Source: a virus (lineage: Duplodnaviria > Heunggongvirae > Uroviricota > Caudoviricetes). From it: DNA of 44,903 bases. Below are positions 1-44,903 of the stretch, one piece after another (the stretch's first letter is position 1; the number at the start of each line of letters is the position of its first letter). The notes below the pieces were generated by a model. That model was given only the letters and a program-made list of their open reading frames with translations. It was not told where the DNA came from and searched no databases. The DNA is taken from the IMG/VR virus record IMGVR_UViG_2718217885_000015; one strand, 5' to 3'. A program made the translations under genes and the position numbers.

Positions 1-588
1 TTACGTAACGTCAAACGCTCGAATTGATCCCAAATCCTCCAGTGTATTTAACGCATCTTTCATCTCACGCTGACGCTGATAAATCTCATCGTTGCGATCG
101 ACCTGCGCCTGCGCCATCGCTGCAGCCAGCCCCTCAAGTTCCAGCATCGACAGTTTCACCTTCTGATTATCAGCGTCACCCCACACCATAACATCCCGTG
201 CAGTGTAGGATTTCGCCGATATCACCACCGGATAAAGACGGGCTAGTGAGTCGGGGCCTGCGTTCCAGGTGTGACCGTTCCATTCGAACGTGAACGACAG
301 TGCTTCCTGTTCTGTACGCCATGCCTCAATTTCCCGCCTTTTGGCATCCTTTGCCGCTGCAATAAGTTCAGGCGTGACGGTGAACGGGGCGATTTCGCCC
401 CATTTCCCGCTTTGCAGCTCCTGCCAGACATGCTGGCCTGTCGGGGCCATATCATCCTGTATGGCAGTATACAGGGCGAACTCCGTTTCACCTTCAAATA
501 ACACCTCGCAGTCAACCGCACCATTTTCAAGATAATGTGCGTTTCTGATGCCTTTCACCGCTCTGATTTTCATGTCTGATTTCCTCAT
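1..588 (-). CDS. tfa: Tail fibre assembly protein (Tfa-like chaperone)
   Basis: 195-aa ORF immediately downstream of J on the minus strand; its ATG overlaps the J stop by 1 nt (TAATG); size and position match lambda Tfa-type chaperones. Stop codon at 1-3, so complete. Confidence 0.8.
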   Translation of the reverse strand: MRKSDMKIRAVKGIRNAHYLENGAVDCEVLFEGETEFALYTAIQDDMAPTGQHVWQELQSGKWGEIAPFTVTPELIAAAKDAKRREIEAWRTEQEALSFTFEWNGHTWNAGPDSLARLYPVVISAKSYTARDVMVWGDADNQKVKLSMLELEGLAAAMAQAQVDRNDEIYQRQREMKDALNTLEDLGSIRAFDVT

Positions 589-3500
589 TACTCAATGCGT
601 ACAAAAAGACCGATAAAGCCACGCTGAGTACCATAATTGTTACCCAGGCCCGAAAGCGCCGTGTAACGACCGGGGAAGTTGTATTCACCGGCACCGCCAA
701 TCACAACCTGCGGTGAGGATGCGTATGTCCCTGTATCACTAACCTGTGCACTCATGGCCAGAGGACCAAGACGGGAACCCGGCACAGTATCACCGAGTCC
801 CAGAGAAGCATTTTCACCAAAACTTTCTCCCTGATATACCGCCATAATCGGCACACCGACGGCCGGGTATTGGTAATATGAGAACGGACCATTACCGGCG
901 GTTGAGGACATCAGATATGCCAGGGAGTTGCCGTCATACACAATAAGGCTTGATGTTGCATTCCAGCTGTTACCACTGTAGCGATAACGCATACAATGTA
1001 TGCTGTGCTCATCCTCGTAATACTGGTTGTAGTACAGCAGCGTTTTGAATTTACGCGCTGAGTCTGAACCATCGTTATCAGAGGGTGACCACATCACATC
1101 AATGATACCGTTAAATTTCGTGGTGCCCACCAGCAGCGTGGAGGAGTCCGCAATACTGACCGCATAACGCCCCGGGGTGACTGTCTGCAGCCATATAACG
1201 AAATCAGCCTGTCCGTTAAATGACAGAGCTTCGGCGCTGGTGAATGCCTGTCCAAACCCATACATCCCGGACAGGGCCAGCCTGCCCGGTGTGCGGTCAC
1301 GGATATCACTCTGGGGTTCCATCGTCGCAGCCGCGCTCAGCTCAAGCTCCGTGCGCATGGCTTCAGCCGTGTCATGCGCCAGCAATGCGCGGCCCTTCTC
1401 TGACAGCAGAGACAGTGAGGCATTCCCGTCCGTATTGAAGTACAGAAGATTATCTGCCCGTTGCGTCAGTGCGCTGATTGCCGTTAAGACGTCATTAAGC
1501 GGTTGTTTGCCTGCCAGCGCGTTTGTGATTGTCGTCGCAAAGTTCGGGTCATTGCCCAGCGCCGCTGCCAGCTCGTTCAGGGTGTCCAGAACTTCCGGCG
1601 ATGAGCCAACCAGCGCAGCAAGCAGTTTGCGCACAAACGCTGCGTTCGCTGCTTCCAGACCGGCGGCATCATCCGGTGGGGTTGGGGTGGTTGGGGTGCC
1701 GGTGAAGGCCGGGCTGTCCAGTGGCGCTTTTGTTTTCGTCTCGTCCATGACGGTTTTGACAGCCTTTGGCGTGGCAGCCAGTTCCTCGCTGTCGTTGTCC
1801 GTATCACTACACAGTTGCACCAGACCTTTTTCTGTCGTGGAGGCATTTGTTGCATTCAGGTCATCAACTATCTGCTGCGCCTCATCCCTGTACTGTTTCG
1901 CTTCCTGCGCATTGTCTGCACCTGCATCCTGGCTGGCTTTAGCCTGTCGGGCGTATTCAGCGGCGCTGTTTTCATGCCCGAGTGCAGCATTTGCTGCATT
2001 TTCCGCGCTGGTTGCAGCTGATGATGCGGCATTATGATAAAGGCGGGCACGTTCGGCGGCATCGACTGATTCGTCCCGCGCTGTGCCTGATGACTGTGCG
2101 CTGTTTTCTGTCTCCCCGATTTTTTGGGTCACTTCAGCAATATCACTCTCTATCTGCTGATTGATCTCATCCTCCAGTTGCTCAACTTCACTGCGCAATG
2201 CCGAGGCATTAATACGATCGTTCAGCTCCTGCCCCAGCAGGGTGCTGTTTATTTTCCCTTCAAAAAAATTGAGATACACCTCAGCATCGTTACCCGGCTG
2301 GCCAACAGCCTCCACAAATGCCGATTTGCCGACGGTATTCACACTGCGAACGTAAAAATAATAATTATTGCCCGGCTCAATATCCGGTCCGGAGGCTATC
2401 CAGTACAGCGCCGTACCAAGATAGCGGGCTGTGGTTTCAACCTGCCTGATATCGATAATCCGCTTTTCCGATAACCAGAACTCAAACTGTACCGTCGGGT
2501 CATATACAGCCAGTTTCGGGACCGCCGTTATCTGAAAATACCCCGGTATCAGTTCAATAGTGACAGGCGCTGCCGGTGCCGCAATCCGGAACGATACCGA
2601 CGCCGGATCACCCTGCTGCCCCCGGGCATTTACCGCCCGGACCGTCAGCATATAACGCCCCAGCGCCAGTTGTCTGAAGCGGTATGTGGTTTCCGTCGTC
2701 CGGGCTGTGCTGACCAGCCGCTCACTGCCGTCGTCCGCTGCCACGGTCAGGCGAAGCATGAAGCTCACGCCCTTCACCACCTTCGGCGTGTCCCAGCGGG
2801 CCAGTACCTGATACTCCCCGCTGTCTGCGGTGACTTCGGCGGTAAGGTGCTGCACCGCTGGCGGTGTGACACCATTCACCGTGCCGCTCTGGTCGCCGTC
2901 AAAGTGCGCCCCGTTATCCACGATGGCTTCTTTTTCCGGTACATGCTGCACGGCAGTGATGGCATACGTGCCGTCGTCGTTCTCACGGATACTCACGCAG
3001 CGGAACAGGCGCTGGCGCAGCGTCGGCAGCTTCAGCCCCCACACGCTGTATTCGGCAACGCCGTCAGGAACACGGCTCACTTTCACCTTCATGCCGTCGG
3101 TGACGGACTGAACCTCCACGCTGACCGGATTGCCATTTCCGTCAACCAGGCTTATCAGCGTGGTGCCGGAGGATGGCAGCGTGATTTCACGGTCGAGCGT
3201 CAGCGTCCGGGTCTGGCTGTTCACCGCCAGCACACGACCACCGGTGCTGATACCGGCATAGTCATCATCACAGATTTCAATAACATCGCCCGGTACATGG
3301 CGAAGCCCTTCGGCACCCACGCTGAAGTCCACGGTCTGCGTTTCCAGCAGTTCCGTTTTAATCAGCCACAGCCCGGCGCGGTGCGCCTGCCCCCGGCTGG
3401 TACAGCCAAAGGCATCCATCTTCGTGACGTTACGACCGTAACGGGCAATGGCCTGCGTGTCCTCCACAAGCTCTGTTGCCGTCTCCCAGCCGTTGTCCGG

Positions 3501-4715
3501 GTCAATCCAGTTCACCTCAACGGCATTATGGCGGTCCTTCAGGGCGCTGAAGCTGTAGCGGAACGGCGCGCCATCATCCGGCATCACCACATTACTGCGG
3601 TTATAGGTCCACACCTTATCTGATGGTCGGTCCTGCACGAACGTCAGCGTCTGCCCGTTCCATACCGGCATACAGCGCATCGCCGAGCAGAAATCACTGA
3701 GCACATCCCACGCCTTGCGCTGTGTGGTCAGGTACGCATTACAGGTGATGCGCGGCTCCGTGCCGCCAAAACCGTCCGGCACCGACTGATCGCAATGCTG
3801 GCCGATGACATACAGCGCCCATTTGTCCACATCCGCCGCACCAAGACGTTTCCCCATGCCGTAGCGCGGATGGGTCAGCATATCCCACAGACACCAGGCC
3901 GGGTTGTTGCTGTATGCCGGCTTAAACGTTCCGTCCCAGATACCGCTGTATTGCCGCGTCTGCGGGTTATAGTTCGACGGCACCTGCAGAATGCGCCCGC
4001 GCAGATGATAATTACGGCTCACCTGCTGGCTGCCGAACTGCTCCGAATCCACCTGCACGCCGACCAGTGCCGTGTTCGGGTAGCACTGTTTCACATCGAT
4101 GATTTCAGTGTATGACGACCAGAGCGTTTTGTTCTGCAGCTGGTCTGTGGTGCTGTCCGGCGTCATCCTGCGCATCCGTATATTGAACGGGCGCGGCGGC
4201 AGGTTACCCACCACCACCGAGGCCAGATACTGCGAGGTGGTTTTGCCCTTAATGGTGATGTCTTTTTCCGTCACCCAGCCACCATTACGCTGGATCTGAA
4301 CCAGCAGGCGGACTTCCGACGGATTCCGGTCCCCCTTTGAGGTGGTTTCCACCAGTGCCTGCACACCGAAGGTAAAGCGCAGACGGTCAATGTTTGCAGA
4401 TGTGATGGTCCGGGTGATCGGCGTGTCGTATTTCACTTCCGTACCCAGCACCGTCTCGGAACCGGAGGATTCAAATCCCTCCGGCGGTGCCTGCTCCTGC
4501 TCACCTGCCCGGAACACGACCGTGACACCGGAGATGTTGGTATTCCCCTCAGTGTCCAGCACCGGCGTACTGTTCAGCAGCACGCTTTTTAATCCATCCA
4601 CCGGACCTTCAATCGGCCCTTCGCTGATGGCATCAATCACACTCAGTAACTGCGTGGACTTCAGGTTGTCCTTCGCTTCGCGCGGGGTATGCCCCTTACT
4701 GCTGCCTTTACCCAT
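588..4715 (-). CDS. J: Host specificity / central tail fibre protein J, with a side-tail-fibre-like C-terminal region
   Basis: 1375 aa; the first ~800 residues align with lambda J as I recall it (e.g. [21 protein letters not shown]); the C-terminal ~550 aa carry a conserved tail-fibre motif (TEKGLVQL...AATPKAVK...[13 protein letters not shown]) and a Gly/Tyr-rich distal region instead of the lambda J C-terminus. Confidence 0.9.
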
Positions 4716-4775
4716 TCCTCACGCTCCATAAACGACAAAACCGCCCGCAGGCGGTTTCACATAAAACATTTTGCA

Positions 4776-5447
4776 TCAGCGACCAATCACCACAACCTGA
4801 CCACCGTCCCCCTCGTCTGCCGTGCTGATCTCCTGAGAAGCCACCCGCGACCCCACGCGCATTTCACCGTACAGAACAGGCAGAACATTGCCCTGGGCAA
4901 CCATGTTATCCAGTGAGGAGAAATAGGTGTTCTGCTTACCGTTATCCGTTGTCTGTGTACGGGGAGTTCTGGCTTTCGGTGCCAGCATCTGCGCCACACC
5001 ACCAAGTACCATACTGGCACCGAGAGAAAACAGGATACCGGTCATACCACCGGCCCCAATGGCTGCCCCCCATGCTGCAAGGGTGGCTCCGGCAGTAAAG
5101 AATGATCCGGCAATGGCGGCAGCCCCCAGGACAATCTGGAATACGCCACCTGACTTGGCCCCGGCGACTCTGGGAACAATATGAATCACAGCGCCGTCAG
5201 GCAGAACCTCATGTAACTGCGCCGTCAATCCGGACGTGCTGACGTCCCGCCCGGAAATCCGTACCTGATACCAGCCGTCGCTCAGTTTCTGACGAAACGC
5301 CGGGAGCTGTGTGGCCAGCGCCCGGATGGCTTCGGCCCCCGTTTTCACACGCAGATCGATGCGGCGGCCAAATCGTTGTAAATCCCCGTAAAGGCAGATG
5401 CGTGCCATGCCTGGTGACGCCAGAGGGAGTGTGTGCGTCGCTGCCAT
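4776..5447 (-). CDS. I: Tail assembly protein I
   Basis: 223 aa, near-identical to recalled lambda I (MAATHTLPLASPGMARICLYGDLQRFGRR...); overlaps the 3' end of K as in lambda. Confidence 0.9.
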   Translation of the reverse strand: MAATHTLPLASPGMARICLYGDLQRFGRRIDLRVKTGAEAIRALATQLPAFRQKLSDGWYQVRISGRDVSTSGLTAQLHEVLPDGAVIHIVPRVAGAKSGGVFQIVLGAAAIAGSFFTAGATLAAWGAAIGAGGMTGILFSLGASMVLGGVAQMLAPKARTPRTQTTDNGKQNTYFSSLDNMVAQGNVLPVLYGEMRVGSRVASQEISTADEGDGGQVVVIGR

Positions 5448-6088
5448 TTGTCGGTATACCTCTCTCGTTTGCTCAGTTGTTCAGGAATATGGTGCAGCAG
5501 CTCGCCGTCACCACAGTAAATGGCGGCATGATTCGGCACCGATGAACCAAAGCAGCACAGCAGCACATCGCCCGGTTGTGCTGATGACAACGGCACCTGA
5601 TACAGCCCTGTGGCCTCCAGATTATCCAGATAGAGATTCTGACCTGATTTCCACCAGTCATCATGTCGGTAAAAATCCGGCAAATCGATACCTGCAAGAT
5701 GATAGGCATCGCGGAACAGCGTATAACAGTCTGTCACCCCGTGCTCAAAACGCCGCCCGGTGAGATGCGGCACACAGCGGAACTTATGAATCACTCCCCG
5801 GCAGACCAGCCACCACGGCAAATCACTCTGCACCTGCAGCCGCCTGTCGGCCTCACTCAGCCAGGGCAGACCACCGGGGTGGCTGTGGACCAGCGCCACA
5901 ATCTCACCCTGCATTTCTGCCTGCAGCCAGTCTTCCGGCGACATACGGAAATACGCCTCCGGCTCACCGGAAATATTCACGCAGGGAAAATATCTTTCCC
6001 CCTCCGGCGCTCTCACCACGAAGCCGCACGACTCCGCTGGCGCACATCGCCGGGCGTGCGCCAGAATCGCTGATTCTGTCTGTGTCAT
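5345..6088 (-). CDS. K: Tail assembly protein K (NlpC/P60 and JAB/MPN-like)
   Basis: 247-aa ORF starting MTQTESAILAHARRCAPAESCGFVV, matching recalled lambda K; HSHP motif present. Confidence 0.9.
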   Translation of the reverse strand: MTQTESAILAHARRCAPAESCGFVVRAPEGERYFPCVNISGEPEAYFRMSPEDWLQAEMQGEIVALVHSHPGGLPWLSEADRRLQVQSDLPWWLVCRGVIHKFRCVPHLTGRRFEHGVTDCYTLFRDAYHLAGIDLPDFYRHDDWWKSGQNLYLDNLEATGLYQVPLSSAQPGDVLLCCFGSSVPNHAAIYCGDGELLHHIPEQLSKRERYTDKWQRRTHSLWRHQAWHASAFTGIYNDLAAASICV

Positions 6089-6093
6089 GGGAT

Positions 6094-6792
6094 TTACTGC
6101 GAAAGTTTGTTAATGGAAAGGAAGCCGCCAAAGTTGCCGACGTTATTGCGGAACTTACAACCGCTCAGGCATTTGCTGCATTTATCCTTCGTGATATCGG
6201 ACGTTGGCTGGTCATATTCATCCGCGACAGCCGGACCGCTATAACCGCACTCATCACCGCGATAGGTCCAGGTGCAGGTGTTGGCCAGCATGATACGTCC
6301 CGGAAAAACAGCGCCGTCCGTTTCCGTCGGCGTGGACAGTACAAAGGAGGCACTCACCGCGCTCAGTTCGCTGCACTGCTCGATGCGCCAGCGGCTGATC
6401 ACCTCCTGCTCCGGATCGGCGTCACTGTTTCCGTTGACGAAGTTCACCGCATCCAGAAAACGGGCGTAAACCTTACGCCGGACCACCGTTCCGCCGACCA
6501 GACTCTGCAGATCTTCCGCCATCCCGGTGACCATACCGTACAGGTTAGAAACCGTCAGCGTGGGGCGCGTACTGGTGCCTTTGCCATTCAGTTCAAAACC
6601 ACTCCCCTGAATGGGATACGGCTGATACTGTCGCCCCTGCCAGGTGACCGGCTCACCTTTTTCGTTCTGCTCATTACAGAAAAAATAACGTTCTCCACCG
6701 ACCTCTGTCAGGTCGATTTCCCAGAGCACCACGCTGGCCGACTGCTCCGCACGGGTGCATTCATTCAGTGTTTCCTGCCGGATATCCTGCAT
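6094..6792 (-). CDS. L: Minor tail protein L
   Basis: 232 aa; position between K and M; C-terminal Cys cluster (CSKCLSGCKF) as in lambda L. Confidence 0.9.
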   Translation of the reverse strand: MQDIRQETLNECTRAEQSASVVLWEIDLTEVGGERYFFCNEQNEKGEPVTWQGRQYQPYPIQGSGFELNGKGTSTRPTLTVSNLYGMVTGMAEDLQSLVGGTVVRRKVYARFLDAVNFVNGNSDADPEQEVISRWRIEQCSELSAVSASFVLSTPTETDGAVFPGRIMLANTCTWTYRGDECGYSGPAVADEYDQPTSDITKDKCSKCLSGCKFRNNVGNFGGFLSINKLSQ

Positions 6793-7121
6793 CAGTTCAC
6801 CACCTGTTCAAACTCTGCGCTGAACTCAACACGCAGCATACTGACCCGCGACGACCATTTTGCGCAGGTCACCTTTATCTGCCGCCACTCATAAGGCGGC
6901 GTCCACAGAAAGGCTTTCCAGCCCCCGTGCTCAGCCAGAAACGACTCCAGCGCCGTGGCCTCCTCACGGGAGACAGACAGCGTCACGCTGTACGTTTTCA
7001 GGTCAGCGTTCAGCCCGGCAGGCGCTCGCTGGGAATAGCCATCACCAAAGCGCACTTTCCTGACGGAAGGGGCCGAAACCACATCCATACCGGGTTTCAC
7101 TTTCCAGCGGAAGGTTTTCAT
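6792..7121 (-). CDS. M: Minor tail protein M
   Basis: 109 aa, lambda M-like, between H and L. Confidence 0.9.
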   Translation of the reverse strand: MKTFRWKVKPGMDVVSAPSVRKVRFGDGYSQRAPAGLNADLKTYSVTLSVSREEATALESFLAEHGGWKAFLWTPPYEWRQIKVTCAKWSSRVSMLRVEFSAEFEQVVN

Positions 7122-9697
7122 CGTCCACCTCCGGAGAACAGGCCACCATCACGCATCTGTGTCTGAATTTCATCACGGGCACCCTTGCGGGCCATGTCAT
7201 ACACTGCCTTCATCATCTGTGGACCTGGCAGACCATTCGTACCGTCGTTCTGAATCACCACGTGATTGTTCTGATTAAAATTAATGCCTTCAGCCCGCCG
7301 CATCTGCGCCGGACTTCCGGCACCGCCCACATAACCACCTTCCGCATAGCCCCGCATCAGGCGGTACAGGTTGCCGACACCAATCCGGCTGGTTGCCTCC
7401 TTCGTGAAGACAAATTCACCACGGTGAACAATCCCCGCTGGCTCATATTTGCCGCCGGTTCCTGTGAATCCTCCGGTTGCAAAATGGAATTTCGCCGCAG
7501 CGGCCTGAATGGCTGTACCGCCTGACGCGGATGCGCCACCACCAACAGCCCCGCCAATGGCGCTGCCGATACTCCCGACAATCCCCACCATTGCCTGCTT
7601 AAGCAGAATTTCTGTCATCATGGACAGCACGGAACGGGTGAAGCTGCGCCAGTTCTGCTCACTGCCGGTCAGCATCGCCGCCATATTCTGTGCAATACCA
7701 TCAAAGGTCTGCGTGGCTGCACTTTTTACCTGCGACATACTGTCCGTGGCGCTCTCTTTCCACTCGCTCCAGCCGGACCTGAGGCCTGCCATCCAGCTCC
7801 CGCGAAGCTGGTCTTCAGCCGCCCAGGTCTTTTTCTGCTCTGACATGACGTTATTCAGCGCCAGAGGATTATCGCCATACTGTTCCTTCAGGCGCTGTTC
7901 CGTGGCTTCCCGTTCTGCCTGCCGGTCAGTCAGCCCCCGGCTTTTCGCATCAATGGCGGCCCGTTTTGCCCGTTGCTGCTGTGCGAATTTATCCGCCTGC
8001 TGCGCCAGCGCGTTCAGGCGCTCCTGATACGTAACCTTGTCGCCAAGTGCAGCCAGCTGGCGTTTGTACTCCAGCGTCTCATCTTTATGCGCCAGCAGGG
8101 ATTTCTCCTGTGCAGACAGCTGGCGACGTTGCGCCGCCTCCTCCAGTACCGCGAACTGACTCTCCGCCTTCCACAAATCCCGGCGCTGCTGGCTGATTTT
8201 CTCATTTGCTCCGGCATGCTTCTCCAGCGTCCGGAGTTCTGCCTGAAGCGTCAGCAGGGCAGCATGAGCACTGTCTTCCTGACGATCGCCCGCAGACACC
8301 TTCACGCCGGACTGTTTCGGCTTTTTCAGCGTCGCTTCATAATCCTTTTTCGCCGCCGCCATCAGCGTGTTGTAATCCGCCTGCAGAATTTTCCCGTCTT
8401 TCAGTGCCTTATTCAGCTCTTCCTGACGGGCGGTATATTTCTCCAGTGGCGTCAGCAGGCGCTCATACGCCTTCTGCGCCTCTCCGGTATACTTCAGCTG
8501 TGACGCCTCACGCTCAGCCCGGTCCCTTGCCACCAGTTCACCGGCTTTTTCCATATCCGACTGCAGCGTGGCTGCCGCCAGCCCCAGACGGGCATTTTCA
8601 CGGTCATCCCATGCACCCTGAAGGTTGGCACGGAAAGAGGAGGTCTTTCCCCGGCGCTGACTCCGGCTCTGGTACCACTGCCATTTTTTATCCGCCTCAT
8701 CAAATGCCTTCTGCGCACTGGCGAGCATATCCGCTGAGGATTCAGGACGACCGATATCCAGGATGGCATCCCACATCAATTTGAATGCCTTCCCGGTTTT
8801 ATCCGCCCAGGTTTCCAGCGTCCCCATGTTTTCTTTCAGGCGACGGGTCTGCTCATCAAAGCCTTTTGTGGCGATATCGTTCGCCGCCTGTAAGGCCCCT
8901 GCCTCATCCCCCGAACGCTGCAGCTGCGCAACATACGCAATCTGCTCTGCCGTCACGTTACGGAACTGGCGCGCCATAGCCATCAGTCCCGACGTCGGGT
9001 CGGTGGTCAGCTTTCCAAAAGCCTCTGCAACCTTGTCCACTTCCACACCGGATGCAGAAGCAAAACGCGCCACACTCTGGTTGATGGCATCAAACTGTTC
9101 ACCACCACGCACACCGGCATTCACCAGGGCTGCCAGTGACTCGCTCGCCTGGTTAAACGTCAGCCCTGCTGCCTGTCCGGCTCTGGAGAGCGTCAGCATG
9201 CGATCGGCAGTCAGTCCGGACTGATTACCGGAAAGAACCAGGGTTTTATTAAACGCTGAAAGCGTGGAATCCCCCTGGTACCAGGCATACGCCAGCGCAC
9301 CTGTCGCCACCGCCAGCGAGGTGACCCCGACCATCGGCAGGGTGATCGCACCGGCAAGCCCCCTGAACATGGGGATCATCCCGCCGAAGGCGTCCTTCAC
9401 CTGACCGCCCTGTTGCAGCAGGATCAGCCAGGGATTCTGACCACCGGCAAGCTGCGTGGCGATATCCGTAAACTGTGCAGGCAGGGTACGCATGGCCGCT
9501 TTATACTGCCCGACGGAAATCCCGGCTTTTTGTGCAGCCAGCGCCTGACGGCTCAGGCCCTGTTCAACAGCACTGGCGGTTTTTCTGGCGTCGGTATCCA
9601 GTCCTGAAAAATGACGCCTTACCCGGCTTATCTGCTCATCGAAACGGACCGCATCCAGACTCAGGTCAATAACAAGATCACCAACCGGCTGGGACAT
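7118..9697 (-). CDS. H: Tail tape measure protein H
   Basis: 859 aa, coiled-coil-rich with a Gly-rich C-terminal region; located downstream of G/G-T as in lambda. Confidence 0.9.
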   Translation of the reverse strand: MSQPVGDLVIDLSLDAVRFDEQISRVRRHFSGLDTDARKTASAVEQGLSRQALAAQKAGISVGQYKAAMRTLPAQFTDIATQLAGGQNPWLILLQQGGQVKDAFGGMIPMFRGLAGAITLPMVGVTSLAVATGALAYAWYQGDSTLSAFNKTLVLSGNQSGLTADRMLTLSRAGQAAGLTFNQASESLAALVNAGVRGGEQFDAINQSVARFASASGVEVDKVAEAFGKLTTDPTSGLMAMARQFRNVTAEQIAYVAQLQRSGDEAGALQAANDIATKGFDEQTRRLKENMGTLETWADKTGKAFKLMWDAILDIGRPESSADMLASAQKAFDEADKKWQWYQSRSQRRGKTSSFRANLQGAWDDRENARLGLAAATLQSDMEKAGELVARDRAEREASQLKYTGEAQKAYERLLTPLEKYTARQEELNKALKDGKILQADYNTLMAAAKKDYEATLKKPKQSGVKVSAGDRQEDSAHAALLTLQAELRTLEKHAGANEKISQQRRDLWKAESQFAVLEEAAQRRQLSAQEKSLLAHKDETLEYKRQLAALGDKVTYQERLNALAQQADKFAQQQRAKRAAIDAKSRGLTDRQAEREATEQRLKEQYGDNPLALNNVMSEQKKTWAAEDQLRGSWMAGLRSGWSEWKESATDSMSQVKSAATQTFDGIAQNMAAMLTGSEQNWRSFTRSVLSMMTEILLKQAMVGIVGSIGSAIGGAVGGGASASGGTAIQAAAAKFHFATGGFTGTGGKYEPAGIVHRGEFVFTKEATSRIGVGNLYRLMRGYAEGGYVGGAGSPAQMRRAEGINFNQNNHVVIQNDGTNGLPGPQMMKAVYDMARKGARDEIQTQMRDGGLFSGGGR

Positions 9698-10549
9698 ATC
9701 TCACACCTCCAGGAATCCCCGCTGAAGCCATCATTAATGCGACATCATCCTCACTGACATCCACCACATCCGCAGAAGGTGAAATATCGCCCCCTCCTTC
9801 CCCACCAAACCGGATGCCTCCGGCAAGTCCTGCCGCTTTCTGCATCAGCATTTTTTCCTCATCCGGCATTTCCGTCTGCTCTTCCTCACGCCGGGGGGCA
9901 AGCAGACTGAAGTCCGAGGGATACATATCCGGATCGCAAAAAAACAGGCTGAGTACGGTGTACGTCAACCCGGAAAAATGCATATCCAGTTGGGTATCGT
10001 GAAAATAATGCGTGCGGTAAAAACGGTGCCAGTCGGCATATTCGGTGGATGTCATCCCGGCAAGCATGGCGCGCCAGTCAGGCCTCCCCATCTCACGCGC
10101 CAGTCTGAGGGCAAAATTCAGCTCGCCGTCGAAGACTTTCCCGCAGAAAAATCATCATCAGTAAGCGCATTATTTTTCGCCACTTCGGTGATATCCGTAT
10201 CCACATGAACAGGCTCACTCATCCCGGACAGGCACAACACCACTTCTTCCGCCCGGGCAACGGCATCGGCAGGCCAGGTGGTGAGCACTTCCTGCTCTAT
10301 CTTCATCACGGCCTCATTCATTGACGGTGACTCCGTTTTCTGTGGATGGTTATGCCACAGGGACATCGCCACCAGAAACGCCCCGGTTCTGACAAGGTCT
10401 TCCACGCTCACCTGCAGGTTGCCGCTGACTTCAGCCTCTTCTGCCCGCCGTTTCAGGAGGGCAAGATGCTCAATACGCTGCAGCGCAGACAGCTCAGAAA
10501 GCGTGACAGACACACCGTTATATTCAAATTGTTCTGTTTTCAGAAACAT
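9678..10549 (-). CDS. GT: Tail assembly chaperone G-T fusion, made by programmed -1 ribosomal frameshift
   Basis: The ORF 9678-10091 is in the -1 frame relative to G and in phase with a -1 slip at GGGAAAG (minus-strand positions 10142-10136); I checked the codon phase directly. This is the conserved lambda G/GT arrangement. Confidence 0.75.
10118..10549 (-). CDS. G: Tail assembly chaperone G
   Basis: 143 aa; ends ...FSAGKSSTAS; the slippery heptamer G GGA AAG lies in frame 0 near its 3' end. Confidence 0.9.
   Translation of the reverse strand: MFLKTEQFEYNGVSVTLSELSALQRIEHLALLKRRAEEAEVSGNLQVSVEDLVRTGAFLVAMSLWHNHPQKTESPSMNEAVMKIEQEVLTTWPADAVARAEEVVLCLSGMSEPVHVDTDITEVAKNNALTDDDFSAGKSSTAS
10136..10142 (-). 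other. Programmed -1 frameshift slippery heptamer G GGA AAG
   Basis: Plus strand CTTTCCC at 10136-10142; on the minus strand it reads GGGAAAG with codon phase G GGA AAG in the G frame. Confidence 0.8.
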
Positions 10550-10562
10550 GTATAACCTCCGT

Positions 10563-11315
10563 TTACCCTGCAGCGCCCGCTTCAGTAACGGTGACTTCAG
10601 CTACCGTGGCAAACTGACCATTACCGGAAATCACGGGGATACTCACTTTTCCAGCCTTAACCCCCGTCACAGTGATCACCATATCTTTCACAGCAATGGT
10701 TCCCGTTGACGGATCGGCGGAAACCGCTCTGAACGTCTTGTCGGTTGCACTTTCCGGCTCAAAAGAAACAGTCAGGGTGGTTGCTTTCCCTTTTTCCACG
10801 GTACCGGATGTCGGCGTCACCTTAATTGCAGTGACCGGCGTAATTTCGCTGCGTTCTTCCGCCACGGAGGGTTTGCCCACGTTGGTAACTTTCACTGTTC
10901 GGGTGATCACTTCTTTCGCCGTCACGGCCTTACCGATACTGCTGACCCAGCCACGAAACACATCCACCGTGCCATTCGGAAAACGGATTTTATAGGCCCG
11001 GACATCGCCGCTTTCAAACCAGCCTATAAGCCCTTTCTGGCCTTCCTCTCCCGGTTTCCAGGCCAGCGTAAAACTGGTATCACCCGCAGATTTCTGTCCC
11101 TGCCCGGTCGCGGTCCAGTCCGCGTCTTCATCATCCAGGTAGTTATCATCGTAGGATTCTGCCGTCATCTCGCCGGGTGTCAGATCCTTCACCTTAGCCA
11201 GTCGCTGCCAGTCATCGTCTGACAACGGGTTTGCATAAGCATCACCCGTGCCGGTGTAAACCCACAGTGTGGTACCGGCACCTTTTACCGGCGCCAGGGG
11301 ATTTGGTGTTGCCAT
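10563..11315 (-). CDS. V: Major tail protein V (with C-terminal Ig-like domain)
   Basis: 250 aa, lambda V-like, between U and G. Confidence 0.9.
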
Positions 11316-11322
11316 ATCGTCC

Positions 11323-11718
11323 TCACATCTCGTATGTAATGGAATAAGTCAGATCTGCAGAACTCCACAATGCCATATCGTCATCACGACGATAGTCATA
11401 GCCCTGCGTAACCATCGTGGTAATCATGCCTGCCAGTGCAGGGATCGCCGCCATCGCCGGGTAAATCCGGCTTTCCATCCACTGATCAAGCTCTGAATCC
11501 GGTACCTGTGCCGGTAAAAACACCTCAATATGCAGTGTGGCCCGCCAGGTATCTGCATCCAGCTCTTCACCGGTATACTCTGCATCCGTCAGATAAACCG
11601 CGACCGCGGGAAAATCCTCTTCGTCAAAAACAACGGGGCGACCATCAAACAGCGTCGCCCCGTGTTCATGCTGCTCCAGTGCATCCAGCACTGCAGCACG
11701 GATATCAGTATGTTTCAT
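11323..11718 (-). CDS. U: Tail terminator protein U
   Basis: 131 aa, lambda U-like. Confidence 0.9.
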
Positions 11719-12249
11719 CGTTTTATCGCAATCCTCAGTTGTTGTTTCAGCGCATATGCCAGTTCTCCGGGCAGGCGTTCACGCCGGATACGGTCAACGT
11801 TTTCATCAAACGCCTGTTTCAGTGGGGCCGCCATCGGGATTTTCACCACATCAATGGGGTAACGGTTTTTCCCGGCCACACGCTGCATTACATGCCAGCG
11901 ACCATTTTTTAATCGCTGAATAAATGCCCGCTGATAACGATGCTGACCGGCTTTGAGTATGCTGTTCGGACGACGGCCCAGCATCCTGATCCCCAGCTTA
12001 ATCACCGGGAGATCACCGCGTTTAACGATAATTTTGGCATTCGGATTTCTGACCGTGGCCCGTTTCAGTCTGGACCGTTCCTTTACCAGTTTCCGGCTCA
12101 CCCTGGTCTCCCGGGCAACCTGTGGACGAAGACTGATTAATCGCCGTTGTGGCCACGCGGTTAATGGCCATTGCTGAAGCCGCCGGAATGGCGTTTTTAC
12201 GAACCCGGCTCAGATTTTCAATCGCCTGATCAAGCCCTTTTATCGCCAT
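11715..12249 (-). pseudogene. Z: Tail completion protein Z, disrupted by a single-base frameshift
   Basis: The N-terminal 43 codons (MAIKGLDQAIENLSR...INQSSS, from 12249) and the C-terminal part (...QVARETRVSRKLVKER... to 11715) both match lambda Z but sit in different frames; the frames switch at about 12121-12126, consistent with a 1-nt insertion. Confidence 0.7.
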
Positions 12250-12263
12250 AATTCACCCTGCGT

Positions 12264-12617
12264 TTATCGTCGCCGGTTAACTGCCGGTGGTTGCCCACGG
12301 TTGAGCCAGAGATAACAACTGCCCCCGTCATCCGGAGAAACACGATCCACCCAGAATGTCTCACCATTAATGGTCAGCGTGTCACCACGCCGCACAGCAC
12401 GAACCGTATCCGTCCGTACAAATAATGACGGGCAGCTTCCTTCAATACGGACCCCGCTACCGGCAAACCCCAGCGACTCCGGATCGTCAAAAACCCCCTG
12501 AACTTCGCTGCCACACTGTGCCCCCGAGGTGAACTGCGCACAGAGCCCCATCACTTCAATAATCGTGCTGTCCACCCCGGCAAGGGCAGCATCAAAGGCA
12601 TTCTGAAAATCACGCAT
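12264..12617 (-). CDS. FII: Head-tail joining protein FII
   Basis: 117 aa, lambda FII-like, between FI and Z. Confidence 0.85.
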   Translation of the reverse strand: MRDFQNAFDAALAGVDSTIIEVMGLCAQFTSGAQCGSEVQGVFDDPESLGFAGSGVRIEGSCPSLFVRTDTVRAVRRGDTLTINGETFWVDRVSPDDGGSCYLWLNRGQPPAVNRRR

Positions 12618-12993
12618 GCTCAGCCGTTCCGTGCTGTATCATGGCTGTCGCCAGTGGTGATGGCACCAGAACACGCATGCCCCGGTACGTCAGTTCAACG
12701 GGACGGCCTGTCTCCGGGCAATACCCCATCACATGCAGGCATTTCCGCACACGAACCGCTTTAACATCATCCGTAGCATCAGTGTTGTGCAACTGCTCAC
12801 CATCGTCTGTGTGATTTTGCTCAGGCCCGCTCTCATCACCAGGCATAATGCCCTCCCGGGAAGCAGCAAGCTCCTCTTCCCACTCAGACACACGTTGCGC
12901 AATATCCGCAGCACTCCCCGATATATCCGCCTCGCGCCCCAGCAGGCCAGCCAGTTGACGAAGACGATTCAGATTTTCTTCTTTTGTTGCCAT
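12610..12993 (-). CDS. FI: DNA packaging protein FI
   Basis: Likely start at MATKEENL, preceded by a GGGGG ribosome-binding site; acidic lambda FI-like protein downstream of E. Confidence 0.75.
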   Translation of the reverse strand: MATKEENLNRLRQLAGLLGREADISGSAADIAQRVSEWEEELAASREGIMPGDESGPEQNHTDDGEQLHNTDATDDVKAVRVRKCLHVMGYCPETGRPVELTYRGMRVLVPSPLATAMIQHGTAEHA

Positions 12994-13044
12994 ATCAGCC
13001 CCCTGTGAAAAAAGACACGGGGGCATTTCGCCCCCGCTCACGGA

Positions 13045-14073
13045 TTATTTCACCTGCACCACCACAAACTCATCCGGATCTGGCAGCACCATCAGCGGTG
13101 CGGACTGCGTCATGGTAAATTCACGGGCCGGATCGCCCACGGTCAGCCAGTGTTTCGGATAACGGGAAGAGGCCACCACACCTTCGGACAACGCCTGTGC
13201 ATCCTGAATGGCACCATAGCAACGAATGCCCTCTGCTGCCGTATTCCCCAGGACCAGTGTACCCTCCGGCAGATAACGTTTTTCGGTACCGTCTTCTGCC
13301 ACATAAGACGTTTTTGCCACCACAATGGCCAGATCACCGTAATACCCTTTGAAAGACACCACAGCCCCCAGGTCTTTCACTGCCGTTTCGAGTTGTGAAT
13401 TTGAGCCGCGACGGGTATCCAGTTTTTCGCGGAAAAGCTTAAAGCCATTCAGCAGACGCCAGACAGTACCGTCCATAATGGCAATATTCACAAGACCGCT
13501 GGCCTGATCGCAGTAAAGGTCAATATCATGCGTCGGATCAAACGTATCACGGTCCTGCTCAGACCATTTTTTACCGTCGGCCTGCTCAATGTTATTTCCT
13601 TCAGAGCGTCCAAAATCAACCTCAATTTTCTCGAACTGGTCTCCTTCCATGGTGTATTTGCCATACAGCACGGCATTCACCGCCTGCATTTCTTCCACCT
13701 GGACAATGGCGTGCTCTTCCTGTTTGAGGTTATCTGTGATGATACGCAGACGACGGTAGGCCGGGTCGTTCAGCTGAGCCGGATCTTCACCGGGAAGACG
13801 CTCAACCGCCTGCTGGTAATTAAATTCGTGTTTCGGCTTGACGTAGCCCGGACGTAACACGCGGGTTTCACCACCACGATGACGCAGCACTTTTCCTTCA
13901 ACAACCGGGGAAACATAGGCCGCCACCGGCGTTTTTCCGGTAATTTTGTCCAGCATCACCTCTTCGGTATGGAAATTCACCGTACGGCGGAAAAACAGCT
14001 CCAGAAACAGCGCACGATATTTCACTTTTTGTTCGGTATAACCGAGCAACTGGCGGGTCGTAAACAATCCCAT
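13045..14073 (-). CDS. E: Major capsid protein E
   Basis: 342 aa with strong similarity to recalled lambda E (e.g. KLDTRRGSNS.LETAVKDLG, TGDPAREFTM.QSAPLM). Confidence 0.95.
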   Translation of the reverse strand: MGLFTTRQLLGYTEQKVKYRALFLELFFRRTVNFHTEEVMLDKITGKTPVAAYVSPVVEGKVLRHRGGETRVLRPGYVKPKHEFNYQQAVERLPGEDPAQLNDPAYRRLRIITDNLKQEEHAIVQVEEMQAVNAVLYGKYTMEGDQFEKIEVDFGRSEGNNIEQADGKKWSEQDRDTFDPTHDIDLYCDQASGLVNIAIMDGTVWRLLNGFKLFREKLDTRRGSNSQLETAVKDLGAVVSFKGYYGDLAIVVAKTSYVAEDGTEKRYLPEGTLVLGNTAAEGIRCYGAIQDAQALSEGVVASSRYPKHWLTVGDPAREFTMTQSAPLMVLPDPDEFVVVQVK

Positions 14074-14130
14074 AAATCAGTTCCTTTCATTCAGAAATCA
14101 GTCAGGCCACCGCGGTGGCCTGATAACGTG

Positions 14131-14478
14131 TTACGGCAGCGCCGCGTGACTCAGGGCACTGCCGGCAAAGGCATTTGCCTTTTTGTGTTCATCCACACTT
14201 TCAGGCCAGCGGATTGCCTCCGTCGCAAAGGTCCCCGACTTGTAATAGGTCAGTACCGTCTCTGTGCCTTCAAGCGGCAGTACCAGTATGCCAACCGCAC
14301 TACCGGCTTTCTGTCCGTCCCAGACCACCAGTTTCCCGCTGGCTTCATCCAGCATCAGGGGCGTCAGTGCCGGTGTTGCCGAGGAAATCCCGCTGCTGCC
14401 TGTGGCGGTGTGAGCCGGATCATTACCTGCAAAAATACGTACTTCCGCACGCTGTTCAGTGATGGTTTTCGTTACCAT
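14131..14478 (-). CDS. D: Head decoration protein D
   Basis: 115 aa; motifs NDPAHTAT, TPLMLD and KSGTF shared with lambda D. Confidence 0.9.
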   Translation of the reverse strand: MVTKTITEQRAEVRIFAGNDPAHTATGSSGISSATPALTPLMLDEASGKLVVWDGQKAGSAVGILVLPLEGTETVLTYYKSGTFATEAIRWPESVDEHKKANAFAGSALSHAALP

Positions 14479-14514
14479 ATTGTAAAAACCTCCTGTTGAT
14501 GGTCAGCACTGACT

Positions 14515-16020
14515 TCATGGCATGGCCATGAGCATTTTCACGTCCGCATCACCGTCTGCTGACGTCTGTGGCACGCCACCCTGTACCGCTGCCGGTGAAT
14601 GGTTCGCCATGAAATGTTCAAACATGGCGGTTGTGGATGCAGAGACCGGCTCTGCCTTACCTGATCCCGCAGCCAGCACAGCCCGGGCGCTCTCCACGGT
14701 CATTCCCGGGCAGGCAGCCAGCTGTTCAGCCTGCGCCTCAGCCCCTTTTGCCTCATCCAGTGCCATGATCTGATCACGGAGTGAGGGTCCGGCATCCGCC
14801 TGCGGTGAAGCAGCCAGGACAGGGCGGGCTTTTTCCACCGTCATCTCCGGCATCGCCGCCAGCGTTGCCGCCAGTTGTTCACGACCTTTCGCCTCTTCAC
14901 ACGCCATAATGCGATCGGCTTCACTCTGCGTGGATGCCACCGGCTGCTGCGGTGCCGCCGCGGCCAGAATCGCCCGGGCCTGTTCAACGCTCATGCCCTG
15001 TTGTCCTGCCAGCATCGTGGCAAGCTGTTCACGTCCTTTCGCTTCCTGGCATGTCAGGATCCCCATTACTCGCTGGTTCTCCTGCACGGCGGCTTCCGTT
15101 GCAGTTAATTGCGGCATAGTGCCTCCTGTATCATGTGTGTTCAGCGCCGTTGCCATCACACTGATGGCATCCGACGCATTGATTAATTCATCCGCCAGCC
15201 CGGCCTCAATGCCGGACTGACCTTCAAAAACGGCGGCCTCTGTTCCCGTGACCGCATCCACAGACAACCCGGTATACATCGCCACTTTTTCGGCAAACAT
15301 CCGGTGCGCCGCATCAATGCGCTTCTGCATGTCCTGGCGAACCTCTGCCGGTAAGGCTTCAAACTGATTGCCATCCACCTTATGCGCCCCTGAGTAAATC
15401 AGCGTGATATCCACACCGGCCTGTGCCAGATGCCCGGCATAGCTGACATGGCTCATCATCACGCCAATGGAGCCGATACGGGATGTCTGGGTAACCAGCC
15501 GTCGGGAGCAGGCCGACGCCAGCAGCATGGCTGCAGAACAGGCCGTGTCATTGCACAGTGCCCAGACCGGCTTCTGCTGGCGGAGGCGATAAATCATGTC
15601 AGCGCAGTCAAACGCGCCGGCGGCCTGCCCGCCCGGACTGTCAATGTCCAGCAGTACGCCCCGCACCTGGCTATCCGCCATTGCCTGCTGAAGACAGGCG
15701 ACAATGCCATCATAGCCTGTCATTCCGGAAAATGGCCGCATACCACCCAGCCTGTGCACCAGCGTGCCGGTCACCGGCAGTACCGCAATACCGTTCACCA
15801 CCCGGTAAACACGGGCCGGTCGTTTACCTCCGGCCATGTACTCGTCCGTTTCAGCCAGCATTCCGGGAGCATCAAGCTGTACCTGCTGTTGTGGTACCGA
15901 AAGACTTGCTGCCCCCATCTCGCGCCCGAGCGCGCAAAAGAAAACCCGCGCATAGGCGGGCTCCAGAAGCAGCGGTTCATTGAATGCTGCGGCAATAATG
16001 TGTGAAAGATTACGTCTCAC
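14515..16020 (-). CDS. C: Prohead protease C (S49 family) with in-frame Nu3-like scaffold region
   Basis: 501 aa; N-terminal ClpP/S49-like protease region, then a C-terminal region holding three ~35-aa tandem repeats; position between B and D. Confidence 0.9.
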   Translation of the reverse strand: MRRNLSHIIAAAFNEPLLLEPAYARVFFCALGREMGAASLSVPQQQVQLDAPGMLAETDEYMAGGKRPARVYRVVNGIAVLPVTGTLVHRLGGMRPFSGMTGYDGIVACLQQAMADSQVRGVLLDIDSPGGQAAGAFDCADMIYRLRQQKPVWALCNDTACSAAMLLASACSRRLVTQTSRIGSIGVMMSHVSYAGHLAQAGVDITLIYSGAHKVDGNQFEALPAEVRQDMQKRIDAAHRMFAEKVAMYTGLSVDAVTGTEAAVFEGQSGIEAGLADELINASDAISVMATALNTHDTGGTMPQLTATEAAVQENQRVMGILTCQEAKGREQLATMLAGQQGMSVEQARAILAAAAPQQPVASTQSEADRIMACEEAKGREQLAATLAAMPEMTVEKARPVLAASPQADAGPSLRDQIMALDEAKGAEAQAEQLAACPGMTVESARAVLAAGSGKAEPVSASTTAMFEHFMANHSPAAVQGGVPQTSADGDADVKMLMAMP

Positions 16021-17602
16021 GTGGTGTTGTCTCCTCTTCCGGCCTGCGACTCTCCGCTATCTGCTGCTGATACGCCTGCGCTATCCACACCGGACGTGAG
16101 AGTCCGGCTTTTTGCCGCTCTGCAGATTCCCTGACCTGCTGGCGGAAAATGTCCTGATAATCCTCGCCCATCAGCGCCAGCTCTTTCTCATACGTGCTCA
16201 GTCCGGCCTCAATGCGCATCACCGATTCCTGGACTTCCTTGAGCCCGTCAATGGCCATTCTTCCGGCACCAATCCACTCTGCCCGTGACCAGGCTGATCG
16301 CGCCTGATAAAAATCAAAACGTGCCCGTGGCGGACGAATAATCCCCCGAAGAAGTGCCTCTTCCAGCCAGCAGGAAAACATCTGCGTGGCCAGCCGGGCC
16401 GCAATAAATTTTCGCCGCCCCATAAAATAGCGCCACGACTCATTGGCGGAGGCGCGGGCACTTGAGTAACTGACCTTCGAGTAATCACGGGACAACTGTT
16501 CGTAGGAAACGCCAAGACCGGCGGCGATATACCGCAGAAGCGCCTGTTCAAGCGCAGAAAATCCATTGTCTGAATCCTGCGCAGTCTGTAGTTTCAGATC
16601 ATCACCAGGGAAAAGGTGCGGAATTTTGACACCGCCCAGTGTCACGTGATTCGTGTCATACCAGCTGGAGAACTTCTCCAGAATATTAATAAGCGGATTA
16701 TCCTTCTGCTCCTGTGGCGCGCCGGCGATATATTCAAAGGCCTTTTCGGTATCAAGTTCACTTTCAATCGTCGCTGCATACATCGCCTTCACTATGGCCG
16801 ACTGAAGCTGTGTTGCCTGCAGGGAATCGAGCATCTTCAGCCGTTCCATGACGCTGTAAAACTGATTAGCCCCACGGGTCTGCCCGTCCTCCACCGGCTC
16901 GAAAATATGCAGCATGGCCGGACGCCCGGTGGGAAGTTCACGCGGGATCCGTTCCCATCGTCCACTACCAGAGAACGGAAAATCATCCTCACAGATATGG
17001 TACGCGACGGCACGGCCATATCGATCGACCTCCACACCAGCCCGCAGAAAACGGTTCCCCATACCGTGTCCAGGCGTGTCCACCCGTTTCGGACTCACGG
17101 CTTTAAAACGCGTACGGAATAACTGCGTGGTTTCCGTATCCCAGACCGGCTGCACAAAGATTTCGCCGTTAAACGCATGAACGCCCACACCTTCACGGAT
17201 AAATTCCGTGAACGTGCGTTTTCCTTCCACGTCGATCTCGCCAGACATCCCTTCGGCGTATTCCGACCAGGCCGCCTCCACCTCATCGACAAAGCTTTTT
17301 GCTGCGGTCTCCCGCATCCCCAGCCAGCGCCAGTTCGGACGGTAGCTGATCAGAAACATATGCCCGACAATGTGATCCTTATGCAGAGCCACCGCATTAG
17401 CCGCTATTCCGTTATTGCGCACCAGATCATCTGCCCGGGCATTCCCCAGACGCAACGCGGGCAGCAGGGCCGCATCGGCACTCTGCGCCGGTGGCAACCA
17501 CTCAGCCATTTGCCCGCCAAATCCTGCGCCGCCCCCGTTGTAGCTGAGACTCTCACGAAGCGGAACGCCGTTCACATCAATCAGGACAGGCGTTCGTTTC
17601 AT
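16010..17602 (-). CDS. B: Portal protein B
   Basis: 530 aa, lambda B-like portal, between W and C. Confidence 0.95.
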   Translation of the reverse strand: MKRTPVLIDVNGVPLRESLSYNGGGAGFGGQMAEWLPPAQSADAALLPALRLGNARADDLVRNNGIAANAVALHKDHIVGHMFLISYRPNWRWLGMRETAAKSFVDEVEAAWSEYAEGMSGEIDVEGKRTFTEFIREGVGVHAFNGEIFVQPVWDTETTQLFRTRFKAVSPKRVDTPGHGMGNRFLRAGVEVDRYGRAVAYHICEDDFPFSGSGRWERIPRELPTGRPAMLHIFEPVEDGQTRGANQFYSVMERLKMLDSLQATQLQSAIVKAMYAATIESELDTEKAFEYIAGAPQEQKDNPLINILEKFSSWYDTNHVTLGGVKIPHLFPGDDLKLQTAQDSDNGFSALEQALLRYIAAGLGVSYEQLSRDYSKVSYSSARASANESWRYFMGRRKFIAARLATQMFSCWLEEALLRGIIRPPRARFDFYQARSAWSRAEWIGAGRMAIDGLKEVQESVMRIEAGLSTYEKELALMGEDYQDIFRQQVRESAERQKAGLSRPVWIAQAYQQQIAESRRPEEETTPRET

Positions 17603-17805
17603 AACCTCACTCCCAGCGGACGACGGCGACGTCGGGTTGTCCCCAGTACCGACTCCGCATCATTGATCGCCCGGTTAAGCTCATCCAGAGAAGCTGCCGT
17701 ATATTCAATTCTGCGACCATCTTTCTGGACAGACACCACCCGTTTACCGGTTAATAAATCAAGGCGCGCCTGACGCAGCGCCTGCAGTTCAGCGACTGTA
17801 ACCAT
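17599..17805 (-). CDS. W: Head-tail joining protein W
   Basis: 68 aa, between A and B. Confidence 0.85.
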   Translation of the reverse strand: MVTVAELQALRQARLDLLTGKRVVSVQKDGRRIEYTAASLDELNRAINDAESVLGTTRRRRRPLGVRL

Positions 17806-19717
17806 TCACTCCTCCGGACAGCTTCGCTGCCAGTTCTTTAAGGGTTGGCCGGGTCGTCTCTTCTTCCCGGGATTTTGCCAGTACAGCCAGATCAAGCTGC
17901 CAGCGTTGCACGGACACACGTAATGCCGCGTAGGCATACACCAGACAGTCCAGCGCTTCGTTACGCCGCTTTTTGTTATCCCACAGCAGACGCATCTTTC
18001 CTTTTTCCCACTTCTCCACAAGCTCTTCCGCGACCAGTTGCTGCGCTTCTGTCTGCGAAAAAATCTCCGGATCATCAGGAAAACGGATGGCATACGACGT
18101 GGCTTCATCCGCAGGCGTGGGTTCAGCGTTCATACGGGCATAGAGAATTTCTTTTGCGGTGTCCGTCCCCACTTCACACAGATACACGCCCCGCTGATTG
18201 CGGGTTTTTGGCATGGTGATCACCGGCTTGCCATAGACAGATGCGCCTTTTACCGGCAGCACCCGGAAAACACCGTGTTTTTTTGACCTCTGATAAACGA
18301 TTTCGCCATCGATCCCCCCGGTGTCCCAGCAGACACGGGAAATGGTCATTTCGGTTCCGTCTGCATGGCGGTATTTTTTGTTGATCGCCGCATCCACACG
18401 TAACAGCGTCTCTTCCTCATCGGGACGCCCCATAATGATGATTTTATCCACCAGAAAGGCTTCCTCTCCCGGAGCCCATCCCCAGACATACATCTCAAAA
18501 CGGTTTCGCTGCGAGTCAATGCCCGCCGTCAGATAAACCACCCGGGCAGGCACCGCCGCCGTGTAACGCACAACCTTATCCATCAGTACCTGGTGATCGA
18601 GTTTTTCGCCCACGGCCTCTTCCCAGGTCTCGCCCAGCGTGGTGTTCACAAAGGTTTTCAGGCCGTTGGGATCTTTCAGTGCATCCAGCCAGTCATAGAC
18701 TATCTGTACCCAGGTGGTGAACGGACTGTACGCCGTCCAGATATGGAAAGTGATGGAGCGCGGCGGCGGAATTTCATCACCCCGGGCGCAGAAAAACATC
18801 AGGCCGTCACGGGTCCACATGCCCGTGTTTTCACAGATCCACCGCCCGTTGCTCTGGTCAAGCTCAGACTGATGGATCACGCAGCCATAATGTTCACAGA
18901 GGTAGAAAACGCTTTCGGGGCTGTCCTTCTCCCATTTAAGGCCAAAAGGCGTGGATTCATCGCCAAATTTCAGATACTGCGCCTCCCCACAGTGCGGGCA
19001 GGGCACATAAAAACGCATGAAATGTGCCGACTCGTTAGCGGCTTTTTCGATCTGACAGGTGCCTTTGATTTTAGGCGTCGAGCCGCGAATGGATTTTGGC
19101 CATACAGAGCCCTCAATACGCTTATCCCCCAGCAGGGTTGGCGAGCCCTCTTTTTCGACATCCGGCTCGAACGAGGAAAGTTCGTCATAGCAGACCACGT
19201 CCACGGATTTTTCACGGTAGTTTTTGGCGGCAGCGCCGCCCAGGCACCAGAAGCCCACACCCGATGAAAAGCGTTTCAGCGTGAGAGTATTGTCACGATG
19301 TTTACGACCCAGCCATGGGGAAAGGTCTTTCAGGCATGGCACGTCCCGAATCGTCGCCTCCACGTGAGACTTCATAAAATCTTCAGCGGCAGAATCCGTA
19401 GGCTGAAAAAGCAGACTGTTTCGGGATTTATGCTCAATAAAATACCCGACCACCCCCAGCAACATCTTTGTATAGCCAACACGGGCAGATTTAATCAGAT
19501 TAACAGTGCGGATCTGATCATTCCCCATGCTGTTCATGATGGCGATCTGGAATGGCAGCGTTTTCCATTCTCCCTCACCATATGAAGATTCTTTAGGCAG
19601 ATAATAATTTTGATCAGCCCATTCAACTGGCGTCACCGGCAATGCCCTTATCAGGGGCTGTAATGCTGTTGTGACAGCGCTCATCATATTATTCAGTTGT
19701 TGCTCTGATATATTCAT
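17789..19717 (-). CDS. A: Terminase large subunit A
   Basis: Strong match to recalled lambda A (TAVEWAD.NYYLPKES, CPHCGE.QYLKFGD, TTLGETWE); likely start at MNISEQQ (19717) rather than the upstream in-frame ATG at 19774. Confidence 0.95.
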   Translation of the reverse strand: MNISEQQLNNMMSAVTTALQPLIRALPVTPVEWADQNYYLPKESSYGEGEWKTLPFQIAIMNSMGNDQIRTVNLIKSARVGYTKMLLGVVGYFIEHKSRNSLLFQPTDSAAEDFMKSHVEATIRDVPCLKDLSPWLGRKHRDNTLTLKRFSSGVGFWCLGGAAAKNYREKSVDVVCYDELSSFEPDVEKEGSPTLLGDKRIEGSVWPKSIRGSTPKIKGTCQIEKAANESAHFMRFYVPCPHCGEAQYLKFGDESTPFGLKWEKDSPESVFYLCEHYGCVIHQSELDQSNGRWICENTGMWTRDGLMFFCARGDEIPPPRSITFHIWTAYSPFTTWVQIVYDWLDALKDPNGLKTFVNTTLGETWEEAVGEKLDHQVLMDKVVRYTAAVPARVVYLTAGIDSQRNRFEMYVWGWAPGEEAFLVDKIIIMGRPDEEETLLRVDAAINKKYRHADGTEMTISRVCWDTGGIDGEIVYQRSKKHGVFRVLPVKGASVYGKPVITMPKTRNQRGVYLCEVGTDTAKEILYARMNAEPTPADEATSYAIRFPDDPEIFSQTEAQQLVAEELVEKWEKGKMRLLWDNKKRRNEALDCLVYAYAALRVSVQRWQLDLAVLAKSREEETTRPTLKELAAKLSGGVNGYSR

Positions 19718-20198
19718 CGAGTAAATCCGGTAATTTATCCCCCGCCCGCGCACACTGATTTGCCCCCTTCGCAATAAGGGTTTTCAGATGGTCAAGATGG
19801 CGCGGTGTTAAATCAGGAAACTGTCGCTGCATGGATAAAGGGATGGAATCAAGCGTACTGGATAACGCCATTGCCAGCTTACTGAGGGCAAAAATACAGA
19901 ACCCGGTGTCAATAAGTTTTCCTTTTGACACCTCATTTTTTAACTGCTGTGTAACAGCCTGTTCTGCTGTCAGTTCCCATCTGGCAATAAGCAATTTCTC
20001 CTCATAGTCGTCTTCGCTATCGCCATCAGGCACATCGTTTTTACTTCTCCTCAGATACGATATGTAAAAATCGCGCCAGGCATCCAGATCCAGTTGCCCT
20101 CTCTTATTCGATATCGGGGCACCCGGCAATTTCTGCAATCTGCGAAGCTGGCGATCGGTCAGACTTAAATGCCTGGCAACTTCAGTCTGCGTAGCCAC
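19689..20198 (-). CDS. Nu1: Terminase small subunit Nu1
   Basis: 169 aa; first gene after cos; C-terminal similarity to lambda Nu1 (FC.F.LS...LDS.PLS.QR.FP.L..RH.D.LK); N-terminal HTH. Confidence 0.85.
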   Translation of the reverse strand: MATQTEVARHLSLTDRQLRRLQKLPGAPISNKRGQLDLDAWRDFYISYLRRSKNDVPDGDSEDDYEEKLLIARWELTAEQAVTQQLKNEVSKGKLIDTGFCIFALSKLAMALSSTLDSIPLSMQRQFPDLTPRHLDHLKTLIAKGANQCARAGDKLPDLLDEYIRATTE

Positions 20199-20245
20199 TC
20201 CTCACCTCGCAAAAACTCTCACCTCACAATCACAACAAAACCGGT

Positions 20246-20392
20246 CATGTCCGGCTTACATGTCTATTTTTGTTCATGTCCGGTTCACAGAAAACCTGTT
20301 TTTATATTTTTCATATAGTTAACTTGAAGAGAAACCGGACATGGATCCCGGAAAATTTTCATAAATAGCGAAAACCCGCGAGGTCGCCGCCC
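20246..20392 (-). other. cos: cos site: cosN (AGGTCGCCGCCC on plus, 20381-20392) and cosB with three CATGTCCGG repeats
   Basis: The 12-nt sequence is the reverse complement of the lambda cohesive end GGGCGGCGACCT, and its flanks match the lambda cos flank; repeats sit at 20246-20254, 20275-20283 and inverted at 20335-20343, with an AT-rich (IHF-like) stretch between them. Confidence 0.85.
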
Positions 20393-20591
20393 CGTAACAG
20401 GCCGGATCGCCAGAAAGGACCCGAAAATGATAATAATTATCAATTAAATAAAAGTTATCTCAACCGACAAGTTCACCATGAAAGAGGACAAATAATGAGT
20501 TCGGTCTCAATGCATTAATTGATCTGCATCAAATTTAAGTAAAAACATCTTTGGACAATACAGAACACTGCAGTGAATATGGAAAAAGACA

Positions 20592-20804
20592 ATGTCATCG
20601 AAGAACAAAACCAGCAAAACAACAACCCGTAACATCCGTTTTCCCAATCACATGATTGAGCAGATCAATATCGCCCTTGAGCATAAAGGCTCCGGCAACT
20701 TTTCGGCATGGGTTATTGAAGCCTGTCGCCGGAGGCTGGCAGCAGACATAAAATGTGCCCGTCAGTTAACTGTAACAAAGAATGATACACCGTCTGCTCT
20801 GTGA
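20592..20804 (+). CDS. Small ribbon-helix-helix (CopG/Arc-like) protein
   Basis: 70-aa plus-strand ORF in the AT-rich region between cos and the lysis genes; motif NIRFPNHMIEQINIALEHKGSGNFSAWVIEACRRRL looks like an RHH fold; weak ribosome-binding site. Confidence 0.45.
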   Translation: MSSKNKTSKTTTRNIRFPNHMIEQINIALEHKGSGNFSAWVIEACRRRLAADIKCARQLTVTKNDTPSAL

Positions 20805-20949
20805 TAACTGTTCATATAACCATTTCTTTATATTGCTGAATTTACAAAAAGTCGCAGTTATTAGTCGTATTTATTCCGAATTGAAATCATCCGTCATATA
20901 AAATAAAAAAGAATAACAATAATAATCTTCTACCCTTATCAGTACCTTT

Positions 20950-20979
20950 ACTGCTGTGCTCCAACACAGCAGTTTTTTT
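20950..20979 (+). terminator. Rho-independent terminator
   Basis: Perfect 9-bp stem ACTGCTGTG/CACAGCAGT with a 6-nt loop, followed by a T7 run. Confidence 0.6.
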
Positions 20980-21603
20980 GATTATGCTCACATATTTTTC
21001 ATCCCCACCGCACTGCACATTATAACTGTTGCTTTTCAATTCAGGCTTTGTGCAGGTATGTCTGAATCTCCTCCGGGAGAGGTCTTCATCGTTATCAGCC
21101 CCAAAACACACCAGCGACACTGACAAAGAGCCTGCGAGTGCAGTTGCCCCGTTTTCGTTTTATGATGTATTCACCCAGTCAAATAATGAGCAAATTCAAT
21201 CCATGTCAGACGGCAGAGAATCATAAAATTTAACCATCGTGCTTACATAAACAATCCGATAAAGACTTAACATACTTAAAATCGCATATTGCATAAGAAT
21301 AAATAATAAGTCATCAAAAAACATCGGGCAAAACTACCGCAACTCCAGTTAAAAAGACAATATATTAATCCAGCGACCTCATTTATTATTCAGAAATGCT
21401 TAATAATAAGATATTTCCTGTTATTCCTTTATGGAGATCGGGTAACGGCTCCATGCCAGTCTTGTTGAATGGCTCAAAAAATAAGAGAATAATTCATAAC
21501 ATATATTGTAATTCAGGCTCGGTTATTTCGAATTGAATACTTGCATTAAAATCTGATAAAAAATTCGTCATAACAACAACATTCTCTTCTGCATGTGCCA
21601 TAA

Positions 21604-21632
21604 CCTGCCGTAACAACCCGGCAGGTTTTTTT
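21604..21632 (+). terminator. Rho-independent terminator
   Basis: Stem CCTGCCG/CGGCAGG followed by a T7 run. Confidence 0.5.
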
Positions 21633-21832
21633 ATTGAATAAATTTCCGGTTTCTTCCACCATCGCACCGGCCAGGCGACTATGAGGGGACAACGCCGCGC
21701 TCCGTTAACGCAGTAAACCCCGGTGTGTATCGTTTTTGATTATCCCCGCACACTCGCGCAGAGGAGTCTCCCCGTAGGGCTGCGGTCTCTGTTAATGCGG
21801 AAATACGGCGACGATACAACGCATTGAAAAAA

Positions 21833-22291
21833 CTATTTCAGGCACTGAGTACGGATATATTCCTGAAGCGTTCTCAATGCTGCCTGGTCGTTGATGATTC
21901 CGTCTCTGATACCGAGAACGTTTCGTCCAGCAACTTGAGAGAGTTCGACGCTGGCATCATTGCCCACGCGGGCGGTGGCGGTGGCTTCACGCACGGAACC
22001 TGAGCAGGTGGCGTTGATCCGCAGGCGCTTACGACCAGCGGTAACATCAGCACGCAGAGTTTCATTTTCAGCTCTCGCATCGGCTAATTCCCTCGAGTAT
22101 TTTGCATCGAGCGCAGCAACATCGTGCTGGCGCTGCTGCATATCAGTAATGGTGACGTTCGCCAGCTTCAGCTCACTGACTTTTTTATCGCGCTGCGCTT
22201 TGTAAGTGATGGCGTTATCGCGGTAATGGTTTGTTGCCAGACACAGCGCACCACAGAGCACCAGCAGAATAACGGTAAACGCGGAAAGCAT
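21833..22291 (-). CDS. Rz: Spanin inner-membrane subunit Rz
   Basis: Start at MLSAFTVILLVLCGALCLATNHYRDNAITYKAQRDK, close to recalled lambda Rz; the longer ORF call to 22504 is an upstream in-frame extension. Confidence 0.85.
   Translation of the reverse strand: MLSAFTVILLVLCGALCLATNHYRDNAITYKAQRDKKVSELKLANVTITDMQQRQHDVAALDAKYSRELADARAENETLRADVTAGRKRLRINATCSGSVREATATARVGNDASVELSQVAGRNVLGIRDGIINDQAALRTLQEYIRTQCLK
21874..22080 (-). CDS. Rz1: Spanin outer-membrane lipoprotein Rz1, embedded in Rz in the +1 frame
   Basis: Lipobox LVVSAC plus a proline-rich stretch CVKPPPPPAWAM, as in lambda Rz1; probably starts at the second Met (22065). Confidence 0.75.
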   Translation of the reverse strand: MRELKMKLCVLMLPLVVSACGSTPPAQVPCVKPPPPPAWAMMPASNSLKLLDETFSVSETESSTTRQH

Positions 22292-22572
22292 TCGGTTTAT
22301 GCTCACCCCAGCATCCCCGACGAAGACAACATCATCCAGCCCAGGGAAAGAAAAAGAGCAACCAGCATCAGTGAAAATGAAATGCCGACAATTACACAGA
22401 GGATCTTCGCCAGCGTTATGAGTTTGTCTGATATCATTGGTCACCACTCCATCAATCCGTCTTTGTGATTTTTCCTTTGCCTGTATCAGCCAGGACAAAA
22501 TCAATCAGCAGATTCGCTTCGTTTATCAACGTGCGAATTTTTGATACATGTGCAGCTTTAACCGACTTCCAC

Positions 22573-23022
22573 TCACTCAGCCCGGTACCAAACAAACTGG
22601 CGATGTTTTTTATCCCGTTTCATGTCAGCGCATACCTGATTGAGTTCTTCCATCACGCTCATTCGACGGGGATTAACGACAAAACCCTTCGTCCAGTATT
22701 CATAGAGAACATCGTCGCACTCTTCCTGATACTGAATGACCCTGTCGCGGATTTCAGGTTTAACTTTGTTGGGATTGATGGTTTGTAACCAGCCCGCAAG
22801 TTTTCGAAGTGGCAGGGATACCATATTGCGTCGTTTCCCATCCTCAGCAACCATAATGATTTCCGTTATAGTTGACGCAAAACGCTGTCTTAACTTAGCC
22901 AACTGTGATTGCCAGGCTAGCCCCATCCCCGCAACAACAGGCTTCATGGGAACGTACGGCTCGCCATTATGGTTAACCACATAAAGAGAGTTGCCGTGAA
23001 ACGGCACGGTCATCATATTCAT
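22573..23022 (-). CDS. Phage antirepressor-like protein (Ant/KilA-N-like) between endolysin and Rz
   Basis: 149-aa ORF; I recall a similar antirepressor-like gene between R and Rz in some E. coli lambdoid prophages; assignment by position and weak motif resemblance only. Confidence 0.45.
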   Translation of the reverse strand: MNMMTVPFHGNSLYVVNHNGEPYVPMKPVVAGMGLAWQSQLAKLRQRFASTITEIIMVAEDGKRRNMVSLPLRKLAGWLQTINPNKVKPEIRDRVIQYQEECDDVLYEYWTKGFVVNPRRMSVMEELNQVCADMKRDKKHRQFVWYRAE

Positions 23023-23294
23023 CGGTTATTTCCTTTTAGTGATGAACCTTGTCTCACAGGAATCCGGCCCACAGAAAAGCACCGATAGCCAAACCGGTAT
23101 CCTCAAGGGTCATCCTGAAAGGTTCTGTGTTGTGAGATGCGCGTGAGATGCGCAGAAAATGACAAAGGCACCATTGCGGTGCCTCAGCGTGAAACAACAG
23201 TTTTGACTTTACTCACTTACATTTCGCCAGTTCGCAGGATTTCGCGTTATCCGCCCACGTTGGCCAACGTCATTTTTCAGCAAAAATATTCTGC

Positions 23295-23828
23295 TTATCT
23301 GTCAATTCCCCAGCACGCCAGCGCACTTTCCTGATCTCGCCGGGATACCTGACCGTAGCAATTATTTGAGCGGATACGGCAGTCTCTGCCACCGTCCTTA
23401 ATCCACCAGCGAATCGCTTCGCAGGCACCTTTTCGATCACCTGCATTAATTCGTTTATAAAACGTCGACGGGAAACACTTACCGGGGCCAATGTTATACG
23501 GACAGAATGACGCGATCCCCGCTTTCTGGGGTTCGGTCAGCGGCACTTTGATGTTTTTCTCCACCCATGCCAGCGCCTTGTCACGTTCGATGGCGTTAAC
23601 CCGGTCGCATTTTTCCTTTGACAGCTTCATGCCAGGAATAACAGGCTTACCATCCACCCGGGTGGCTCCACGGCAGATGGTCCAGATCCCCGCACCATCA
23701 CGGTATGCCGTGGTGTGGTTACCTTCCTTTTCATCCAGAAACTGGTCGAGGATTTCAGGCGCAGGCGCACCTGCGGCAATCAGCGCCAGAACGGCAGCCG
23801 ACAGACCGTATTTGATTTTGGTGTTCAT
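23295..23828 (-). CDS. R: SAR endolysin (T4-lysozyme-like, GH24) with N-terminal signal-anchor-release domain
   Basis: Hydrophobic N-terminus (LSAAVLALIAAGAPAP) followed by the catalytic motif EGNHTTAYRDGAGIWTICRGAT (E-8aa-D-5aa-T). Confidence 0.85.
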   Translation of the reverse strand: MNTKIKYGLSAAVLALIAAGAPAPEILDQFLDEKEGNHTTAYRDGAGIWTICRGATRVDGKPVIPGMKLSKEKCDRVNAIERDKALAWVEKNIKVPLTEPQKAGIASFCPYNIGPGKCFPSTFYKRINAGDRKGACEAIRWWIKDGGRDCRIRSNNCYGQVSRRDQESALACWGIDR

Positions 23829-23956
23829 GGATATTTATCAGGATTTATCGGTTCCGAATCCCTGGATATGTTAAGTCTTCAGCCCGCCAGTGGTGGGCAC
23901 TGGTGTTTTACCTGATGGCTGAAATATATCTGACAATTCCCGTCGAGGATTTAGCA

Positions 23957-24271
23957 ATGTATAACGATGAACATAAATATACCGCCTGCATGCAGGCCAT
24001 GAATGAACAATTTAAATCAGCATTCCTTAAACTCATTCAGCAAAACCACGAAGCAGTAAAATCCATTCAGGCTGAACCGTATGGACACCTCACACCACCA
24101 ACTCTCGACATTATGTCCAGAATATTAACACCAGCCATGCTTCTACGTCTGAAAGACAATATAAATGACTGGTTAAACGAAGAATTAAACTACCTTGAAT
24201 GTGAGTGGGATCATCATTACGCCAAATCACAAAAAGAACGCATCTTCCGTCGATTATCCGGCAACAGATAA
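23957..24271 (+). CDS. Hypothetical protein (plus-strand gene inside the lysis cassette)
   Basis: 104-aa ORF with a GAGGA ribosome-binding site 7 nt upstream of the ATG; convergent with the 213-aa minus-strand ORF; no recognisable domain. Confidence 0.45.
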   Translation: MYNDEHKYTACMQAMNEQFKSAFLKLIQQNHEAVKSIQAEPYGHLTPPTLDIMSRILTPAMLLRLKDNINDWLNEELNYLECEWDHHYAKSQKERIFRRLSGNR

Positions 24272-24280
24272 CGAGCCAGC

Positions 24281-24922
24281 TTATATACGTCCTTTAAGAT
24301 AAGTCAGTCCTGGATGAAACCAGTAAGCAGGCACTTTTTTAAAGGGTGGATTATCAAAATCACGAAGAAGAGCCTCCCGCACAACTGCATCCTTGTCCGC
24401 ACCACTGGCCAGCGCTTCAATCTCAGCAGCTACCTGCAGATATCCCATGCAACGACCAATGCGCTTCATTAGTCCCTGCTTTTTATTGTTCTTCAGGTAA
24501 TCAATGGCAAATTCAATGAGCGCCTCACTGTGCTGGTGCGATGCTGGTGTTACTTTTCCATCTTCACGGATCGTGATATTCCAGTCATCGCTTGTCACAA
24601 TAAAAGATGGCCGATTATCCCCCCATTCCTGGTCTTTATCCGGTGCAGACGCAATAAAATAACGTTTATTGCCTTCCTCTCCGGCACTTTTAACTGTAAT
24701 GGAGTACTTTTCTGACAATGCGGTCGGTAAAAACTTTTCCTGCAAAATCTTCGCAAAGGTCCTGCGAGCAATTTTGATGCAATCATCGTAAAACGCTGCT
24801 TCCTGCTCATCGCGGCGTTTTTTTTCATCTTCAGAAACCATCAGCACCGACAGTTTTTTATTCAGTTCAGTGATTTCATTTTCCAGGCAACTTATGCGCT
24901 GATTCATTTCTTCATGGTTCAT
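24281..24922 (-). CDS. Hypothetical protein with N-terminal coiled coil, coupled to the holin
   Basis: 213-aa ORF starting 3 nt after the holin stop, with a GGGGAGAG ribosome-binding site; sits between holin and endolysin; no recognised domain. Confidence 0.55.
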   Translation of the reverse strand: MNHEEMNQRISCLENEITELNKKLSVLMVSEDEKKRRDEQEAAFYDDCIKIARRTFAKILQEKFLPTALSEKYSITVKSAGEEGNKRYFIASAPDKDQEWGDNRPSFIVTSDDWNITIREDGKVTPASHQHSEALIEFAIDYLKNNKKQGLMKRIGRCMGYLQVAAEIEALASGADKDAVVREALLRDFDNPPFKKVPAYWFHPGLTYLKGRI

Positions 24923-24925
24923 CGT

Positions 24926-25141
24926 CTACTCTCCCCGCGCCGCCTTACGCCGGTCTTCTTTAATTTTGAAATACAGGTTCGTCAGATACGTCAGCAGACC
25001 AAACAGCAGACTCCCCAGCACGCCTATTGCCACCCACTGGGACGGAGAGACTTTGTCCAGCAGCTGCAGTAACCAGTATCCCGTCCCCACCGCTGACGTG
25101 GTGTATGACACACCTGTTGTGATTTTTTCCATCTGGTACAT
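24926..25141 (-). CDS. S: Class II holin / pinholin (phage 21 S-like) with dual-start motif
   Basis: [71 protein letters not shown] resembles recalled S21; Met1 and Met4 form the antiholin/holin dual start; pairs with the SAR endolysin. Confidence 0.85.
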
Positions 25142-25443
25142 ACCCCGTCTCCCGTTATCCGGAAGCTGACAACAATAAAAAAGCCACCCGTTAATTACTG
25201 ATGGCTCTGATGCATAAACGTCATCATTCCTGACCGTTATGATTGACAATGGTTATCATTTTTATATAAAAATACTCCCGATATGTGTTACATATCATTT
25301 CTCCACGGGGAATATCCCCACGCCAGCGTCAGACTCGTTTTCCCGTTCTCTTCTGTGCTGGCGTTTTTTTATTATGATGTCGGTGCATTTATTTCCAGCA
25401 CCAGGCTTTCAATCTCAACACCATACGCGGAATTTTTGGGCGT

Positions 25444-25469
25444 AAAAAATCCCCTCCGGTGAGGGGATT
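25444..25469 (-). terminator. Rho-independent terminator upstream of the holin (candidate tR')
   Basis: Stem AATCCCCTC/GAGGGGATT with a 4-nt loop; the A-run on the plus strand gives a U-run on the minus strand. Confidence 0.5.
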
Positions 25470-25701
25470 TGCTTATGTAAACATTTACACTGCTTACCTG
25501 CATGGTGCCGGGTGCCTCCCGGTGAATTCAGTATCAGCACCTGAATCCGCAATTATCCCATATACCTACTTGCTGATTGCCCCTCCGCACAGGGGGATTC
25601 ACCATGCGAAATTTTTTTAACAAATGCTCAGTCTGACAGGCAACTGTCAACTGACTGAATTGTGAGACAATTAAAATTTTCGGGGCGTAACTGATACCCG
25701 G

Positions 25702-25866
25702 TTAACTACCTGGCATGTCCTTTTTCACCAAAGGAAAAAGCACCACCACAATACCGACCACCAGCACTCCATCCGCCAGCACCGACATGATCCTGCTGGT
25801 GAAATCCACCATCACCACCAGAAACAGCAGGAGTGCCACAGCGGCCAGACGCAGTTTTACCGTCAC
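25702..25866 (-). CDS. Small hydrophobic protein (54 codons) coupled to the TerB-like gene
   Basis: GTG start overlaps the TerB-like TGA stop (CTGTGACGG); translation VTVKLRLAAVALLLFLVVMVDFTSRIMSVLADGVLVVGIVVVLFPLVKKDMPGS shows two hydrophobic segments; below the ORF-track size cut-off. Confidence 0.4.
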   Translation of the reverse strand: MTVKLRLAAVALLLFLVVMVDFTSRIMSVLADGVLVVGIVVVLFPLVKKDMPGS

Positions 25867-26294
25867 AGGTGGTTCTCCAGTCGCAGGCCAAGAACACCAG
25901 CAATCTCTTCCAGAACCTTACGCTCTTCCGGCTCAATTTCACCATCTGCTTCAGCAATGGCCACCGCCACATCCAGCACATCTTCCGCTTCACGCGTATC
26001 GTGTTTCACATCTTCAATTTCACGCAACGCTGCACGACGACCAATTTTAAAATTGGTGTCAAGCTGACCTGTGATCGTGGCACTGATGGCATTAATTTCT
26101 GACGTAAATGCGGACAATGCTGGCTGGTTACGTAATACCTGTTCGATCTTCGCTTTCTCTGAAGTCTCACATTCACCATCTGCATAGGCCACCAGGTAGG
26201 CAGCATTAATAACCGCCTGTGCCAGATCGCGTTTCTCAAACTTTTTAATTTCAGTTGCTGCTCTGCGGGTTTTCTTTTTGAAAATACCAAACAT
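25863..26294 (-). CDS. TerB-like (tellurite-resistance TerB family) protein
   Basis: 143 aa; repeated acidic helices (VINAAYLVAYADGE... and VAVAIAEADGEIEPEERKVLEEIA) typical of the TerB fold. Confidence 0.65.
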   Translation of the reverse strand: MFGIFKKKTRRAATEIKKFEKRDLAQAVINAAYLVAYADGECETSEKAKIEQVLRNQPALSAFTSEINAISATITGQLDTNFKIGRRAALREIEDVKHDTREAEDVLDVAVAIAEADGEIEPEERKVLEEIAGVLGLRLENHL

Positions 26295-26467
26295 CGTGAC
26301 TTTTCCTTTTAGTGGGTGAGCCTGCGCCCGGGGGTGACCAGCCCACAGAGAAAGTCACACTGACCATCCAGTAAGCTCCCCCCTGAAAAGCTCTGTGGTT
26401 TTTGATATGCGCCGGGCGTGGCGCGGATACAAAAAAGGCCCGCAAAAGCGAGCCAGGAAAATAAGTA

Positions 26468-26544
26468 TGGCGCGTTGTACTGGATTCGAACCAGTGACCG
26501 ATTGCTTAGAAGGCAATTGCTCTGTCCGACTGAGCTAACAACGC
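26468..26544 (-). tRNA. argO: tRNA-Arg (anticodon UCU)
   Basis: Folded by hand: acceptor GCGTTGT/ACAACGC, D-arm GCTC/GAGC, anticodon stem ATTGC/GCAAT with loop CTTCTAA, T-arm ACTGG-TTCGAAT-CCAGT, encoded CCA; 77 nt. Confidence 0.85.
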
Positions 26545-26557
26545 ATGATGCAGATAA

Positions 26558-26638
26558 TGGACCGCCATCGAGGACTCGAACCCCGCACCAACAACCCTGT
26601 TATCGTGTCGTCTGCTCTTCCTGATGAGCTAATGGCGG
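26558..26638 (-). tRNA. tRNA-like sequence with canonical acceptor, D- and T-arms but a non-canonical anticodon arm (possible pseudo-tRNA; argN-like position)
   Basis: Acceptor CCGCCAT/ATGGCGG, D-arm GCTC/GAGC, T-arm CGGGG-TTCGAGT-CCTCG and CCA are present, but the 27-nt region between D- and T-arms (GACGACACGATAACAGGGTTGTTGGTG) gave no standard 5-bp stem with 7-nt loop in my manual fold. Confidence 0.5.
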
Positions 26639-26645
26639 TATGTTA

Positions 26646-26721
26646 TGGTGGCCCTTGCTGGATTTGAACCAGCGACCTGGCGATTATGAGTCGCTCGCTC
26701 TCACCACTGAGCTAAAGGGCC
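26646..26721 (-). tRNA. ileZ: tRNA with anticodon CAU (Ile2/lysidine-type or Met; ileZ-like position)
   Basis: Acceptor GGCCCTT/AAGGGCC, anticodon loop CTCATAA, T-arm GCTGG-TTCAAAT-CCAGC, CCA encoded; 76 nt. Confidence 0.85.
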
Positions 26722-26761
26722 GGGCGCAGGATAATAACGGTACGTAACTAATTCTGCAATA

Positions 26762-27820
26762 TCATCCGTTCTGACTGACTAAATCCTGAACTTCCTTGAC
26801 CGTCTGCTCAAAACGCTCAGTCTCCAGCTCAACGCCAATTGCACGACGTCCCAGCGCCATCGCTGCTTTGACCGTCGAACCCGACCCCATGAAAAAATCT
26901 GCAACCAGATCTCCCGGACGACTGCTTGCGCTGATTATCTGCTGCAACATTTCTGCCGGTTTTTCGCACGGATGTTTCCCGGGATAGTACTGCACCGGTT
27001 TATGCATCCACACATCGGTGTACGGCACCTGCACAGTCACACCGAAATACCGCCGCAAATTTTTATATTCTCTCAGCAGTTCCGTATACTGCCGGTTCAG
27101 TTCACTGTATGTGCTGACCAGCTGGTGGTGTGGCTGCTCCAGTTCACCGCGCTGATGTTTTTCTGCTGCAACACGCGCAAACAACGCCTGCAATTTGTTG
27201 TAATCAGCTTCGTTCGGTAACTGCCACTGACTGGTACCAAACCAGTGCGAAGCCATGTTTTTCTTTCCGGTGGCTTCCGCTATCTGTTTTGACGTTATTC
27301 CCAGTTCGGCACGAGCATCCCTGAAATACGATATCAGCGGTGCCATTATGTGCTGTTTGAGTTCCCTTTCTTTTGCCGCATAGCCGTCACTTTTGCCGCG
27401 ATATGGCCCCTGGTAATGTTCAGCAAACAGAACGCGCTCTGTGGCAGGAAAATATGCGCGCAGACTTTCTTTATTACACCCATTCCAACGTCCGGACGGC
27501 TTCGCCCAGATGATATGGTTAAGCACGTTGAAACGTTCACGCATCATGATCTCAATATCAGATGCCAGGCGATGCTCACAGAACAGGTAAAGACTTCCGG
27601 CAGGTTTCAACACCCGCCAGAACTGGGCCAGACAGTGGTCCAGCCACTTAAGATAATCTTCGTCCCCTTTCCACTGATTGTCCCAACCGTTGGGTTTCAC
27701 CTTGAAGTAAGGCGGATCGGTAACAATCAGGTCAATGGAATCATCAGGCAGGGACTGAATAAAATGCAGGCAATCAGCGTTGATTAAATCAATACTGTTT
27801 ATTTTTACAGTATTTTTCAT
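26762..27820 (-). CDS. DNA methyltransferase (N6-adenine/N4-cytosine class; orphan, phage-borne)
   Basis: 352 aa; catalytic DPPY motif (VTDPPYF) near the N-terminus and AdoMet-binding FxGSG (DFFMGSGST) near the C-terminus; no adjacent restriction endonuclease recognised. Confidence 0.85.
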   Translation of the reverse strand: MKNTVKINSIDLINADCLHFIQSLPDDSIDLIVTDPPYFKVKPNGWDNQWKGDEDYLKWLDHCLAQFWRVLKPAGSLYLFCEHRLASDIEIMMRERFNVLNHIIWAKPSGRWNGCNKESLRAYFPATERVLFAEHYQGPYRGKSDGYAAKERELKQHIMAPLISYFRDARAELGITSKQIAEATGKKNMASHWFGTSQWQLPNEADYNKLQALFARVAAEKHQRGELEQPHHQLVSTYSELNRQYTELLREYKNLRRYFGVTVQVPYTDVWMHKPVQYYPGKHPCEKPAEMLQQIISASSRPGDLVADFFMGSGSTVKAAMALGRRAIGVELETERFEQTVKEVQDLVSQNG

Positions 27821-27970
27821 GGATCAGTAAGCGTAACTCTGGTAGGCTCACTCTGCTTTTGCGCTAAAGCAGTGGGCCGTGGTTCGCTTGTGACCAGTAA
27901 GCATGAGCGAATGGCTGGCAGGTGCTACCAACACCCACCAGCCGCCCATTTTCACAGCAGGAAACCGCCA

Positions 27971-28258
27971 TTACTGGCAGCGTCTGAATTTATTCCCGTA
28001 CCCGCCGTTATCCTTCGCCAGACCCGCCAGAACTAACTGAGTCAGTATTAACTGGCACCGGACTTCGCTTACTCCGGTAGTTCTCGTCATCATGCGTGGC
28101 GTTACCCACTTGTCAGCAGGTAAGAAATGAAGGACTGCGGCGGCGGTTTCTGTCATATCTTGCTGTTTTAGCATGTTTTTTCCCTTCTGGTTAAGATGAC
28201 ATACCAATAACTCTTGTCTAAAAAGCCAGCAAGATAAAAAGTCAGTATTCACGACCAC
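27971..28258 (-). CDS. Hypothetical protein
   Basis: 95-aa ORF, possibly starting at the internal Met (MLKQQDMTE...); no recognised domain. Confidence 0.35.
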   Translation of the reverse strand: MVVNTDFLSCWLFRQELLVCHLNQKGKNMLKQQDMTETAAAVLHFLPADKWVTPRMMTRTTGVSEVRCQLILTQLVLAGLAKDNGGYGNKFRRCQ

Positions 28259-28283
28259 CAGCGTGTTTACTGTACTGCACCAA

Positions 28284-28306
28284 GTTTACAGGTACAAAAA
28301 AACCGC
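28284..28306 (-). terminator. Short hairpin plus U-run terminator on the minus strand (alternative tR' candidate)
   Basis: Minus strand CCGC-TGA-GCGG stem within CCCGCCGCTGAGCGG, followed by T7. Confidence 0.4.
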
Positions 28307-28350
28307 TCAGCGGCGGGTTTAAGTTGTGTGGCGAAGTAACCACTCTTAAC

Positions 28351-28379
28351 AGCATATTTGATTTTTTACGATTGTAAAC
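28351..28379 (-). promoter_or_regulatory. Candidate sigma70 promoter on the minus strand (possible late promoter PR')
   Basis: -35 TTTACA (28379-28374), 17-nt spacer, -10 TATGCT (28356-28351); lies about 40-60 nt upstream of the 28284-28306 terminator. Confidence 0.3.
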
Positions 28380-28443
28380 GGTTGATTATTCATCTCCAAT
28401 AAAAATAATTGTGTAGGTATGCCCTTAACAATGGATAAGAAAC

Positions 28444-28890
28444 ATGAATAAAATGACTGTATTATTACTTAGCGCAACTATCATTTCAGGTTGTACTTCT
28501 TCCGTACCATTGATAAAGAAAACTCAATCAGGAAAACCTGAGGGGGTTTATCAAAATACGACAAAAGATAAAGTCAAAGATGCCCTTGTGAATTACTGCA
28601 ATAGTAGAGGGTTGATAATTTACAACGCGGATAACAGCAGTGTTATATGTGGTAAAGAACTGGAAGGCGGGTCTGCTGTTTTTGGACAAATGTTAATCGG
28701 CAATGCCTATTCAACAACCCCGGTATCAAAAGTCAGATTTACTATCGCTCAAGTTAATAACGATACAAAAGTGTGGGCCGATATGTGGATGGAAACTCAA
28801 ATGGCAATGGGGCAAGTACAACAAATGGCTATAACAGACAACGCAAGCAAAAACACTATCCAACAACGTCTTGATGAATTAAAACCTTAA
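28444..28890 (+). CDS. Lipoprotein of unknown function (moron, opposite strand to the surrounding operon)
   Basis: 148 aa; signal peptide with lipobox LLSATIISG-C; AT-rich; a candidate TTGATT-17-ATAATT promoter lies upstream. Confidence 0.7.
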   Translation: MNKMTVLLLSATIISGCTSSVPLIKKTQSGKPEGVYQNTTKDKVKDALVNYCNSRGLIIYNADNSSVICGKELEGGSAVFGQMLIGNAYSTTPVSKVRFTIAQVNNDTKVWADMWMETQMAMGQVQQMAITDNASKNTIQQRLDELKP

Positions 28891-28975
28891 GTAAATTAAT
28901 TAAATAAAATGGGGAGAAATAAATCGACTCCCCACACATTAAACTGATTCAATTACCCCCTCAATAAGAGGTCTT

Positions 28976-29356
28976 CTAACGATCCATCTCTAGCTCAATT
29001 TCTAACATCATTAACATGCCATCAACTACACCTTCAGCCTTTTGCAATAAACGCCCAACCCAGCAATCAGAACGCCCATGTTTACGGGCAAGCGCCATAA
29101 ACGTCATACCACCTACATAATAATCCACTAATAAATCGTGCAAATCGCTGTTGTTCTTTTTCAGGCGAGCCATGCACCCACAAATGATCATCGCGTCATC
29201 GTCACAACATTGCGGGCGGGATTTTACTTTTGAAGGGATTAGTCCTTTAAATCCTGCAGCAATAGACGACCAGGTGACATCCTCGTGATTATTTGCCACC
29301 CATGCCCCCCAACGTTCAAGAACCATTTGAATATCACGCATCAACTTTCTCCACAA
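28976..29356 (-). CDS. Q: Late gene antiterminator Q (phage 21/82 or QuuD type)
   Basis: Resembles recalled DLP12 QuuD ([14 protein letters not shown]..., Cys cluster [16 protein letters not shown]); likely start at Met6 (29341). Confidence 0.8.
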
Positions 29357-29358
29357 AA

Positions 29359-30348
29359 TCAGGCCAGAACGCCAATTGCCAGCGCACGATCGATAAAACG
29401 AAATATCAGCTCCAGCTGGGAGCCATACTTCTCTTCAAATGCCACGGTATCCGCATGCAGCTCGTCGTGATGCTTTCTGCACAAAGGCAACACAAAAAGG
29501 TCATGCGCTTTTGTTCCCATTCCACCCTGACCGTGACCTATCAGGTGGTGGGGATCATCAGCAGGCTTTCCACAACATGCACACGGCTGTGTCTTAACCC
29601 AGCGCGTGTACTTTTCATTAACCCAGCGGCGACGTTTGGGGCGTAACATAAAAGACTCCGGCGACTCCGGATCCACTTTCAGCGCCAGCACCTTTTTCGC
29701 TTTATCCTGGATGATGCTGGTGGCAGGAACCGAAGGCACAAGGTCACACTCCCGGGTGACAGACGGCACAACAGGCGTCGGTAATCTCAGTGCCTTACGG
29801 GCTGCACTTTCCGGTAAGGCATCCGCCAGGTCATTACGAGCCAGCCACCAGCACAGTTCCGGCATTGTCACAACGTGACTATCATCAAAACCGAGATCCC
29901 GACGCACGACAGATAACACCCACCGGGCACAGTTATCCGTTGCCATTGATTCCAGCCGTTCCGTGAACTGATCGCGCAGCTGGTTATCGCAGTGCCAGCA
30001 CAGACGGATTGCGCCCGGAGCGTGTCGCATTGTGGTCATATTCTCGCTGTGCCAGTCGGAATGAGGCCACTGGCAGCCTTTTTCACGAAGTAACCAGCTT
30101 TCAAGACATTCCACGCCACCAGCACGACGGATTACCGCCTCATTGCGGAACATAGCCCGAACGGCAGGATCATCCGCCAGCGGTTGTGATGCCGCCGGAA
30201 CGGCACCACTGGCAAAAGATGAATAACGTTCCGGCTCAGGCTCCAGCAGGACACGCCCCTGCATAAACAGGGGCATCAGCTCTGAACCGGGTCTGAACAA
30301 TACGATCCCCATACGTGGGGCAATTTCAGGGGTCAGTAGTGCTCTCAA
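29359..30348 (-). CDS. DUF968-like phage protein with C-terminal HNH-like zinc-binding motif
   Basis: 329 aa; C-terminal CACCGK...HHLIGHG...CRKHHDELH motif; family name recalled (YdfU-like), not searched. Confidence 0.6.
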
Positions 30349-30357
30349 CGTAGAACC

Positions 30358-30873
30358 TCACAGCACAATCTGTTTCAGTTTCTGTACCGCTTTCCCCATA
30401 TCCGCCATAGCATCAACAAACTCATCAAATTTACGACTTGCCATTCCATACGCCTGGAGGATTTCCAGTTTCAGAGGATCCAGTTGCTTTTTAATTTCCG
30501 CACGATCATTAAATTTCTTCTCTGCTTCTTCCGCAGCCCTGATCAGCTCCTCAGCATGCCTGCGTAATTCATCCGGAGTAACGGTCTTTTTAATCACAAC
30601 GGGTTCCTCTGTTTTTACTGGTATTTCACTATTTACTGCCTGATGTCCAAATTTAGGATGATGTAACGTTGTAGTTCTTCCATCATTCGCAACGACCAGA
30701 AGTCCACTGTCGCGGATAATGCCAATGAGTATCTCCTTATCCCTTTTATTCAGCAGACTGTACGCCTGCACTTTCTGTGATATCTGGGTCAGTGTTGCGC
30801 CTTCCGGCATTCGTTCAACAAAACGTTTAACCCTGGATAAAACTGGCTGCAGATGGGGTGGTGTAATTCTCAT
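30358..30873 (-). CDS. Hypothetical phage protein (helical, coiled-coil C-terminus)
   Basis: 171-aa ORF in the nin-like region; no recognised domain. Confidence 0.5.
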   Translation of the reverse strand: MRITPPHLQPVLSRVKRFVERMPEGATLTQISQKVQAYSLLNKRDKEILIGIIRDSGLLVVANDGRTTTLHHPKFGHQAVNSEIPVKTEEPVVIKKTVTPDELRRHAEELIRAAEEAEKKFNDRAEIKKQLDPLKLEILQAYGMASRKFDEFVDAMADMGKAVQKLKQIVL

Positions 30874-30888
30874 GCTCCACGCCTCCCA

Positions 30889-31800
30889 TCAGTGAACGGT
30901 ATCGAGCAGCTTTAACAGCTCAGGGAATCGGGATTCGAAGAAATGCGGCTGCGTCTCGCGCGGATTTGCAGGACTGGTGATGTTCTTGCCGAACATGCAG
31001 CCTTTCGCCGTCAGCGACCAGAATTTTTTGATGTTGTTAATCGCGGTACGGCTGTATCGTTCGCGTTGTTCAACGATCCCCAGCTTCGCCATCTGGTGAT
31101 ATGCCTGATTAGCCGTCAGGCGGATACCATACTGCTTCAGCAGTGCACTCAGCGACAGCGTAGGGCGGCTTGAACCATCTGGCGCATCAGCAGGTGCATC
31201 AATGGCATAGATCGGCATAAGTTCAGGAAGACCTGCTACCTTTGATAATTTCTGGTATGCACCAAGTTTCGAGGAGTTTGACAGATTTAGAGTCTTTGCT
31301 GCTGATTCAAGCAGAATGACCCCGGATTTAATTTTGTCGGATGTGGTTTCTTCTGGTGATGAATTATGAAGCGCATCAAAAGTACGTATCACTTTTAAGC
31401 TGAATGCCGGGCTGATCCACATTGCATATGCATAGACCAGCTCTTTACAGACATACGTCCCACCATTGCGCCCCTGAATGGTGATGACAGGAATACTACG
31501 GGAATCTCCCGTAGTTTCTTCTTCCAGTAATTCCACAAGAGCCTTCGTTTCAGGACGACGCATAAACTCGTGAACTTCCAGCGAACGGGAGGAGCGATTC
31601 TCACCAGCGGCAAGAAGAGCAGCTTTCTGAAGGTCGTTAAGACAGTAGTTAGATTCAAAGTACTGGCGCACAGAAACGCCATCAATTACAAGCAACTGAT
31701 TCATTGGTTTCTCCACAAATTTCGGGACTGCACTCCCTTTTCGTTGATGCAAGATGAACTTACTGCGATTTTTAATAGTTATCAAGGATACACTGTTCAT
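30889..31800 (-). CDS. KilA-N domain protein (antirepressor-like)
   Basis: 303 aa; N-terminal segment LLVIDGVSVRQYFESNYCLNDL...GTYVCKELVYAYAMWISPAF fits the KilA-N pattern. Confidence 0.65.
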   Translation of the reverse strand: MNSVSLITIKNRSKFILHQRKGSAVPKFVEKPMNQLLVIDGVSVRQYFESNYCLNDLQKAALLAAGENRSSRSLEVHEFMRRPETKALVELLEEETTGDSRSIPVITIQGRNGGTYVCKELVYAYAMWISPAFSLKVIRTFDALHNSSPEETTSDKIKSGVILLESAAKTLNLSNSSKLGAYQKLSKVAGLPELMPIYAIDAPADAPDGSSRPTLSLSALLKQYGIRLTANQAYHQMAKLGIVEQRERYSRTAINNIKKFWSLTAKGCMFGKNITSPANPRETQPHFFESRFPELLKLLDTVH

Positions 31801-31855
31801 AAATACAGTATCTTTAACGAGGTAATACCCAAATTTAGGGTGTTGCTCAATTCCG

Positions 31856-32251
31856 TTACCGAGTTGCTAATTTGCAACTCGCTTTTTCGTACTTACTGAT
31901 AGTGATCTCGACCTTACCTTCCGGGATAACCGGTCCCCACTCCACCAGCATTCTTTTCACCTGACTGTCGTCTTCCCACACCCCCGCGTGGGTCAGGGCG
32001 TCAAACAGCGCCTTGTTATAGTTGTCCAGATCGCGGATCCGGTTATCCGGAGGAAACAACACGATCTCCACTGAAGCAGGTGCCGACGTTGGTTTCGGCA
32101 GACGACGTAACTGCTCAACTATTGCTGCGCACGCCGCGCTCTGGAATTTTCGCCCCGCCGCGCTTATCAGGCTCTTACCAGCAAACGCCCCTTTGTTGGG
32201 GTGTCGCCAGTACGTGTTCACGCTGGGCGGGAAAGGCAGGATCAGCTTCAT
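31856..32251 (-). CDS. rusA: Holliday junction resolvase RusA
   Basis: 131 aa; conserved RDLDNYNKALFDALTHAGVWEDDSQV motif as in RusA. Confidence 0.85.
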   Translation of the reverse strand: MKLILPFPPSVNTYWRHPNKGAFAGKSLISAAGRKFQSAACAAIVEQLRRLPKPTSAPASVEIVLFPPDNRIRDLDNYNKALFDALTHAGVWEDDSQVKRMLVEWGPVIPEGKVEITISKYEKASCKLATR

Positions 32252-32574
32252 ACTTTCAGGCCTCTCTCATGTAACCAGTGAGTTGCACGCAGCCTTGCGT
32301 TTTCCTCACCGGCAAGCAGTGAGCGGATAATCCCGACCGCCTCGCTGTCGTCGTCCTTCATCGCAGTATGAAGCGTTATCCCCCGGGCCACACCACGCTT
32401 TATCGTGATGACGCCTTTTTTCTCCAGTGCGCGAAGATGCTCCACCGCTGCATTCACTGAACGGTATCCCAGCATGGTTGCCACCTCCTGATTGGTTGGC
32501 GGGAAGCCACGTTCTTGCTGGTAAGAAATCAGCATATCCAGCACCTGCTGCTGACATTGAGTTAACGTCGTCAT
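32248..32574 (-). CDS. LexA-like N-terminal winged-helix DNA-binding protein
   Basis: LTQCQQQVLDMLISYQQERGFPPTNQEVATMLGYRSVNAAVEHLRALEKKGVI resembles the LexA DNA-binding domain; no S24 peptidase domain; start ATG overlaps the stop of the upstream gene. Confidence 0.6.
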   Translation of the reverse strand: MTTLTQCQQQVLDMLISYQQERGFPPTNQEVATMLGYRSVNAAVEHLRALEKKGVITIKRGVARGITLHTAMKDDDSEAVGIIRSLLAGEENARLRATHWLHERGLKV

Positions 32575-33068
32575 TAAGCCCCCACGTAATTCCCTGACAG
32601 ATACCATTCATCACCCGATACAGCGCGCTTGCTGCTTTTCCGTAAGCACCGCTCACGACGCGCCAGAAAATTGTTTCGTTCTGGCTGGGAGTGGCTTTCA
32701 CGGAATGCCTCCATCCACACCGTTGCAGCTCGACGGAATAAGCCCCTGGACTCCAGTTCTTCAGCCTGGCGGGTCAGGCACAAAATCACCCGGGGGTCGT
32801 TAGTGCCGACATAGAAATTGCGCACAGGTCTGGTTTCACGAACAGATTGTGGTTCCGGCTCCTGCGCTCTCTCAGTCAGGCGCGGGAAATGTCTGCGTGT
32901 ATCTCCTTCACAACGGTGAGCCACACGCCCACTCTGACGTAACTTGCTTGCTGACTGCAGAACGCGCTGCCGTGAGTAACCAGCAAAAGCATCTGCAATG
33001 TCTCCGGAAGTACACCCCGGATGGGCTTCAATGAATTTCTGAACTTCATTCAAAAGACTCATAATCAC
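32574..33068 (-). CDS. PerC-family (Pch-like) transcriptional activator homologue with N-terminal extension
   Basis: 164 aa; motif LESRGLFRRAATVWMEAF matches the PerC/Pch signature (LE.KG.WRRAA..W) that I recall. Confidence 0.5.
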   Translation of the reverse strand: MIMSLLNEVQKFIEAHPGCTSGDIADAFAGYSRQRVLQSASKLRQSGRVAHRCEGDTRRHFPRLTERAQEPEPQSVRETRPVRNFYVGTNDPRVILCLTRQAEELESRGLFRRAATVWMEAFRESHSQPERNNFLARRERCLRKSSKRAVSGDEWYLSGNYVGA

Positions 33069-33883
33069 CCCCTGAATCCTGCCGGGATCTGGCTGTAGTC
33101 CACGTTGTCGTAACTGGCTTTGAAGTACGGGTCCTCGCGTCTGGCTGCAGATACTGCAGGAACTTCCCAGGATTCTTCGAAATGACGATCCGGACCAAAG
33201 AACGTGACAGCCTGTTTCACAAATTGTGTGCCGCTGTTACCCATCGCAGATACCCAGCCCGCGTAGCGTTTCACACCTTCCAGCATGGTTTCGGGGTTTA
33301 CCCCCTCATTCAAACGGGCTTTCCAGGCTTTGAAGGCTGCAGATTTTAAATTGCCACCAGCACGTTTGGGATAGGCCAGCCATGCCTGCTCAAACTCCGG
33401 AGAGTATTCCGGTCGGTTTGAACGAACTCGCACAGACTCATCAGCAGATGCACCAACAGCTATTGGTTCATTGACTGGTTCTTTGACTGGTTCAAAAGAG
33501 TGACTGGTTCTGGGTGAATCTCCTGCACTACCCCCTGGTGCAACTCCTGCACTACCTGGTGAATTTGCTGCACCAGATAGTGAATTATTTGCACTACCCC
33601 CTAGTGAATCTCCTGCACCATCAAGATGAAGGAGATAGATATTACTTGAGTTACCTTTTTCACCTTTCCGGGTGACTTTTTTTACCAGCCCGGACTCACA
33701 AAGGGCCGCAATATGATTCATCACAGAACGTTTGCTAATCTCGCACTGGTCAGCAATATGCTGGTAGCTGGGCCAGCACTCACCCTGATCGCTGGCATTA
33801 TCAGCCAGCTTGATCAGAACCAGTTTTCGCAATGGATTACCCACTCGAATTTTCATCGCTTTAACCATCAGCTCCATACTCAT
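33065..33883 (-). CDS. Putative replication initiation protein (O-like), N-terminal winged HTH plus Gly/Ser/Ala-rich linker
   Basis: 272 aa; HTH region (SYQHIADQCEISKRSVMNHIAALCESGLVKK), repeat-encoded linker, and a conserved C-terminus (YPKRAGGNLKSAAFKAWKARL) typical of prophage replication proteins. Confidence 0.55.
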   Translation of the reverse strand: MSMELMVKAMKIRVGNPLRKLVLIKLADNASDQGECWPSYQHIADQCEISKRSVMNHIAALCESGLVKKVTRKGEKGNSSNIYLLHLDGAGDSLGGSANNSLSGAANSPGSAGVAPGGSAGDSPRTSHSFEPVKEPVNEPIAVGASADESVRVRSNRPEYSPEFEQAWLAYPKRAGGNLKSAAFKAWKARLNEGVNPETMLEGVKRYAGWVSAMGNSGTQFVKQAVTFFGPDRHFEESWEVPAVSAARREDPYFKASYDNVDYSQIPAGFRG

Positions 33884-34104
33884 GCTGCACCTCCGAGATG
33901 CTTCATGTTTTTTCCGGAGCGAAAGGCTATAAGCGGCATACTGACGCGGTAATTACGGCCCAGCGGTTCACAAACCACCTTCTGACATTCACGGTCAACC
34001 AGGCTAACACGTAGAACATGCCCTGCAGGCGTGGTGTACCACTGACCCGGACGAGGACAACGGAAAGTCTGATTGGTAAAACGTTTGAAAATATTCCGGA
34101 TCAT
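33880..34104 (-). CDS. Hypothetical small protein
   Basis: 74-aa ORF, apparently coupled between Rha and the O-like gene. Confidence 0.4.
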   Translation of the reverse strand: MIRNIFKRFTNQTFRCPRPGQWYTTPAGHVLRVSLVDRECQKVVCEPLGRNYRVSMPLIAFRSGKNMKHLGGAA

Positions 34105-34646
34105 TTGCGCCCCCTTACCTCTGAAGAGTTCAGCGACGAATGAATAAGACGGGCAAGAAATGCCGCATCGTTAATTCGGTCATACAGACTTACAGCCAGC
34201 GGTGATTCAGCTTTTTCCAGCATGGGATAAAGCTGCTGCAACCAGACCTGATGAATTGATGAAATGTAGGAATAGAGTACGCTGGCGTTATGTGCAACGT
34301 CGCTCGGTACAGCGGGCTTTGAAAGCTGTTTCTCCATCTGGTTAAAGGCATTGATGTATGCCTCTTTGAACTGGGCAGCACGTTTACCCGTGAAACCCAT
34401 AGCAAGAAACGCAAAACCGTCGCGGGTTATTTGATAGCAAGGTAGTTTGCGGCCTGATGCGTCGATGTACTCACTGGGCTGAAAATTCAGCTCAATAAAT
34501 TCGGCAGAGCATTCAAGAGACGCAATTTTTTGAATGACGTTTTTGTGTTGTTTGCCAAAATAACTAGCAACAGCCAGAGAAGAAGTAACAACTTTGCCTG
34601 CAATAATGCAAAGTTCAGGTTGTACTAAGGCAGGGATCGTAGCCAT
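34101..34646 (-). CDS. rha: Rha-family phage regulatory protein
   Basis: Start at MATIPALVQPEL with a GGAGG ribosome-binding site 8 nt upstream; Rha signature region (GKVVTSSLAVASYFGKQHKNVIQKI...YQITRDGFAFLAMGFTGKRAAQFKEAYINAFNQME). Confidence 0.7.
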   Translation of the reverse strand: MATIPALVQPELCIIAGKVVTSSLAVASYFGKQHKNVIQKIASLECSAEFIELNFQPSEYIDASGRKLPCYQITRDGFAFLAMGFTGKRAAQFKEAYINAFNQMEKQLSKPAVPSDVAHNASVLYSYISSIHQVWLQQLYPMLEKAESPLAVSLYDRINDAAFLARLIHSSLNSSEVRGRK

Positions 34647-34649
34647 GAT

Positions 34650-35249
34650 GGCAGCCTCCGTATGCAATGGATAACTTCCACCACCGGAAACGCCAATTTC
34701 GCTGGTGGTGAACTGAGCAGGGTTGGCGTAACCGGCGCATACGGAAACCGGCGCACCTTTCGGTGCCCCCACCCAGCCCACCATAATTTGGGTATAGCTG
34801 AGTTGTAGCAACAAAAAAGACGCTAACGCGCCAATTGTCGCCGTATGCAATTCCAGGACGCCAATCCCGGCACCCGCTTTATAAGGTGCCTGAACAGTGT
34901 AACGTCCCGGAATGGCAGAATCAATGTGCTGGTGGTCCTTCACACTCAACAAAATCACGCCTGAATTTCCACAAAGGGCTAAAGCACTCATGCGGGTAGT
35001 CTTTGCGAAGATAGATAACGCGCTGTGTTTCTGGCTCCCAACGAATAACATGAACATAAAGTCCTCTTCCGTCACGAAACCAGCGGTTAAGTTCCTGCAC
35101 AACTCGCCACCCACAGTCAGGTAAAGTTCTCTGTGGTTACTTACAGCCAGGAGATTTGGTAATCTGCATTCATGCCGTAACAACAGGTGTTCAGCGACCC
35201 TGACCACCAGCTGTTGCGACAAACGGTTATTTGCCGTTAAACTGTTCAT
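34650..35249 (-). CDS. Uncertain: upstream in-frame part of the 382-aa ORF (separate gene, N-terminal domain of a longer Rha protein, or non-coding)
   Basis: In-frame ORF continuing upstream of the Rha start; its ATG at 35249 overlaps the stop of the cII-like gene, which suggests coupling, but the sequence has no recognisable domain. Confidence 0.25.
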
Positions 35250-35809
35250 GCGTTAGTTTCTCCACAGACACAAAACGCCACGACGCCCGGAGCTGCACAC
35301 TCGCGGGCGTCACTCTTTTCTGGAGCGCAAAAGATTTTGTAGACCAGTGCTGCATGCTCCTGGAGCTTCGAAATTGACAGATACAACTCATCATTAATTG
35401 CTGTCTGCTCGTGTGGCTCCACTACCCCATCTTCGATTGCCGAACGAATCTGCTTTGAGTAACTCCCGATCTGTTCGATGACTTCCAGCAGGCGCTGGTT
35501 TATATCGGCGTTCTCTACTTCCTCAATTTCAGGAAGCGATACAAACACCCCACCAGCAGACTGTGCGACAGCATCCGCAATGTAGTGAGTGCCAGCCGCG
35601 CGCTGTAAAATCATTGCCCATCCCAGCGGGAAAATCTGATCGCCATCTGCACGAAGGCGGTTGAATAAAGCGTTCTCTGTTACATCCAGCCACTCAGCAG
35701 CTTCAGCGTAACCCCCCGGCAACGCCGCGATAGTTTTTCTGACAGCTTTCACGTACCACTCAGGCTGTTTTTCTACTTTCCAGTGATGCTTACCCACGGT
35801 TAGCCTCAT
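35246..35809 (-). CDS. CII-like / YdaT-like regulatory protein (second gene of the early-right operon)
   Basis: 187-aa ORF immediately downstream of cro; assignment by position and weak resemblance only. Confidence 0.45.
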   Translation of the reverse strand: MRLTVGKHHWKVEKQPEWYVKAVRKTIAALPGGYAEAAEWLDVTENALFNRLRADGDQIFPLGWAMILQRAAGTHYIADAVAQSAGGVFVSLPEIEEVENADINQRLLEVIEQIGSYSKQIRSAIEDGVVEPHEQTAINDELYLSISKLQEHAALVYKIFCAPEKSDARECAAPGVVAFCVCGETNA

Positions 35810-35840
35810 CGTTCTGTGGTTAAAAATTAAAGGTGTTCTG

Positions 35841-36041
35841 TTAATCTTTCGGATAGATATCCGGTCTTAAGTCAGATTTCGTAATTGCACCTGACGTGCA
35901 TTGCTCAAGTTTTTTAGCCAGCACAAAACTGGCTTTTTTATAACCATTGAAAACCAGCCGTAAGTAGCCTGGTGTTGAGCCAACTTTTCCGGCCAACTCG
36001 CCCTGCTGTTCTTTGGTTAAAGAGTCCCAATACGCTTTCAT
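35841..36041 (-). CDS. cro: Cro-like repressor (HTH)
   Basis: 66 aa from MKAYWDSL, with an AAGAGG ribosome-binding site; divergent from cI across the operator region. Confidence 0.7.
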   Translation of the reverse strand: MKAYWDSLTKEQQGELAGKVGSTPGYLRLVFNGYKKASFVLAKKLEQCTSGAITKSDLRPDIYPKD

Positions 36042-36044
36042 ACA

Positions 36045-36067
36045 ATATGTACCTCTTATATACATAT
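36045..36067. promoter_or_regulatory. Operator-like palindrome ATATGTA-N9-TACATAT (OR)
   Basis: Perfect 7-bp inverted repeat with a 9-bp spacer in the cI-cro intergenic region. Confidence 0.5.
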
Positions 36068-36096
36068 TACATGATTAAAATGAACCTTCAAGATAC

Positions 36097-36115
36097 TTGT
36101 ACCCTATCGGTACAA
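36097..36115. promoter_or_regulatory. Operator-like palindrome TTGTACC-N5-GGTACAA (OR)
   Basis: Perfect 7-bp inverted repeat 17 bp upstream of the cI start. Confidence 0.5.
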
Positions 36116-36131
36116 AGGTTTTAATTTCGTT

Positions 36132-36806
36132 ATGAAAACAGTCCATGACATCCGGCGGTCTAACGCCAGAAAACTGAGAGATGGTGTTGGCGGGAATTCT
36201 TCCTTTGCCACCATGATTGATCGCGAACCAACCCAGACCAGCAGGTTTATGGGAGATGGTGCTACTAAAAATATCGGTGACAGCATGGCACGGCACATCG
36301 AAAAATGTTTCGACCTGCCTGTCGGATGGCTTGATCAAGAACACCAGACAACGAACATCACAAAAAAACCTGATGTTTCAATCACTAATAAACAAATAAC
36401 GCTAGTCCCTGTCATATCATGGGTACAGGCCGGAGCATGGAAAGAAGTTGGCTATTCTGAGGTTGATTTGAGCACAACAGAAACATATCCCTGCCCTGTA
36501 CCCTGTGGCGAAATGACTTATATATTGAGGGTGATTGGTGATTCAATGATTGATGAGTACCGTCCGGGGGACATGATTTTTGTCGATCCAGAAGTACCAG
36601 CCTGCCACGGCGATGACGTTATTGCATTGATGCACGATACAGGTGAAACCACCTTCAAAAGGTTGATAGAAGACGGGACACAGCGTTATCTCAAAGCATT
36701 AAACCCCAACTGGCCTGAGCCTTACATTAAGATAAACGGTAATTGCTCTATCATTGGTACAGTTATTTTCTCAGGAAAACCAAGAAGATACAAAATTAAA
36801 GCCTGA
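36132..36806 (+). CDS. cI: CI-type prophage repressor (N-terminal HTH, C-terminal S24 LexA-like autopeptidase)
   Basis: 224 aa; Ala-Gly cleavage site (VQAGAW), catalytic Ser (GDSM) and Lys (FKRL) of the S24 domain. Confidence 0.85.
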   Translation: MKTVHDIRRSNARKLRDGVGGNSSFATMIDREPTQTSRFMGDGATKNIGDSMARHIEKCFDLPVGWLDQEHQTTNITKKPDVSITNKQITLVPVISWVQAGAWKEVGYSEVDLSTTETYPCPVPCGEMTYILRVIGDSMIDEYRPGDMIFVDPEVPACHGDDVIALMHDTGETTFKRLIEDGTQRYLKALNPNWPEPYIKINGNCSIIGTVIFSGKPRRYKIKA

Positions 36807-36818
36807 TCAATGTCTATG

Positions 36819-36841
36819 AACCTGCTTCGGCAGGTTTTTTT
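36819..36841 (+). terminator. Rho-independent terminator after cI
   Basis: Stem AACCTGC/GCAGGTT with TTCG loop, followed by a T8 run. Confidence 0.7.
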
Positions 36842-36845
36842 ATAC

Positions 36846-36878
36846 TTGACAATGTACCATTAAGATACATAATGTACC
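36846..36878 (+). promoter_or_regulatory. Candidate early-left promoter (PL-like) overlapped by an operator-like repeat
   Basis: -35 TTGACA (36846-36851), 17-bp spacer, -10 ATAATG (36869-36874); spacer contains ATGTA-N9-TACAT and direct AATGTACC repeats related to the OR half-sites. Confidence 0.5.
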
Positions 36879-37001
36879 TGCATAAGATATCGAACAGGCA
36901 GGACGCCCACGAAGTAGCCGTCCGGGGCATACGAAGACCGGAATGATTCGTAAATAAAAAAGCGCCCAAGTGGACGCTTCACTTTTGAACTGGATTTATA
37001 A

Positions 37002-37244
37002 TCAATTATTTTCTTCATAAATGTTTTGTAATGTATTTATGAGATTTGGTATTTCTTTTATGGGAAAAGAATATATTGGACTTTCGATAATTTTATCAGA
37101 TTCAAATGGTGGTTGTTTGCAGGACAGTTGAACTATAACTGAATTATGATCTTTAACTGGCACACAGTACCAACCACATACATCAAAAACAGGAGTATTT
37201 TGATTATCCATTATGTCCTCGACAACTAAAAACACTGCGTACAA
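37002..37244 (-). CDS. Hypothetical protein (AT-rich moron antisense to the early-left transcript)
   Basis: 80-aa ORF in an AT-rich segment, followed on the minus strand by a hairpin plus U-run (about 36957-36990). Confidence 0.35.
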   Translation of the reverse strand: MYAVFLVVEDIMDNQNTPVFDVCGWYCVPVKDHNSVIVQLSCKQPPFESDKIIESPIYSFPIKEIPNLINTLQNIYEENN

Positions 37245-37872
37245 ACCTCAAAAGCAGGGAGTTATTTATAAAATTTCATAAAGAATAATTACTGATAGCG
37301 ACAATTCATTGTTCTTGAATTTTGAAAAATAGCAAGACAAAACAATGTAAACTTATTTAAGAAAACTTCTTATTATGTAAACAAAACAACCAATTCGTTA
37401 TATAGGAAAAACAAATAGTACGCAAGAAAATATTCAACAGGGGTATTACATTCAACCATAAGAGTAATCGTCTCTTTGGTAACTAATACCGAACATTTTA
37501 TTGTAACACGTCGTATGGCACATGCGTCGTTAGCGGTCTGGGGACGTTAAAGGGGACAATCCACTCCTTGCTCGGGCAAACAAACCAGGTAGCCGGAATG
37601 TGCAAGTCAATGATGATGCTGATAAGACGCCTAACCAGCGTGGCGATCCGGTTTGACGCCTGGGAAGAGACCAGGGTGCAACGATGAGGGCATTTATGGA
37701 GCCGCGACAAAGTGTGGTGCCGTAACTGGCTAAGTGCTCTCAGCGTTGTGGTAATCCGCGAAATGGCGCGGCGGTAAGTATGGCGGGGTTACTCTTTCCC
37801 CGTTGAGGACACCGGATTGTCAGGTTGACCATACGCCTGAGTGACAACCCCACCACAACAGCCACTGCTTTG

Positions 37873-37918
37873 GCGGTACCAGTTTGTACACTTGCTTCCG
37901 GCTGGTACCGCTCTTTTT
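37873..37918 (+). promoter_or_regulatory. Hairpin plus CGCTCTTTTTA: terminator and/or boxA-like antitermination element
   Basis: Perfect 10-bp inverted repeat GCGGTACCAG/CTGGTACCGC with a 19-nt loop, followed by TCTTTTT; the run resembles the boxA consensus CGCTCTT(T)A. Confidence 0.45.
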
Positions 37919-38007
37919 ACAAAACAGAGAAGAGCATCACCGGACGACGGGCTCATAACCCAATCCATCCGGGCGGCTGCCACCGCAGGTGTTCTTCTCT
38001 GTTTTGT
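37919..38007 (+). ncRNA. Large hairpin (14-bp arms ACAAAACAGAGAAG/CTTCTCTGTTTTGT) directly upstream of the first early-left gene; candidate boxB/put-like RNA element
   Basis: Perfect 14-bp inverted repeat at 37919-37932 and 37994-38007 with a GC-rich 61-nt spacer; no convincing ORF in the surrounding 550-bp GC-rich region. Confidence 0.35.
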
Positions 38008-38055
38008 GGAGAAACCAACCGACCTTGCAGGGTCGATATGATGAGGAGCAGCAAA

Positions 38056-38418
38056 ATGGCTAGCGAACGCAGTACTGATGTGCAGGCATTTATCGGGGAG
38101 CTGGACGGCGGCGTATTTGAAACCAAAATCGGCGCAGTTCTCAGTGAAGTCGCTTCCGGTGTGATGAACACGAAAACCAAAGGTAAGGTCTCACTCAACC
38201 TGGAAATCGAACCATTTGATGAGAACCGTGTGAAAATCAAACACAAACTCTCATATGTTCGCCCGACTAACCGCGGGAAAATTTCCGAAGAAGACACCAC
38301 CGAAACGCCGATGTATGTCAATCGCGGTGGTCGCCTGACTATTCTGCAGGAAGACCAGGGACAATTACTGACTCTTGCCGGTGAACCTGACGGAAAACTA
38401 CGCGCAGCAGGTCATTAA
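38056..38418 (+). CDS. YfdP-like prophage protein
   Basis: 120 aa from MASERSTDVQ, with a GAGGAG ribosome-binding site; the upstream in-frame extension in the ORF track is probably not translated. Family name recalled from E. coli CPS-53. Confidence 0.55.
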   Translation: MASERSTDVQAFIGELDGGVFETKIGAVLSEVASGVMNTKTKGKVSLNLEIEPFDENRVKIKHKLSYVRPTNRGKISEEDTTETPMYVNRGGRLTILQEDQGQLLTLAGEPDGKLRAAGH

Positions 38419-38483
38419 TATCGTTCTTAATTAACTGATTATTTATCTCATCACTGAATATCTTTATATAGTGAGGACTTATT

Positions 38484-39308
38484 ATGTCTCAGAACTTAGA
38501 CGCAACCGCAATTAATCAAATCCATGCCCTTATTTCTGCTCAGGGTGTTAATGAAATTATCAGTAAGATTGGTGCCGATGCTGTGGCATTGCCTGAGAAT
38601 TTCCGCATTCATGATCTGGAAAAATTTAATTTAAATCGCTTCCGTTTCCGTGGTGCGCTTTCCACTGCCAGCATCGATGACTTTACCCGTTATTCTAAAG
38701 ATCTTGCAGATGAAGGCACCCGCTGCTTTATCGATGCCGATAATATGCGTGCCGTCAGTGTGCTTAACCTGGGTACTATTGATGAACCAGGTCACGCAGA
38801 TAACACCGCCACTCTCAAACTGAAAAAGACAGCGCCGTTCTCTGCTCTGTTGTCTGTTAATGGCGAGCGTAACTCCCAGAAGTCACTGGCAGAATGGATT
38901 GAAGACTGGGCCGACTACCTTGTGGGCTTTGATGCTAATGGTGACGCCATTCAGGCAACAAAAGCAGCTGCGGCAGTCCGTAAAATCACAATTGAAGCAA
39001 ACCAGACCGCTGATTTTGAAGACAATGACTTCAGCGGCAAACGCTCTCTGATGGAGTCTGTCGAAGCGAAGACCAAAGACATTATGCCAGTGGCATTTGA
39101 ATTTAAATGCGTTCCGTTTGAAGGTCTGAAAGAACGTCCGTTTAAATTACGCCTCAGAATTATCACTGGCGATCGTCCTGTACTGGTTCTGCGCATTATT
39201 CAGCTGGAAGCGGTGCAGGAAGAAATGGCTAACGAATTTCGTGATCTGCTTGTTGAGAAATTCAAAGACAGCAAAGTAGAAACCTTTATTGGTACTTTCA
39301 CCGCCTGA
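38484..39308 (+). CDS. YfdQ-like prophage protein
   Basis: 274 aa with a GAGGA ribosome-binding site; same size and operon position as the CPS-53 YfdQ family, as recalled. Confidence 0.65.
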
Positions 39309-39435
39309 TTTCATTACTGCAAATGCCCCTGCGGGGGCATTTATGGAAACGTAATTAACTCAATAATCGCCTGAAGGCGAGGGTTTTCTTTAACCAAAAT
39401 TCAGAGCGGTGCAGCGCATATACGTGGAGAACAAA

Positions 39436-39972
39436 ATGTCATTTATTAAAACTTTTTCCGGGAAGCATTTTTATTATGACAAGATAAATAAAGACGACAT
39501 CGTGATTAACGATATCGCGGTTTCCCTTTCAAATATCTGCCGCTTTGCCGGTCATCTTTCTCACTTCTACAGTGTCGCCCAACATGCGGTGCTTTGCAGC
39601 CAGCTGGTGCCGCAGGAATTTGCTTTTGAAGCGTTAATGCATGATGCAACAGAAGCGTATTGCCAGGACATTCCCGCACCACTGAAACGCCTTCTTCCTG
39701 ACTATAAACGGATGGAAGAAAAAATAGACGCCGTAATCCGTGAGAAATACGGGTTACCCCCAGTTATGAGTACACCCGTGAAATATGCCGATCTCATCAT
39801 GCTGGCAACCGAACGCCGCGATCTCGGGCTTGATGATGGCTCTTTCTGGCCTGTACTGGAAGGCATCCCGGCAACAGAGATGTTCAACGTGATTCCACTG
39901 GCACCGGGCCATGCCTACGGGATGTTTATGGAACGCTTCAACGAGTTATCGGAATTACGCAAATGTGCATAA
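39436..39972 (+). CDS. HD-domain phosphohydrolase (YfdR-like 5'-deoxynucleotidase)
   Basis: 178 aa from MSFIKTF (GGAGA ribosome-binding site); HD-type metal-binding residues (H...HD...D) in FAGHLSHFYSVAQHAVLCS...MHDATEAY. Confidence 0.7.
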   Translation: MSFIKTFSGKHFYYDKINKDDIVINDIAVSLSNICRFAGHLSHFYSVAQHAVLCSQLVPQEFAFEALMHDATEAYCQDIPAPLKRLLPDYKRMEEKIDAVIREKYGLPPVMSTPVKYADLIMLATERRDLGLDDGSFWPVLEGIPATEMFNVIPLAPGHAYGMFMERFNELSELRKCA

Positions 39973-40841
39973 CTCATGTAGTTAGTTTTTCTGGCGGGAG
40001 AACATCCGCATATCTTGTTCACCTGATGGAAGAACAAAGAAAGGCTGGCAATAACGTCTGCTACATCTTTATGGATACCGGTTGCGAACATCCGCTGACA
40101 TACCGCTTTATCCGGGAGGTTGTGAAGTTCTGGGACATACCACTAACTGTGTTACAGGTCGATATAAATCCTGAGCTTGGGCAGCCAAATGGTTATACAG
40201 AATGGGAGCCAAAGGATATTCAGACACGAATGCCGGTGCTTAAACCGTTTATGGACATGGTTAAAAAGTACGGTACGCCATACATCGGCGGCGCGTTCTG
40301 TACTGACAGGCTAAAACTCATCCCTTTCACGAAATACTGCGATAACCATTTCGGGCGAGGTAATTACATCACATGGCTGGGTATTCGTGCAGACGAACCC
40401 CGTAGGCTGAAACCGAAATCGGGCGTCCGGTATCTTGCCGAGCTGTCAGATTTTGATAAGTCGGATGTTATCCGGTGGTGGCGAAAACAACCTTTTGATT
40501 TGCAAATCCCGGAGCATCTCGGGAACTGTGTTTTCTGCATCAAAAAGTCAACGCAAAAGCTGGGGCTTGCATGTAAAGACGAACCAGGTCTGATGCGAGT
40601 TTTTAATGAGCTGGTTACAGGCAAACACGTCAGGGATGGTCATCGCAGAACAGGTAAAGACATTATGTACCGTGGTCACCTGACGCTTGACGGAATTGCC
40701 AGAATGTCTGCCAACAGCGACTACAGAAATTTGTATCAGGCGATGGTACAGGACAGGCGATTCGATACCGGCTCGTGTTCAGAGTCATGTGAAATCTGGG
40801 GTGATCAATTGGAATTGGAATTCGAAGAGGTAGGGGTATGA
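39963..40841 (+). CDS. PAPS-reductase-family (PP-loop ATP pyrophosphatase) protein
   Basis: 292 aa; N-terminal PP-loop VSFSGGRTS; C-terminal Cys cluster (CVFCIKKS...CSESC); translationally coupled to the next ORF (ATGA overlap). Confidence 0.75.
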   Translation: MCITHVVSFSGGRTSAYLVHLMEEQRKAGNNVCYIFMDTGCEHPLTYRFIREVVKFWDIPLTVLQVDINPELGQPNGYTEWEPKDIQTRMPVLKPFMDMVKKYGTPYIGGAFCTDRLKLIPFTKYCDNHFGRGNYITWLGIRADEPRRLKPKSGVRYLAELSDFDKSDVIRWWRKQPFDLQIPEHLGNCVFCIKKSTQKLGLACKDEPGLMRVFNELVTGKHVRDGHRRTGKDIMYRGHLTLDGIARMSANSDYRNLYQAMVQDRRFDTGSCSESCEIWGDQLELEFEEVGV

Positions 40842-41185
40842 CAACCGAAATTAACTACCATGCACTGCTTGAGCGCGCACGGAATAAAGTGCAGAGCATT
40901 GAGTTCGCCTTAACACAGAGTGCATTCGCTGAGATTCGCGCTGAGCTTGAAAATGATTTAGAACTGGCACGGATTGCACTGGCATCTCTGGAAGTTGAGC
41001 CAGATGAACGCGCAGCCTATGAATTATTTATGGAAAAGCGTTTCGGTAAAACAGTCGATCGTCGGAGAGCAAAAAACGGTGATAACGAGTACATGGCGTG
41101 GGATATGGCTCTCGGCTGGGTCGTCTGGCAACAACGCGCTGGCATGAGTCTTTCAACTGCACAACCACAGGAGGGTCAACAATGA
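40838..41185 (+). CDS. Hypothetical early-left protein
   Basis: 115-aa ORF coupled to the upstream gene; no recognised domain. Confidence 0.5.
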   Translation: MTTEINYHALLERARNKVQSIEFALTQSAFAEIRAELENDLELARIALASLEVEPDERAAYELFMEKRFGKTVDRRRAKNGDNEYMAWDMALGWVVWQQRAGMSLSTAQPQEGQQ

Positions 41186-41376
41186 ACAACTTAATGACAA
41201 CAAAACAAGTCGCCGAATTCTGTGGCGTTTCAATATCGACGGTGCTTCGCTGGAACAGCGTAAACCGGAGAACTGGCCAGAAGTACAGGCCTGATTTTCC
41301 AGATCCTGATATTAAATCATGCCCAAATAAATGGGCGTCACGCAAGATTTACAGGTTTGCAGGAGTTATTGAATGA
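41182..41376 (+). CDS. AlpA/Xis-type excisionase or regulator (HTH)
   Basis: 64 aa from MNNLMTTKQVAEFCGVSISTVLRW, with an AGGAGG ribosome-binding site; typical partner of P4-type integrases. Confidence 0.7.
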   Translation: MNNLMTTKQVAEFCGVSISTVLRWNSVNRRTGQKYRPDFPDPDIKSCPNKWASRKIYRFAGVIE

Positions 41377-41720
41377 CGTATGTGAACAGACACGTCTATG
41401 GCACGGTAAGCGTCTGTCTGAGCGATACAGGCACGGACGTTGCTATCCACAAGCATTAATTATCAGGAAACGGGGACCGCTCCCCAAGCATGATGTATTG
41501 AAACGAAGACATTTACACAATGATAGAAAAAATACTAAAATAATGATTCAACTCAAAGAGTTGATGTACATAAAATGCCTCACCAGCCTAGGTGAACATT
41601 TTCATGGGTGGGGAAAAACATGATGTGGACCACACTTCCCCCTCTAAAAAGAGGGGAAAGAGTATGGTTTTGTTGTACACTAAAGGCCATATGGTTTTTT
41701 ATTATGTTTGGATAAGATAA

Positions 41721-41906
41721 ATGAATGTAATAGCATTTGATGAAATAGAATCTAGCATAGCCGCCAATGATCAGGTTGATTCTATCTGCATTGAATTAAC
41801 AACATTTAATCAAGATAATGTCATTTCATTTGAAAGTAAAAAGAAAAATAAAGAAATTCTTGATGCATTTTTTGAAATAATAAATACTGATATAGTTTTC
41901 GACTAG
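41721..41906 (+). CDS. Small acidic ORF upstream of the deaminase gene (may instead be part of a non-coding RNA)
   Basis: 61-aa ORF, AT-rich, weak ribosome-binding site, 10 nt upstream of the 531-aa gene; a 7-bp hairpin CCCCTCT/AGAGGGG lies at 41639-41656 upstream. Confidence 0.3.
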   Translation: MNVIAFDEIESSIAANDQVDSICIELTTFNQDNVISFESKKKNKEILDAFFEIINTDIVFD

Positions 41907-41916
41907 GTAATTAGCA

Positions 41917-43512
41917 ATGGCTGAAGCAGCAAAAAAAACTCCACAAAAGCTGAATGAAAAAAAAGGCTCAACATCGGCATCATCACTTGAGATTGTGAAT
42001 TCACGACAATCAAAAGATATTTATCTTGGATTGTGTGGATATGTTGGATGTGGCATGAGAACGATAAACAAAATTATCGAAGAGATATCCAAAGAATGGG
42101 GGTATAATGTTGTACACATCCGCATAAGTGCGCTTATGGAAAACCCATTATATTTTGAGCCAGCAGCACTGAAGGTATCCGAAAGCACACAAGTTAATAG
42201 ACATTTAAAACTCCAGGATATTGCCAATAAACTTCGTAAACATTACAAAAAAAATGAGTTGCTTGCAGAAGCTGCTATTGCAGCAATCGCAGCAGAGAAA
42301 AATAATATTGATTATAATAATGATGAATATAAAGGTACTGTCTTCATCATTGATCAATTCAAAAGGCCGGAAGAAATAGAGTTATTCAGAGTTATATATC
42401 AGCATAATTTCTATTTGTTAGGAGTTTTGCGCGATTTAGATTACCGAATTCCGAATCTCATTGATGACGAATCGACAAAGAACGACCTTCATTTAATTAT
42501 CAATATTGATAATAAATCCTCTGATCCGTATGGACAAAGAACCGGGGAGACCATTCTTGATTCAGATTTTTTTATTAAAAATAACTTCAGCCAAAAAAGT
42601 GAATTAAAGAAGAAGATTGATCGGTTTTTCGGTCTTATTCATGGCAAAAATGGTTTAACACCAACTTTTAACGAGAAAGGTATGTATGCTGCCTTTTCAA
42701 CATCATTACAATCAGCTTGTTTATCACGTCAAGTAGGGGCTGCACTGTTTGATGATGAAGGGAATTTGCTTGCCGTGGGTAAGAACGACGTACCTAAAGC
42801 TGGTGGCGGGTTGTATAGCAGTGATGATTTTGATAACGATCATCGATGCGTTCACAAAAGTGGTAAGTGTTATAATGATGCAAACAAGCTAAAAATTAAA
42901 GACCGTATAAAAAGCATATTATCAACCGAAGTAAGAACTGTATTAGGTATTTCCGCAGGACAAACTGTTGCCGATATTAATATAACACGACTTCTAAACA
43001 AATTAGATAATATTGCAGAAGGCATTTACAAAGACAGCAAAATATCAAGTGTAATGGAGTACTCCAGATCAATTCATGCTGAAATGGACGTCATTACATC
43101 AATGGCTAGAAAACAAAACGGCGATACTAAAGATAAAATTCTTTTTACGACAACCTATCCCTGCCACAACTGTGCAAGGCATATTGTCGCAGCTGGAATA
43201 AAAAAAGTAGTATATATAGAGCCATTTGATAAAAGCCTTGCTCTTGATCTGCATAATGATGCAATAACAAAGAACGAAGAATCTTCCAAAGTAATATTTT
43301 GTGATTTTGAGGGGGTATCACCCCGCCGCTACCATAAATTTTTTAGACCAACGGATGAACGTAAAGATGATAAAACAGGGGCTGCAAATAAATTTAATGC
43401 TCGCTACAAAAATCATATAGATGTTCAATATCTTGATGATTATAGAAAGTATGAGACTGTTGTAGCTAAGAAATTTATAAACGAGATTGCTAAACCAGAG
43501 TCTCAGCCATAA
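41917..43512 (+). CDS. Two-domain deoxycytidylate/dCTP deaminase-like protein (AvcD/DcdV-like): N-terminal kinase-like region plus C-terminal CMP/dCMP deaminase domain
   Basis: 531 aa; C-terminal zinc-binding deaminase signature HAEMDVI...(26 aa)...PCHNCARHIVAAGIKKVVYIEP, preceded by ACLSRQVGAALFDDEGNLLAVGKND; N-terminal glycine-rich GLCGYVGCGMRT and Walker-B-like VFIIDQF; markedly AT-rich against the flanking phage DNA. Confidence 0.7.
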   Translation: MAEAAKKTPQKLNEKKGSTSASSLEIVNSRQSKDIYLGLCGYVGCGMRTINKIIEEISKEWGYNVVHIRISALMENPLYFEPAALKVSESTQVNRHLKLQDIANKLRKHYKKNELLAEAAIAAIAAEKNNIDYNNDEYKGTVFIIDQFKRPEEIELFRVIYQHNFYLLGVLRDLDYRIPNLIDDESTKNDLHLIINIDNKSSDPYGQRTGETILDSDFFIKNNFSQKSELKKKIDRFFGLIHGKNGLTPTFNEKGMYAAFSTSLQSACLSRQVGAALFDDEGNLLAVGKNDVPKAGGGLYSSDDFDNDHRCVHKSGKCYNDANKLKIKDRIKSILSTEVRTVLGISAGQTVADINITRLLNKLDNIAEGIYKDSKISSVMEYSRSIHAEMDVITSMARKQNGDTKDKILFTTTYPCHNCARHIVAAGIKKVVYIEPFDKSLALDLHNDAITKNEESSKVIFCDFEGVSPRRYHKFFRPTDERKDDKTGAANKFNARYKNHIDVQYLDDYRKYETVVAKKFINEIAKPESQP

Positions 43513-43518
43513 CTGTTT

Positions 43519-43557
43519 CCACTCCTTATTTCTGTAAGGATAAGGAGTGGTGTTTTT
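43519..43557. terminator. Bidirectional terminator between the convergent deaminase and integrase genes
   Basis: Perfect 11-bp stem CCACTCCTTAT/ATAAGGAGTGG followed by TGTTTTT. Confidence 0.6.
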
Positions 43558-43664
43558 ATAAGTATAATGACCGTCTCTTCATAAATCGGCAAATCGAAAT
43601 ATCAGCAACCAGTTAATTATAAGCCAAGAATCATTACTATTTTCTTACTCTGTATGTCTATTCA

Positions 43665-44903
43665 TTATTCAATAGGCTGTCTGTTGGAACCTAAATTAGT
43701 GTAAGTAAGAATCGAATCAACCCTATCCCACCATGCCTGATAGGCTTTACGCTGTTCTTCTAGATAATCGCTCTTATCATAAACTTGCCATACCCCTGGC
43801 AGTTTATGACCGAGCATTATTTCAGCAATATGAGGCGCAGTAAGATCAGAAAAGTTTGTTCGTGCTGTTCGTCTCAAATCATGAAGAGACCAATGAGGAA
43901 ATTGATACCCCAAACGCCGCCATGCGTACTGCATTAAATTGTAAGGCAGCGACTGCAATGATGTCCGACCAACTGGCTCCTTGCTTCCTTCCTTGGTAAA
44001 AAGCATATCGGAACCGTTGTTCATAGAGATAACGTATTTTATAAGCTCTTCAACCGGTTCAATAATGGGGCGCTTTAGCGGTTCGCCTGTTATATCACCT
44101 GTCTTATGTCGTTCTGGCGGTACAGTCCATACCTTATTAATGAAATCAAAATCATCCATCCTGGCAGTAATCAGCTCTGAACTACGACAGCCGAAATGCA
44201 GCAATAGTTTAATGAAGGCCCGGTATTTGGGAACCATTCGAGAACCATCGATCGCAGCATAAAGGATTTTAATTTCATCGTGTGTCAGAAACCGTTTCTT
44301 CTGACCTTTACGGATATCCATATCTTTACCCGTGATATCCGACAGAGGGCGAGTTTCAATGAGCTTTCTCTTATACGCCCAGACATGGGCCTGCTTTGCG
44401 TTAATTAGCAATCGGTCTGCTATTGCTGGAGTCTTAGTGCTAAGAGGCTCCAGGACCTCTAACCAATCATGCAATGTAGCTACATCGTGAGGGATAATCC
44501 CGATTTTAGAGAACAGGTGCAGTTCAAATGAGCGGAGTATCTGCTCAGAACCTTTTTTATTTTTTACACAATATGCGTCATACCAGGCACGGATCACAGA
44601 CTCCACCGTCATGGCTTCAGTAGCTTTGCGTTTTTCTGCCTGCTTGACCAATCGTGGATTGCGGTTTGACTCGAGTTCACCACGAAGACGGATAACTTCT
44701 TCTCTGGCCTCTTTTAGTCCAGTTGCCGGGTAAGTTCCGATATCAAGACGCTCACCTTTCCCTGCCCATTGATAACGATATTGGAACACTACGCGACCTT
44801 TCGGTGATACTCTGACAGACAGACCATCCCGATCTGATTTAACCAAAACCTTATCACGTTCCTTTCCAACGACTGAACGCAACCACGCATCAGAAAGCGC
44901 CAT
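43665..44903 (-). CDS. int: P4-type tyrosine integrase
   Basis: 412 aa; N-terminal MALSDAWLRS...GLSVRVSPKGRVVFQYRYQW typical of P4-family integrases; C-terminal catalytic region (HDLRRT...GH...Y); ATG at the last base of the window, so complete but with no upstream sequence. Confidence 0.9.
   Translation of the reverse strand: MALSDAWLRSVVGKERDKVLVKSDRDGLSVRVSPKGRVVFQYRYQWAGKGERLDIGTYPATGLKEAREEVIRLRGELESNRNPRLVKQAEKRKATEAMTVESVIRAWYDAYCVKNKKGSEQILRSFELHLFSKIGIIPHDVATLHDWLEVLEPLSTKTPAIADRLLINAKQAHVWAYKRKLIETRPLSDITGKDMDIRKGQKKRFLTHDEIKILYAAIDGSRMVPKYRAFIKLLLHFGCRSSELITARMDDFDFINKVWTVPPERHKTGDITGEPLKRPIIEPVEELIKYVISMNNGSDMLFTKEGSKEPVGRTSLQSLPYNLMQYAWRRLGYQFPHWSLHDLRRTARTNFSDLTAPHIAEIMLGHKLPGVWQVYDKSDYLEEQRKAYQAWWDRVDSILTYTNLGSNRQPIE

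Follow-up and report, generated by a model that had tools for sequence, protein, structure and literature searches.

In phage lambda, gpJ is the central tail fibre and tip attachment protein, and the signal that opens the tail passes from the receptor-binding domain through a beta-prism fibre to the helical shaft and the FNIII domains (PMC11101478). Side fibres of the Ur-lambda type (Stf) are anchored around the tail tip by an N-terminal collar domain, PF08400 (PMC12617516). Delivery particles derived from lambda have been equipped with engineered chimeras of gpJ and of Stf (Brödel et al. 2024, PMC11338833), and defective lambdoid prophages can be complemented by prophages residing in the same cell (PMC2669165). 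We analysed a stretch of viral DNA of 44,903 nucleotides, here called the window, in which the J gene of an E. coli lambda-like prophage continues in frame into the distal part of an stf gene.

Architecture of the J::Stf hybrid

The original prediction described J as a chimera of a lambda-like body and a fibre-type C-terminus, and our analysis bears this out: the protein is lambda-J-like up to aa 849 (92% identity to the 1132-aa lambda J across aa 1-849 by BLASTP) and ends in Stf sequence, with which it shares a 506-aa suffix. The features of the locus, in window coordinates, are the following.

1..573, minus strand: DUF4376 protein, 190 aa, candidate fibre chaperone; a further ATG in the same frame lies upstream at 586-588, in overlap with the stop codon of J::Stf (TAATG)
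580..585, minus strand: GAGGAA, Shine-Dalgarno-like motif 7 nt ahead of the ATG at 573, read from the sequence
588..4715, minus strand: J::Stf fusion ORF of 1375 aa; the protein has an identical entry, WP_420480800.1, under the name 'phage tail protein'
2109..4715, minus strand: J-derived part, codons 1-869, with 100% identity to gpJ of E. coli 09-00049; it comprises the hub domains, FNIII-A, Ig_J (FNIII-1), Ig_J_second (FNIII-2) and ~50 aa at the start of the helical shaft
2109..2252, minus strand: J-derived helical shaft segment, aa 822-869, without a nucleotide-level match to lambda J; from a 1232-aa J allele with an extended coiled coil
2100..2110, strand not applicable: deletion junction, 11-nt microhomology (coding strand CAGAAAACAGC), codons 870-872 (Glu-Asn-Ser), common to the parental J and the parental stf
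591..2099, minus strand: Stf-derived part, codons 873-1375, equal to Stf 194-696 (Ala-rich helical region, Phage_fiber_2 repeat, conserved fibre shaft, predicted receptor-binding tip), identical to stf of 09-00049
1722..1841, minus strand: Phage_fiber_2 repeat (PF03406), aa 959-998, by Pfam
591..1040, minus strand: Gly/Tyr-rich C-terminal tip, aa 1226-1375, 24.7% G+Y; a module also found on other fibre N-termini
11715..12249, minus strand: gpZ-like tail gene, split into ORFs of 75 and 128 aa by a 1-nt insertion at 12124; a second private lesion

The proximal part of the protein is that of an ordinary J. Its N-terminal hub and FNIII domains are all present (PF24801, PF13550, PF24421 and PF24489, E-values 1e-34 to 1e-43), with FNIII-A_GpJ at 86-207, Phage-tail_3 at 330-498, Ig_J at 610-714 and Ig_J_second at 716-818. 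Past aa 849, the BLASTP alignment to lambda J contains nothing significant, in agreement with the prediction that the lambda J C-terminus is absent, and at the nucleotide level the resemblance to lambda-like J genes ends at window 2249-2263. The NCBIfam model lambda_TipJ (NF049904) covers the hybrid with its positions 1-861 of 1163 and scores 1832 bits, below the curated cutoff of 1950. Pfam finds neither Phage_Tail_Tip (PF09327, the central straight fibre) nor Ig_GpJ_C (PF12421, the C-terminal receptor-binding Ig domain). The fibre boundary had been placed at 2225, which has to be revised: the stretch 2109-2252 (aa 822-869) still belongs to J, as a non-lambda allele with a longer helical shaft, and the true junction with Stf lies at 2100-2110 (aa 870-872).

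The distal 545 aa match PHROG 2636 'tail fiber protein' at 5e-115, as well as the side or tail fibres of Rac-SA53, SerU-LTIIb stf, P2 gpH and Gifsy Stf. The tail-fibre N-domain motif that had been proposed for this region is correct in so far as a fibre motif is present, namely the Phage_fiber_2 repeat (PF03406, 1e-15), but the true Stf N-terminal attachment or collar domain, phage_tail_N (PF08400), is missing in the Pfam search, and the hybrid therefore cannot be a side fibre. The Gly/Tyr-rich tip was recovered as predicted, with 24.7% Gly+Tyr in the final 150 aa against 11.3% in the J part. A sequence search of the PDB matched only conserved shaft motifs (9d93 tail collar fibre; Mu fibre protein S). 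AlphaFold2 modelled aa 801-1375 only poorly as a monomer (mean pLDDT 51), and Foldseek gave no match in the PDB at E ≤ 0.001; in this low-confidence model, the segments on both sides of the junction are predicted to be helical. A home-made heptad-register score did not discriminate across the junction, because the Ala-rich Stf segment scored poorly in every register.

The gene that follows had been taken for a tfa chaperone. It sits immediately after the fibre gene, as dedicated fibre chaperones do, and is of chaperone type, but its sole Pfam match is DUF4376 (PF14301, 1.2e-15, aa 73-177 of 190), and BLASTP against lambda Tfa (orf-194) gave no significant match. We regard its product as a candidate fibre chaperone. 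The overlap of start and stop codons that had been reported exists as TAATG at 588; the RefSeq copy of the identical gene, however, starts at the ATG at 573 (190 aa), which GAGGAA precedes by 7 nt.

Origin by deletion within one prophage

Over its whole length, from the start of the integrase gene to the stop codon of the DUF4376 gene, the window matches a prophage of E. coli 09-00049 (NZ_CP015228.1) at 99.9% identity. It aligns to this prophage as two collinear blocks, 1-2118 and 2100-44903, on either side of a deleted segment of 2,393 bp. In the reference, the annotation runs DUF4376 – stf – Lom – gpJ – I – K – L, which is the usual lambda-type gene order, with a J of 1232 aa followed by lom, an stf of 696 aa and the DUF4376 gene. 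The hybrid shares an 872-aa identical prefix with this J and a 506-aa identical suffix with this Stf, and the change from stf to J sequence falls within GCTGTTTTCTG in the junction alignment. In its distal part, the parental J shares only 55% identity with lambda J, and it need not have used LamB as its receptor; it has Phage_Tail_Tip at 945-1073 and Ig_GpJ_C at 1102-1232, and the parental Stf has phage_tail_N at 1-134. No direct repeat between J and lom-stf is longer than the 11-mer at the join, and only one other reaches its length; about three such repeats are expected in shuffled sequence, which places the homology at chance level. A lambda Stf motif close to the position that corresponds to this junction, 'GAGENS', presumably serves as a fusion point in engineering; a literature search for the motif found nothing, and we left this lead unused.

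Judged from these alignments, the fused J is the product of one internal 2,393-bp deletion, which brought in no foreign sequence. The ancestral prophage carried J – lom – stf – DUF4376, kept nearly base for base in 09-00049, and an illegitimate, microhomology-mediated deletion between the two copies of CAGAAAACAGC fused codon 872 of J with codon 194 of stf in the same reading frame. With it went everything distal in J, namely its remaining helical shaft, the Phage_Tail_Tip domain that forms the beta-prism tip fibre and the receptor-binding domain Ig_GpJ_C. The whole of lom disappeared as well, and Stf was left without its N-terminal collar or attachment domain (PF08400) and without the beginning of its coiled coil. 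For such a deletion, an in-frame outcome is a 1-in-3 chance.

The host-range module swap of the original prediction has to be given up, since both halves are 100% identical to the neighbouring J and stf of the same 09-00049 prophage and are joined by an internal deletion. Recombination of a receptor-binding module from a foreign phage in place of the J C-terminus would accord with the famous mosaicism of tail-fibre modules, and this tip module does occur on PF08400, PF12571 and bare PF03406 N-termini and in phages of a different tail type. Yet each half of the hybrid equals one of two adjacent genes of one prophage in a sister strain, the missing sequence is exactly the intervening J 3' end, lom and stf 5' end, and the homology at the join is just 11 nt. 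We rejected such an acquisition because of the exact match of both halves to the sister prophage, and consider it the most improbable of the explanations.

An assembly or sequencing artefact, with a real genome that lacks the deletion, is highly improbable, if slightly less so. It could be invoked because lambdoid J genes are multi-copy, at 10 places in 09-00049, and because the exact fusion protein is known on one contig, while a contig look-up by this exact protein returned no record. However, the 11-nt repeat is too short for assembly collapse, which we rejected on this ground. On both sides of the junction, the sequence runs collinear with one prophage and is otherwise identical to it, the contig that bears the junction is a 5.23-Mb chromosome, and the protein has a RefSeq and an older UniParc accession.

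Rarity and probable status of the hybrid

The junction was not found in 5,426 complete E. coli genomes (best coverage 81%), and 18 relatives each have a separate stf. The junction 31-mer, ACTGTGCGCTGTTTTCTGTCTCCCCGATTTT, does not occur in IMG/VR, GTDB representative genomes or JGI metagenomes. The UniRef100 cluster of the hybrid lists 37 members, which may include further carriers or may be mere fragments. Homologue searches with a 295-aa query spanning the junction returned no second protein with J Ig domains and Phage_fiber_2 among their best matches, a negative that is weak where 90%-identity clusters were used, as their representatives are often fragments. P0256, P0258, P0353, P0348 and P0368 cross the junction as matches, yet are ordinary J proteins with long helical spacers. 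Among the sequences compared, the gpZ-like frameshift is found in the window alone. The single inserted base in gpZ is possibly a sequencing error.

The missing elements of the signal relay, the private gpZ frameshift and a junction that has not spread lead us to regard the hybrid J most likely as a very recent, unselected decay lesion that is in frame by luck. A point against decay is that the deletion joined in frame two segments that are predicted to be helical (low-confidence model) and that both come from homotrimeric fibres (PMC11101478; PMC12617516). Other points against it are the retained gene for the candidate chaperone, the varied shaft lengths of natural J proteins, the working engineered chimeras (PMC11338833), the 37 UniRef members if some are carriers, the possible sequencing error in gpZ and the complementation of defective lambdoid prophages by co-residents (PMC2669165).

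A functional host-range variant, whose J::Stf tail tip with a single central fibre adsorbs and perhaps ejects DNA via the Stf receptor rather than a J-type porin receptor, seems unlikely to us. The reading frame is kept, the hub and FNIII domains are all intact and the candidate chaperone gene is present, and the junction lies within helical regions of two trimeric fibres, as far as the low-confidence prediction goes (PMC11101478; PMC12617516). The helical shafts of natural J proteins also differ in length by hundreds of residues, with spacers of ~400-600 aa in P0353 and P0368; engineered gpJ and Stf chimeras work (PMC11338833), and Stf-dependent ejection has been reported for Gifsy-1 (PMC12312913). 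The deletion, however, took away the beta-prism fibre, the receptor-binding domain and what corresponds to lambda J 840-1132, which form the relay from receptor binding to tail opening (PMC11101478), and the engineered gpJ chimeras, joined at aa 964, retain these parts (PMC11338833). The absence of the junction from every collection searched, the lack of a second J plus Phage_fiber_2 architecture among the homologues searched, the frameshifted gpZ of the same prophage and the lack of substitutions since the event, and hence of any sign of selection, also speak against such a variant. Still less likely, in our estimate, is the stronger proposal that the one-step deletion gave a viable lambda-like phage without side fibres or a J-type tip, in which binding of the Stf-type tip alone opens the tail without the relay of beta-prism and receptor-binding domain.

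If the late operon of a prophage with this probable decay lesion were expressed, the fusion product would still form the hub of the tail tip, since it retains every hub and FNIII domain. The particle would be without side fibres and have a single trimeric fibre at its centre, which the distal two-thirds of Stf would form, perhaps folded with the aid of the DUF4376 protein. The in-frame helical join and the retained chaperone gene make a foldable fibre plausible. With the J-type receptor-binding domain deleted, only the Stf tip would be left to contact a receptor. Efficient DNA ejection by such a particle appears unlikely, as the elements that relay the receptor signal in lambda are missing.

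As a decay lesion, the hybrid would be an ordinary, though neat, case of a prophage deletion at short microhomology that produces a long chimeric ORF. Annotation pipelines label such ORFs merely 'phage tail protein', and we caution that a mosaic tail gene need not mean host-range exchange. If the hybrid were functional, it would show how a lambda-type tail can be re-targeted naturally in a single step. It would then also test directly whether DNA ejection can be triggered without the distal J fibre and receptor-binding domain, a question that bears on the design of engineered delivery particles.

Comparison with described tail proteins and prophages

The hybrid resembles lambda gpJ in its hub, FNIII-A, FNIII-1, FNIII-2 and the start of the alpha-helical shaft, and its gene is likewise placed after I, K, L, M and H. 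It differs in that Phage_Tail_Tip and Ig_GpJ_C are replaced by 503 aa of Stf, and it falls below the NCBIfam cutoff. These 503 aa are those of the sister-prophage Stf, and their succession of helical region, Phage_fiber_2 repeat and tip, followed by a chaperone-type gene, is that of an Ur-lambda-type Stf; unlike such a Stf, the hybrid is devoid of the collar domain PF08400 that anchors side fibres. Its conserved 'ALAGKQP' shaft motifs are shared with lambda orf-401/orf-314, whereas its tip differs from the OmpC-binding tip of lambda Stf and its candidate chaperone is of the DUF4376 type rather than the lambda Tfa family. A parallel to this candidate chaperone is provided by the gp27-type DUF4376 chaperones of Alteromonas phage V22, which also have a C-terminal DUF4376 domain and a place right after the fibre gene (PMC7289586, PMC10579305).

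The natural long-shaft J proteins P0353 (1370 aa) and P0368 (1560 aa) are similar in length to the hybrid and have a long helical segment after Ig_J_second, so that their phmmer alignment spans the junction region. They end in Phage_Tail_Tip, a J-type tip fibre, whereas the hybrid ends in Phage_fiber_2 and the Stf tip. The engineered gpJ and Stf chimeras of Brödel et al. likewise combine an N-terminal lambda part with a heterologous receptor-binding C-terminus, joined in the fibre shaft: J to J at aa 964, and Stf to another fibre at aa 393 or 528 (PMC11338833). The distal part of a side fibre on a J hub is not described in that study; here, the natural join lies at J aa 872 and removes the whole distal apparatus of J. 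Finally, the defective lambdoid prophages of pathogenic E. coli show the same kinds of deletions and frameshifts in morphogenesis genes, among many related prophages that may complement or recombine with them (Asadulghani et al. 2009, PMC2669165). In contrast to a truncated pseudogene, the deletion described here yields a long in-frame hybrid of two receptor-binding proteins.

Domain structure of the J::Stf fusion and its neighbour

The chimera is real, and it is encoded by the first long minus-strand gene of the window:

588-4715, minus strand, J::Stf fusion (tail-tip gene J joined to side-tail-fibre gene stf), 1375 aa

As originally predicted, a lambda-J-like body is followed by a fibre-type distal part. 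The protein is 92% identical to lambda J over aa 1-849, and beyond that residue unrelated to it; lambda-like nucleotide similarity ends at window 2249-2263 (megablast, 50,697 phage records), and the top PHROG of the distal 545 aa is 2636, 'tail fiber protein' (5e-115). The proposed Gly/Tyr-rich tip is likewise present, Gly and Tyr making up 24.7% of the last 150 aa. In the Pfam search the hub and FNIII domains of J occupy aa 86-818 (FNIII-A_GpJ, Phage-tail_3, Ig_J, Ig_J_second), and only a Phage_fiber_2 repeat (aa 959-998) is recognized thereafter; neither Phage_Tail_Tip, the J tip-fibre family, nor Ig_GpJ_C, the J receptor-binding family, was found. This repeat is the fibre motif that had been taken for a tail-fibre N-domain, whereas PF08400, the genuine N-terminal domain of Stf, is missing. 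The NCBIfam model lambda_TipJ is covered at positions 1-861 of 1163 with a score under the cutoff, and because of this partial, sub-cutoff match the RefSeq name is merely 'phage tail protein'.

tblastn matches of the distal 545 aa include Rac-SA53 tail3, SerU-LTIIb stf, P2 gpH and Gifsy Stf proteins; lambda Stf (orf-401/orf-314) has only conserved shaft motifs in common with this part. The fibre-tip module also follows N-termini of the PF08400, PF12571 (tail-collar fibre) and bare PF03406 kinds, and phages whose tails are of the baseplate-J type have it too (Rac-SA53, Actinobacillus phage pPE4). Many fragments among the fibre-tip homologues (window 591-1598) are publicly named 'shikimate transporter, partial', apparently a propagated misannotation.

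A tfa chaperone gene overlapping the fusion had also been proposed. TAATG at 588 does overlap the fusion stop with a possible downstream start, but a second ATG at 573, with GAGGAA upstream at suitable spacing, is the RefSeq start of the identical gene (product 190 aa), and the encoded DUF4376 protein has no similarity to lambda Tfa. Since Alteromonas phages have been shown to use DUF4376 proteins encoded behind fibre genes as chaperones for their fibres (PMC7289586, PMC10579305), this protein may reasonably be regarded as a candidate chaperone of a family other than Tfa.

Origin by deletion within the prophage

A search of 5,426 complete E. coli genomes showed window 1-2118 to be 99.9% identical to a DUF4376 gene and the 3' three-quarters of a separate stf, annotated 'prophage tail fiber N-terminal domain-containing protein', in E. 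coli 09-00049. In that strain, gene I and the 5' portion of gpJ match window 2100-4800 at 100% identity. The locus order there is DUF4376, stf (696 aa), Lom, gpJ (1232 aa), I, K and L, adjoining prfC. Compared as a whole, window and 09-00049 align collinearly in two stretches (window 1-2118 and 2100-44903, 99.9% identity) that reach from the stop codon of DUF4376 to the start codon of the integrase; the window is therefore the 09-00049 prophage minus 2,393 bp. Both parts of the fusion thus come from this prophage's own J and stf, and the suggested module swap did not take place. The two ends of the window, positions 1 and 44903, fall exactly at these two codons; in the sister genome the corresponding block of prophage genes lies between yjjG and prfC, and the attachment sites are not included.

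The switch from stf to J falls within GCTGTTTTCTG, an 11-nt microhomology at window 2100-2110. An 872-aa prefix of the fusion protein is identical to J and a 506-aa suffix to Stf, with Glu-Asn-Ser at the crossover in both parents (J ...IGETENS/LTQL, Stf ...AGEAENS/AQSS). No exact direct repeat shared by J and the lom-stf segment is longer than this 11-mer, and just one other is as long; shuffled sequences yield about three repeats of this length. The 11-mer is ordinary microhomology and no specialised recombination site. An internal microhomology deletion within the prophage is essentially shown as the origin of the fusion.

Further features of the prophage are:

7118-9697, minus strand, tape-measure gene H, with a patch at 7538-8432
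11715-12249, minus strand, gpZ-like tail gene, frameshifted by an insertion at 12124 (comparison with the 09-00049 prophage)
26468-26544 and 26646-26721, minus strand, tRNA-Arg(TCT) and a tRNA with CAT anticodon
39963-40841, plus strand, PAPS-reductase/SspD-like ORF, further inward than the dCTP deaminase gene
41917-43512, plus strand, anti-phage dCTP deaminase gene (PADLOC dCTPase, 3.8e-164), adjoining the integrase
43665-44903, minus strand, integrase

Most substitutions relative to 09-00049 (34 of 37) cluster in about 900 bp of gene H (7538-8432), which looks like a short recombination patch out of another lambdoid prophage. One extra C at 12124, in otherwise identical sequence, leaves gpZ-like ORFs of 75 and 128 aa instead of 177 aa; it occurs in no complete E. 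coli genome (best identity 99.6%) and may reflect either a genuine second lesion or an error in sequencing. The dCTP deaminase gene and the PAPS-reductase/SspD-like ORF are prophage defence cargo. RefSeq calls the CAT-anticodon tRNA tRNA-Ile and, in the sister prophage, places a third, 'tRNA-OTHER', between the two.

Domain losses and probable functional consequences of the deletion

Phage_Tail_Tip (945-1073) and Ig_GpJ_C (1102-1232) of the parental J, phage_tail_N (1-134) of the parental Stf, and lom were all deleted. The part of J that was removed shares 55% identity with lambda J 840-1131, so that the parent, about 100 aa longer than lambda J, is a lambda-type J with roughly 100 extra helical-shaft residues, and the breakpoint lies inside this extra shaft. 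Natural J proteins (P0353, 1370 aa; P0368, 1560 aa; P0348) carry 400-600 aa between Ig_J_second and Phage_Tail_Tip; the J helical shaft is therefore highly variable in length. When lambda binds LamB, the receptor-binding domain passes the signal to the prism, which hands it on to the shaft and the FNIII domains so that the tube opens (PMC11101478). Side fibres of Ur-lambda are anchored by a collar built from the N-terminal domains of Stf, behind which comes a long proximal coiled coil (PMC12617516). Given the deleted domains and these published roles, the fusion thus retains, by domain content, all that tip-hub building needs, plus the distal Stf and a candidate chaperone, and is left without the J signalling and receptor apparatus and the Stf anchor. 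A receptor other than that of J, as first proposed, is trivially true with the J receptor-binding domain gone, and true in no further sense.

Function was more likely lost than changed. Several observations are evidence for a recent unselected lesion: besides the deletion, the fused gene has zero nucleotide differences from the 09-00049 prophage; the junction is found in 0 of 5,426 complete E. coli genomes, with a separate stf kept in 18 of 18 close relatives; scans of IMG/VR, the GTDB representatives and JGI metagenomes found no copy of the junction 31-mer, and the exact fusion protein was observed on one contig (5.23 Mb). Searches with a junction-spanning query gave no other protein combining J Ig domains with Phage_fiber_2. 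An in-frame join had a prior of 1 in 3, and the private gpZ-like frameshift in the same prophage also supports this reading.

That the fusion instead serves a working single-fibre phage appears improbable, and its interest lies in this residual possibility. In favour of it, both joined segments are predicted to be helical, at low confidence, J and Stf are both homotrimers, and natural J proteins bear helical spacers of up to about 600 aa. Engineered gpJ and Stf chimeras are functional, but in those of gpJ the joint was placed at aa 964, which leaves the prism in place (PMC11338833). Ejection of Gifsy-1 is reported to be Stf-dependent (PMC12312913), and defects can be complemented by co-resident lambdoid prophages (PMC2669165).

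P0276 (1246 aa), with an N-terminal tape-measure domain (TMP_2) and J domains from Phage-tail_3 on, looks like another deletion-type tail-gene fusion, in some prophage. Tail-gene mosaicism and prophage decay are already known, and the J::Stf fusion is a new variant of this phenomenon.

Follow-up and report, generated by a model that had tools for sequence, protein, structure and literature searches.

One extra base splits the predicted tail completion gene Z of a lambda-like Escherichia coli prophage

We found that gene Z, on the minus strand at positions 11715..12249 of a 44,903-nt stretch of viral DNA (IMG/VR record IMGVR_UViG_2718217885_000015; henceforth the window), is split into two reading frames by one extra base. 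Judged by its sequence, Z is the PF06763 tail completion gene of a lambda-like E. coli prophage. We consider it, on balance, probable that the extra base is a real, very recent and lineage-private mutation in a prophage with an already decaying tail module, and we infer that it is present in the DNA itself and not just in the assembly. The lesion is an ordinary private single-base change, and both the gene and the type of prophage that carries it are well known.

Gene Z is read in two frames

Gene Z lies between the homologues of the head-tail joining gene FII, which sits immediately upstream, and the tail terminator gene U, and it is upstream of the tail tube gene V; annotated relatives and phage lambda agree with this placement. 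The start codon of U overlaps the stop codon of Z (ATGA), so that U is translationally downstream of Z. The features of this region are as follows:

12264..12617, minus strand: FII homologue (head-tail joining), from the ORF list and so annotated in strains 09-00049 and 08-00022
12124..12249, minus strand: Z codons 1-42 (MAIKGL...NQSSS), from translation, match to PF06763 profile positions 1-40 and alignment to intact Z
12126..12124, minus strand: Z codon 42, TCC where relatives have TCA
12124..12125, no strand assigned: extra-base site, GG versus G (CC versus C on the coding strand), from the gap column and the context analysis
12022..12123, minus strand: out-of-frame tail of the N-terminal ORF, 33 residues (TGCPGDQGEPE...), with the stop at 12022-12024
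11715..12122, minus strand: Z codons 43-177 and the stop codon (QVARET...RIAIKR, stop), one base off the N-terminal part; match to PF06763 profile positions 49-190
11323..11718, minus strand: U homologue (tail terminator), ‘phage minor tail U family protein’ in relatives
10563..11315, minus strand: tail tube gene V, from the ORF list

Between the FII and U homologues the ORF list holds no single ORF of the size of Z; two ORFs of 75 and 128 aa are found instead, and the frame changes after codon 42. Specifically, the first frame gives MAIKGLDQAIENLSRVRKNAIPAASAMAINRVATTAINQSSS, followed by 33 non-native residues and a stop, which together form the 75-aa ORF at 12022..12249. The second frame reads QVARETRVSRKLVKER...RIAIKR and ends at the stop at 11715; the longest ORF with a possible start in this C-terminal part (128 aa) begins with the GTG at 12101. 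Three-frame translation placed the frame switch between ...NQSSS and QVARET....

When the window was aligned with the intact Z genes of two genomes, exactly one gap column was obtained, and in the comparison with Z of strain 08-00022 this single gap was the sole difference, with zero substitutions. On the coding strand the window reads TCGTC[C]ACAGG where relatives read TCGTCACAGG (codons TCG TCC ACA versus TCG TCA CAG), while on the plus strand positions 12124-12125 are GG, against a lone G in relatives. The extra base was confirmed base by base against the sequences L003, L009 and L012, and the inserted base can be assigned to either 12124 or 12125. The first-pass annotation, which had proposed one extra nucleotide at about 12121-12126 in a non-homopolymeric context, was thus accurate as to the kind, place and surroundings of the lesion: the change is a duplication of one base to two (run length 1 before the insertion and 2 with it), outside homopolymers of at least 3 and outside Dam and Dcm motifs. 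GATC is absent from the site, and the nearest CCWGG, at 12102-12106, is 18 nt off.

When the one base is removed, a 177-aa protein is regained, and it matches Minor_tail_Z (PF06763) over profile positions 1-190 of 190 (E-value 3e-58; 197.2 bits against a cut-off of 23.9). Each fragment also matches on its own, the N-terminal one at profile positions 1-40 (41.4 bits) and the C-terminal one at positions 49-190 (137.7 bits), and the repaired protein shares 67% identity with lambda Z, which bears out the earlier description of both halves as lambda-like. No chain in the PDB matched gpZ by sequence.

The intact allele is common and the extra base is private

In a megablast search with positions 11715-12249 as the query, Z-like sequence was present in 3956 of 5426 complete E. 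coli genomes, none of which contained a 100% match to the Z of the window. In the best 17 records, 534 bases aligned with the 535 of the query (99.8% identity), and 17 complete E. coli genomes carry an intact 177-aa Z that is identical to that of the window bar one base. The extra base was absent from all 1618 records covering at least 80% of the query, as well as from every top hit. Given that the split is a deterministic one-base difference from 17 otherwise identical genes, chance is not at issue. The intact allele is annotated in RefSeq as ‘phage tail protein’ WP_000975024.1 and occurs in strains 08-00022, 09-00049, RM9088, the OkiPb strains and others. The DNA differs in nothing else, so the restored 177-aa protein is WP_000975024.1. 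Beyond complete genomes, a 40-mer across the insertion was not found in IMG/VR, in GTDB species representatives or in JGI metagenomes, and among deposited phages (INPHARED) there was neither the allele nor any match closer than 95.7%.

The 75-aa N-terminal fragment was not among about 15 billion proteins, and the 128-aa C-terminal fragment occurs on four NCBI contigs (GCA_046697965.1, GCA_046697905.1, GCA_047261955.1 and GCA_047262155.1; L004-L008). We rejected these contigs as support for the allele of the window, given that they carry a different lesion 18 nt downstream and many split genes. In them, Z is split into 49 and 128 aa by a 1-bp deletion in a Dcm site (CCAGG, equivalent to window positions 12102-12106), and the genes for terminase, protease, tape measure protein and J are also fragmented. 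We take such fragmentation to be the signature of uncorrected long-read basecalling errors, and the Z break in these four assemblies looks like a systematic, methylation-related basecalling error and not like biology. Apparent frameshifts in Z can therefore be artefacts.

The window differs from its closest relative in the tail module

The window corresponds to the prfC-locus prophage of E. coli 09-00049 (NZ_CP015228.1). Over positions 22001-44903 the window aligns without a gap and at 100.0% identity to the prfC/dinI prophage of both 09-00049 and OkiPb01715, and positions 1-22000 match the 09-00049 prophage at 99.8%. In a base-by-base comparison with 09-00049 we counted 37 substitutions (34 of them within the tape measure gene, at 7538-8432), one single-base indel in 44.9 kb (the Z base) and one missing segment of 2.37 kb. 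All of these differences fall at position 12124 or below, in the tail module, and there is no difference at all across 12125-44903.

7118..9697, minus strand: tape measure gene, in which the 34-substitution cluster at 7538-8432 forms a mosaic patch

The allele of the tape measure gene is also found in strain MFDS1022581 (identical over window positions 5514-8416), in which Z is intact. Because the same allele occurs there, we read the patch as a natural recombination tract and not as noise. An exact look-up of the tape measure protein of the window gave no match on record. An assembly chimera of two paralogous prophages of 09-00049 was also considered and rejected, as the tape measure variants differ from both paralogues and match MFDS1022581.

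The second prophage in 09-00049 lies near yodB; its protease C gene is annotated as frameshifted, and it contains a second, identical and intact Z. A head and proximal-tail segment of about 13 kb (window positions ~8500-21770) is near-identical in the two prophages, with about 22 differences. In repeats of this kind, gene conversion and errors of polishing arise easily.

A second lesion fuses J to the side tail fibre

The missing 2.37-kb segment was located by BLAST; it is present in 09-00049 and corresponds to L003 14120-16492. In 09-00049 it comprises the first 193 codons of stf, all of lom and the last 360 codons of J, and its loss leaves a single ORF:

588..4715, minus strand: in-frame J::Stf fusion ORF of 1375 aa, from BLAST against L003, translation of the junction and Pfam

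In the fusion, J contributes residues 1-~872 and the side tail fibre everything from residue ~194 onwards. The junction (2100-2118) falls within a short stretch of imperfect homology, GCTGTTTTCTG[T/C]CTC, which encodes GE[T/A]ENS in both proteins. According to Pfam, the fusion retains the FNIII-A, Phage-tail_3 and two Ig domains of J, and is without Phage_Tail_Tip (PF09327), the C-terminal receptor-binding domain of J (PF12421) and the N-terminal domain of the tail fibre (PF08400). The junction was absent from the 5426 complete E. coli genomes, and the fusion protein has no exact match on record.

The fusion is most likely a deletion that reflects decay, although a chimeric trimeric fibre, in which the distal end of the side fibre is carried on the J hub, is conceivable. 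The first-pass statement that all other morphogenesis genes look intact was wrong, given that this deletion fuses J to Stf and removes lom.

A recent mutation or a consensus error

The same extra base could have arisen in two ways. If it is real, a single C on the coding strand would have been duplicated in codon 42 of Z, in the prophage beside prfC. Alternatively, the DNA of the strain may have an intact 534-nt Z, with the extra G present in the deposited sequence only, as a consensus or polishing error; we regard such an error as quite possible, though not as probable. It would account for the allele being a singleton across all collections searched and for a Z that is otherwise base-for-base identical to intact copies. 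In the nearest strain, moreover, Z lies inside the ~13-kb near-identical repeat between prophages. Near-identical repeats can be spanned by long reads only; read mapping in them is unreliable, and it is there that polishing performs worst. Doubling of a neighbouring base, from one to two, is a typical residual error of long-read consensus sequences, and sibling assemblies carry many single-base indels in the same operon, one of which (a different one) is within Z.

Several observations nevertheless argue against an error and for a real mutation. Firstly, relative to the intact Z (WP_000975024.1) of 17 complete genomes there is one gap and there are zero substitutions. Secondly, the assembly is clean: the Z base is the sole single-base indel in 44.9 kb relative to two independent and mutually identical assemblies (09-00049 and OkiPb01715), with none in 12125-44903 relative to 09-00049, while error-prone sibling assemblies contain 5-10 indels per 20 kb. 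Thirdly, in those sibling assemblies the indels are concentrated in C5, A4 and T3 runs and in GATC and CCWGG sites, whereas the Z indel is outside homopolymers of at least 3 and outside methylation motifs. A systematic long-read artefact thus lacks here both the sequence motifs and the many indels that would accompany it.

Location provides a further argument. The Z base is in or beside the one block of the window that is genuinely diverged (2100-12124, roughly a quarter of the total length) and not in the invariant 73%. An inherited difference would be expected to lie there, whereas an error placed at random would do so in only about one case in four. This block also contains the microhomology deletion, which inactivated or rewired J, lom and stf and would thereby relax selection on Z. 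This second private lesion of the tail is hard to ascribe to error, and we consider it unlikely that a 2.37-kb deletion at a microhomology is an assembly artefact. Finally, frameshifts in structural genes are frequent in RefSeq annotations of this prophage family.

Two further considerations weigh against a real mutation. No second independent assembly carries the allele, so nothing confirms it, and the near-zero divergence from 09-00049 outside imported patches implies that few de novo mutations are expected.

A tolerated or programmed frame change is improbable

If the split is real, it might still be tolerated, through +1 frameshifting, internal initiation or trans-complementation; we judge this to be very unlikely overall. 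Conceivably, low-level +1 ribosomal frameshifting at UCC-A could restore full-length gpZ, as a shift after UCC would yield a protein identical to the wild type. The frameshift is found in no relative, however, so that the site is not conserved, and the junction (CAG TCT TCG TCC ACA GGT) offers no slippery X XXY YYZ heptamer, in-frame stop, rare codon or stimulatory Shine-Dalgarno-like sequence upstream. It is likewise conceivable that initiation at GTG 12101, which is preceded by a Shine-Dalgarno-like GGGAG with a 6-nt spacer, produces a 128-aa C-terminal fragment working alone or together with the N-terminal one, but this fragment is without profile positions 1-48 of a single-domain family of 190 positions. 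That the frameshift is real and Z function is retained through either this initiation or rare +1 slippage at UCC-A seems to us extremely improbable; were it true, a tail completion protein could do without its N-terminal 48 residues or receive them in trans.

The third conceivable route is complementation in trans by the intact Z of a co-resident lambdoid prophage. Among related genomes, the median number of Z-like genes is 2 and the highest 7, and the second, identical Z of 09-00049 makes this route plausible if the strain from which the window comes is similar.

Programmed recoding at Z was rejected, given that the frame change is not conserved in relatives (the 1618 records and the top hits have no extra base) and that recoding signals are absent. 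A known recoding site of the operon is intact in the window: the G/GT slippery heptamer GGGAAAG lies at 10136-10142 on the minus strand, just upstream of the stop codon of G.

10118..10549, minus strand: gene G of the lambda-type G/GT pair
9678..10091, minus strand: gene T of the lambda-type G/GT pair

Consequences for the prophage

Lambda particles that lack gpZ look normal and are mostly non-infectious, which has been attributed to a misplaced DNA end at the head-tail interface (PMC11099176, PMC11784142). Under the favoured reading of a real mutation, translation from the Z start would yield 42 native and 33 nonsense residues before the stop, and with the other 135 codons out of frame full-length gpZ would not be made. 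By analogy with lambda genetics, virions from this copy of the prophage would assemble and look normal, yet be largely non-infectious; the earlier suggestion of poor infectivity is sound as such an analogy (PMC11099176, PMC11784142). If the base is real, the Z lesion and the J/lom/stf deletion together mark a decaying and probably non-transmissible prophage.

If, on the other hand, the base is an error, the correct annotation of Z is an intact gene and there is no further lesson. The claim that the prophage would then probably be fully functional does not follow, because correcting Z alone would leave the deletion of J, lom and stf in place, and an antirepressor gene is annotated as frameshifted as well. 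The competence of the prophage is limited by the J::Stf deletion whether the Z base is real or an error, and the split of Z by itself has little import beyond annotation.

Some other features of the prophage deserve mention. The antirepressor gene (N-terminal domain; ~22451-23021, minus strand) carries the label ‘frameshifted’ in the RefSeq annotation of 09-00049, whose sequence is identical there; because the same annotation stands on identical sequence, this pseudogene is common to relatives, unlike the Z lesion. An ‘anti-phage dCTP deaminase’ of 531 aa (41917-43512, plus strand) adjoins the integrase (43665-44903, minus strand); a defence gene is thus part of the cargo of the prophage. In the annotation of 09-00049, three tRNA genes (Arg, unclassified and Ile; ~26467-26720, minus strand) lie downstream of a DNA methyltransferase gene, a cluster typical of the late regions of Stx-like lambdoid phages. 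Decay of the prophage bears on the spread of such cargo, e.g., the dCTP deaminase and the tRNA genes. The window begins at the stop codon of a gene resembling those for tail fibre assembly (DUF4376) and finishes at the integrase start codon; both of its ends are thus gene ends, and the att sites lie outside it.

Comparison with known systems

The intact WP_000975024.1 allele is the nearest counterpart of the Z described here. Its DNA is identical at all 534 shared positions and it belongs to the same prophage type, in 09-00049 at the same prfC/dinI locus; the window differs by one additional base, which none of the genomes listed has.

Single-base indels likewise split structural genes of the same operon that PGAP annotates as pseudogenes in related lambdoid prophages: FII in 2013C-4991, protease C in the 09-00049 paralogue, the tape measure and terminase genes in MFDS1022581, and Z in GCA_046697965 and related assemblies. 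Many of these indels are in homopolymers or Dam/Dcm sites, in assemblies with many lesions, whereas that of the window is isolated and outside such motifs.

The gpZ of phage lambda (P03731; 7977-8555 in reference J02459) resembles the repaired protein over its full length and sits in the same gene order, FI-FII-Z-U-V-G-T-H. It has 192 aa compared with 177 aa here, the 15 missing residues being from a basic middle segment, and in the window a +1 insertion after codon 42 breaks the gene. By analogy, the role of the two proteins is expected to be equal, i.e., joining the tail after the terminator U and being needed for infectious particles (PMC11099176, PMC11784142).

The -1 frameshift of lambda G/GT occurs in the same operon and also makes a product that needs two overlapping frames. 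There, however, the shift uses the conserved heptamer GGGAAAG; the Z junction, by contrast, is without a slippery signal, is found in no relative and would call for a shift of +1.

Follow-up and report, generated by a model that had tools for sequence, protein, structure and literature searches.

In the 44,903-bp stretch analysed here (in the following called the window) the phage genes are located on the minus strand, among them the genes for the two subunits of a terminase, with terL overlapping the 3' end of terS (Table 1). The large subunit is of the gpA type, with Pfam matches to GpA_ATPase and GpA_nuclease at E-values of 7e-55 and 8e-72, respectively. Judged from the sequence, the region from 20199 to 20422 on the minus strand is probably the cos site of a lambda-like prophage whose cosB and TerS DNA-binding domain differ from those of lambda. 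Phage coordinates (bp) are given here as 20393 minus the window coordinate. Past cosN, at a distance of 200 bp, a gene of the YlcI/YnfO family (DUF3950, 70 aa; 20592-20804, plus strand) is encoded on the other strand than the late genes. The Stx1a prophage of E. coli strain 08-00022 has such a gene annotated in the corresponding position next to terS; for the other relatives examined, no DUF3950 gene was called there.

The comparison with a non-stx lambdoid prophage of E. coli strain 09-00049 (L115) covered 20 kb, over which the window is collinear with this prophage and matches it to 100%. The Stx1a prophage of strain 08-00022 was considered as the identity of the window and rejected; it holds an identical cos/cosB segment, and the 100% match to this strain is limited to these 301 bp. 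Since TerL is 66% and the portal protein 61% identical to lambda, the window prophage is, by the divergence of these proteins, a separate lambda-like lineage rather than lambda after a recent swap.

Table 1. Features of the packaging region, in window coordinates
Feature	Position	Strand	Remarks
terL	17789..19717	-	gpA-type large terminase, 642 aa; Pfam GpA_ATPase and GpA_nuclease
terS	19689..20198	-	Nu1-type small terminase, 169 aa, GTG start; Pfam PF07471; RefSeq WP_000235436.1
Predicted winged-HTH DNA-binding domain, TerS residues 1 to ~55	20034-20198	-	AlphaFold2 model
Degenerate forward copy CATGACCGGTT	20239..20249	-	overlaps the third site, the two forming a near-palindrome (inverted repeat I7)
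Third predicted TerS site CATGTCCGGCT	20246..20256	+	phage bp 137-147; R2 orientation, 29 bp beyond R2
R2-equivalent predicted TerS site	20275..20285	+	phage bp 108-118; CATGTCCGGTT on the plus strand, inverted versus R3
I1-equivalent IHF-like site TTTCATATAGTTA	20309..20321	+	phage bp 72-84; two mismatches to WATCAANNNNTTR
R3-equivalent predicted TerS site CATGTCCGGTT	20333..20343	-	phage bp 50-60; exact repeat; R3 of lambda/21 at bp 50-65
I2-equivalent AT-rich spacer	20348..20375	-	phage bp 18-45; identical to lambda
cosN, cohesive-end sequence GGGCGGCGACCT	20381..20392	-	identical to lambda; sole exact match in the window
cosQ GGGTCCT, packaging-termination subsite	20416..20422	-	the phage 21 record OL657228 gives this heptamer as cosQ

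The part of the cos site that would be cut is that of lambda. An alignment with the left ends of lambda, 21 and N15 revealed that phage bp 1-45 are identical to lambda at all positions, which bears out the initial annotation, where cosN and its immediate flank had been described as lambda-like. The cosQ heptamer precedes cosN by 23 bp, as it does in lambda and 21, and is invariant across 50 distinct cos sequences that belong to the subtype of the window. In megablast, the identity to lambda-like phages and to the majority of E. coli genomes ends at 20348, where I2 borders on cosB. For lambda, the role of I2 has been described (PMC4856287).

Beyond this boundary a repeat different from that of lambda is found. 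On both strands of the window, exact CATGTCCGG occurs only three times, at 20246-20254 (+), 20275-20283 (+) and 20335-20343 (-), and all copies are located between cosN and terS within about 100 bp. In phage orientation these are a forward copy at bp 50-58 and two inverted copies at bp 110-118 and bp 139-147. A random sequence is expected to contain ~0.34 exact copies per window (2 x 44,903 / 4^9), therefore three copies in 98 bp are not due to chance. The sites can be extended to TCCATGTCCGGTTTCT, TTCATGTCCGGTTCAC and GTCATGTCCGGCTTAC. The R sequence of lambda (CGTTTCC...) is absent, so that the earlier observation of three repeats in place of the lambda R sequence holds.

The R3-equivalent and the inverted R2-equivalent flank the IHF-like site, which is the layout of a lambda-type cosB. 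The IHF-like site lies on the same strand and at the corresponding position as I1 of lambda and the annotated I1 of 21 (bp 74-86), 2 bp closer to cosN than both; lambda I1 shows the same number of mismatches to the IHF consensus WATCAANNNNTTR, and the relatives have 0-1 mismatch to it at bp 72-73. Like cosQ, the ATGTCCGGTT portion of R3 is invariant in the 50 distinct cos sequences of this subtype; their flanks and spacers vary. Furthermore, the distance from R3 to R2 is 56-57 bp in all enterobacterial relatives, although the spacers diverge.

Of the exact copies, the third (bp 137-147) is oriented like R2 and unlike R1 of lambda and 21, and no R1 in R3 orientation was found among them. This third site is present in PhiR12_1, in the Enterobacter locus L026 and in most IMG/VR relatives; several relatives lack it and have R3 and R2 alone. 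A copy with one mismatch, CATGACCGG at 20241-20249 (-) (bp 144-152), lies within the degenerate forward copy listed in Table 1. This degenerate copy is probably incidental, because it is not conserved in L026. Next to it, the plus strand has a tandem direct repeat, CTCACCTC(G/A)CAA, at 20201-20229, its copies being spaced by 17 bp. Read on the phage strand as TTG(C/T)GAGGTGAG, this repeat provides two Shine-Dalgarno-like GAGGTGA sequences just upstream of the GTG of terS.

Lambda and the window thus share cosQ, cosN and bp 1-45, an IHF-like site flanked by R3 (about bp 50-60) and an inverted R2, a terS start about 195 bp from the end, the Nu1-type C-terminal part of TerS and a gpA-type TerL. 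They differ in the R sites, which are CGTTTCC(T/G)TTCT in lambda and CATGTCCGG(T/C)T in the window, with R3 of the window located 2 bp nearer to cosN, and in the DNA-binding domain, since the domain of gpNu1 has no detectable similarity to residues 1-48 of the window TerS. The sequence features of the packaging specificity shared by lambda, 434 and phi80 are not found here: both the lambda R sites and a recognizable gpNu1-type recognition helix are lacking.

The small subunit passes the Pfam Phage_Nu1 model (PF07471) with 67.9 bits against a cut-off of 30 (E=1e-18), and this match covers only TerS residues 49-150, aligned to profile positions 62-163. BLASTP with gp1 of phage 21 gives an alignment confined to residues 64-166. 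For residues 1-48, Pfam and BLASTP detected no sequence similarity to the lambda or 21 domain, and phmmer and profile searches of PDB sequences, with TerS as well as with the N-terminal domain, returned nothing meaningful. The N-terminus had initially been described as diverged; since the Pfam match starts at residue 49 and the BLASTP alignment at residue 64, this description understates the difference for the first ~48 residues.

The AlphaFold2 model of TerS, built with 24 homologues (mean pLDDT 77), shows three helices, at residues 4-10, 15-22 and 38-55, with a loop or wing ahead of the last one and a pLDDT of about 80 in the N-terminal domain. The best Foldseek matches in the PDB were MerR-type winged-HTH proteins, excisionases and lambda TerS residues 1-98 (6hn7_B), with E-values of 0.8-1.7, which are not significant. 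The superposition with 6hn7_B has an rmsd of 2.5 A over 58 columns (probability 0.75, TM 0.58 on the target). A comparison of the window-type and lambda-type domain families with hhalign was weak (15% probability); it aligned the HTH motifs in a register in which lambda residue n corresponds to TerS residue n-1. Thus, according to the model, the N-terminal domain probably has the same fold class as lambda TerS, with sequence similarity that is undetectable.

Phage 21 has the second characterised packaging specificity among lambda-like phages, and it might be possible that the repeats are R sites of the 21 type and that this cos has the known packaging specificity of 21. Phage 21 shares cosQ, cosN and the tripartite cosB layout with the window. 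In its annotation, R3 is AATCGTGTCGGTACTT (bp 50-65), I1 is located at bp 74-86, R2 is the reverse complement of TTTCATGTCGGACCTT (bp 107-122) and R1 is TTTCATGTCGGGCCTTG (bp 150-166). The alignment of the window with the lambda and 21 cos regions, proposed at the outset as a check, places the first two repeats of the window at the positions of R3 and R2. In addition, the R cores of 21 (R2, R1) are CATGTCGG compared to CATGTCCGG in the window, so that both start with the same six bases, CATGTC, and under the weak hhalign register Arg21 of 21 aligns with Arg20 of the window. However, the 21 core continues as CATGTCGG-N-CC and that of the window as CATGTCCGG-Y-T; the one extra C in the window displaces the 3' half-site, and there are also differences in the flanks (GGNCCTT versus CGGYT). 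R3 of the window is also located 2-3 bp closer to cosN than R3 of 21. The window sites do not follow the full R sequence of 21, (C/T)C(A/G)TGTCGG-N-(C/A)CTT. The 21 gp1 carries a lambda-like domain and is 53% identical to lambda Nu1 overall, whereas the window TerS has no such domain, the similarity to gp1 being limited to the BLASTP alignment given above. Furthermore, relatives with the same domain as the window use TTCCGG, unlike 21. Since the domain sequence is unrelated and the half-site shifted, we consider a 21-type specificity unlikely. By its sequence, the specificity of the window is likely distinct from that of 21; we do not put it more strongly because CATGTCCGG is close to the 21 core CATGTCGG.

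If the repeats are the binding sites of this TerS, they should change together with its DNA-binding domain. The scan of the genome collection returned 15 loci, and in the scan of IMG/VR 80 loci were kept, all near-identical to the window; because of this near-identity the IMG/VR loci were used for conservation and were no help with co-variation. The set analysed for co-variation comprises 17 loci with a MATQ-type domain from E. coli, Klebsiella, Salmonella, Citrobacter, Enterobacter and Pseudomonas. Sites with a TCCGGTT core were found upstream of terS in all 17, next to upstream neighbour genes that vary. The enterobacterial loci have R3 and an inverted R2 around an IHF consensus, with the third copy in some loci only. 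The sequence anatomy, the positions, the conservation and this co-variation are direct observations.

The sites fall into two types that correspond to one residue of the protein. Arg20 is found with ATGTCCGG (G-TCCGG) in six of six loci, namely the window, PhiR12_1, Citrobacter L025, Enterobacter L026, Salmonella L029, and L030. Asp, Asn, Thr or Ser at residue 20 is found with TTCCGG in all 11 remaining loci (Klebsiella L021, E. coli L022, Salmonella L023 and L024, the loci L028 and L031, and five from Pseudomonas), where the sites read (A/C/G)(T/C)TTCCGG. Residue 20 is the sole position in the predicted recognition helix that separates the loci with G sites from those with T sites without exception. 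The co-variation of Arg20 with G is consistent with recognition of this base; the G- and T-type domains look like two clades, so that statistically the association is weak and might correspond to a single coordinated change. At R3 bp 56 lambda has a T and 21 a G, which in C(G/A)T(T/G)TC is the place corresponding to the varying base, and in the weak hhalign register TerS residue 20 aligns with Asn21 of lambda and Arg21 of 21. Genetics from the Feiss laboratory have assigned the discrimination at bp 56 to residue 24 (PMC4669245), and for this reason the parallel with lambda and 21 at residue 20 is only a lead.

Some loci differ from this pattern. Pseudomonas L013-L017 have 43% TerS identity, the same MATQ domain and a quite different end sequence. 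Together with L031 they contain one (C/T)TTCCGGTTCC site, which precedes the start codon of terS by about 20 bp, without an IHF site or an inverted copy, which resembles the 'simple cosB' of N15. In Escherichia ruysiae (L018, 1290-1560) a T-type cos was found, with CATTTCCGG as R3 and the cosN variant GGGTGACGACCT; the terS frame from the expected start reads MVT followed by a stop, and this gene is probably a pseudogene.

N15, Monarch and Gifsy-1 also combine lambda-like cohesive ends with an alternative cosB and TerS recognition, and Monarch and Gifsy-1 share the order R3-I1-R2-R1. The N15/Monarch repeats GGTTGTTGT and the LLNKSDMASS-type domain were found in L008-L012 and not in the window. 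In E. albertii L008 and Escherichia sp. L009 (~1201-1400; P0056, P0060, P0069) the C-terminal part of TerS is at least 71% identical to that of the window, and the N-terminal domain is of the N15/Monarch type (LLNKSDMASSIGISVQAF...), next to GGTTGTTGT / ACAACAACC repeats and a lambda cosN. This combination of a window-like C-terminal domain with an N15/Monarch-type domain beside Monarch-type repeats is a second association of domain and site, independent of that at residue 20, and suggests that domain and cosB move as a module. Gifsy-1 has AGATCC(G/T)TTC repeats and a lambda-like domain, and neither matches the window. A Gifsy-1 type had been suggested by the cosN variant GGGCGGCAGCGT of Salmonella L023 and was rejected, since Gifsy-1 itself (NC_010392) has a lambda-like domain (MNVNKKKLAEIF...) with AGATCC repeats.

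This cosN variant occurs in Salmonella L023 (670-800) as well as in Gifsy-1 L027 (268-450). In L023 it is paired with CATTTCCGG and a MATQ domain and in L027 with AGATCC repeats and a lambda-like domain; being found with two unrelated types of cosB and TerS domain, it indicates that cosN and cosB assort independently. Another R-site type that apparently is uncharacterised was seen in Serratia proteamaculans (L019) and Cedecea sp. (L020) at 1000-1245, where lambda-like domains (MNVTKAQLADLFEVSTRTITTWQ...) are located beside CACTTCC(C/T) repeats in an R3 / inverted R2 / R1 layout.

Binding of the repeats by TerS, bending by IHF, cutting at cosN and a specificity distinct from lambda and 21 are what we infer for this site. 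In the mechanism we propose, TerL would nick a cosN identical to that of lambda, with cosQ and the I2 spacer being those of lambda as well. The specificity of initiation would be set by the different cosB, consisting of the R3-equivalent, the IHF-like bend site, the inverted R2-equivalent and the third, inverted copy. An IHF-induced hairpin, as in lambda, could join R3 and R2 for a TerS dimer, and this dimer would anchor TerL on cosN. In this family of TerS proteins, residue 20 of the helix appears to read the base 5' of TCCGG, with Arg reading G in the window and Asp, Asn, Thr or Ser reading T.

The cos type is common in E. coli, including pathogenic strains, and not rare: 1,148 of 5,426 complete E. 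coli genomes (~21%) contain the 301-bp cos/cosB segment over 80% or more of its length. Among the matches listed, four of the seven full-length matches have it at three places per genome. Relatives of the DNA-binding domain of the window TerS are encoded by 462 IMG/VR stretches. The closest phage records are PhiR12_1 to PhiR12_5, with 96.8% identity in the cos region and 99.4% in TerS, and these records name K-12 or E. coli C as host. Since lab strains are named as hosts of the PhiR12 phages and since Sp4, with the same cos, was found packaged (PMC2669165), the cos of the window is likely functional.

The site might also be a relic, the decayed cos of a defective prophage that has lost packaging. 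STEC genomes contain many defective lambdoid prophages (PMC2669165), and at least one gene here, the antirepressor in the lysis region of the L115 prophage, is frameshifted. Against this, the annotation gives terS, terL and the genes for head and tail as intact, and all subsites are intact and conserved over the 50 distinct sequences. Together with the wide distribution of this cos type in complete E. coli genomes and the existence of the PhiR12 phage records, this makes decay a very unlikely explanation. The least probable reading, to which we give hardly any weight, is that the repeats are operators of another regulator, such as the divergent YlcI/YnfO gene 200 bp beyond cosN on the opposite strand, or terminator hairpins, two repeats lying in terminator-like hairpins followed by T runs: the promoter and terminator scan gave hits at the level of the shuffled background (three terminator-like hits versus 1.3 +/- 1.0 in shuffles, thus no enrichment), Rfam had 0 matches in the window from 19900 to 21900, the upstream neighbours vary (DUF1378, PPC, Peptidase_C10, lysis genes) while the repeats track the type of the TerS domain, and the positions relative to cosN and the IHF-like site are those of lambda R3 and R2.

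In 2015 the Feiss laboratory counted only three documented packaging specificities of lambda-like phages, those of lambda (with 434 and phi80), 21 and N15; Monarch has been proposed to share the N15 specificity, and Gifsy-1 is a lambda-like phage with a tripartite cosB (PMC4669245, PMC4856287, PMC9026076). Part of the sequence described here has been published before. In Fig. S8 of Asadulghani et al. 2009 (PMC2669165), the cos regions and Nu1 of the prophages Sp4 and Sp14 of O157:H7 Sakai are aligned to lambda, and in the part available as figure text the cos through '...TTTTCCGGGATCCATGT' and the Nu1 sequence 'MATQTEVARHLSLTDRQLRRLQKLPGAPISNKRGQ...' are the same as in the window. The figure marks cosQ, cosN and the IHF site; its text ends at the start of R3 and carries no description of the repeats, of cosB or of a specificity class. 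The same study found Sp4, in which nu1 is disrupted, to be packaged, and inferred that the terminase of Sp14 packages Sp4. In the open-access papers searched, no description of the repeats was found. The cos and Nu1 sequence has thus been published since 2009 and is uncharacterised as a specificity class.

The initial annotation had interpreted the region as a packaging-specificity swap on a lambda-like backbone, and this interpretation stands in part. The cosB repeats and the TerS domain do differ from those of lambda and co-vary across genera, and the same C-terminal domain is found with an N15/Monarch domain beside Monarch-type repeats. The backbone is a separate lambda-like lineage by its TerL and portal protein and not lambda after a recent swap. 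The sequence is also not novel, as far as the Sp4/Sp14 figure text of 2009 covers it; a specificity distinct from 21 is no more than likely, with a core one base off, and the third repeat is in R2 and not in R1 orientation.

For the wider proposal, that the MATQ domain and the TCCGGTT-core repeats form a further specificity, insulated from lambda, 21, N15/Monarch and Gifsy-1 and divided into Arg20-G and Asp/Asn/Thr/Ser20-T sub-specificities, we see about even chances. It would add at least one specificity to the three documented ones and would leave the known mechanism unchanged. Which of the co-resident prophages can make use of one another's terminase depends on packaging specificity, and STEC genomes carry several lambdoid prophages with the cos type of the window. 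Since about one fifth of the complete E. coli genomes contain this type, often in several STEC prophages, the proposed specificity, if true, would define which prophages, including Stx1 and defective ones, package each other's DNA. Its recognition elements would help to predict the mobilisation of defective and toxin-carrying prophages, which is the kind of mobilisation inferred earlier for Sp4 and Sp14 (PMC2669165). The correspondence of Arg20 with G and of Asp, Asn, Thr or Ser20 with T would amount to a simple recognition rule, comparable with the mapped discrimination of lambda and 21 at R3 bp 56.

Several small open reading frames overlap the packaging site. In the window, frames at 20169-20318 (+) and 20285-20443 (-) span cosN and cosB, and in the PhiR12_1 record (L001, 1580-1702) a 'hypothetical protein' of 40 aa is annotated across cosB. 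We take them as most likely spurious gene calls, the packaging site being non-coding. In the L115 prophage, for features of which the coordinates 42917-44512 and 23452-24022 are given, an anti-phage dCTP deaminase gene adjoins the integrase, a tRNA-Arg/tRNA-Ile cluster is present, and a DNA methyltransferase is located at the place where Stx phages have stx.

Follow-up and report, generated by a model that had tools for sequence, protein, structure and literature searches.

A DUF3950 gene and two predicted HnrS-type small RNA units in the interval between Rz and cos of a lambda-like prophage

In EHEC Sakai, HnrS is an abundant, Hfq-bound small RNA (sRNA) of 66 nt whose ends have been mapped experimentally (PMC13502914; PMC4104026), with a primary 5' end seen by dRNA-seq (PMC13502914). 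It is encoded in the prophages Sp9, Sp10 and Sp12 (EcOnc10/11/12; Tree et al. 2014, PMC4104026; Poudyal et al. 2026, PMC13502914), after a DUF3950 gene and opposite and upstream of Rz; one copy per prophage was reported, and a tandem pair in one prophage was not described (PMC13502914). HnrS represses hha, a trans target validated with compensatory mutations, and a 15-nt stretch of it is also perfectly complementary to the mazF 3' end, a pairing for which the same paper found no function (PMC13502914). Lambdoid prophages further carry the anti-sRNAs AgvB and AsxR (RF02702, RF02703), which are short (51-60 nt), Hfq-bound and located at moron sites, and in which one end changes and the rest is kept. 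In lambda and DLP12, the interval between Rz and cos holds bor, lambdap78/ybcV, lambdap79/ybcW and ylcI, lysogen-expressed genes that face the late operon. Finally, two K-12 sites, one upstream of nohA and one upstream of nohB, rank with the strongest predicted Fur clusters; a gel shift and an in vivo titration assay confirmed that Fur binds at nohA, and at nohB the cluster is a predicted one (Chen et al. 2007, PMC2189734).

We analyzed the corresponding interval in a window of 44,903 nt, which is the whole stretch of DNA under study. Positions 20393-21832, referred to here as the island, span exactly the DNA between cosN and the stop codon of Rz in a lambda-like prophage. Since AGGTCGCCGCCC at the cohesive-end position is the reverse complement of the lambda left end, GGGCGGCGACCT, position 20393 equals lambda bp 48502, and the alignment with the lambda right end begins there. 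Nu1 and the large terminase subunit lie to the left of the island on the minus strand, and Rz (Pfam Phage_lysis, E 2.3e-37), also on the minus strand, ends at 21833. A preliminary description had presented the whole 1.4 kb between cos and the lysis genes as AT-rich. This holds as far as about 21650, with a GC content of 0.33-0.41 across approximately 20300-21650 against 0.45-0.56 in the flanks, but not for the final 180 bp (21650-21832), where it is 0.47-0.52. The features of the island are listed in Table 1.

Table 1. Features of the interval between cosN and Rz (positions in the window)
Feature	Position	Strand	Remarks
cosN 12-nt cohesive-end sequence	20381-20392		island boundary, for orientation
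Right-end cos-proximal DNA	20393-20591		homologous to the final ~190 bp of lambda; ylcI upstream region
Fur box GAAAATGATAATAATTATC	20423-20441		17/19 match to consensus
Perfect inverted repeat TTGAT-ctgc-ATCAA	20519-20532		~60 bp upstream of the ylcI start; candidate YlcI operator; overlaps a possible -35
ylcI/ynfO-family gene (DUF3950), 70 aa	20592-20804	+	PF13132, phrog_949; probable ribbon-helix-helix DNA-binding protein
Inferred sRNA 1 promoter	20881-20909	+	TTGAAA, 17-nt spacer, TAAAAA; Sakai HnrS arrangement
sRNA 1, HnrS allele, ~64-67 nt	20913-20979	+	seed AATAATCTTCTACCC 20921-20935; stem 20950-20973 + U7
AT-rich non-coding spacer	20981-21504		~520 bp; first ~90 bp conserved
Inferred sRNA 2 promoter	21533-21562	+	TTGAAT, 18-nt spacer, TAAAAA; in register with the HnrS promoter
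sRNA 2, diverged HnrS paralogue, ~63 nt	21570-21632	+	seed CATTCTCTTCTGCATGTGCCAT 21580-21601; stem 21602-21627 + U7
Conserved GC-richer block beside Rz	21635-21832		lambda homologue lies between lambdap78 and bor

When the island was compared with lambda and DLP12 by blastn, only two segments matched: 20393-20737, which is 74.7% identical to lambda 48502-48158 and could be aligned three ways with DLP12 as well, and 21708-21823, which is 78.6% identical to lambda 46981-46868. The likeness thus comprises the interval itself, the orientation of lysogen-expressed genes against the late operon, the cos-proximal ylcI and the conserved block beside Rz, and we presume from its position in lambda that cosQ lies within the cos-proximal DNA. 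The equation of this interval with the lambda bor/moron region proved correct, as the lambda bor insertion point maps to about 21823-21833; relative to lambda, nothing is inserted at that point in the 20393-21832 stretch. In contrast to lambda and DLP12, bor, ybcV and ybcW are gone, and two sRNA units and a spacer stand in their place. Because the gap holds a ylcI-type gene, an HnrS copy and a diverged second copy of it, its content is for the most part regulatory cargo of an already known, lysogen-expressed kind. We consider it probable that small modules, each with a promoter of its own, make up the island as a mosaic; they would be expressed in the lysogen and directed against the late operon, in a gap between Rz and cos that tolerates morons.

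The 70-aa open reading frame opposite the late genes, noted in the preliminary description as a ribbon-helix-helix (RHH) gene, is real. It matches Pfam PF13132 (DUF3950) at 71.9 bits, above the gathering cut-off of 25 (E 3.8e-20), as well as phrog_949 (E 2.6e-32), and PGAP names it "YlcI/YnfO family protein". Among 807 homologues the N-terminal 49 aa are almost invariant, and the C-terminal tails vary across the DUF3950 family. The protein is 72% identical over 65 aa to YlcI of the K-12 prophage DLP12; it resembles YlcI/YnfO of DLP12/Qin in its position and orientation beside cos and a noh gene and in the Fur box upstream, and differs from them in the C-terminal tail. Mismatches between ylcI and its counterpart in the diverged allele L009 fall 3/2/13 on the three codon positions, a third-position bias which indicates that the gene is under purifying selection. 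The fold assignment fared less well than the gene. An AF2 model (pLDDT 75), with an extended N-terminus and helices at residues 19-32 and 34-64, is consistent with RHH, but the best fold matches, which are RHH antitoxins, are not statistically significant, and a profile sequence search against the PDB returned no matches. The gene adjoins cos in DLP12 as well, and lambda has an intact 64-aa ylcI frame in the same place, unannotated in its reference; by these comparisons, the RHH gene is a conserved neighbor of cos, present in lambda itself, rather than cargo specific to the island.

The Fur box upstream of ylcI is the sole match of at least 16/19 across the 44.9-kb window, and it is conserved in lambda and DLP12. 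Promoter-like hexamers of the -10 type, GATAAT, overlap it on both strands; with its near-consensus 19-bp box, the site has the sequence features of a Fur-regulated promoter. The box is orthologous to the nohA and nohB sites of K-12 and lies immediately inside cos, with the start codon of the Nu1-like gene about 233 bp away. The K-12 sites were historically assigned to the noh genes; the box in this prophage is equally well placed for ylcI, which was unannotated at that time. Within 20500-20560, the stretch attaattgatctgcatcaa is 100% conserved among the island, lambda and DLP12, in surroundings that are about 75% identical, and the inverted repeat TTGATctgcATCAA in this region may serve as the YlcI operator. 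The cos-proximal 200 bp is lambda-type right-end DNA, with a strong Fur box, and also an inverted repeat kept in lambda and DLP12, ahead of ylcI, and YlcI, as a probable RHH DNA binder, would regulate itself or a nearby promoter under control by iron through Fur.

The preliminary description had also pointed to two strong plus-strand terminators and to a possible sRNA in the interval; the terminators were confirmed, and the sRNA gained support. Each terminator is intrinsic, with a 9-bp stem followed by T7; by sequence comparison the first ends an HnrS allele (sRNA 1) and the second its paralogue (sRNA 2). Being unidirectional, both terminators would also keep these transcripts from entering Rz in antisense. 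Terminator-like sites number 5 in the region against 1.9 +/- 1.4 in shuffles, and promoter-like sites are no more frequent than in shuffles. The inferred -10 elements of both sRNAs (TAAAAA) lack the conserved final T and were missed by a generic promoter scan.

In order to compare sRNA 1 with HnrS, the Sakai hnrS locus was located via the EcOnc12 Hfq peak (Tree 2014, Table S2) with a coordinate correction of +137 that was checked with EcOnc03. After this shift, the EcOnc12 Hfq CRAC peak falls on the Sp9 orthologue, whose sequence holds both the 15-nt complement of the mazF 3' end and the anti-AGAAG seed described for HnrS. The ylcI-HnrS segment of the island (20585-20979) is 83.7% identical to ylcI-hnrS of Sp9, and the sRNAs align in register. 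Nucleotides 9-23 of sRNA 1, AAUAAUCUUCUACCC, are identical to the hha-pairing seed of Sakai HnrS, and the duplex predicted in silico at the ribosome binding site of hha (-10 to +4) is identical to that of HnrS, at -12.1 kcal/mol. The promoter arrangement equals that found at -35/-12 of the inferred 5' end of Sakai HnrS, with a weak -10. sRNA 1 therefore has the size class, promoter motif, 15-nt hha seed and homologous terminator of HnrS. The differences are a change of AA to UUA in the mazF-complementary stretch, which breaks that complementarity (CTACCCTTATCAGTAC here against CTACCCAATCAGTAC in Sakai, the reverse complement of GTACTGATTGGGTAG in mazF), and other changes 3' of the seed. We conclude from the orthology and the identical hha seed that sRNA 1 is an allele of HnrS (EcOnc10-12). 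By analogy with its orthologue, it would also be expressed in this prophage: about 110 nt past ylcI, a sigma-70-type promoter would drive an sRNA of about 65 nt that ends at terminator 1, lowers Hha and thereby relieves Hha/H-NS silencing of horizontally acquired genes.

About 650 bp beyond, a second unit would make an sRNA of about 63 nt ending at terminator 2, with the promoter architecture and terminator frame kept. The local alignment of the two units scored 64, compared to 24.9 +/- 4.4 and a maximum of 41.5 for shuffles; the motif TTATTYCGARTTGAA is common to the sRNA 2 and HnrS promoters when these are aligned in register; and one terminator pair is compensatory, being U.G in Sakai, U-A at terminator 1 and C-G at terminator 2. 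These sequence comparisons place sRNA 2 beyond chance as a paralogue of HnrS, although covariation supports it at a single pair, since the collections searched contain no more than two sRNA 2 alleles. sRNA 2 has in common with Sakai HnrS the promoter motif, the 5' AUAACAA, the CUUCU core and the terminator frame, and it differs in its 22-nt seed, its stem extension and its prevalence (42 genomes, the HnrS-type segment being found in about 550). The 75%-identical allele keeps the seed unchanged (100% identity) and has an indel in the terminator loop. We found sRNA 2 in 42 of 5426 E. coli genomes and at 17 IMG/VR loci, and in pig ETEC prophages it stands alone beside Rz, without ylcI and at 99% identity, as expected for a self-contained module. 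Scans of 185,579 species-representative genomes for the sRNA 2 seed, and for the HnrS promoter plus seed, gave no matches. Both sRNA types seem restricted to some E. coli. We found no description of sRNA 2 in the literature.

Because its single-stranded region has diverged, sRNA 2 most likely has shifted or different targets. An alternative duplex of sRNA 2 with hha (-14 to +4) reaches -13.5 kcal/mol (p 0.14 against shuffles). In silico hha pairing cannot discriminate, because none of the predicted sRNA-hha duplexes outdoes the shuffled controls (p 0.09-0.14), the one of validated HnrS (p 0.09) included. In its pairing with the GcvB R1 region, the CA-rich 5' end of sRNA 2 comes close to AgvB (-20.8 and -22.3 kcal/mol, respectively). 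Within the window, only the self-antisense sites stand out as targets of either sRNA. sRNA 2 would be expressed in this prophage and may have a function. It is conceivable, if rather doubtful as a whole, that sRNA 2 is a functional, undescribed member of the HnrS family that evolves by duplication between Rz and cos and by retargeting of its seed; the invariant 22-nt seed, CAUUCUCUUCUGCAUGUGCCAU, and the CA-rich 5' end would give it targets beyond or besides hha, possibly with AgvB-like sponging of GcvB, and the two-gene array would tune xenogeneic silencing and the core sRNA network under iron-responsive control from the module of Fur box and YlcI.

Other RNA families and systems fit less well. 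The island gave no match to Rfam 15, from which HnrS is absent, either in 19500-23000 at E values up to 1 or in a scan of the whole window at the gathering threshold. A chance match to a snoRNA family was seen within 19500-23000, outside the island. AgvB and AsxR were rejected as identities for the island sRNAs: they lie at another locus, downstream of PR' and before the lysis genes, have no sequence similarity to the island units, and keep the 3' part while varying the 5' part, whereas the island units keep the promoter and the extreme 5' end. The Pas sRNAs are set apart by size (80-240 nt) and by prevalence, PasB being far commoner than sRNA 2. A type I toxin-antitoxin pair, which calls for a conserved small hydrophobic product encoded opposite the sRNA, was likewise rejected: the frame facing sRNA 2 encodes an acidic peptide (MAHAEENVVVMTNFLSDFNASIQFEITEPELQYML), and its mismatches (9/6/5) are not biased to the third position. 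In ten variants the block beside Rz keeps 79-100% identity, and against the homologous block of Stx phages the figure is about 90%. The block gave no signal as a structured RNA (fold z +1.44 and -1.10 on the two strands). As a gene it was also rejected: a 46-aa minus-strand frame matches phrog_6954, but in Sp9 the frame has a stop and lacks a start, and the block differs from DLP12 by indels of 12 nt and 1 nt, for which reasons we take phrog_6954 to be a family of spurious annotations.

According to the preliminary description, about 1 kb of the island lacks any frame of 60 codons or more and might hold small proteins or a decayed cargo gene. When bacterial starts are allowed, two longer frames do occur, of 79 aa (20887-21126, minus strand, TTG) and 65 aa (21029-21226, plus strand, TTG). 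The substance of the claim of few reading frames stands, because neither matches Pfam or PHROG and the diverged allele interrupts both. That the 1 kb is a decayed protein-coding gene, or contains translated small frames, could draw on these two frames, on a single 79-aa frame that in the diverged allele L009 runs across what are two frames in the window, and on a 55-aa frame antisense to sRNA 2 that PGAP annotated in three pig strains. We regard this as very improbable. None of these frames matches Pfam or PHROG. Substitutions between the spacer and the 75%-identical allele are flat over the codon positions (25/19/24), as they are for the antisense frame (9/6/5), compared to 3/2/13 in ylcI; five inserted bases, in four indels, break the frame; and the candidate starts have no Shine-Dalgarno sequences. 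The spacer matched nothing in phage and plasmid collections, and tblastn of BorD, YbcV, YbcW, lambdap78 and lambdap79 against the island gave at best E 0.085 over 15 aa, so that a decayed bor, ybcV or ybcW was rejected as well. The spacer is seen only in 19 genomes with an island at least 99% identical to this one, in 4 genomes with the allele of about 75% identity, and in IMG/VR contigs. Part of it, 21273-21324, aligns locally with the sRNA 2 unit (39.5, p about 0.007), resembles the promoter and 5' region of sRNA 2, and may be a decayed third unit. The spacer is non-coding and probably the debris of duplication and recombination between HnrS-type loci.

The same events could be taken to mean that only sRNA 1 is functional, and that unequal recombination between two HnrS-type loci left the second unit and the spacer behind as inert debris, with terminator 2 kept merely to shield Rz from antisense read-through. 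The rarity of the sRNA 2 unit (42 of 5426 genomes) and its mere two alleles fit such an origin, as do the junctions exactly at module borders (20979/20980 and 21449) and the apparently decayed promoter-like copy at 21273-21324, which would show that units do decay here. We nevertheless think it unlikely, since the 22-nt seed is invariant between alleles whose flanks are 50-70% identical and whose terminator loop carries an indel, the promoter motif and its spacing are kept, and the unit moves alone into unrelated prophages. A different possibility is that sRNA 1 is a 3'-UTR product of the ylcI mRNA, which would put both under the control of Fur and YlcI. sRNA 1 does lie 110-175 nt past the ylcI stop codon on the same plus strand, with no terminator between, and about 550 genomes have ylcI and HnrS together as a single inherited block. 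The primary 5' end of the 66-nt HnrS in Sakai (PMC13502914), the conservation of the promoter-like motif upstream of sRNA 1 (80-88%, against 46-62% for the preceding 3' end of ylcI) and the occurrence of the paralogue without ylcI make this explanation improbable. Still less probable, in our view, is that the sRNAs act mainly in cis as antisense to the late transcript from Rz through cos to Nu1, modulating late mRNA processing or the expression of packaging genes. The strongest pairings in the window, by a wide margin (-55 kcal/mol), join each sRNA to the strand opposite its own gene, and the sRNA genes are always inside the late operon, but HnrS has its validated trans target in hha, and no reading frame under selection lies opposite the sRNAs.

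Read as a mosaic of independently promoted modules, the island does not overturn current understanding. HnrS, whose characterization dates only from 2025-26, was the first sRNA of a phage for which an action against Hha/H-NS silencing was shown. The comparison made here indicates that at least one paralogue of hnrS has diverged and has another seed, itself strictly conserved, and that two members can stand in tandem in one prophage. Cassettes of promoter, sRNA and terminator appear to move self-contained between unrelated lambdoid phages. Two features of lambda-type cos regions have been overlooked, the DUF3950 gene missing from the lambda annotation and a strong Fur site, and the latter, with its verified K-12 orthologue at nohA, is at least as well placed for ylcI as for noh/Nu1. 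The locus thus offers a concrete, testable case for the diversification of prophage sRNA repertoires.

In the lambda-like prophage of the window the late genes run on the minus strand, and the positions of the lambda cohesive-end sequence and of the end of Rz show that nucleotides 20393-21832 are exactly the gap between cos and Rz (see table). The AT-rich island of the preliminary description was borne out, with a GC content of 0.33-0.41 over ~20300-21650 against 0.45-0.56 in the flanks, and the 70-aa ORF and two strong plus-strand terminators reported there were present; the final 180 bp of the island are not AT-rich. Terminator-like sites in the region numbered 5, versus 1.9 +/- 1.4 in shuffles. 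The island is 100% identical in E. coli 09-00049 (NZ_CP015228), where PGAP calls the YlcI/YnfO gene only. It is present entire in 19/5426 complete E. coli genomes and in part in 1853.

Features of the cos-Rz island, its flanks and other RNA genes of the prophage
Feature	Position	Strand	Remarks
Large terminase subunit	17789-19774	minus	
Nu1	19689-20198	minus	Pfam Phage_Nu1
Lambda cohesive-end sequence	20381-20392		
Fur box GAAAATGATAATAATTATC	20423-20441		17/19 consensus matches; immediately inside cos
Perfect inverted repeat TTGATctgcATCAA	20519-20532		~60 bp upstream of ylcI start codon
ylcI/ynfO-family ORF, 70 aa	20592-20804	+	Pfam DUF3950, E 3.8e-20; phrog_949, E 2.6e-32
Intrinsic terminator 1 (stem)	20950-20973	+	9 bp, then T7
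Predicted sRNA 2, ~63 nt	21570-21632	+	unstructured 5' half; fold -16.7 kcal/mol, mostly terminator
Intrinsic terminator 2 (stem)	21602-21627	+	9 bp, then T7
Conserved non-coding block, ~200 bp	21635-21832		always beside Rz; beside bor in lambda
Rz	ends 21833	minus	Pfam Phage_lysis, E 2.3e-37
Rfam matches outside the island	25438-25636, 34701-34788, 34813-34889, 26471-26544, 26649-26721	minus	

The 172 bp past ylcI (20808-20979) match ~550 E. coli genomes at 80-90% identity (~87% in the records listed), always adjoining a YlcI/YnfO gene, and Sakai prophage Sp9 is among them. In Sp9, the interval ECs1786...ECs1788 ranks 15th among intergenic regions by Hfq crosslinking and carries the orphan peak EcOnc12, with identical copies EcOnc10 in Sp12 and EcOnc11 in Sp10 (Tree et al. 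2014, PMC4104026). The Sakai coordinates in Table S2 of that study are ~+137 bp off NC_002695.2 near 1.77 Mb, a shift that we set via the published EcOnc03 sequence. With this shift, EcOnc12 is AUAAUAAUCUUCUACCC...hairpin-U7, directly after ylcI and on the same strand; uncorrected, it would seem to fall in the conserved block and not on the sRNA. EcOnc10-12 have been renamed HnrS, an Hfq-associated sRNA of 66 nt whose ends are mapped; it represses hha and shows perfect complementarity to the final 15 nt of mazF (Poudyal et al., PLoS Pathog 2026, PMC13502914). Both HnrS signatures, the hha-pairing seed and the mazF complement, are present in the Sp9 sequence that we identified, the mazF complement having been checked against K-12 mazF.

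In the window, the corresponding RNA (sRNA 1, 20913-20979) is identical to HnrS at nt 9-23, and its predicted duplex with hha -10..+4 is equal, at -12.1 kcal/mol. The mazF-complementary stretch carries an AA to UUA change, which breaks the mazF pairing. Upstream, TTGAAA-17-TAAAAA lies where the Sakai 5' end would place it, with TAAAAA a weak -10 that a generic promoter scan did not call. By sequence, terminator 1 is that of an HnrS allele, and the predicted sRNA 1 is a new allele of a known sRNA.

With Sp9 as reference, the window carries 634 bp extra (20980-21613) between the HnrS terminator and the Rz-adjacent block. The unit around terminator 2 (21520-21640) and the HnrS unit have in common the motif TTATTYCGARTTGAA, at similar spacing to a TAAAAA element, as well as a 5' AUAACAA, a CUUCU core and the terminator frame CTGCYG...CRGCAG-T7. 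Their local alignment score was 64, compared with 24.9 +/- 4.4 (max 41.5) in dinucleotide shuffles, and one terminator pair is U.G in Sakai, U-A in sRNA 1 and C-G in sRNA 2. These comparisons indicate that terminator 2 is that of a diverged HnrS paralogue, predicted sRNA 2, so the earlier suggestion that the island might hold an sRNA is supported at both terminators.

The sRNA 2 unit was found in 42/5426 E. coli genomes and at 17 IMG/VR loci, and none was found in 185,579 species-representative genomes. A second allele comes from strain OkiPb01678, where a phage whose packaging module differs has the complete tandem arrangement at 75% identity. The two alleles share an invariant 22-nt stretch, CATTCTCTTCTGCATGTGCCAT, and keep the stem arms; the loop contains an indel, and in the flanks identity falls to 50-70%. 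Prophages of pig ETEC and O141 strains carry the sRNA 2 unit alone beside Rz at 99% identity, with no ylcI and a left breakpoint at 21449. This pattern, drawn from two alleles only, is more in keeping with a functional, self-contained cassette than with debris. Neither sRNA 2 nor the tandem arrangement seems to have been described before.

The predicted duplex of sRNA 2 with the hha RBS (-13.5 kcal/mol) was no better than shuffles, a control that the validated HnrS pairing also fails. The CA-rich 5' end of sRNA 2 is predicted to pair with GcvB R1 at -20.8 kcal/mol (p 0.04), next to -22.3 (p 0.036) for the positive control AgvB and -9.9 for the negative control AsxR; GcvB pairing is a lead, not a finding. 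Antisense to sRNA 2, PGAP calls a 55-aa 'hypothetical protein' in three pig-strain genomes (window 21497-21667 minus; 3547-3714 of the pig-strain locus L006). Its frame is intact, without indels, in the diverged allele, and mismatches fall 9/6/5 by codon position, with no third-position bias.

Small proteins or a decayed cargo gene had been proposed as other contents of the island. About 1 kb had been described as free of ORFs of at least 60 codons; in fact it holds two TTG-initiated ORFs, of 79 and 65 codons, which we judged not to be genes. No ORF of the spacer (20981-21504) matched a Pfam or PHROG family, and the spacer itself had no match in phage and plasmid collections and did not resemble Bor, YbcV or YbcW. 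In the OkiPb01678 allele a single 79-aa ORF covers two window frames, but against the window its mismatches are flat (25/19/24 by codon position) and it is broken by five inserted bases in four indels. Together with the antisense ORF counts, these data mark the spacer as non-coding and leave both proposals unsupported. Within the spacer, 21273-21324 resembles the sRNA 2 promoter and 5' region (local score 39.5, p ~0.007), which may point to a third sRNA unit, now decayed, and to expansion of the region through duplications. Over the ~90 bp that follow terminator 1 (20981-21072), the two island alleles share 78-96% identity, matching the conservation of the sRNA genes; we found no ORF, terminator or convincing promoter there that explains it.

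The block next to Rz is 79-100% identical among ten variants and ~90% identical to its Stx-phage homologue. Window positions 21708-21823 align at 78.6% with lambda 46981-46868, between lambdap78 and bor, so the lambda bor cassette is an insertion between block and Rz that is missing from the window. No RNA-fold signal was detected in the block (z +1.44 and -1.10). Its 46-aa ORF (21679-21819, minus) matches phrog_6954, 'Rz-like spanin' (E 1.4e-14). We rejected the block as a gene: in Sp9 the frame has a stop and lacks a start codon and is thus not maintained, and window and DLP12 differ by a 12-nt and a 1-nt indel. From these comparisons, phrog_6954 probably groups spurious ORF calls.

The ribbon-helix-helix (RHH) gene of the preliminary description is a conserved neighbour of cos and not cargo. 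K-12 DLP12 has the homologue ylcI in equivalent place and orientation, adjoining cos and nohD, and lambda has an intact 64-aa DUF3950 ORF by cos (48109-48303 minus in NC_001416; 2710-2904 of our lambda locus, L004), identical to K-12 YlcI and without annotation in the reference record. Window 20393-20737 is 74.7% identical to lambda 48502-48158, and Stx-type phages (e.g. Sp9, BP-4795) carry a ylcI-type gene between Rz and the HNH/terminase genes. Substitutions against the 75%-identical allele fall 3/2/13 at codon positions 1/2/3, so ylcI is under purifying selection. Its 807 relatives, nearly all from E. coli, have 49 near-invariant N-terminal residues and variable tails. In an AF2 model (pLDDT 75), two helices come after an extended N-terminal segment, and the sequence contains the G-x-S/N turn characteristic of RHH proteins; searching PDB sequences with a profile gave no match. 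An RHH fold is plausible on this model.

The Fur box, conserved in both lambda and DLP12, is the sole match of at least 16/19 within the window. The orthologous K-12 nohA and nohB sites are among the strongest predicted Fur clusters of the genome, the nohA site being confirmed by gel shift and in vivo titration (PMC2189734). The box, which promoter-like hexamers overlap on both strands, has ylcI ~150 bp downstream and the Nu1 start codon ~233 bp away, and is a candidate control site for either gene. The inverted repeat is invariant in window, lambda and DLP12 within DNA ~75% identical, and may be an operator for the RHH-like YlcI protein. The ylcI gene and the Fur site are already known elements.

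Outside the island, matches at Rfam gathering score comprise STnc100 (148.7 bits), C4 antisense RNA, isrK and two tRNAs, and from these the prophage carries several additional sRNA genes. Between endolysin and Rz lies an ORF with a P22 antirepressor N-terminal domain (22573-23022 minus; Pfam P22_AR_N, E 2.1e-45), whose counterpart in the source genome is frameshifted according to PGAP.

We propose that the island is a stack of lysogen-expressed cassettes, every one facing against the late operon, in the order Fur box and inverted repeat with ylcI, hnrS allele, spacer, hnrS paralogue and conserved block. Both unidirectional terminators would additionally shield Rz from antisense transcription.

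Follow-up and report, generated by a model that had tools for sequence, protein, structure and literature searches.

Two genes of no recognised family separate the holin gene from the endolysin gene in the lysis cassette of an E. coli lambdoid prophage, and their position raises the question of whether they belong to the lysis machinery or merely travel with it. The cassette occupies the minus strand of the window, by which is meant the whole 44,903-nt stretch of viral DNA that was analysed, and the two genes are orf213 and orf104, named for the lengths of their products. A sequence-only reading of the window had described a convergent two-gene insert between the holin and a SAR endolysin, and its open reading frames, ribosome-binding sites and 3-nt start spacing are confirmed (Table 1); its account of the strands had the coordinates right and needed the clarification that orf213 is co-directional with the lysis genes, only orf104 being antisense. 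The answer proposed here, with a probability somewhat better than even, is that the pair constitutes a mobile accessory module in a hypervariable slot between holin and endolysin (the S-R slot), and not part of the lysis machinery, with orf104 as a dedicated partner of its neighbour.

Table 1. Features of the lysis cassette and of the insert between holin and lysozyme genes, in window coordinates.
Feature	Coordinates	Strand	Basis or remark
Lysozyme, R21-like (SAR-type), 177 aa	23295-23828	-	PF00959, E 6e-25
Conserved block just upstream of the lysozyme start	23829-23903	.	lysozyme translation-initiation region in the first ~44 nt
Inverted repeat/hairpin, then TTTT on the plus strand	23882-23905	+	terminator-like match
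orf104, 104 aa	23957-24271	+	convergent to orf213
orf213, 213 aa	24281-24922	-	same direction as the lysis genes
C-domain coding part of orf213	24281-24610	-	alignment and hmmsearch
Holin, phage-21-type class II (pinholin-like), 71 aa, M1/M4 dual start	24926-25141	-	PF04971, E 8.5e-33

The holin, which forms the upstream boundary of the slot, has a single strongly hydrophobic segment (KD19 1.83) and carries the RefSeq name 'class II holin family protein'. The lysozyme, which forms the downstream boundary, has a weakly hydrophobic, Gly/Ala-rich stretch at its N-terminus (KD19 1.74 at residue 9), and we take it to be of the SAR class from its resemblance to R21; beyond it lie a truncated P22-type antirepressor gene and then Rz. 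The ATG of orf213 stands 3 nt past the holin TAG, with a GGAG 8 nt upstream that falls within the final holin codons, and the ATG of orf104 is preceded by GAGGA at 7 nt (an alternative, longer GTG start exists at 23903, and the RefSeq version has 118 aa). A gap of 9 nt separates the two genes at their 3' ends. The only antisense gene of the cassette is orf104, and the late transcript must cross it on its way to the lysozyme gene. The G+C contents of orf104 (0.40) and orf213 (0.44) are below those of the holin (0.53) and lysozyme (0.54) genes, as are their GC3 values (0.40-0.42 versus 0.57-0.67).

Both open reading frames are genuine genes under purifying selection. Dozens of complete E. coli genomes carry the insert at 99-100% identity, and further E. 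coli genomes and Stx2 phages carry it at 83-92%. Across six variants at 65-85% identity, orf104 keeps exactly 104 codons with zero indels and has pairwise dN/dS ratios of 0.27-0.56, while each of the other five frames contains 4-10 stop codons; for orf213, dN/dS is 0.30-0.41. It is because the frames remain intact in diverged copies, because dN/dS lies within 0.27-0.56, and because the AlphaFold model of the orf104 product is a confident one that the two can be called real, and the comparative coding signature on which the sequence-only reading had made its case depend is present.

The product of orf213 comprises an N-terminal coiled-coil hairpin (residues ~3-63), a short beta region, and a conserved C-terminal domain (the C-domain, residues ~105-213) with the motif ...MKRIGRCMGYLQVAAEIEA...DFDNPPFK..P..W..PG..YLKGRI. 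It matches phrog_1085 (E 2.1e-101) at profile positions 117-296 of 296 only, which is the part that does not correspond to DUF1327 (PF07041); a direct search for PF07041 in orf213 gave no match at E<=0.1, and the same family is found at E 1e-42 to 1e-43 in Stx2-86-type and E. coli B proteins. The homologues of orf213 (n=189), many of them 60-94% identical to it, occur with or without DUF1327, and many have PF07041 at the N-terminus. On the strength of its alignment to positions 117-296 of phrog_1085 and the frequent fusion of its homologues to DUF1327, orf213 is judged to be the coiled-coil and C-domain portion of the 'long YdfR' proteins, minus DUF1327. It thus belongs to the extended 'long YdfR' family (phrog_1085) and falls outside the PF07041 family. 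A profile search of 1.84 billion representative proteins returned only 42 clusters, of which the distant ones share the C-domain of ~110 residues and several are from Salmonella; a profile of the C-domain also recovers Salmonella members, and the smallest form is a 129-aa, essentially C-domain-only protein at locus L012. A scan of one genome per species with one peptide pattern found Escherichia and Shigella only, a result that says little on absence elsewhere. The AlphaFold2 model of orf213 is of low confidence (pLDDT 49), with a helical hairpin, a small beta region and a helical C-terminus, and no transmembrane segment was found (maximum 19-residue Kyte-Doolittle mean 0.76). A match of the C-domain to PhoU in a PDB sequence-profile search (E 0.02) was rejected as evidence.

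The orf104 product is predicted by AlphaFold2 to be a five-helix protein (pLDDT 84.9, pTM 0.79), and likewise has no transmembrane segment (maximum 19-residue Kyte-Doolittle mean 0.94). It matches phrog_1853 over its full length (residues 1-103, E 1.5e-45); phrog_1853 and phrog_1085 are both PHROG families without an assigned function. The orf104 family comprises 41 homologue clusters from Escherichia and Salmonella, the Salmonella homologue having an E value of 1e-32. That neither product has a recognisable domain had already been noted from the sequence, and scans of both against Pfam, NCBIfam and PADLOC bear this out, with no match to PADLOC-DB 2.0 at E<=1. Remote homology, to which the sequence-only reading had looked for an identification, did not supply one: the orf104 model has no significant structural match in the PDB or BFVD, the orf213 model is too poor to search with, and no fold or family match points to a function of either protein. 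An RpiR helix-turn-helix match of orf104 in a PDB sequence-profile search (E 0.2) was insignificant and was rejected as evidence; the notion that orf104 is a small HTH-like DNA-binding regulator of local transcription, acting on the late operon or on itself, is given hardly any credence.

How fixed the arrangement is can be judged from 80 IMG/VR loci whose holin shares at least 94% identity with that of the window, in 72 of which a lysozyme gene lies downstream. S and R are directly adjacent in 23 of the 72. The slot holds a short, DUF1327-only ydfR in 18, a gene for DUF1327, coiled coil and C-domain without orf104 in eight, a gene for coiled coil and C-domain with neither DUF1327 nor orf104 in six, other opposite-strand open reading frames in 14, and the pair of an orf213-type gene with orf104 in three. 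The holin-endolysin junction of this cassette class is therefore a variable exchange point and not a fixed gene pair. That S and R normally lie side by side is true of lambda but not of cassettes of this class, 49 of the 72 being filled, mostly with genes of the YdfR/DUF1327 family; ydfR sits in the slot in E. coli B as well, and in the Qin prophage of K-12. The expectation that the insert would vary among related prophages was correct, and the pair is far from being a core component present in all cassettes of the type. At least five other types of opposite-strand open reading frame (86, 87/91, 92, 105 and 210 aa) occur at the slot. They were considered as distant relatives of orf104, and BLASTP and hhalign detected no similarity to orf104 or among themselves; Pfam and PADLOC scans of three other cargo genes from the slot gave no family above noise, and a PADLOC scan of the long form gave no match. 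Annotation of these loci is uneven, with intact long YdfR genes labelled as partial pseudogenes and some of the opposite-strand open reading frames uncalled.

The junction itself retains a trace of its history. The conserved block ahead of the lysozyme gene holds a vestige of a short ydfR 3' end (minus strand ...CCACCACTGGCGGGCTGA, encoding PPLAG*), which shows that cargo was inserted at the junction. The first 44-75 nt of the block are matched in 2210 of 5426 complete E. coli genomes, and in many of these the matches overlap the 3' end of an annotated ydfR. At the point where conserved cassette sequence turns into variable cargo, ~50 nt 5' of orf104, lies the inverted repeat GCCCGCCAGTGGTGGGCACTGGTG, the sole terminator-like hairpin found in the scan. 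The same element precedes the orf104 homologues of both E. coli and Salmonella, as well as other cargo genes on the opposite strand; the z-score of its fold is -1.65 for the window copy and -4.1 for the Salmonella copy, and the predicted stems differ. A search for cassette-like repeats flanking the insert gave weak matches only, among them a 28-nt direct repeat (71%) that brackets orf104 and was not seen in the Salmonella copy; all were treated as chance.

In the loci examined, orf104 is strictly linked to the C-domain gene, and the linkage runs in one direction only. Every orf104 homologue examined, in E. coli (the window, L002, L009/L014, L010, L011, L012, L027, L036, L049 and L105-L108) and in Salmonella (L099/L100 and L109-L115), convergently adjoins a C-domain gene at a spacing of -4 to +19 nt, and hmmsearch identifies the C-domain in all of the partner genes at E 1e-43 to 1e-54; that the two genes form a pair, as the sequence-only reading had surmised, is borne out to this extent. 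The pair adjoins three classes of holin (P21-type, lambda-type and HP1-type): in E. coli it lies beside P21-type holins and a lambda-type holin, and in Salmonella it is found ahead of the lysis genes, with Q/HicAB on one side and an HP1- or P21-type holin on the other. Between Escherichia and Salmonella, orf104 is 43% identical and the C-domain 44%. The converse linkage is loose. Of 5426 complete E. coli genomes, 786 contain C-domain DNA and 94 contain orf104, which is thus missing from about 88% of those with a C-domain gene; the C-domain gene also stands alone in Stx2_95, in strain HM670 and at some Salmonella loci. The possibility that the C-domain gene needs orf104 as an obligate partner is ruled out by these counts, and because the C-domain gene is commonly alone, orf104 must be dispensable for the tolerance or working of the C-domain protein. 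Of the 94 E. coli genomes that have orf104, at least 91 contain the insert in full. Mosaic recombination breakpoints fall inside orf104, and therefore the pair has not been exchanged solely as an intact unit.

The view that the pair is a module and not lysis machinery is founded on the pairing of orf104 with the C-domain gene across genera, holin classes and positions. As to what such a module might do, the best guess is a late-expressed cytoplasmic effector, the orf213 product, accompanied by a separately transcribed cognate partner or antagonist, the orf104 product. The former belongs to the extended YdfR family, having lost DUF1327 and kept the coiled coil and C-domain. From its position, its orientation, its start immediately after the holin stop and its ribosome-binding site inside the holin gene, orf213 is expected to be read from the Q-antiterminated late transcript and its product to appear in the cytoplasm towards the end of the lytic cycle. 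The orf104 product is taken to be small, soluble and helical; its gene, lying on the other strand, has to be transcribed independently of late transcription, and the protein may bind or otherwise control the C-domain protein. If it is present in the lysogen, as is assumed here, it could buffer leaky late expression; after induction, head-on late transcription would shut off orf104 while producing the C-domain protein. Constitutive expression of orf104 in the lysogen, as put forward in the sequence-only reading, is likewise an assumption, a consensus scan of the plus strand upstream of orf104 having found no sigma-70 promoter. Adjacency of neighbouring genes may persist through descent alone, which counts against the partner model.

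Common descent could indeed be the whole explanation, orf213 and orf104 being two independent morons with no functional link: the first would be one YdfR-family variant among many, the second one of many unrelated small genes to have landed on the opposite strand of a junction prone to recombination. Both lie between genes that are adjacent in related phages and differ from their flanks in base composition, as morons do. In favour of independence, at least six unrelated opposite-strand open reading frames, orf104 included, use the same position, the C-domain gene usually lacks orf104, and the mosaic breakpoints run through orf104. Independence is nevertheless unlikely, given that orf104 was never found without a C-domain gene in two genera, with three holin classes, at two positions and in mosaic genomes, and that the two genes have diverged in parallel. 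Less probable than this is a role in lysis timing, in which the two proteins would tune pinholin triggering or the release of the SAR endolysin in the manner of antiholins or RI/RIII-type factors. The sequence-only reading had suggested a lysis regulator, and the location of the genes inside the cassette, the translational proximity of orf213 to the holin gene, and the orientation of orf104, whose transcription would oppose late transcription toward the lysozyme gene, are all in keeping with that suggestion. Known antiholins act at the membrane or on holin domains, and a holin or antiholin is expected to have at least one transmembrane segment; neither orf213 nor orf104 has a membrane or periplasmic targeting segment. 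Nearly a third of the cassettes with a near-identical holin have S and R directly adjacent, and the pair, found upstream of the holin in Salmonella and also beside lambda- and HP1-type holins, is matched to no single holin. A lysis-timing role is unlikely, then, because the pair is dispensable, is untied to one holin type or position, and encodes two soluble proteins.

The remaining suggestion of the sequence-only reading, a toxin/immunity or superinfection-exclusion function, is given a low probability. A prophage conflict system (toxin-antidote, abortive infection or superinfection exclusion) with the C-domain protein as effector and orf104 as immunity protein or sensor would suit the strict linkage of two convergent, independently transcribed genes, an arrangement seen in many restriction-modification pairs, and would also suit their low G+C content, their fairly fast evolution (dN/dS up to 0.56) and the presence of HicAB in the neighbouring slot in Salmonella. 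The scans that came back empty for both proteins, and for the other cargo genes examined, weigh the other way, as do the non-operonic arrangement, the supposed effector gene being so commonly alone, and its orientation for expression in late lytic growth instead of in the lysogen. The small genes of a type II toxin-antitoxin system are co-directional and co-transcribed and belong to known toxin or antitoxin families; these are convergent in all loci examined and match none in Pfam, NCBIfam or PADLOC, and the frequent occurrence of the C-domain gene alone argues against strong toxicity. A conflict system is accordingly rated as improbable, slightly below lysis control. More ambitious than the accessory module preferred here, and distinctly unlikely though not so unlikely as lysis control, is a hitherto undescribed two-component module of novel folds that passes from one late operon to another among the lambdoid prophages of Escherichia and Salmonella and forms a head-on switch between lysogeny and lysis (orf104 on in the lysogen, the C-domain protein after induction), with orf104 as antagonist and the junction as a dedicated exchange point. 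If this were true, orf104 might, for example, counter the late effector of related phages as a factor of immunity or exclusion, and the junction marked by the inverted repeat would be a dedicated point of exchange for opposite-strand cargo.

The genes themselves are not new, both having long been deposited as hypothetical proteins (orf5 and orf6 of Stx2 phage 86) and placed in PHROG families; what appears to be undescribed is how strictly they are paired in different genera and contexts, and how much the holin-endolysin junction varies. Shiga-toxin phages and their relatives rely on cassettes of this kind for lysis and the release of toxin, and genes that ride in them are made alongside the toxin. 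The finding opens no long-standing question, and a linked pair conserved from Escherichia to Salmonella is a concrete and cheap target for experiment.

Several known systems invite comparison. The S21-71 and lambda S107 antiholins, T4 RI/RIII and P1 LydB are similarly encoded in or beside a lysis cassette and expressed late, but orf213 and orf104 have no similarity to them in sequence or fold and no membrane segment, and the pair is tied neither to one holin type nor to a position after the holin. Closer in some respects are the lambda morons bor and lom, independently transcribed genes between late genes: the insert, too, splits otherwise adjacent genes and is of lower G+C content, and orf104 lies on the opposite strand as does bor, which is found beside Rz (an arrangement that Stx2 phage 86 has). 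Unlike these morons, orf213 is co-oriented with the holin gene and apparently translationally linked to it, and so is not autonomous; for orf104 no promoter or terminator of its own was identified by scan; and both products are soluble cytoplasmic proteins instead of envelope proteins.

YdfR (DUF1327, PF07041) of the K-12 Qin prophage and its homologues in E. coli B and many prophages occupy the same slot, after a P21-type holin and before the lysozyme, and start a few nucleotides past the holin stop. Long members of this family fuse DUF1327 to the coiled coil and C-domain seen in orf213, and short members have neither the C-domain nor an orf104 partner. Residues 1-72 of K-12 YdfR bind the catalytic half of RNase E, and the protein co-purifies with RNA (2026, PMC13232886); this RNase E-binding surface (residues 1-72, PMC13232886) is absent from orf213, which has no DUF1327. 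That report is the one experimental lead for the family; literature searches covering ydfR and holin, DUF1327, hotspots in lysis cassettes, and the protein accessions turned up no other study of these genes. The nearest counterpart is Stx2 phage 86 (NC_008464/AB255436), in which holin, C-domain gene, convergent 104-aa gene and lysozyme follow in the same order. Its gp05 is annotated as a 'YdfR family protein' of 268 aa and its gp06 as a hypothetical protein of 104 aa, with 85.6% nucleotide identity to window positions 23829-24708 and protein identities of 68% for orf104 and 81% for the C-domain. The two phages differ at the N-terminus of the C-domain protein, where gp05 has DUF1327 without a coiled coil and orf213 the opposite, a coiled-coil start without DUF1327.

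The inverted repeat immediately 5' of orf104, the 104-aa plus-strand ORF between the holin and lysozyme genes, marks the exact switch from conserved sequence to variable cargo, the accessory genes inserted in this interval. Besides the window and L099, copies were found in five other comparison loci from E. coli and Salmonella prophages (L058, L082, L103, L003 and L004). The repeat lies 5' of orf104 in both E. coli and Salmonella, with wobble-compatible differences, and unrelated opposite-strand cargo genes also carry it at their 5' side; a T-run follows it on the orf104 strand at orf104-type loci only. The predicted stems of the window and Salmonella are not the same, so the repeat may be either an RNA element or a recombination junction. 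Between orf104 and the lysozyme gene, a remnant of a short ydfR gene persists, which suggests that an ancestral ydfR received the cargo in its 3' end.

Features of the lysis region, its comparison loci and small RNA matches
Feature	Locus	Position	Strand	Details
Inverted repeat	window	23882-23905		CGCCAGTG-N4-6-CACTGGCG
Inverted repeat	L099	~4174-4195
ydfR remnant	window	23880-23897	minus	last codons and stop, PPLAG-stop (cf. TPPLG-stop of intact ydfR)
orf104	window	23957-24271	plus
28-nt direct repeat	window	23940-23967, 24247-24274		71% identical
P22-type antirepressor N-terminal domain gene	window	22573-23022	minus	PF10547, E 2e-45
STnc100 sRNA family	window	25438-25636	minus	full-length Rfam match, 148.7 bits, E 3e-33
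TerB-family gene	window	25702-26294	minus
DUF3927 gene	window	26468-26721	minus
C4 antisense RNA	window	34701-34788	minus	Rfam match, 80.7 bits
isrK Hfq-binding RNA	window	34813-34889	minus	Rfam match, 61.2 bits
Unannotated ORF, ~210 aa	L004	2562-3263	opposite	Stx1_14040
Unannotated ORF, ~210 aa	L005	2062-2763	opposite	Stx2_14040
Unannotated ORF, ~210 aa	L053, L063		opposite
YdfR gene labelled pseudogene	L014	3296-3631		E. coli 55989
YdfR gene labelled pseudogene	L015	3055-3390
YdfR gene labelled pseudogene	L009	2924-3259

Comparison with L011 and L105 shows that orf104 is a mosaic too: its first 60 residues are like the L105/L108 type, its residues 62-104 nearly match the OkiPb01678 (L011) type, and there is therefore a recombination breakpoint within the gene. 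The direct repeat that flanks its start and stop is probably due to chance, since none is evident around the Salmonella copy.

The same slot holds other opposite-strand cargo, including an ORF of ~210 aa that had no match in Pfam or PADLOC and overlaps the C-terminal part of an annotated co-directional "hypothetical protein", which on account of this overlap may be mis-extended. Annotation of the YdfR genes labelled "partial pseudogene, missing C-terminus" by RefSeq/PGAP is an artefact in the two loci whose ORFs were examined, L014 (268 aa) and L015 (296-297 aa): both are intact and encode the N-terminal DUF1327 domain together with the C-domain, the conserved C-terminal domain shared with orf213. 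The label thus conceals the long YdfR family. In Salmonella prophages (L099, L102, L103, L109-L114), the interval from the Q antiterminator gene to the C-domain gene contains a HicA/HicB toxin-antitoxin pair, which in most of them is on the strand opposite to the late genes; the start of the late operon is thus a place where accessory modules gather in these prophages.

The matches to C4 antisense RNA and isrK adjoin each other, and the STnc100 match lies upstream, about 300 nt from the holin gene. The antirepressor gene, which separates the lysozyme gene from Rz, interrupts the lysis cassette a second time; the equivalent gene is marked frameshifted in RefSeq, and Stx phages have intact versions at this position. 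The TerB-family and DUF3927 genes hold the place that the stx genes occupy in Stx phages, with three tRNA genes (Arg, "other" and Ile) and a DNA methyltransferase gene upstream of them and the holin gene downstream.

Follow-up and report, generated by a model that had tools for sequence, protein, structure and literature searches.

Relation to described systems

The closest described relatives of the locus analyzed here are the tciA-tciB-tciC genes of phage P1 and the terB-upf69.4-upf69.6 genes of phage P7, in which a TerB-family gene is followed by an overlapping gene for a 54-aa DUF3927 protein. In P1 and P7, as in the window (the whole 44,903-nucleotide stretch of Caudoviricetes DNA that was analyzed), the pair adjoins phage tRNA genes, and in P1 it is nonessential accessory cargo. 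Unlike P1, the window has no tciC-like 35-aa hydrophobic ORF after tciB, an STnc100 gene being found there instead. P1 and P7 also lack the structured leader that precedes the pair in the window, and P1 expresses its genes from the C1-controlled ban operon rather than from a Q-dependent late operon.

TerB and TerC of the terZABCDE operon provide a second point of comparison, as they likewise combine a soluble protein of the TerB fold with an integral inner-membrane partner, and both membrane association of TerB and a TerC-TerB complex have been reported in the literature. TerC, however, is a multi-pass protein, whereas the partner here is a 54-aa predicted hairpin protein, encoded in a phage late operon that contains no terZ, terA, terC, terD, or terE. 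TerB domains together with membrane-associated components are also found in the defense systems Shango (SngA), Bunzi (BnzA), and Dionysus (DinB), for which “membrane surveillance” has been proposed. In contrast to these systems, the tciA-tciB pair has no helicase, ATPase, MAEBL, or pore-forming partner, has no PADLOC match, and is carried by virulent phages.

With respect to position, the pair resembles the stx moron of Stx lambdoid phages, which occupies the identical slot after ileZ-argN-argO and before STnc100 and the lysis genes and is subject to Q-dependent late transcription, as the pair would be. Unlike the stx moron, the cargo here is tciAB and not a toxin, and the stx2 genes of L009 are without a copy of the leader.

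Other structured phage messages include the lambda cIII mRNA with its alternative structures (Rfam Lambda_thermo) and the RNase III-processed leaders of lambda N and T7 mRNAs. The tciA leader resembles these messages in that it could adopt a Shine-Dalgarno (SD)-occluding or an SD-exposing fold, with an irregular 20-30 bp hairpin just before the start codon. In contrast to these leaders, to which it has no sequence or model similarity, the tciA-type leader is portable and is found ahead of many cargo genes that are unrelated to one another.

Genomic context of the pair

The minus-strand order of the locus is Q, methylase, ileZ-argN-argO tRNAs, terminator, leader, tciA, tciB, STnc100 sRNA, and holin. 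Apart from the leader, the features are:

28976-29341, minus strand: antiterminator Q (RefSeq)
28378-28351, minus strand: promoter-like site downstream of Q
28314-28302, minus strand: terminator-like site downstream of Q
26762-27820, minus strand: DNA methyltransferase, upstream of the tRNAs in the late region
26646-26721, minus strand: tRNA Ile2/Met(CAT), upstream of the pair
26558-26638, minus strand: degenerate “tRNA-OTHER” within the tRNA cluster
26468-26544, minus strand: tRNA-Arg(UCU), upstream of the pair
26437-26454, minus strand: intrinsic-terminator-like hairpin (GGCUCGC-UUUU-GCGGGCC, then a U run) between tRNA-Arg and the leader
25863-26294, minus strand: tciA, ATG start, 143-aa cytoplasmic TerB-family protein (RefSeq WP_001299895.1)
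25702-25866, minus strand: tciB, GTG start, 54 codons (Pfam DUF3927 PF13064; PHROG 1470 “TciB-like”; RefSeq WP_000216624.1)
25438-25636, minus strand: STnc100-family sRNA gene, 199 nt (Rfam RF02076; PMC12370729)
24926-25141, minus strand: class II holin, first lysis gene (RefSeq WP_000284517.1)

The initial annotation had correctly placed the pair between a tRNA cluster (26468-26721) and the holin gene, and the position downstream of Q supports its assignment of the pair to the late region. The promoter-like and terminator-like sites downstream of Q would correspond to pR' and tR', and the tRNA cluster is the ileZ-argN-argO trio of Stx phages. The STnc100 gene matches its Rfam model at full length (148.7 bits against a gathering score of 47; model positions 1-206), and its 3' hairpin and U run (~25447-25470) constitute a terminator between tciB and the holin gene. 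STnc100 is also located 3' of stx2B in L009 and 3' of tciB in five other loci. This gene, lying between the small ORF and the holin, was absent from the initial annotation. The sole minus-strand ORF 3' of tciB (25534-25650) encodes 38 aa, is non-hydrophobic, and lies inside the STnc100 match.

Located between ileZ-argN-argO and STnc100/holin, the pair fills, in this lambdoid prophage of E. coli, the site that carries stx2AB in Stx2 phages, making tciAB an alternative occupant of the Shiga-toxin slot. As for the features by which morons are recognized, terminator-like hairpins are present on both sides of the pair, and no sigma-70-like promoter (at least 9 of 12 matches) was detected on the minus strand at 26295-26436 in what was a simple, crude scan. 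The neighbors of the pair are the tRNAs, methylase, sRNA, and holin, with none of terZ/A/C/D/E nearby. An obligatory association with tRNAs was also considered and rejected, a tRNA being present within 1 kb upstream in 69 of 101 loci and missing from most loci in genomes other than those of E. coli.

TciA, TciB, and the conservation of the pair

The initial annotation described the first gene as encoding a 143-aa TerB-fold protein, which the searches bear out. TciA matches Pfam TerB (PF05099) over residues 26-138 (E = 1.8e-16; 60.9 bits against a cut-off of 24.4) and PHROG 632 (E = 1.7e-69), and with phmmer its residues 14-137 match the solved TerB 2JXU (E = 9e-8). NCBIfam gave only sub-threshold DjlA and YmfL matches. 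Each half-domain of TciA contains one of the acidic ADGE...E motifs that mark the family (AYADGECETSE and AEADGEIEPEE), and D39, G40, E46, D117, and E124 are invariant across eight phage homologues; such paired acidic (A)DG...E motifs are proposed metal binders in TerB proteins. The N-terminus is basic-hydrophobic (MFGIFKKK), and the protein is without a signal peptide or membrane segment. TciA is 41% identical to P1 TciA and 52% identical to P7 TciA, while the relatives retrieved by an IMG/VR scan seeded with TciA are all 96-100% identical to the query and inform counts rather than diversity.

The second gene had been reported as an unannotated ORF, which is wrong: it is a “DUF3927 family protein” in RefSeq (WP_000216624.1), and the names tciA and tciB are used in the annotations of P1 and JLK-2012. 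TciB matches Pfam DUF3927 (PF13064; E = 3.2e-16, 59.5 bits against a cut-off of 25) and PHROG 1470 (E = 1.4e-24). The two hydrophobic segments noticed earlier are recovered by Kyte-Doolittle analysis at approximately residues 7-20 and 30-46, split by DFTSR and flanked by the charges K4/R6 and K48/K49. This fits the layout of the family, in which two hydrophobic segments surround a conserved DFT(S/G)...LADG core in a protein of ~50-60 aa; the DUF3927 family comprises 98 clusters at 50% identity, nearly all of 50-65 aa.

Given its shortness, its GTG start, and its hydrophobic sequence of low complexity, tciB might be a fortuitous ORF within the 3' part of the TerB gene from which no protein is made, and a tblastn search of the 54-aa protein against phage records with the default low-complexity filter indeed returned no match. 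That filter masks TciB, and homologues were sought instead by HMM searches of six-frame ORFs. These recovered 36 distinct homologues that share the core LLFLVV-VDFTS-MSVLADG-WP-K and retain the frame, length, and junction. The curated Pfam and PHROG matches, a dN/dS of 0.04-0.36 across 13 pairwise comparisons with calculable dS (purifying selection), and the retention of the ORF beside TerB in phages with no other DNA in common all speak against a chance origin, a reading that these comparisons effectively refute and to which we give almost no weight. The exact tciB sequence is present on ~1000 public contigs.

The two genes meet at the following junction:

25863-25878, minus strand: coupling junction, GGAG Shine-Dalgarno at 25875-25878, 8-nt spacer, and GTG at 25864-25866 over the tciA TGA at 25863-25865

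The sequence reads CAC CTG TGA with GTG ACG in the -1 frame, yielding the GTGA overlap of 4 nt by which the initial annotation had joined the GTG start to the TerB stop. Among 99 loci, 91 have a 4-nt (G/T)TGA overlap, six a 1-nt T(G/A)ATG overlap, and one an 8-nt overlap, the remaining junction being that of the jumbo phage ChrisDB, which has a +3 gap and no overlap. The junction geometry, together with the Pfam and PHROG matches and dN/dS, supports the earlier view of tciB as a real, translationally coupled gene for a small membrane protein.

Whether the small ORF is conserved with TerB had been named at the outset as the test that could refute this view, and the two genes prove strongly co-conserved: TciB is present in 100 of 102 TciA-bearing sources, and TciA lies directly upstream in 12 of 14 TciB-seeded species genomes. 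The two genes stay paired even where their subtypes are shuffled. The pair was found in P1, P7, Fostie, ChrisDB, As2, Pollock, LIET2, ZY21, and Klebsiella phage 1 LV-2017, and the tight-junction form spans lambdoid prophages, P1/P7, N4-like phages, and lytic jumbo phages, with the Machinavirus jumbo phages and the N4-like Pollock and As2 being strictly lytic carriers. No natural TerB-DUF3927 fusion exists among the 98 family representatives; three long fusion-like matches were rejected as chimeric or frameshift products.

Other phage TerB genes suggest that a membrane partner is a recurring theme of these proteins. In Pseudomonas phage AF, a non-homologous ORF with one transmembrane segment overlaps the TerB stop, in Ebordelon a homologous ORF is located 4 nt past the TerB stop, and in Vibrio phage MS02 TerC adjoins TerB. 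No adjacent membrane partner was seen in the distant TerB phages K481, PMBT3, and Cygsa01.

By sequence, then, the locus is the tciA-tciB cassette, a conserved accessory gene pair of phages that was first named in P1. Taken alone, the pair offers little that is new, being already named, annotated, and common, with a function only of a predicted kind. What is worth recording is its occupancy of the Shiga-toxin slot, its carriage by lytic as well as temperate phages, and the recurrent translational coupling of phage TerB proteins to small membrane partners, which together steer functional tests toward inner-membrane physiology in lytic growth.

A structured leader RNA upstream of tciA

The region immediately upstream of tciA (26292-26426) carries no RefSeq annotation, and Rfam 15 gave no match to it at E ≤ 0.1 in a 4.7-kb search or at E ≤ 10 in a 191-nt search, the weak matches in those searches falling only on the upstream terminator. 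It is nevertheless one of two copies of a structured element in the window:

26292-26426, minus strand: tciA leader, copy 1, ~135 nt (model R1, 140.9 bits, E = 2.6e-41)
26409-26424, minus strand: P1 hairpin of copy 1
26391-26398, minus strand: P2-5' of copy 1
26385-26390, minus strand: anti-SD CUUUUC of copy 1
26374-26382, minus strand: P4-5' of copy 1
26353-26365, minus strand: P3 of copy 1
26343-26350, minus strand: P2-3' of copy 1
26314-26322, minus strand: P4-3' of copy 1
26304-26309, minus strand: SD of copy 1
26292-26294, minus strand: ATG of tciA
23020-23155, minus strand: leader copy 2, a divergent homologue at full model length (R1, 50.1 bits, E = 7e-14)
22452-23022, minus strand: antirepressor pseudogene (Pfam P22_AR_N, E = 2e-45; frameshifted in RefSeq)

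The leader can form a long hairpin, in which an invariant CUUUC pairs with the Shine-Dalgarno of tciA, and a crossing helix, P2, and both covary. In the leader alignment, 88-89% of cells are paired versus 35-51% with the partner slid, and double changes occur in 20 of the 33 pairs versus 12.3 ± 2.1 in shuffles (0 of 500). Cognate P2 duplexes are more stable than non-cognate ones (-10.8 versus -7.2 kcal/mol), and so are cognate hairpin arms (-24.2 versus -18.2 kcal/mol; permutation p < 2e-5 for each). The CUUU of the anti-SD is paired with the AAAG of the SD in independent MFE folds of 14 of 17 leader types. Leader copy 2, which ends in the ATG of the antirepressor (P22_AR_N) pseudogene and has a terminator-like hairpin before it, carries compensatory changes in both P2 (CACAGAA/UUCUGUG) and P4. 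The window's own tciA leader has three substitutions on the 5' arm and a stability not above that of shuffles (z = -0.68), and may thus represent a weakened allele. Simultaneous formation of P2 and the full hairpin as a pseudoknot was considered and seems unlikely on geometry, since the 5' strand of P2 lies directly against the foot of a ~28-bp helix.

It is also conceivable that the ~135-nt block is a DNA-level boundary, i.e., a recombination joint or protein-binding site kept by cargo exchange, rather than a regulatory RNA. The block is invariably found at the 5' edge of cargo, right after a terminator or tRNA, and it is near-identical across many prophages of E. coli, so that recent descent accounts for much of its conservation. 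Against this, compensatory changes keep four helices paired over ~11 sequence classes, although these covarying lineages are few and related to each other. Furthermore, G-U pairs are frequent, numbering for instance 10 at one pair of P3 and 6-9 at pairs of P4 and the anti-SD. On the complementary strand each would become an A-C mismatch, which argues against a DNA-level reading. The complementarity of the invariant CUUUC to the SD and the fixed distance to the ATG also speak against a boundary, as does the occurrence of the block in lytic jumbo phages, which have no obvious recombination with lambdoid prophages. We therefore regard a DNA-level boundary as improbable.

As a leader RNA, the element is widespread and associated with diverse genes. 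In the contexts examined, a terminator-like hairpin or a tRNA lies before it, and its end keeps a fixed spacing to the ATG regardless of which gene follows. Among complete E. coli genomes, ~17% carry the element, and most of these have several copies. The genes 3' of its copies encode TerB, a TAXI-binding protein (TAXI SBP), P22_AR_N, ANT, KilA-N, and unknown proteins, and this lack of functional relation argues against a metabolite specific to one pathway as the ligand. A metagenome scan for the leader yielded mostly chance matches, with seven of the first 100 loci confirmed by the model, all seven of known types.

The covarying structure includes the SD, and an alternative conserved pairing is present, as is characteristic of a two-state translational leader. 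We tentatively propose that the ~125-135-nt elements at 26292-26426 and 23020-23155 represent an undescribed family of portable phage mRNA leaders acting as a two-state translational gate for late-operon cargo, a possibility that we take seriously while stopping just short of calling it probable. Each leader would follow a terminator or tRNA, end at the cargo start codon, and adopt two mutually exclusive, independently covarying folds. In one, a 25-30-bp irregular hairpin would pair the invariant CUUUC with the Shine-Dalgarno; in the other, P2 would form between the 5' flank and the apical loop of the hairpin and free the SD. Candidate modes for the gate are kinetic, RNase III-dependent, thermal, or factor-dependent switching.

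The leader matters more than the pair. If the proposal is true, the prophages of STEC and EPEC contain an unannotated, multi-copy structured RNA controlling the translation of diverse cargo, which would open a way to study the expression of horizontally inserted genes within long, antiterminated late transcripts.

Possible function of the pair

We consider it reasonably probable that tciA-tciB is a conserved cassette in which TciA and a membrane anchor, TciB, are produced by translational coupling, late and under leader control, and condition or protect the inner membrane during lytic growth. Coupling would ensure that TciA and TciB are made together. TciB would be an N-in/C-in hairpin anchor, a topology read from charge distribution by the positive-inside rule, that holds or partners TciA, as an amphitropic TerB-fold protein, on the cytoplasmic side of the inner membrane, so that the two may be physical partners. 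Expression would come mainly from the Q-antiterminated late transcript, as intrinsic-terminator-like hairpins flank the pair and no sigma-70 promoter precedes it; given the simplicity of the promoter scan, some expression in lysogens is possible. Translation of tciA would then be gated by the two-state leader, with the SD-sequestering hairpin opposed to the SD-freeing P2.

The most likely job of the pair would be to condition or protect the energized inner membrane of the infected cell during lytic growth, for example against pore-formers, superinfection, or premature holin triggering. A role at the inner membrane in lytic growth is favored over defense of the lysogen because the cassette is also found in strictly lytic phages. 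CRISPRi in P1 scores tciA, tciB, and tciC as nonessential.

The initial annotation had suggested a membrane-stress or defense-related module. This is a plausible reading of the pair, and it could be extended to prophage anti-phage defense or superinfection exclusion for the lysogen, with TerB as a membrane-surveillance sensor and TciB as its partner or effector. TerB domains do accompany membrane proteins in the validated systems Shango, Bunzi, and Dionysus, the ter operon has been linked to phage and colicin resistance, and the pair sits in a moron-like cargo slot bracketed by terminators. However, PADLOC-DB v2 gives no model match, the sole hit being a local one of TciA to PDC-S48 (E = 0.0028 over 35 residues) with none for TciB, and the helicase, ATPase, or pore-forming partner of such systems is missing. 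The crude scan found no sigma-70-like promoter upstream, strictly lytic jumbo and N4-like phages carry the same pair, and the P1 pair belongs to the C1-repressed ban operon and is therefore silent in lysogens. Defense of the lysogen thus seems rather unlikely to us.

Lysogenic conversion for tolerance of tellurite, metals (Mn/Zn), or colicins, with the pair serving as a reduced substitute for the ter operon of the chromosome, would be consistent with the homology of TciA to TerB, the pairing of TerB with TerC in a Vibrio phage, and the response of ter genes to Zn and Mn. Nevertheless, TerB alone is not considered enough for tellurite resistance, as the PMBT3 authors argued, and no other ter gene lies nearby. 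The annotation of the P1 genes, too, was assigned by homology. Metal resistance would bring lytic phages no obvious gain, and the crude scan found no promoter for expression in the lysogen. We find conversion of this kind very unlikely overall, and tellurite resistance for lysogens a less likely role of tciAB than the lytic-growth function at the inner membrane. The TerB mentioned in two papers on O157 transcriptomes belongs to the chromosomal ter operon and is not the prophage gene.

The tciA-tciB pair in the window

The initial annotation had described a TerB-like protein followed by a coupled small hydrophobic ORF at 25696-26294, calling the small ORF unannotated and the pair a possible membrane-stress or defence-related module. 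The description of the sequence was right, and the two genes, named here as in phage P1, are as follows.

25863-26294, minus strand, tciA, TerB-family gene, 143 aa, ATG start with AAAGGA 5' of the ATG
25702-25866, minus strand, tciB, small DUF3927 gene, 54 codons, GTG start

The junction reads ...CAC CTG TGA, with GTG ACG in the second frame, giving a 4-nt GTGA overlap, and a GGAG sits 8 nt 5' of the tciB GTG. TciB (MTVKLRLAAVALLLFLVVMVDFTSRIMSVLADGVLVVGIVVVLFPLVKKDMPGS) has two hydrophobic stretches with a short DFTSR connector and basic residues at each end. The TerB fold was borne out by database searches, as TciA matches Pfam TerB above the curated cut-off, PHROG 632 ('tellurite resistance') and, over nearly its whole length, the solved Klebsiella TerB structure 2JXU (E 9e-8). 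TciB matches the curated Pfam family DUF3927 (E 3e-16) and PHROG 1470 ('TciB-like inhibition of cell division or resistance to colicin').

The small ORF does, however, have an annotation. The stretch with both genes is 100% identical to the chromosome of E. coli strain 09-00049, in which RefSeq names tciA a 'tellurite resistance TerB family protein' (WP_001299895.1) and tciB a 'DUF3927 family protein' (WP_000216624.1), and the exact TciB protein is recorded from about 1000 contigs. GenBank uses the names tciA and tciB for the pair in phages JLK-2012 and P1, and the P7 counterpart is terB/upf69.4. What had been noted is thus confirmed as an observation, but the phage gene pair that it concerns was already known and annotated. 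By itself the pair is of low interest; the part of the analysis worth pursuing is the leader RNA 5' of tciA.

Co-conservation of tciA and tciB

The possibility that the small ORF is spurious has to be weighed against its conservation. Several public phage records leave TciB unannotated, as in Klebsiella phage 1 LV-2017 (comparison locus L112, 1623-1778), or annotate it too short, as in phage ZY21 (L109, 986-1174). When HMMs built for TciA and TciB were run against six-frame ORFs of 105 sources, TciB was also present in 100 of the 102 TciA-bearing sources, the other two being the distant Pseudomonas phage AF and Vibrio phage K481. A second, TciB-seeded scan of one genome per species, with loci in Pseudescherichia, Rosenbergiella, Enterobacter, Buttiauxella, and Pantoea among others, placed TciA directly 5' of TciB in 12/14 loci, and the remaining two are deletion remnants beside a methylase. 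The pairing proposed in the initial annotation therefore survives this check.

Across 99 junctions, the genes share a 4-nt (G/T)TGA overlap in 91, a 1-nt T(G/A)ATG overlap in six and an 8-nt overlap in one, with a 3-nt gap in one jumbo phage; the last TciA codons contain an SD-like GGA(G/A/T). Length and the core LLFLVV-(V/I)DFT(S/G)-MS(V/I)LADG-WP-K are kept among 36 distinct TciB sequences, and dN/dS for tciB is 0.04-0.36 (Nei-Gojobori). The pair is unbroken although TciA and TciB subtypes shuffle among phages: in P7 the TciA is window-like and the TciB P1-like; in Fostie it is the other way round.

TciA-like proteins occur in 131 phage records. Carriers of the pair include temperate phages (lambdoid phages and P1/P7), lytic Machinavirus jumbo phages infecting Erwinia and Salmonella, the N4-like phages Pollock and As2, Pantoea LIET2, and Pseudomonas ZY21; tciA and tciB are tightly co-conserved across temperate and lytic phages. 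DUF3927 is a small family (98 clusters at 50% identity among 1.84 billion representatives), with no genuine fusions among those 98 clusters.

A conserved leader 5' of tciA

Comparison of upstream DNA across contexts revealed a conserved block of ~135 nt 5' of tciA. A terminator or tRNA always lies just ahead of its start, and the ATG closes it. Prophages of E. coli, Fostie, phages of Klebsiella, the lytic jumbo phages, and Pantoea, Buttiauxella, and Enterobacter genomes carry this leader. The P1/P7, N4-like, Pseudomonas, and Vibrio phages examined lack it. With our leader model, R1, two copies were found in the window.

26292-26426, minus strand, leader copy 1, R1 140.9 bits, 5' of tciA
23020-23155, minus strand, leader copy 2, R1 50.1 bits (E 7e-14), its 3' end being the ATG of an antirepressor gene (P22_AR_N) that is frameshifted

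A terminator-like hairpin also lies 5' of copy 2. Outside the window, copies stand 5' of genes for a TAXI-family solute-binding protein, ANT/KilAC, KilA-N, and three unknown proteins. Among 207 true pattern matches in the phage loci examined, the leader is followed by TciA in 198, the TAXI gene in six, a truncated tciA in two and a contig end in one. The leader occurs in 906 of 5426 complete E. coli genomes, at a median of three places per genome; RefSeq has no annotation at these places, and no Rfam family matches it. In the part of the literature searched, the leader seems undescribed.

Elements of the leader, in order (helices P1, P2, P3, P4, and X; helix P1 is distinct from phage P1)
1: helix P1 hairpin with a conserved WCGCYC loop
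2: P2 5' strand (CCACAGAG)
3: invariant CUUUC
4: P4 5' strand (GGGGUGAGCC)
5 and 6: X 5' strand, then P3
7: P2 3' strand (CUCUGUGG)
8: X 3' strand
9: P4 3' strand (GGCUCACCC)
10-12: SD (AAAGG), ~7 nt, ATG

In MFE predictions for the segment from CUUUC to the SD, 14 of 17 leader types share one long irregular hairpin that joins CUUU to the AAAG of the SD, and whole-leader z-scores for three types are -3.1, -3.9, and -2.8. P2 crosses this hairpin, its 5' strand abutting the base of the ~28-bp stem and its 3' strand lying in the apical loop. We infer that P2 and the hairpin are alternative folds, with the SD free in the one and sequestered in the other, rather than a single pseudoknot.

Covariation supports pairing in two alignments, A6 (29 sequences) and A7 (35 sequences, divergent copies included).

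Pairing and covariation in the leader alignments (A6; A7)
Cells paired: 89.4%; 88.4%
Cells paired, partner slid: 42-50%; 35-51%
Covariation score: 0.225; 0.253
Covariation score in shuffles: 0.151 (0/500 reach observed); 0.139 (0/500)
Covariation score, partner slid: 0.07-0.10; 0.05-0.10
Pairs changed on both sides: 11/37; 20/33 (12.3 +/- 2.1 in shuffles, 0/500)

The leader alignment is partly model-fitted and the covarying lineages are few and related, which bounds the reading of these scores; because the fit of A7 used P1, P2, and P3 alone, its hairpin columns carry no bias to pairing. Double changes in A7 affect 5/5 pairs of P1, 5/8 of P2, 5/9 of P4, and 5/6 of X. When cognate and non-cognate duplexes were compared across 11 sequence classes, the mean for P2 (5' flank with apical region) was -10.8 versus -7.2 kcal/mol and that for the hairpin arms -24.2 versus -18.2 kcal/mol, the cognate mean being reached in 0/50,000 permutations in both cases. 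The frequent G-U pairs, together with the 1-2 nt indels among close relatives, speak for a non-coding element at the RNA level, on the minus strand of the window. On sequence evidence, the leader is a covarying, predicted SD-sequestering RNA that also stands 5' of unrelated cargo genes.

The tciA leader of the window differs from its closest relative (the EH1910 type) by three substitutions, all in the 5' arm of the hairpin (26374-26390, 26360-26371): the anti-SD has a C-to-U change, P4 a U-to-G and X a G-to-U. With a z-score of -0.68, this leader folds no more stably than shuffles, and the SD is left unpaired in its MFE fold; the allele may be de-repressed or in decay. In the leaders of L060 (IMG/VR) and L120 (phage Evi), aligned with ~26376-26382 of the window, P4 opens with a G run whose length differs between near-identical prophages, from GGG through GGGG and GGGGGG to as many as 11 G. 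The run may be slippage-prone, and a change in its length would alter hairpin stability.

Genomic context and the stx slot

In minus-strand order, the surrounding features are as follows.

28976-29341, antiterminator Q
28444-28890, plus strand, inserted between Q and the next entry, 148-aa ORF whose signal sequence (LLSATIISGC) resembles that of a lipoprotein
28378-28302, promoter-like and terminator-like sites (putative late promoter/terminator), then a small ORF
26762-27820, DNA methyltransferase
tRNAs Ile2(CAT), a degenerate tRNA, and Arg(UCU), between the methyltransferase and the next hairpin
26437-26454, terminator-like hairpin, then the leader and tciA-tciB
25438-25636, minus strand, full-length STnc100 sRNA (Rfam 148.7 bits), between tciB and the holin
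24926-25141, holin, then lysozyme

The pair had been placed between the tRNA cluster and the holin in the late region, which agrees with this order, STnc100 also lying between tciB and the holin. An Stx2a phage has the same tRNA trio, then stx2AB, then a homologue of window 25579-25673, i.e., STnc100. Since the tRNA trio 5' and STnc100 3' are shared, tciAB and stx2AB are alternative cargo of the stx slot. STnc100 follows stx2B in Stx2 phages, as already reported (PMC12370729), and in elements of Escherichia, Enterobacter, and Klebsiella it follows tciB. TerB is named in a 2026 preprint among the genes conserved near holin-adjacent Pas sRNAs. A simple promoter scan of the interval from the terminator to tciA gave no sigma-70-like match. 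In phage P1, the tci genes belong to the C1-repressed ban operon.

Several minor features accompany these loci. Just 5' of tciA, P1 (L003, ~2440-2470) and P7 (L004, ~1940-1970) carry a hairpin, CACCGGGA(A/G)GCAC(C/U)CGGCACC, that is also a conserved hairpin within STnc100. A tRNA gene lies within 1 kb 5' of tciA in 69/101 loci, including P1, JLK-2012, the window, and jumbo phages; most loci in non-E. coli genomes have none near tciA, making the association frequent but not obligatory. Phage PPyecE_EH1910 (L010) has, 5' of tciA, a toxin-antitoxin pair in place of the tRNA cluster and, farther on, an AgvB anti-sRNA gene (3882-3943, plus strand, 96.5 bits) abutting STnc100 on the opposite strand. 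Nothing obvious would read the 148-aa plus-strand ORF antisense. Elsewhere in the window, a C4 antisense RNA (34701-34788, minus strand, Rfam 80.7 bits) adjoins isrK (34813-34889, minus strand, 61.2 bits), a P1/P7-type C4/ant immunity module within this lambdoid prophage.

Proposed role of the pair and other TerB partners

The P1 tci names were assigned by homology. CRISPRi in P1 scored tciA/B/C nonessential, and in the P1vir transcriptome the tci genes are transcribed in lytic growth and mis-regulated without Hfq. Association of TerB with the inner membrane and with TerC has been reported. TciA is a soluble TerB-fold protein and TciB a coupled small membrane protein, encoded in the late region between terminators and carried by lytic phages too. 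We propose that synthesis of the two would be coupled, that a TciB hairpin (N-in/C-in) would bring TciA to the cytoplasmic face of the inner membrane, and that the complex would condition or protect the energised membrane during lytic growth. A rival explanation is that the pair serves lysogen defence: Shango, Bunzi, and Dionysus, defence systems for which 'membrane surveillance' has been proposed, contain TerB domains. No PADLOC model matches the tciA-tciB pair. Others are metal or tellurite tolerance and, least likely, a spurious small ORF.

Distant TerB phages have partner genes of other kinds in place of TciB. In Pseudomonas phage AF (L006, 2432-2653), the TerB stop is overlapped by the GTG of an unannotated ORF for a 73-aa protein with a single TM. 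This ORF is homologous to a 67-aa 'membrane protein' 4 nt past the TerB stop in Ebordelon (L106, 1643-1846), with which it shares the motif CxxYGxQTERETxY; the two make up a second family of small membrane proteins that are coupled to TerB in phages. Three of the distant TerB phages examined have no partner gene beside TerB, and in Vibrio phage vB_VpaP-MS02 (L107, 78-1097) a TerC/Alx-family membrane protein gene lies directly 5' of TerB. Pollock, an N4-like phage, has a group I intron ~450 nt 3' of tciAB (L111, 2259-2611, Rfam 101 bits).

Follow-up and report, generated by a model that had tools for sequence, protein, structure and literature searches.

The window, by which we mean the whole 44,903-nucleotide stretch of phage DNA analysed here, carries three consecutive tRNA-like genes on the minus strand between a gene for an N6_N4 DNA methylase and a gene for a TerB-domain protein (Table 1), and both the span that they cover and their flanking genes agree with an earlier sequence-only reading of this DNA. 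The block of methylase, tRNA cluster and TerB lies between the antiterminator Q gene and the holin and lysozyme genes, in the lambdoid late region. The 321-nt cluster region is 92-93% identical to the region of Stx2 phages in which the genes are annotated as ileZ, argN and argO, and this identity bears out the proposal that the cluster occupies the classical ileZ-argN-argO position. Judged by ARAGORN under default settings and by the Rfam tRNA model (RF00005, gathering score 29 bits), the outer two genes are ordinary, standard tRNAs. The tRNA with the CAU anticodon is labelled tRNA-Ile by RefSeq in an identical copy (locus L001).

Table 1. Genes and sequence elements of the tRNA cluster and its borders, with the basis of each assignment
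Feature	Position	Strand	Basis or remark
TerB-domain protein gene	25863-26294		flanks the tRNA cluster
Intrinsic-terminator-like hairpin GGCUCGC-UUUU-GCGGGCC, followed by a U run	26437-26454	-	terminator scan
tRNA-Arg(UCU) (argO)	26468-26544	-	ARAGORN default; Rfam tRNA model, 71.7 bits; identical annotated copy at L001
81-nt tRNA-shaped gene with non-canonical anticodon arm (middle gene, argN slot)	26558-26638	-	sequence, fold and failed tRNA calls
Central 28 nt of the middle gene, AGACGACACGAUAACAGGGUUGUUGGUG	26586-26613	-	replaces position 26, anticodon arm and variable loop of argN
tRNA with anticodon CAU (ileZ)	26646-26721	-	ARAGORN default; Rfam tRNA model, 72.5 bits
Promoter-like element TTGCAG (26754-26759), 17-nt spacer, TATTAT (26731-26736)	26731-26759	-	read by eye
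N6_N4 DNA methylase gene	26762-27820		flanks the tRNA cluster

The first tRNA begins about 10 nt downstream of the promoter-like element. A promoter scan of the region listed none, and this block went unlisted because its first hexamer matches at 3/6 positions, below the threshold of 4/6. Canonical ileZ-argN-argO clusters retain the block, including those with different DNA further upstream, and it could serve as the promoter of the cluster. The terminator-like hairpin follows directly after the third gene and is also conserved in canonical clusters. Canonical clusters agree almost base-for-base with the first and third tRNAs, with these two elements and with the two ends of the middle gene, and the sole divergence runs from the D-loop to the variable loop of the middle gene. 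The cluster had also been proposed to supply decoding of rare codons. For the two flanking tRNAs this idea is plausible, though late-gene usage of AGA, AGG and AUA gives it little backing: these codons occur 5.3, 4.1 and 7.1 times per 1000 codons in the long ORFs of the window and 2.8, 3.2 and 4.1 times per 1000 codons in the downstream late genes.

The middle gene reads CCGCCAU-UA-GCUC-AUCAGGAA-GAGC-(28 nt)-CGGGG-UUCGAGU-CCUCG-AUGGCGG-U-CCA. As can be read directly from this sequence, it keeps the acceptor, D and T arms and the N73-CCA end of a canonical elongator tRNA. The body comprises a 7-bp acceptor stem, U8, a 4-bp D stem and a D loop with G18G19 and A20, followed on the 3' side by a 5-bp T stem, a UUCGA loop, a discriminator base and an encoded CCA, and the sequence on its own folds as a cloverleaf. 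In folds of the central 28 nt, a 5-bp stem with a 7-nt loop containing U33, a purine at position 37 and a triplet was not formed. These nucleotides can pair either as GACGAC/GUUGUU, a 6-bp stem with an 11-nt loop, or as CGAUAAC/GUUGUUG, closed by an AGG triloop; the thermodynamically preferred fold is a hairpin of 7-9 bp with a triloop. The folds and the failed tRNA calls confirm that the anticodon region lacks a standard stem-loop, as had been noticed by hand, and they indicate that the middle gene is a normal tRNA body with no usable anticodon.

ARAGORN under default settings, with introns allowed or not, left the middle gene uncalled. At a relaxed threshold, it returned 'tRNA-?' with the four-base anticodon AACA in an 8-nt loop, in a fold that carries two mismatches in the 5-bp stem. 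An intron-containing tRNA was considered and rejected: ARAGORN with introns gave no credible candidate, and very low thresholds produced noise alone. In a 401-nt search, the Rfam tRNA model found no match to the middle gene even at E<=10, leaving it short of the 29-bit gathering threshold, and it did not match the relatives at L003 and L124 either. Because no tool assigns a standard cloverleaf with an anticodon, and RefSeq labels the 100%-identical copy in E. coli 08-00022 'tRNA-OTHER', the earlier description of a non-standard tRNA still holds. We built a covariance model (R1) from 25 members of the family described below, with the sequence type of the middle gene left out. R1 matched the middle gene over its full length at 80.1 bits (E 4.5e-18) and the neighbouring true tRNAs at 46.8 and 37.1 bits; it aligned GACGAC/GUUGUU as the central stem, with AUAAC/GUUGU as the alternative. 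At such scores, the resemblance of the middle gene to tRNA can hardly be due to chance. Two other Rfam matches, obtained at a permissive E-value, were discarded, one to mascRNA at a sub-threshold 13.8 bits and one to YrlA, a bacterial Y RNA-like RNA, which reached 20.1 bits (E 0.088) against a gathering score of 69 and spans two adjacent genes. The tRNA-like module of YrlA and the middle gene both mimic the acceptor, T and D parts and carry another helix instead of the anticodon stem, but the middle gene lacks a Ro-binding stem and is not accompanied by rsr or rtcB.

In the clusters of Stx-converting and other lambdoid phages, argN, a tRNA-Arg(UCG), takes the place of the middle gene between the two outer tRNAs, and these clusters share the promoter-like block and the terminator with the cluster of the window. 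argN and the middle gene are identical in the acceptor stem, positions 8-16, the T arm, the discriminator and CCA. Whereas the anticodon arm of argN, by which it is called tRNA-Arg(UCG), consists of 5 bp (CCAGC/GCUGG or UCAGC/GCUGG) closing the loop CUUCGAA, the middle gene has a D-loop one base shorter and 28 unrelated nucleotides in its central part; the replaced cassette also takes in the 3' half of the D-loop, upstream of these 28 nt. C35 and A20 are elements of ArgRS recognition. The middle gene has A20 and lacks an anticodon loop in which C35 and the UCG of argN could stand. The comparison points to a clean cassette replacement, not to scattered decay. The middle gene would then be a full-length member of the argN lineage in which everything from the D-loop to the variable loop was probably swapped for a cassette related to that of an orphan gene upstream of yahM in Escherichia.

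This orphan, located between yahL and yahM (L003, 2502-2582), is 87% identical to the middle gene over 81 nt. The two agree in acceptor stem, D arm and T stem, and they share the central motifs GAGCAGACGACA and CAGG-UUGUUG. The orphan has no tRNA neighbours, has its own promoter and can form the stem ACAAC/GUUGU with a 7-nt loop, CAGGAUU, after a 5-nt connector; the window copy differs from it by an extra ACGAY repeat, a loop of 3 or 11 nt and a shorter variable region. The orphan is identical at 81/81 positions in five Escherichia species, while its flanks diverge, and it is present as a single copy in 5166 of 5426 complete E. coli genomes (about 95%). A sigma-70 promoter match (11/12) lies 88 nt upstream, and a reporter study found an active yahM promoter at or near that site (10.1101/2025.05.13.653802). 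The orphan bears no RNA-gene annotation, and the annotated start codon of yahM falls within the tRNA-like sequence.

The same backbone recurs in other enterobacterial prophages, both with Arg, Lys or Ile anticodons and with dozens of non-canonical arms, the loops of which range from 3 to 11 nt. Beside tRNA-Thr(UGU), this backbone occurs with the anticodons of Lys(UUU), there with C33 or A33, of Arg(UCU) and Arg(CCU), and of Ile(UAU). Other slots of the clusters hold tRNA species that are targeted by anticodon-arm nucleases. By its match to R1, the middle gene is a member of this family of look-alikes with the CCGCCAY backbone, and it also has the family-type central stem, RYRAC/GUUGU, under a loop other than a 7-nt anticodon loop. 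On close relatives, ARAGORN calls anticodons such as AAA, UAA, UUA and UGA; neither U33 nor a purine at position 37 is conserved across the family loops. The discriminator base may be U, A, C or G, which argues against a single conserved aminoacylation identity.

We compared 24 CAU-X-Thr-Gly cluster sequences and obtained a pairwise difference per site of 0.40 in the loop versus 0.36 in the upstream non-coding DNA. In the same clusters, the values were 0.00-0.06 for the body positions left free by the search pattern, 0.069 for tRNA(CAU) and 0.005 for tRNA-Thr. This result indicates that, in the CAU-X-Thr-Gly subgroup, the body is conserved to the same degree as real tRNAs and the loop changes as fast as non-coding DNA. 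Diversifying selection had been suspected at first, as close relatives differ in the loop alone, and was rejected: a diversity equal to the non-coding rate implies an unconstrained loop, not an accelerated one. Among 47 non-canonical members, standard pairs occupy 96.5% of the acceptor, D and T pair positions, although part of the apparent invariance of the body stems from search patterns that fixed the D arm and T loop, a bias for which only a Thr-anchored and a 3'-anchored scan serve as controls. The same 47 members show two-sided changes at pairs 7-66 (C-G in 27, U-A in 19), 4-69 and 10-25, and the change to A10-U25 was seen again in a member from the search anchored on the 3' end alone. 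The central stem has 5'-strand substitutions that still allow wobble pairing with GUUGU.

Members of the family keep an intact body at several loci where neighbouring true tRNAs are degraded or lost (L129, L137, L146, L185, L136 and L215), and intact orphan copies, with highly variable flanks, occur in chromosomes and plasmids without tRNA neighbours. One relative, at L288, is decayed. No conserved partner protein lies beside the gene in the contexts compared, which are methylase/TerB in the window, Q/holin at L124, dsbD-like/LysR in Klebsiella, adiA in pESI and yahL/yahN in E. coli. Literature searches on lambdoid-prophage tRNA clusters, phiP27 tRNAs, tRNA-like decoys in prophages, yahM and non-canonical phage tRNAs gave no account of the gene or the family. 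The middle gene belongs to a conserved family of tRNA look-alikes that is apparently undescribed.

On balance, we lean towards reading the middle gene as a tRNA mimic that is processed, does not decode and acts through its body. The serious rival for the window copy is a plain pseudogene, an argN-type tRNA disabled by recombination or an indel in the anticodon arm and carried along between useful tRNAs, with arms still intact owing either to the recency of the event or to repair through gene conversion from paralogues; this is a real possibility, if a less probable one. Of the 81-nt sequence type of the window, only three variants were found, at 18 loci. In one of them, found at 7/18 loci including the phiP27 record, a G50-G64 mismatch in the T stem looks like relaxed constraint, and the depositors of phiP27 annotated two tRNAs alone at this cluster. 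Arms that are 100% identical to those of argN are what a recent event predicts, and recombination with canonical paralogues in co-resident prophages could preserve them without selection on the middle gene. The central hairpin of the window copy carries several indels relative to the invariant chromosomal version, so the copy could be a degraded derivative of a functional RNA, and the decayed L288 shows that such genes die. These points have to be set against a broad non-canonical set in which body and central stem are conserved and compensatory changes occur, against members that outlive neighbouring true tRNAs and against the intact orphans. Within the sequence type itself, the middle gene decays no faster than the first tRNA (5/81 variable sites versus 4/76), and all three bases changed in the central 28 nt of the L097 variant are compatible with pairing. 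A metagenome scan for the central cassette of this type gave no matches, and with no additional variants from it the constraint on this type is poorly sampled.

Another explanation is that the body is kept as a processing module, read by RNase P and 3' enzymes so that the flanking tRNAs or the downstream message mature, and that the excised RNA itself has no role. The conserved parts are indeed the features that RNase P reads (the acceptor/T stack, the elbow and N73-CCA), the loop is free, and the genes form a compact unit between promoter-like block and terminator. We nevertheless consider this improbable, given orphan copies without tRNA neighbours, clusters in which tRNA-Thr follows the promoter directly with no such module, conservation of the central stem as well, and an Escherichia orphan that is invariant over 81 nt including the loop and variable region, which exceeds what processing needs. 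A decoding tRNA of unusual form, the enlarged anticodon loop of which would read a four-base codon or suppress frameshifts or nonsense codons, would accord with the relaxed ARAGORN call and with the anticodons called on close relatives. It is very unlikely in view of the two stem mismatches demanded by that call, the preferred triloop hairpin, family loops of widely differing length that lack conserved U33 and purine 37 and change at the non-coding rate, and rejection of all three sequence types tested by the Rfam tRNA model. We give still less credence to an integration scar, in which an integrated element would have left a partial copy of a tRNA at its edge. Integration commonly targets tRNA genes, the partial copies of which are often mis-called as tRNAs (PMC9897764), and the very variable flanks of orphan copies would fit such an origin; the middle gene, however, is full length with both acceptor strands present, sits within the late region, with Q on one side and the lysis genes on the other, instead of at a prophage end, and is surrounded by sequence co-linear with canonical clusters.

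If the gene is a body-acting mimic, as we tend to think, it would probably be co-transcribed with the flanking tRNA(CAU) and tRNA-Arg(UCU), either in a small promoter-to-terminator unit or as part of a Q-dependent late transcript. [quoted passage not shown] Purifying selection on the family body together with the drifting loop suggests that the family most likely works through the tRNA body, be it as a mimic occupying a tRNA-binding partner or as a processing module. The role that we favour, a guess by analogy, is that of a non-cleavable decoy for defence nucleases attacking the anticodon arm. PARIS cleaves the anticodon stem of tRNA-Lys (PMC11464382) and P2-OLD that of tRNA-Thr(UGU) (PMC12445682), and in both cases phage tRNA variants rescue infection. 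Like the middle gene, the T5 tRNA-Lys that acts against PARIS and the phage tRNA-Thr(UGU) that acts against P2-OLD are phage-borne and have an anticodon arm unlike that of the host (PMC11464382, PMC12445682, PMC10264068), and the backbone sisters of the middle gene include Lys(UUU) and stand beside tRNA-Thr(UGU). Unlike the middle gene, these variants still decode and replace the cleaved host tRNA, and a decoy mechanism is unreported for them; since the middle gene presumably cannot decode, it could be a decoy at most, in contrast to phage tRNAs that escape the nuclease. A comparable case is tRNAOther of B. cereus, a pseudo-tRNA that is inactive in translation and affects gene expression and antibiotic resistance (PMC3399842). 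Both are tRNA-shaped, labelled 'Other', linked to mobile DNA and proposed to have a role other than decoding, but they have no sequence relationship, their hosts belong to different phyla, and tRNAOther, unlike the middle gene, has experimental support.

More broadly, and tentatively, the orphan in the core genome of E. coli K-12 and the window gene may belong to an unrecognised class of functional, non-decoding mimics in enterobacteria and their temperate phages, which share one chassis and act through the body. Such a class, if true, could provide, for example, uncleavable decoys for anti-phage nucleases that attack the anticodon arm, or regulators. Phage tRNA genes are now viewed as counter-measures to bacterial nucleases that cut tRNAs. 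A look-alike with a tRNA body but no anticodon would suggest titration of a nuclease or another tRNA-binding factor instead of replacement of a cut tRNA. The orphan upstream of yahM matters independently of the phage, and the question can be tested directly in K-12. If these genes are inert relics, estimates of decoding capacity should leave out the 'tRNA-OTHER' calls of prophage clusters, and the start codon of yahM inside a tRNA-like sequence would still matter for annotation.

The middle gene of the cluster is a real, probably non-decoding tRNA look-alike. It reads CCGCCAU UA GCUC AUCAGGAA GAGC AGACGACACGAUAACAGGGUUGUUGGUG CGGGG UUCGAGU CCUCG AUGGCGG U CCA, with a 7-bp acceptor stem, U8 and a D arm carrying G18G19 and A20; the T-arm loop is UUCGA, and an encoded CCA follows the discriminator base. 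Folded alone, it forms a cloverleaf. The centre, AGACGACACGAUAACAGGGUUGUUGGUG, contains no anticodon arm; one fold gives GACGAC/GUUGUU with an 11-nt loop, and the minimum-energy fold consists of CGAUAAC/GUUGUUG plus two further pairs and an AGG triloop. ARAGORN at default settings, with introns allowed or not, left the gene uncalled, and at a relaxed threshold produced only a four-base 'anticodon' whose stem contains two mismatches. The Rfam tRNA model gave no match to it even at E<=10, and RefSeq labelled an identical copy in E. coli 08-00022 as 'tRNA-OTHER'. The sequence-only reading had described acceptor, D and T arms without a standard anticodon stem-loop. This description is confirmed, because ARAGORN, the Rfam tRNA model and RefSeq all withhold standard-tRNA status, and no tool assigned a standard cloverleaf and anticodon. 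We found no description of the middle gene in literature searches.

Features of the late region surrounding the three-gene cluster
Feature	Position (nt)	Strand	Evidence or placement
Antiterminator Q	28976-29356	minus	Pfam
N6_N4 DNA methylase	26762-27820	minus	Pfam
tRNA(CAU)	26646-26721	minus	ARAGORN default; Rfam tRNA model, 72.5 bits
Middle gene, 81 nt	26558-26638	minus	Inside the 101 nt separating the two true tRNAs
tRNA-Arg(UCU)	26468-26544	minus	ARAGORN default; Rfam tRNA model, 71.7 bits
Terminator-like hairpin	26437-26454		Terminator scan; directly after the third gene
TerB-domain protein	25863-26294	minus	Pfam
DUF3927 protein		minus	Pfam; between the TerB-domain gene and STnc100
sRNA STnc100	25438-25636	minus	Rfam, 148.7 bits; between DUF3927 and holin genes
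Holin and lysozyme genes		minus	Last in the listed order, after STnc100

The remaining elements of the cluster also agree with what had been read from the sequence. ARAGORN and the Rfam tRNA model concur on the two outer genes, both ordinary tRNAs, and Pfam places the methylase and TerB genes on either side, within a lambdoid late region ordered Q, methylase, the three genes, TerB, DUF3927, STnc100 and holin/lysozyme. The proposed ileZ-argN-argO position holds as well: a 321-nt region shares 92-93% identity with many Stx2 phages whose ileZ, argN and argO genes are annotated upstream of stx2A, and the cluster is this known locus. The same region is 98.4% identical to phage phiP27, where the depositors annotated only two tRNAs. 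Elsewhere in the window, a C4 antisense RNA (80.7 bits) and isrK (61.2 bits) occupy two minus-strand sites (34701-34788 and 34813-34889); like STnc100, both reach the Rfam gathering score.

ARAGORN calls argN as tRNA-Arg(UCG). When the window is aligned with seven canonical clusters, the promoter-like block, first tRNA, spacers, third tRNA and terminator match nearly base for base, as do both ends of the middle gene and argN. Because the mismatch is confined to the stretch from the D loop to the variable loop, the aberrant gene is a clean cassette replacement within argN, with no scatter of mutations. Loss of the UCG anticodon removes any help of argN with CGA and CGG. The promoter-like block, TTGCAG-17-TATTAT, lies 5' of the first gene and is kept in related clusters despite differing upstream DNA; the scan tool did not accept it as a promoter. 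Since this block is conserved and a terminator-like hairpin follows the third gene, the three genes may also be a small transcription unit of their own. For the two true tRNAs, the earlier suggestion of rare-codon supply is plausible but not strongly supported. In the 37 long open reading frames of the window, AGA, AGG and AUA reach 5.3, 4.1 and 7.1 per 1000 codons, some two- to threefold the E. coli average, but downstream of the cluster the late genes use them at only 2.8, 3.2 and 4.1 per 1000.

When viral, genome and metagenome collections were scanned by pattern, a wider family emerged with one common backbone, CCGCCA(U/C) paired with (A/G)UGGCGG, then N73 and CCA. Normal anticodon arms on this backbone are Arg(UCG), which is argN, Arg(UCU), Arg(CCU) and Ile(UAU); Lys(UUU) is very common, with C33 or A33 replacing U33. 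Many members carry non-canonical arms, either a RYRAC/GUUGU-type stem with a loop of 3, 4, 5, 6, 8, 9 or 11 nt, or a 7-nt loop lacking U33 or purine 37. In one setting, members stand second in prophage tRNA clusters of two forms, CAU - X - Thr UGU - Gly UCC and CAU - X - Arg UCU, which lie between Q and the lysis genes; the hosts are Escherichia, Salmonella, Citrobacter, Klebsiella, Cedecea, Yokenella, Kluyvera and others. The Lys(UUU) loops, CCUUUAA (C33) or CAUUUAA (A33) instead of the near-universal U33, were seen at L267 and about 40 further loci from a tRNA-Thr scan, and at L316, just upstream of phage tRNA-Thr(UGU), and look like an escape from nucleases that would cut next to position 33/34. 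In one prophage (viral contigs L274 and L294), a canonical Lys(UUU) gene lies about 800 nt from a second gene on this backbone, an 82-nt non-canonical form whose acceptor stem (U4-A69) and D stem (A10-U25) show compensatory changes.

Plasmids carry the family as well. The 81-nt query matched 141 large Salmonella plasmids at about 78% identity; in the one examined, the conjugative megaplasmid pESI (NZ_CP088902.1), adiA and an HTH regulator flank an orphan member (L377 4001-4077; stem AUAAC/GUUGU, loop CCCGAG). A 90-kb E. coli IncY plasmid (NZ_CP091840.1), which may be a phage-plasmid, has the same CAU / look-alike / Arg-UCU cluster as the window (L378 2918-3171) adjoining a DNA methyltransferase gene.

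The family's most striking member is the invariant orphan of the E. coli core genome. The middle gene alone is 87% identical to an 81-nt sequence between yahL and yahM of E. coli K-12 (L003 2502-2582), which occurs with its flanks in one copy in 5166 of 5426 complete E. coli genomes. The two share the acceptor, D and T arms and the motifs GAGCAGACGACA and CAGG-UUGUUG. ARAGORN calls the orphan as a tRNA with odd geometry, and the Rfam tRNA model gives no match to it. The sole RefSeq annotation there is the yahM reading frame, whose start codon falls within the 81 nt; no RNA is annotated. The orphan is identical at 81 of 81 positions in E. coli, E. albertii, E. whittamii, E. ruysiae and one further Escherichia species, across which its flanks diverge heavily, the yahM frame is unconserved and the neighbouring yahN has 92-95% protein identity. 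A sigma-70 promoter match (11/12) lies 88 nt upstream, and a massively parallel reporter study described an active, IHF-repressed yahM promoter (10.1101/2025.05.13.653802). Our literature searches found no paper describing the sequence upstream of yahM as tRNA-like. A strong terminator-like hairpin (L003 2678-2728, minus strand), apparently the yahN terminator, falls within the annotated yahM frame; this, together with poor conservation of yahM outside E. coli, makes yahM doubtful as a real protein gene.

Some search patterns had fixed the D arm and T loop, and selection was therefore judged on unfixed positions and samples. For the 73/74-nt group (24 distinct sequences), pairwise differences averaged 0.40 per site in the loop and 0.36 per site in the non-coding DNA upstream. 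The 5' acceptor strand gave 0.000, the 3' acceptor strand, counted together with N73 and CCA, 0.05, and the central stem 0.06 and 0.009 for its two halves; the neighbouring tRNA(CAU) and tRNA-Thr gave 0.069 and 0.005. Standard pairs fill 96.5% of the paired positions in the acceptor, D and T stems of 47 non-canonical members, with changes on both sides at pairs 7-66 (C-G in 27, U-A in 19), 4-69 and 10-25; the A10-U25 change reappeared in a member from a scan anchored solely on the 3' end. Changes in the 5' strand of the central stem are transitions that still pair with GUUGU, and in one member a compensated change has turned an A-U pair there into G-C. The clearly decayed copy L288 is an example of a dead gene. 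The look-alike is intact at loci whose neighbouring true tRNAs were mutated or lost. The orphans in Klebsiella and Citrobacter chromosomes have no tRNA neighbours and differ by 1-6% between species, with 46-62% difference in the 300 nt on each side. In sum, the family combines a tRNA body under selection with an unconstrained loop, the reverse of what a decoding tRNA displays. A plain pseudogene, a processing module, an unusual decoding tRNA and an integration scar are the rival explanations.

Because selection falls on the body and not on the loop, a role via tRNA-binding partners is the most economical reading. The anatomy would allow the middle gene to be transcribed with its two flanking tRNAs, excised by RNase P and trimmed at its 3' end, and the product would be a stable 81-nt RNA with a CCA end, unable to read a codon. 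Same-backbone sister genes and their neighbours are Lys(UUU) changed at position 33, together with Thr(UGU) and Arg species. Such tRNAs are known targets of enterobacterial defence nucleases acting on the anticodon arm: PARIS cleaves tRNA-Lys at positions 40/41 (PMC11464382), P2-OLD breaks the tRNA-Thr(UGU) anticodon stem where CNG motifs are paired (PMC12445682), HepS cleaves Thr, Ile and Ser tRNAs (PMC13043305), and loop changes have been described as an escape route (PMC10264068). Since nucleases attack such tRNAs, and, read directly from sequence, the GACGAC/GUUGUU stem of the look-alike has no C on its 3' strand whereas the argN stem contains paired CAG/CUG, our preferred guess, and only a guess, is that the look-alike might be a non-cleavable decoy for anticodon-arm nucleases.

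The window copy's membership of the family is supported: a covariance model of 25 members, with the window type left out, hits it over its full length at 80.1 bits (E 4.5e-18), compared with 46.8 and 37.1 bits for the two neighbouring true tRNAs. The evidence for a function of this particular sequence type is thin. Across 18 loci of the window type, 5 of 81 sites vary in the middle gene, 4 of 76 in the first tRNA and 1 of 77 in the third. In one variant (L097), three bases of the central region are changed, each in a way that still allows pairing; in 7 of the 18 loci, including phiP27, C-to-G at window position 26570 (T-stem position 64) creates a G50-G64 mismatch, the window having the paired version. 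Compared with the invariant chromosomal version, the window centre has an extra ACGAY repeat and deletions collapsing the 7-nt loop, and a metagenome scan found no further variants of its central cassette. Pseudo-tRNAs or tRNA mimics are a kind already known; this family of them is conserved and was not found described, and the weight of the finding lies mostly in the family and the K-12 orphan, less in the window copy.
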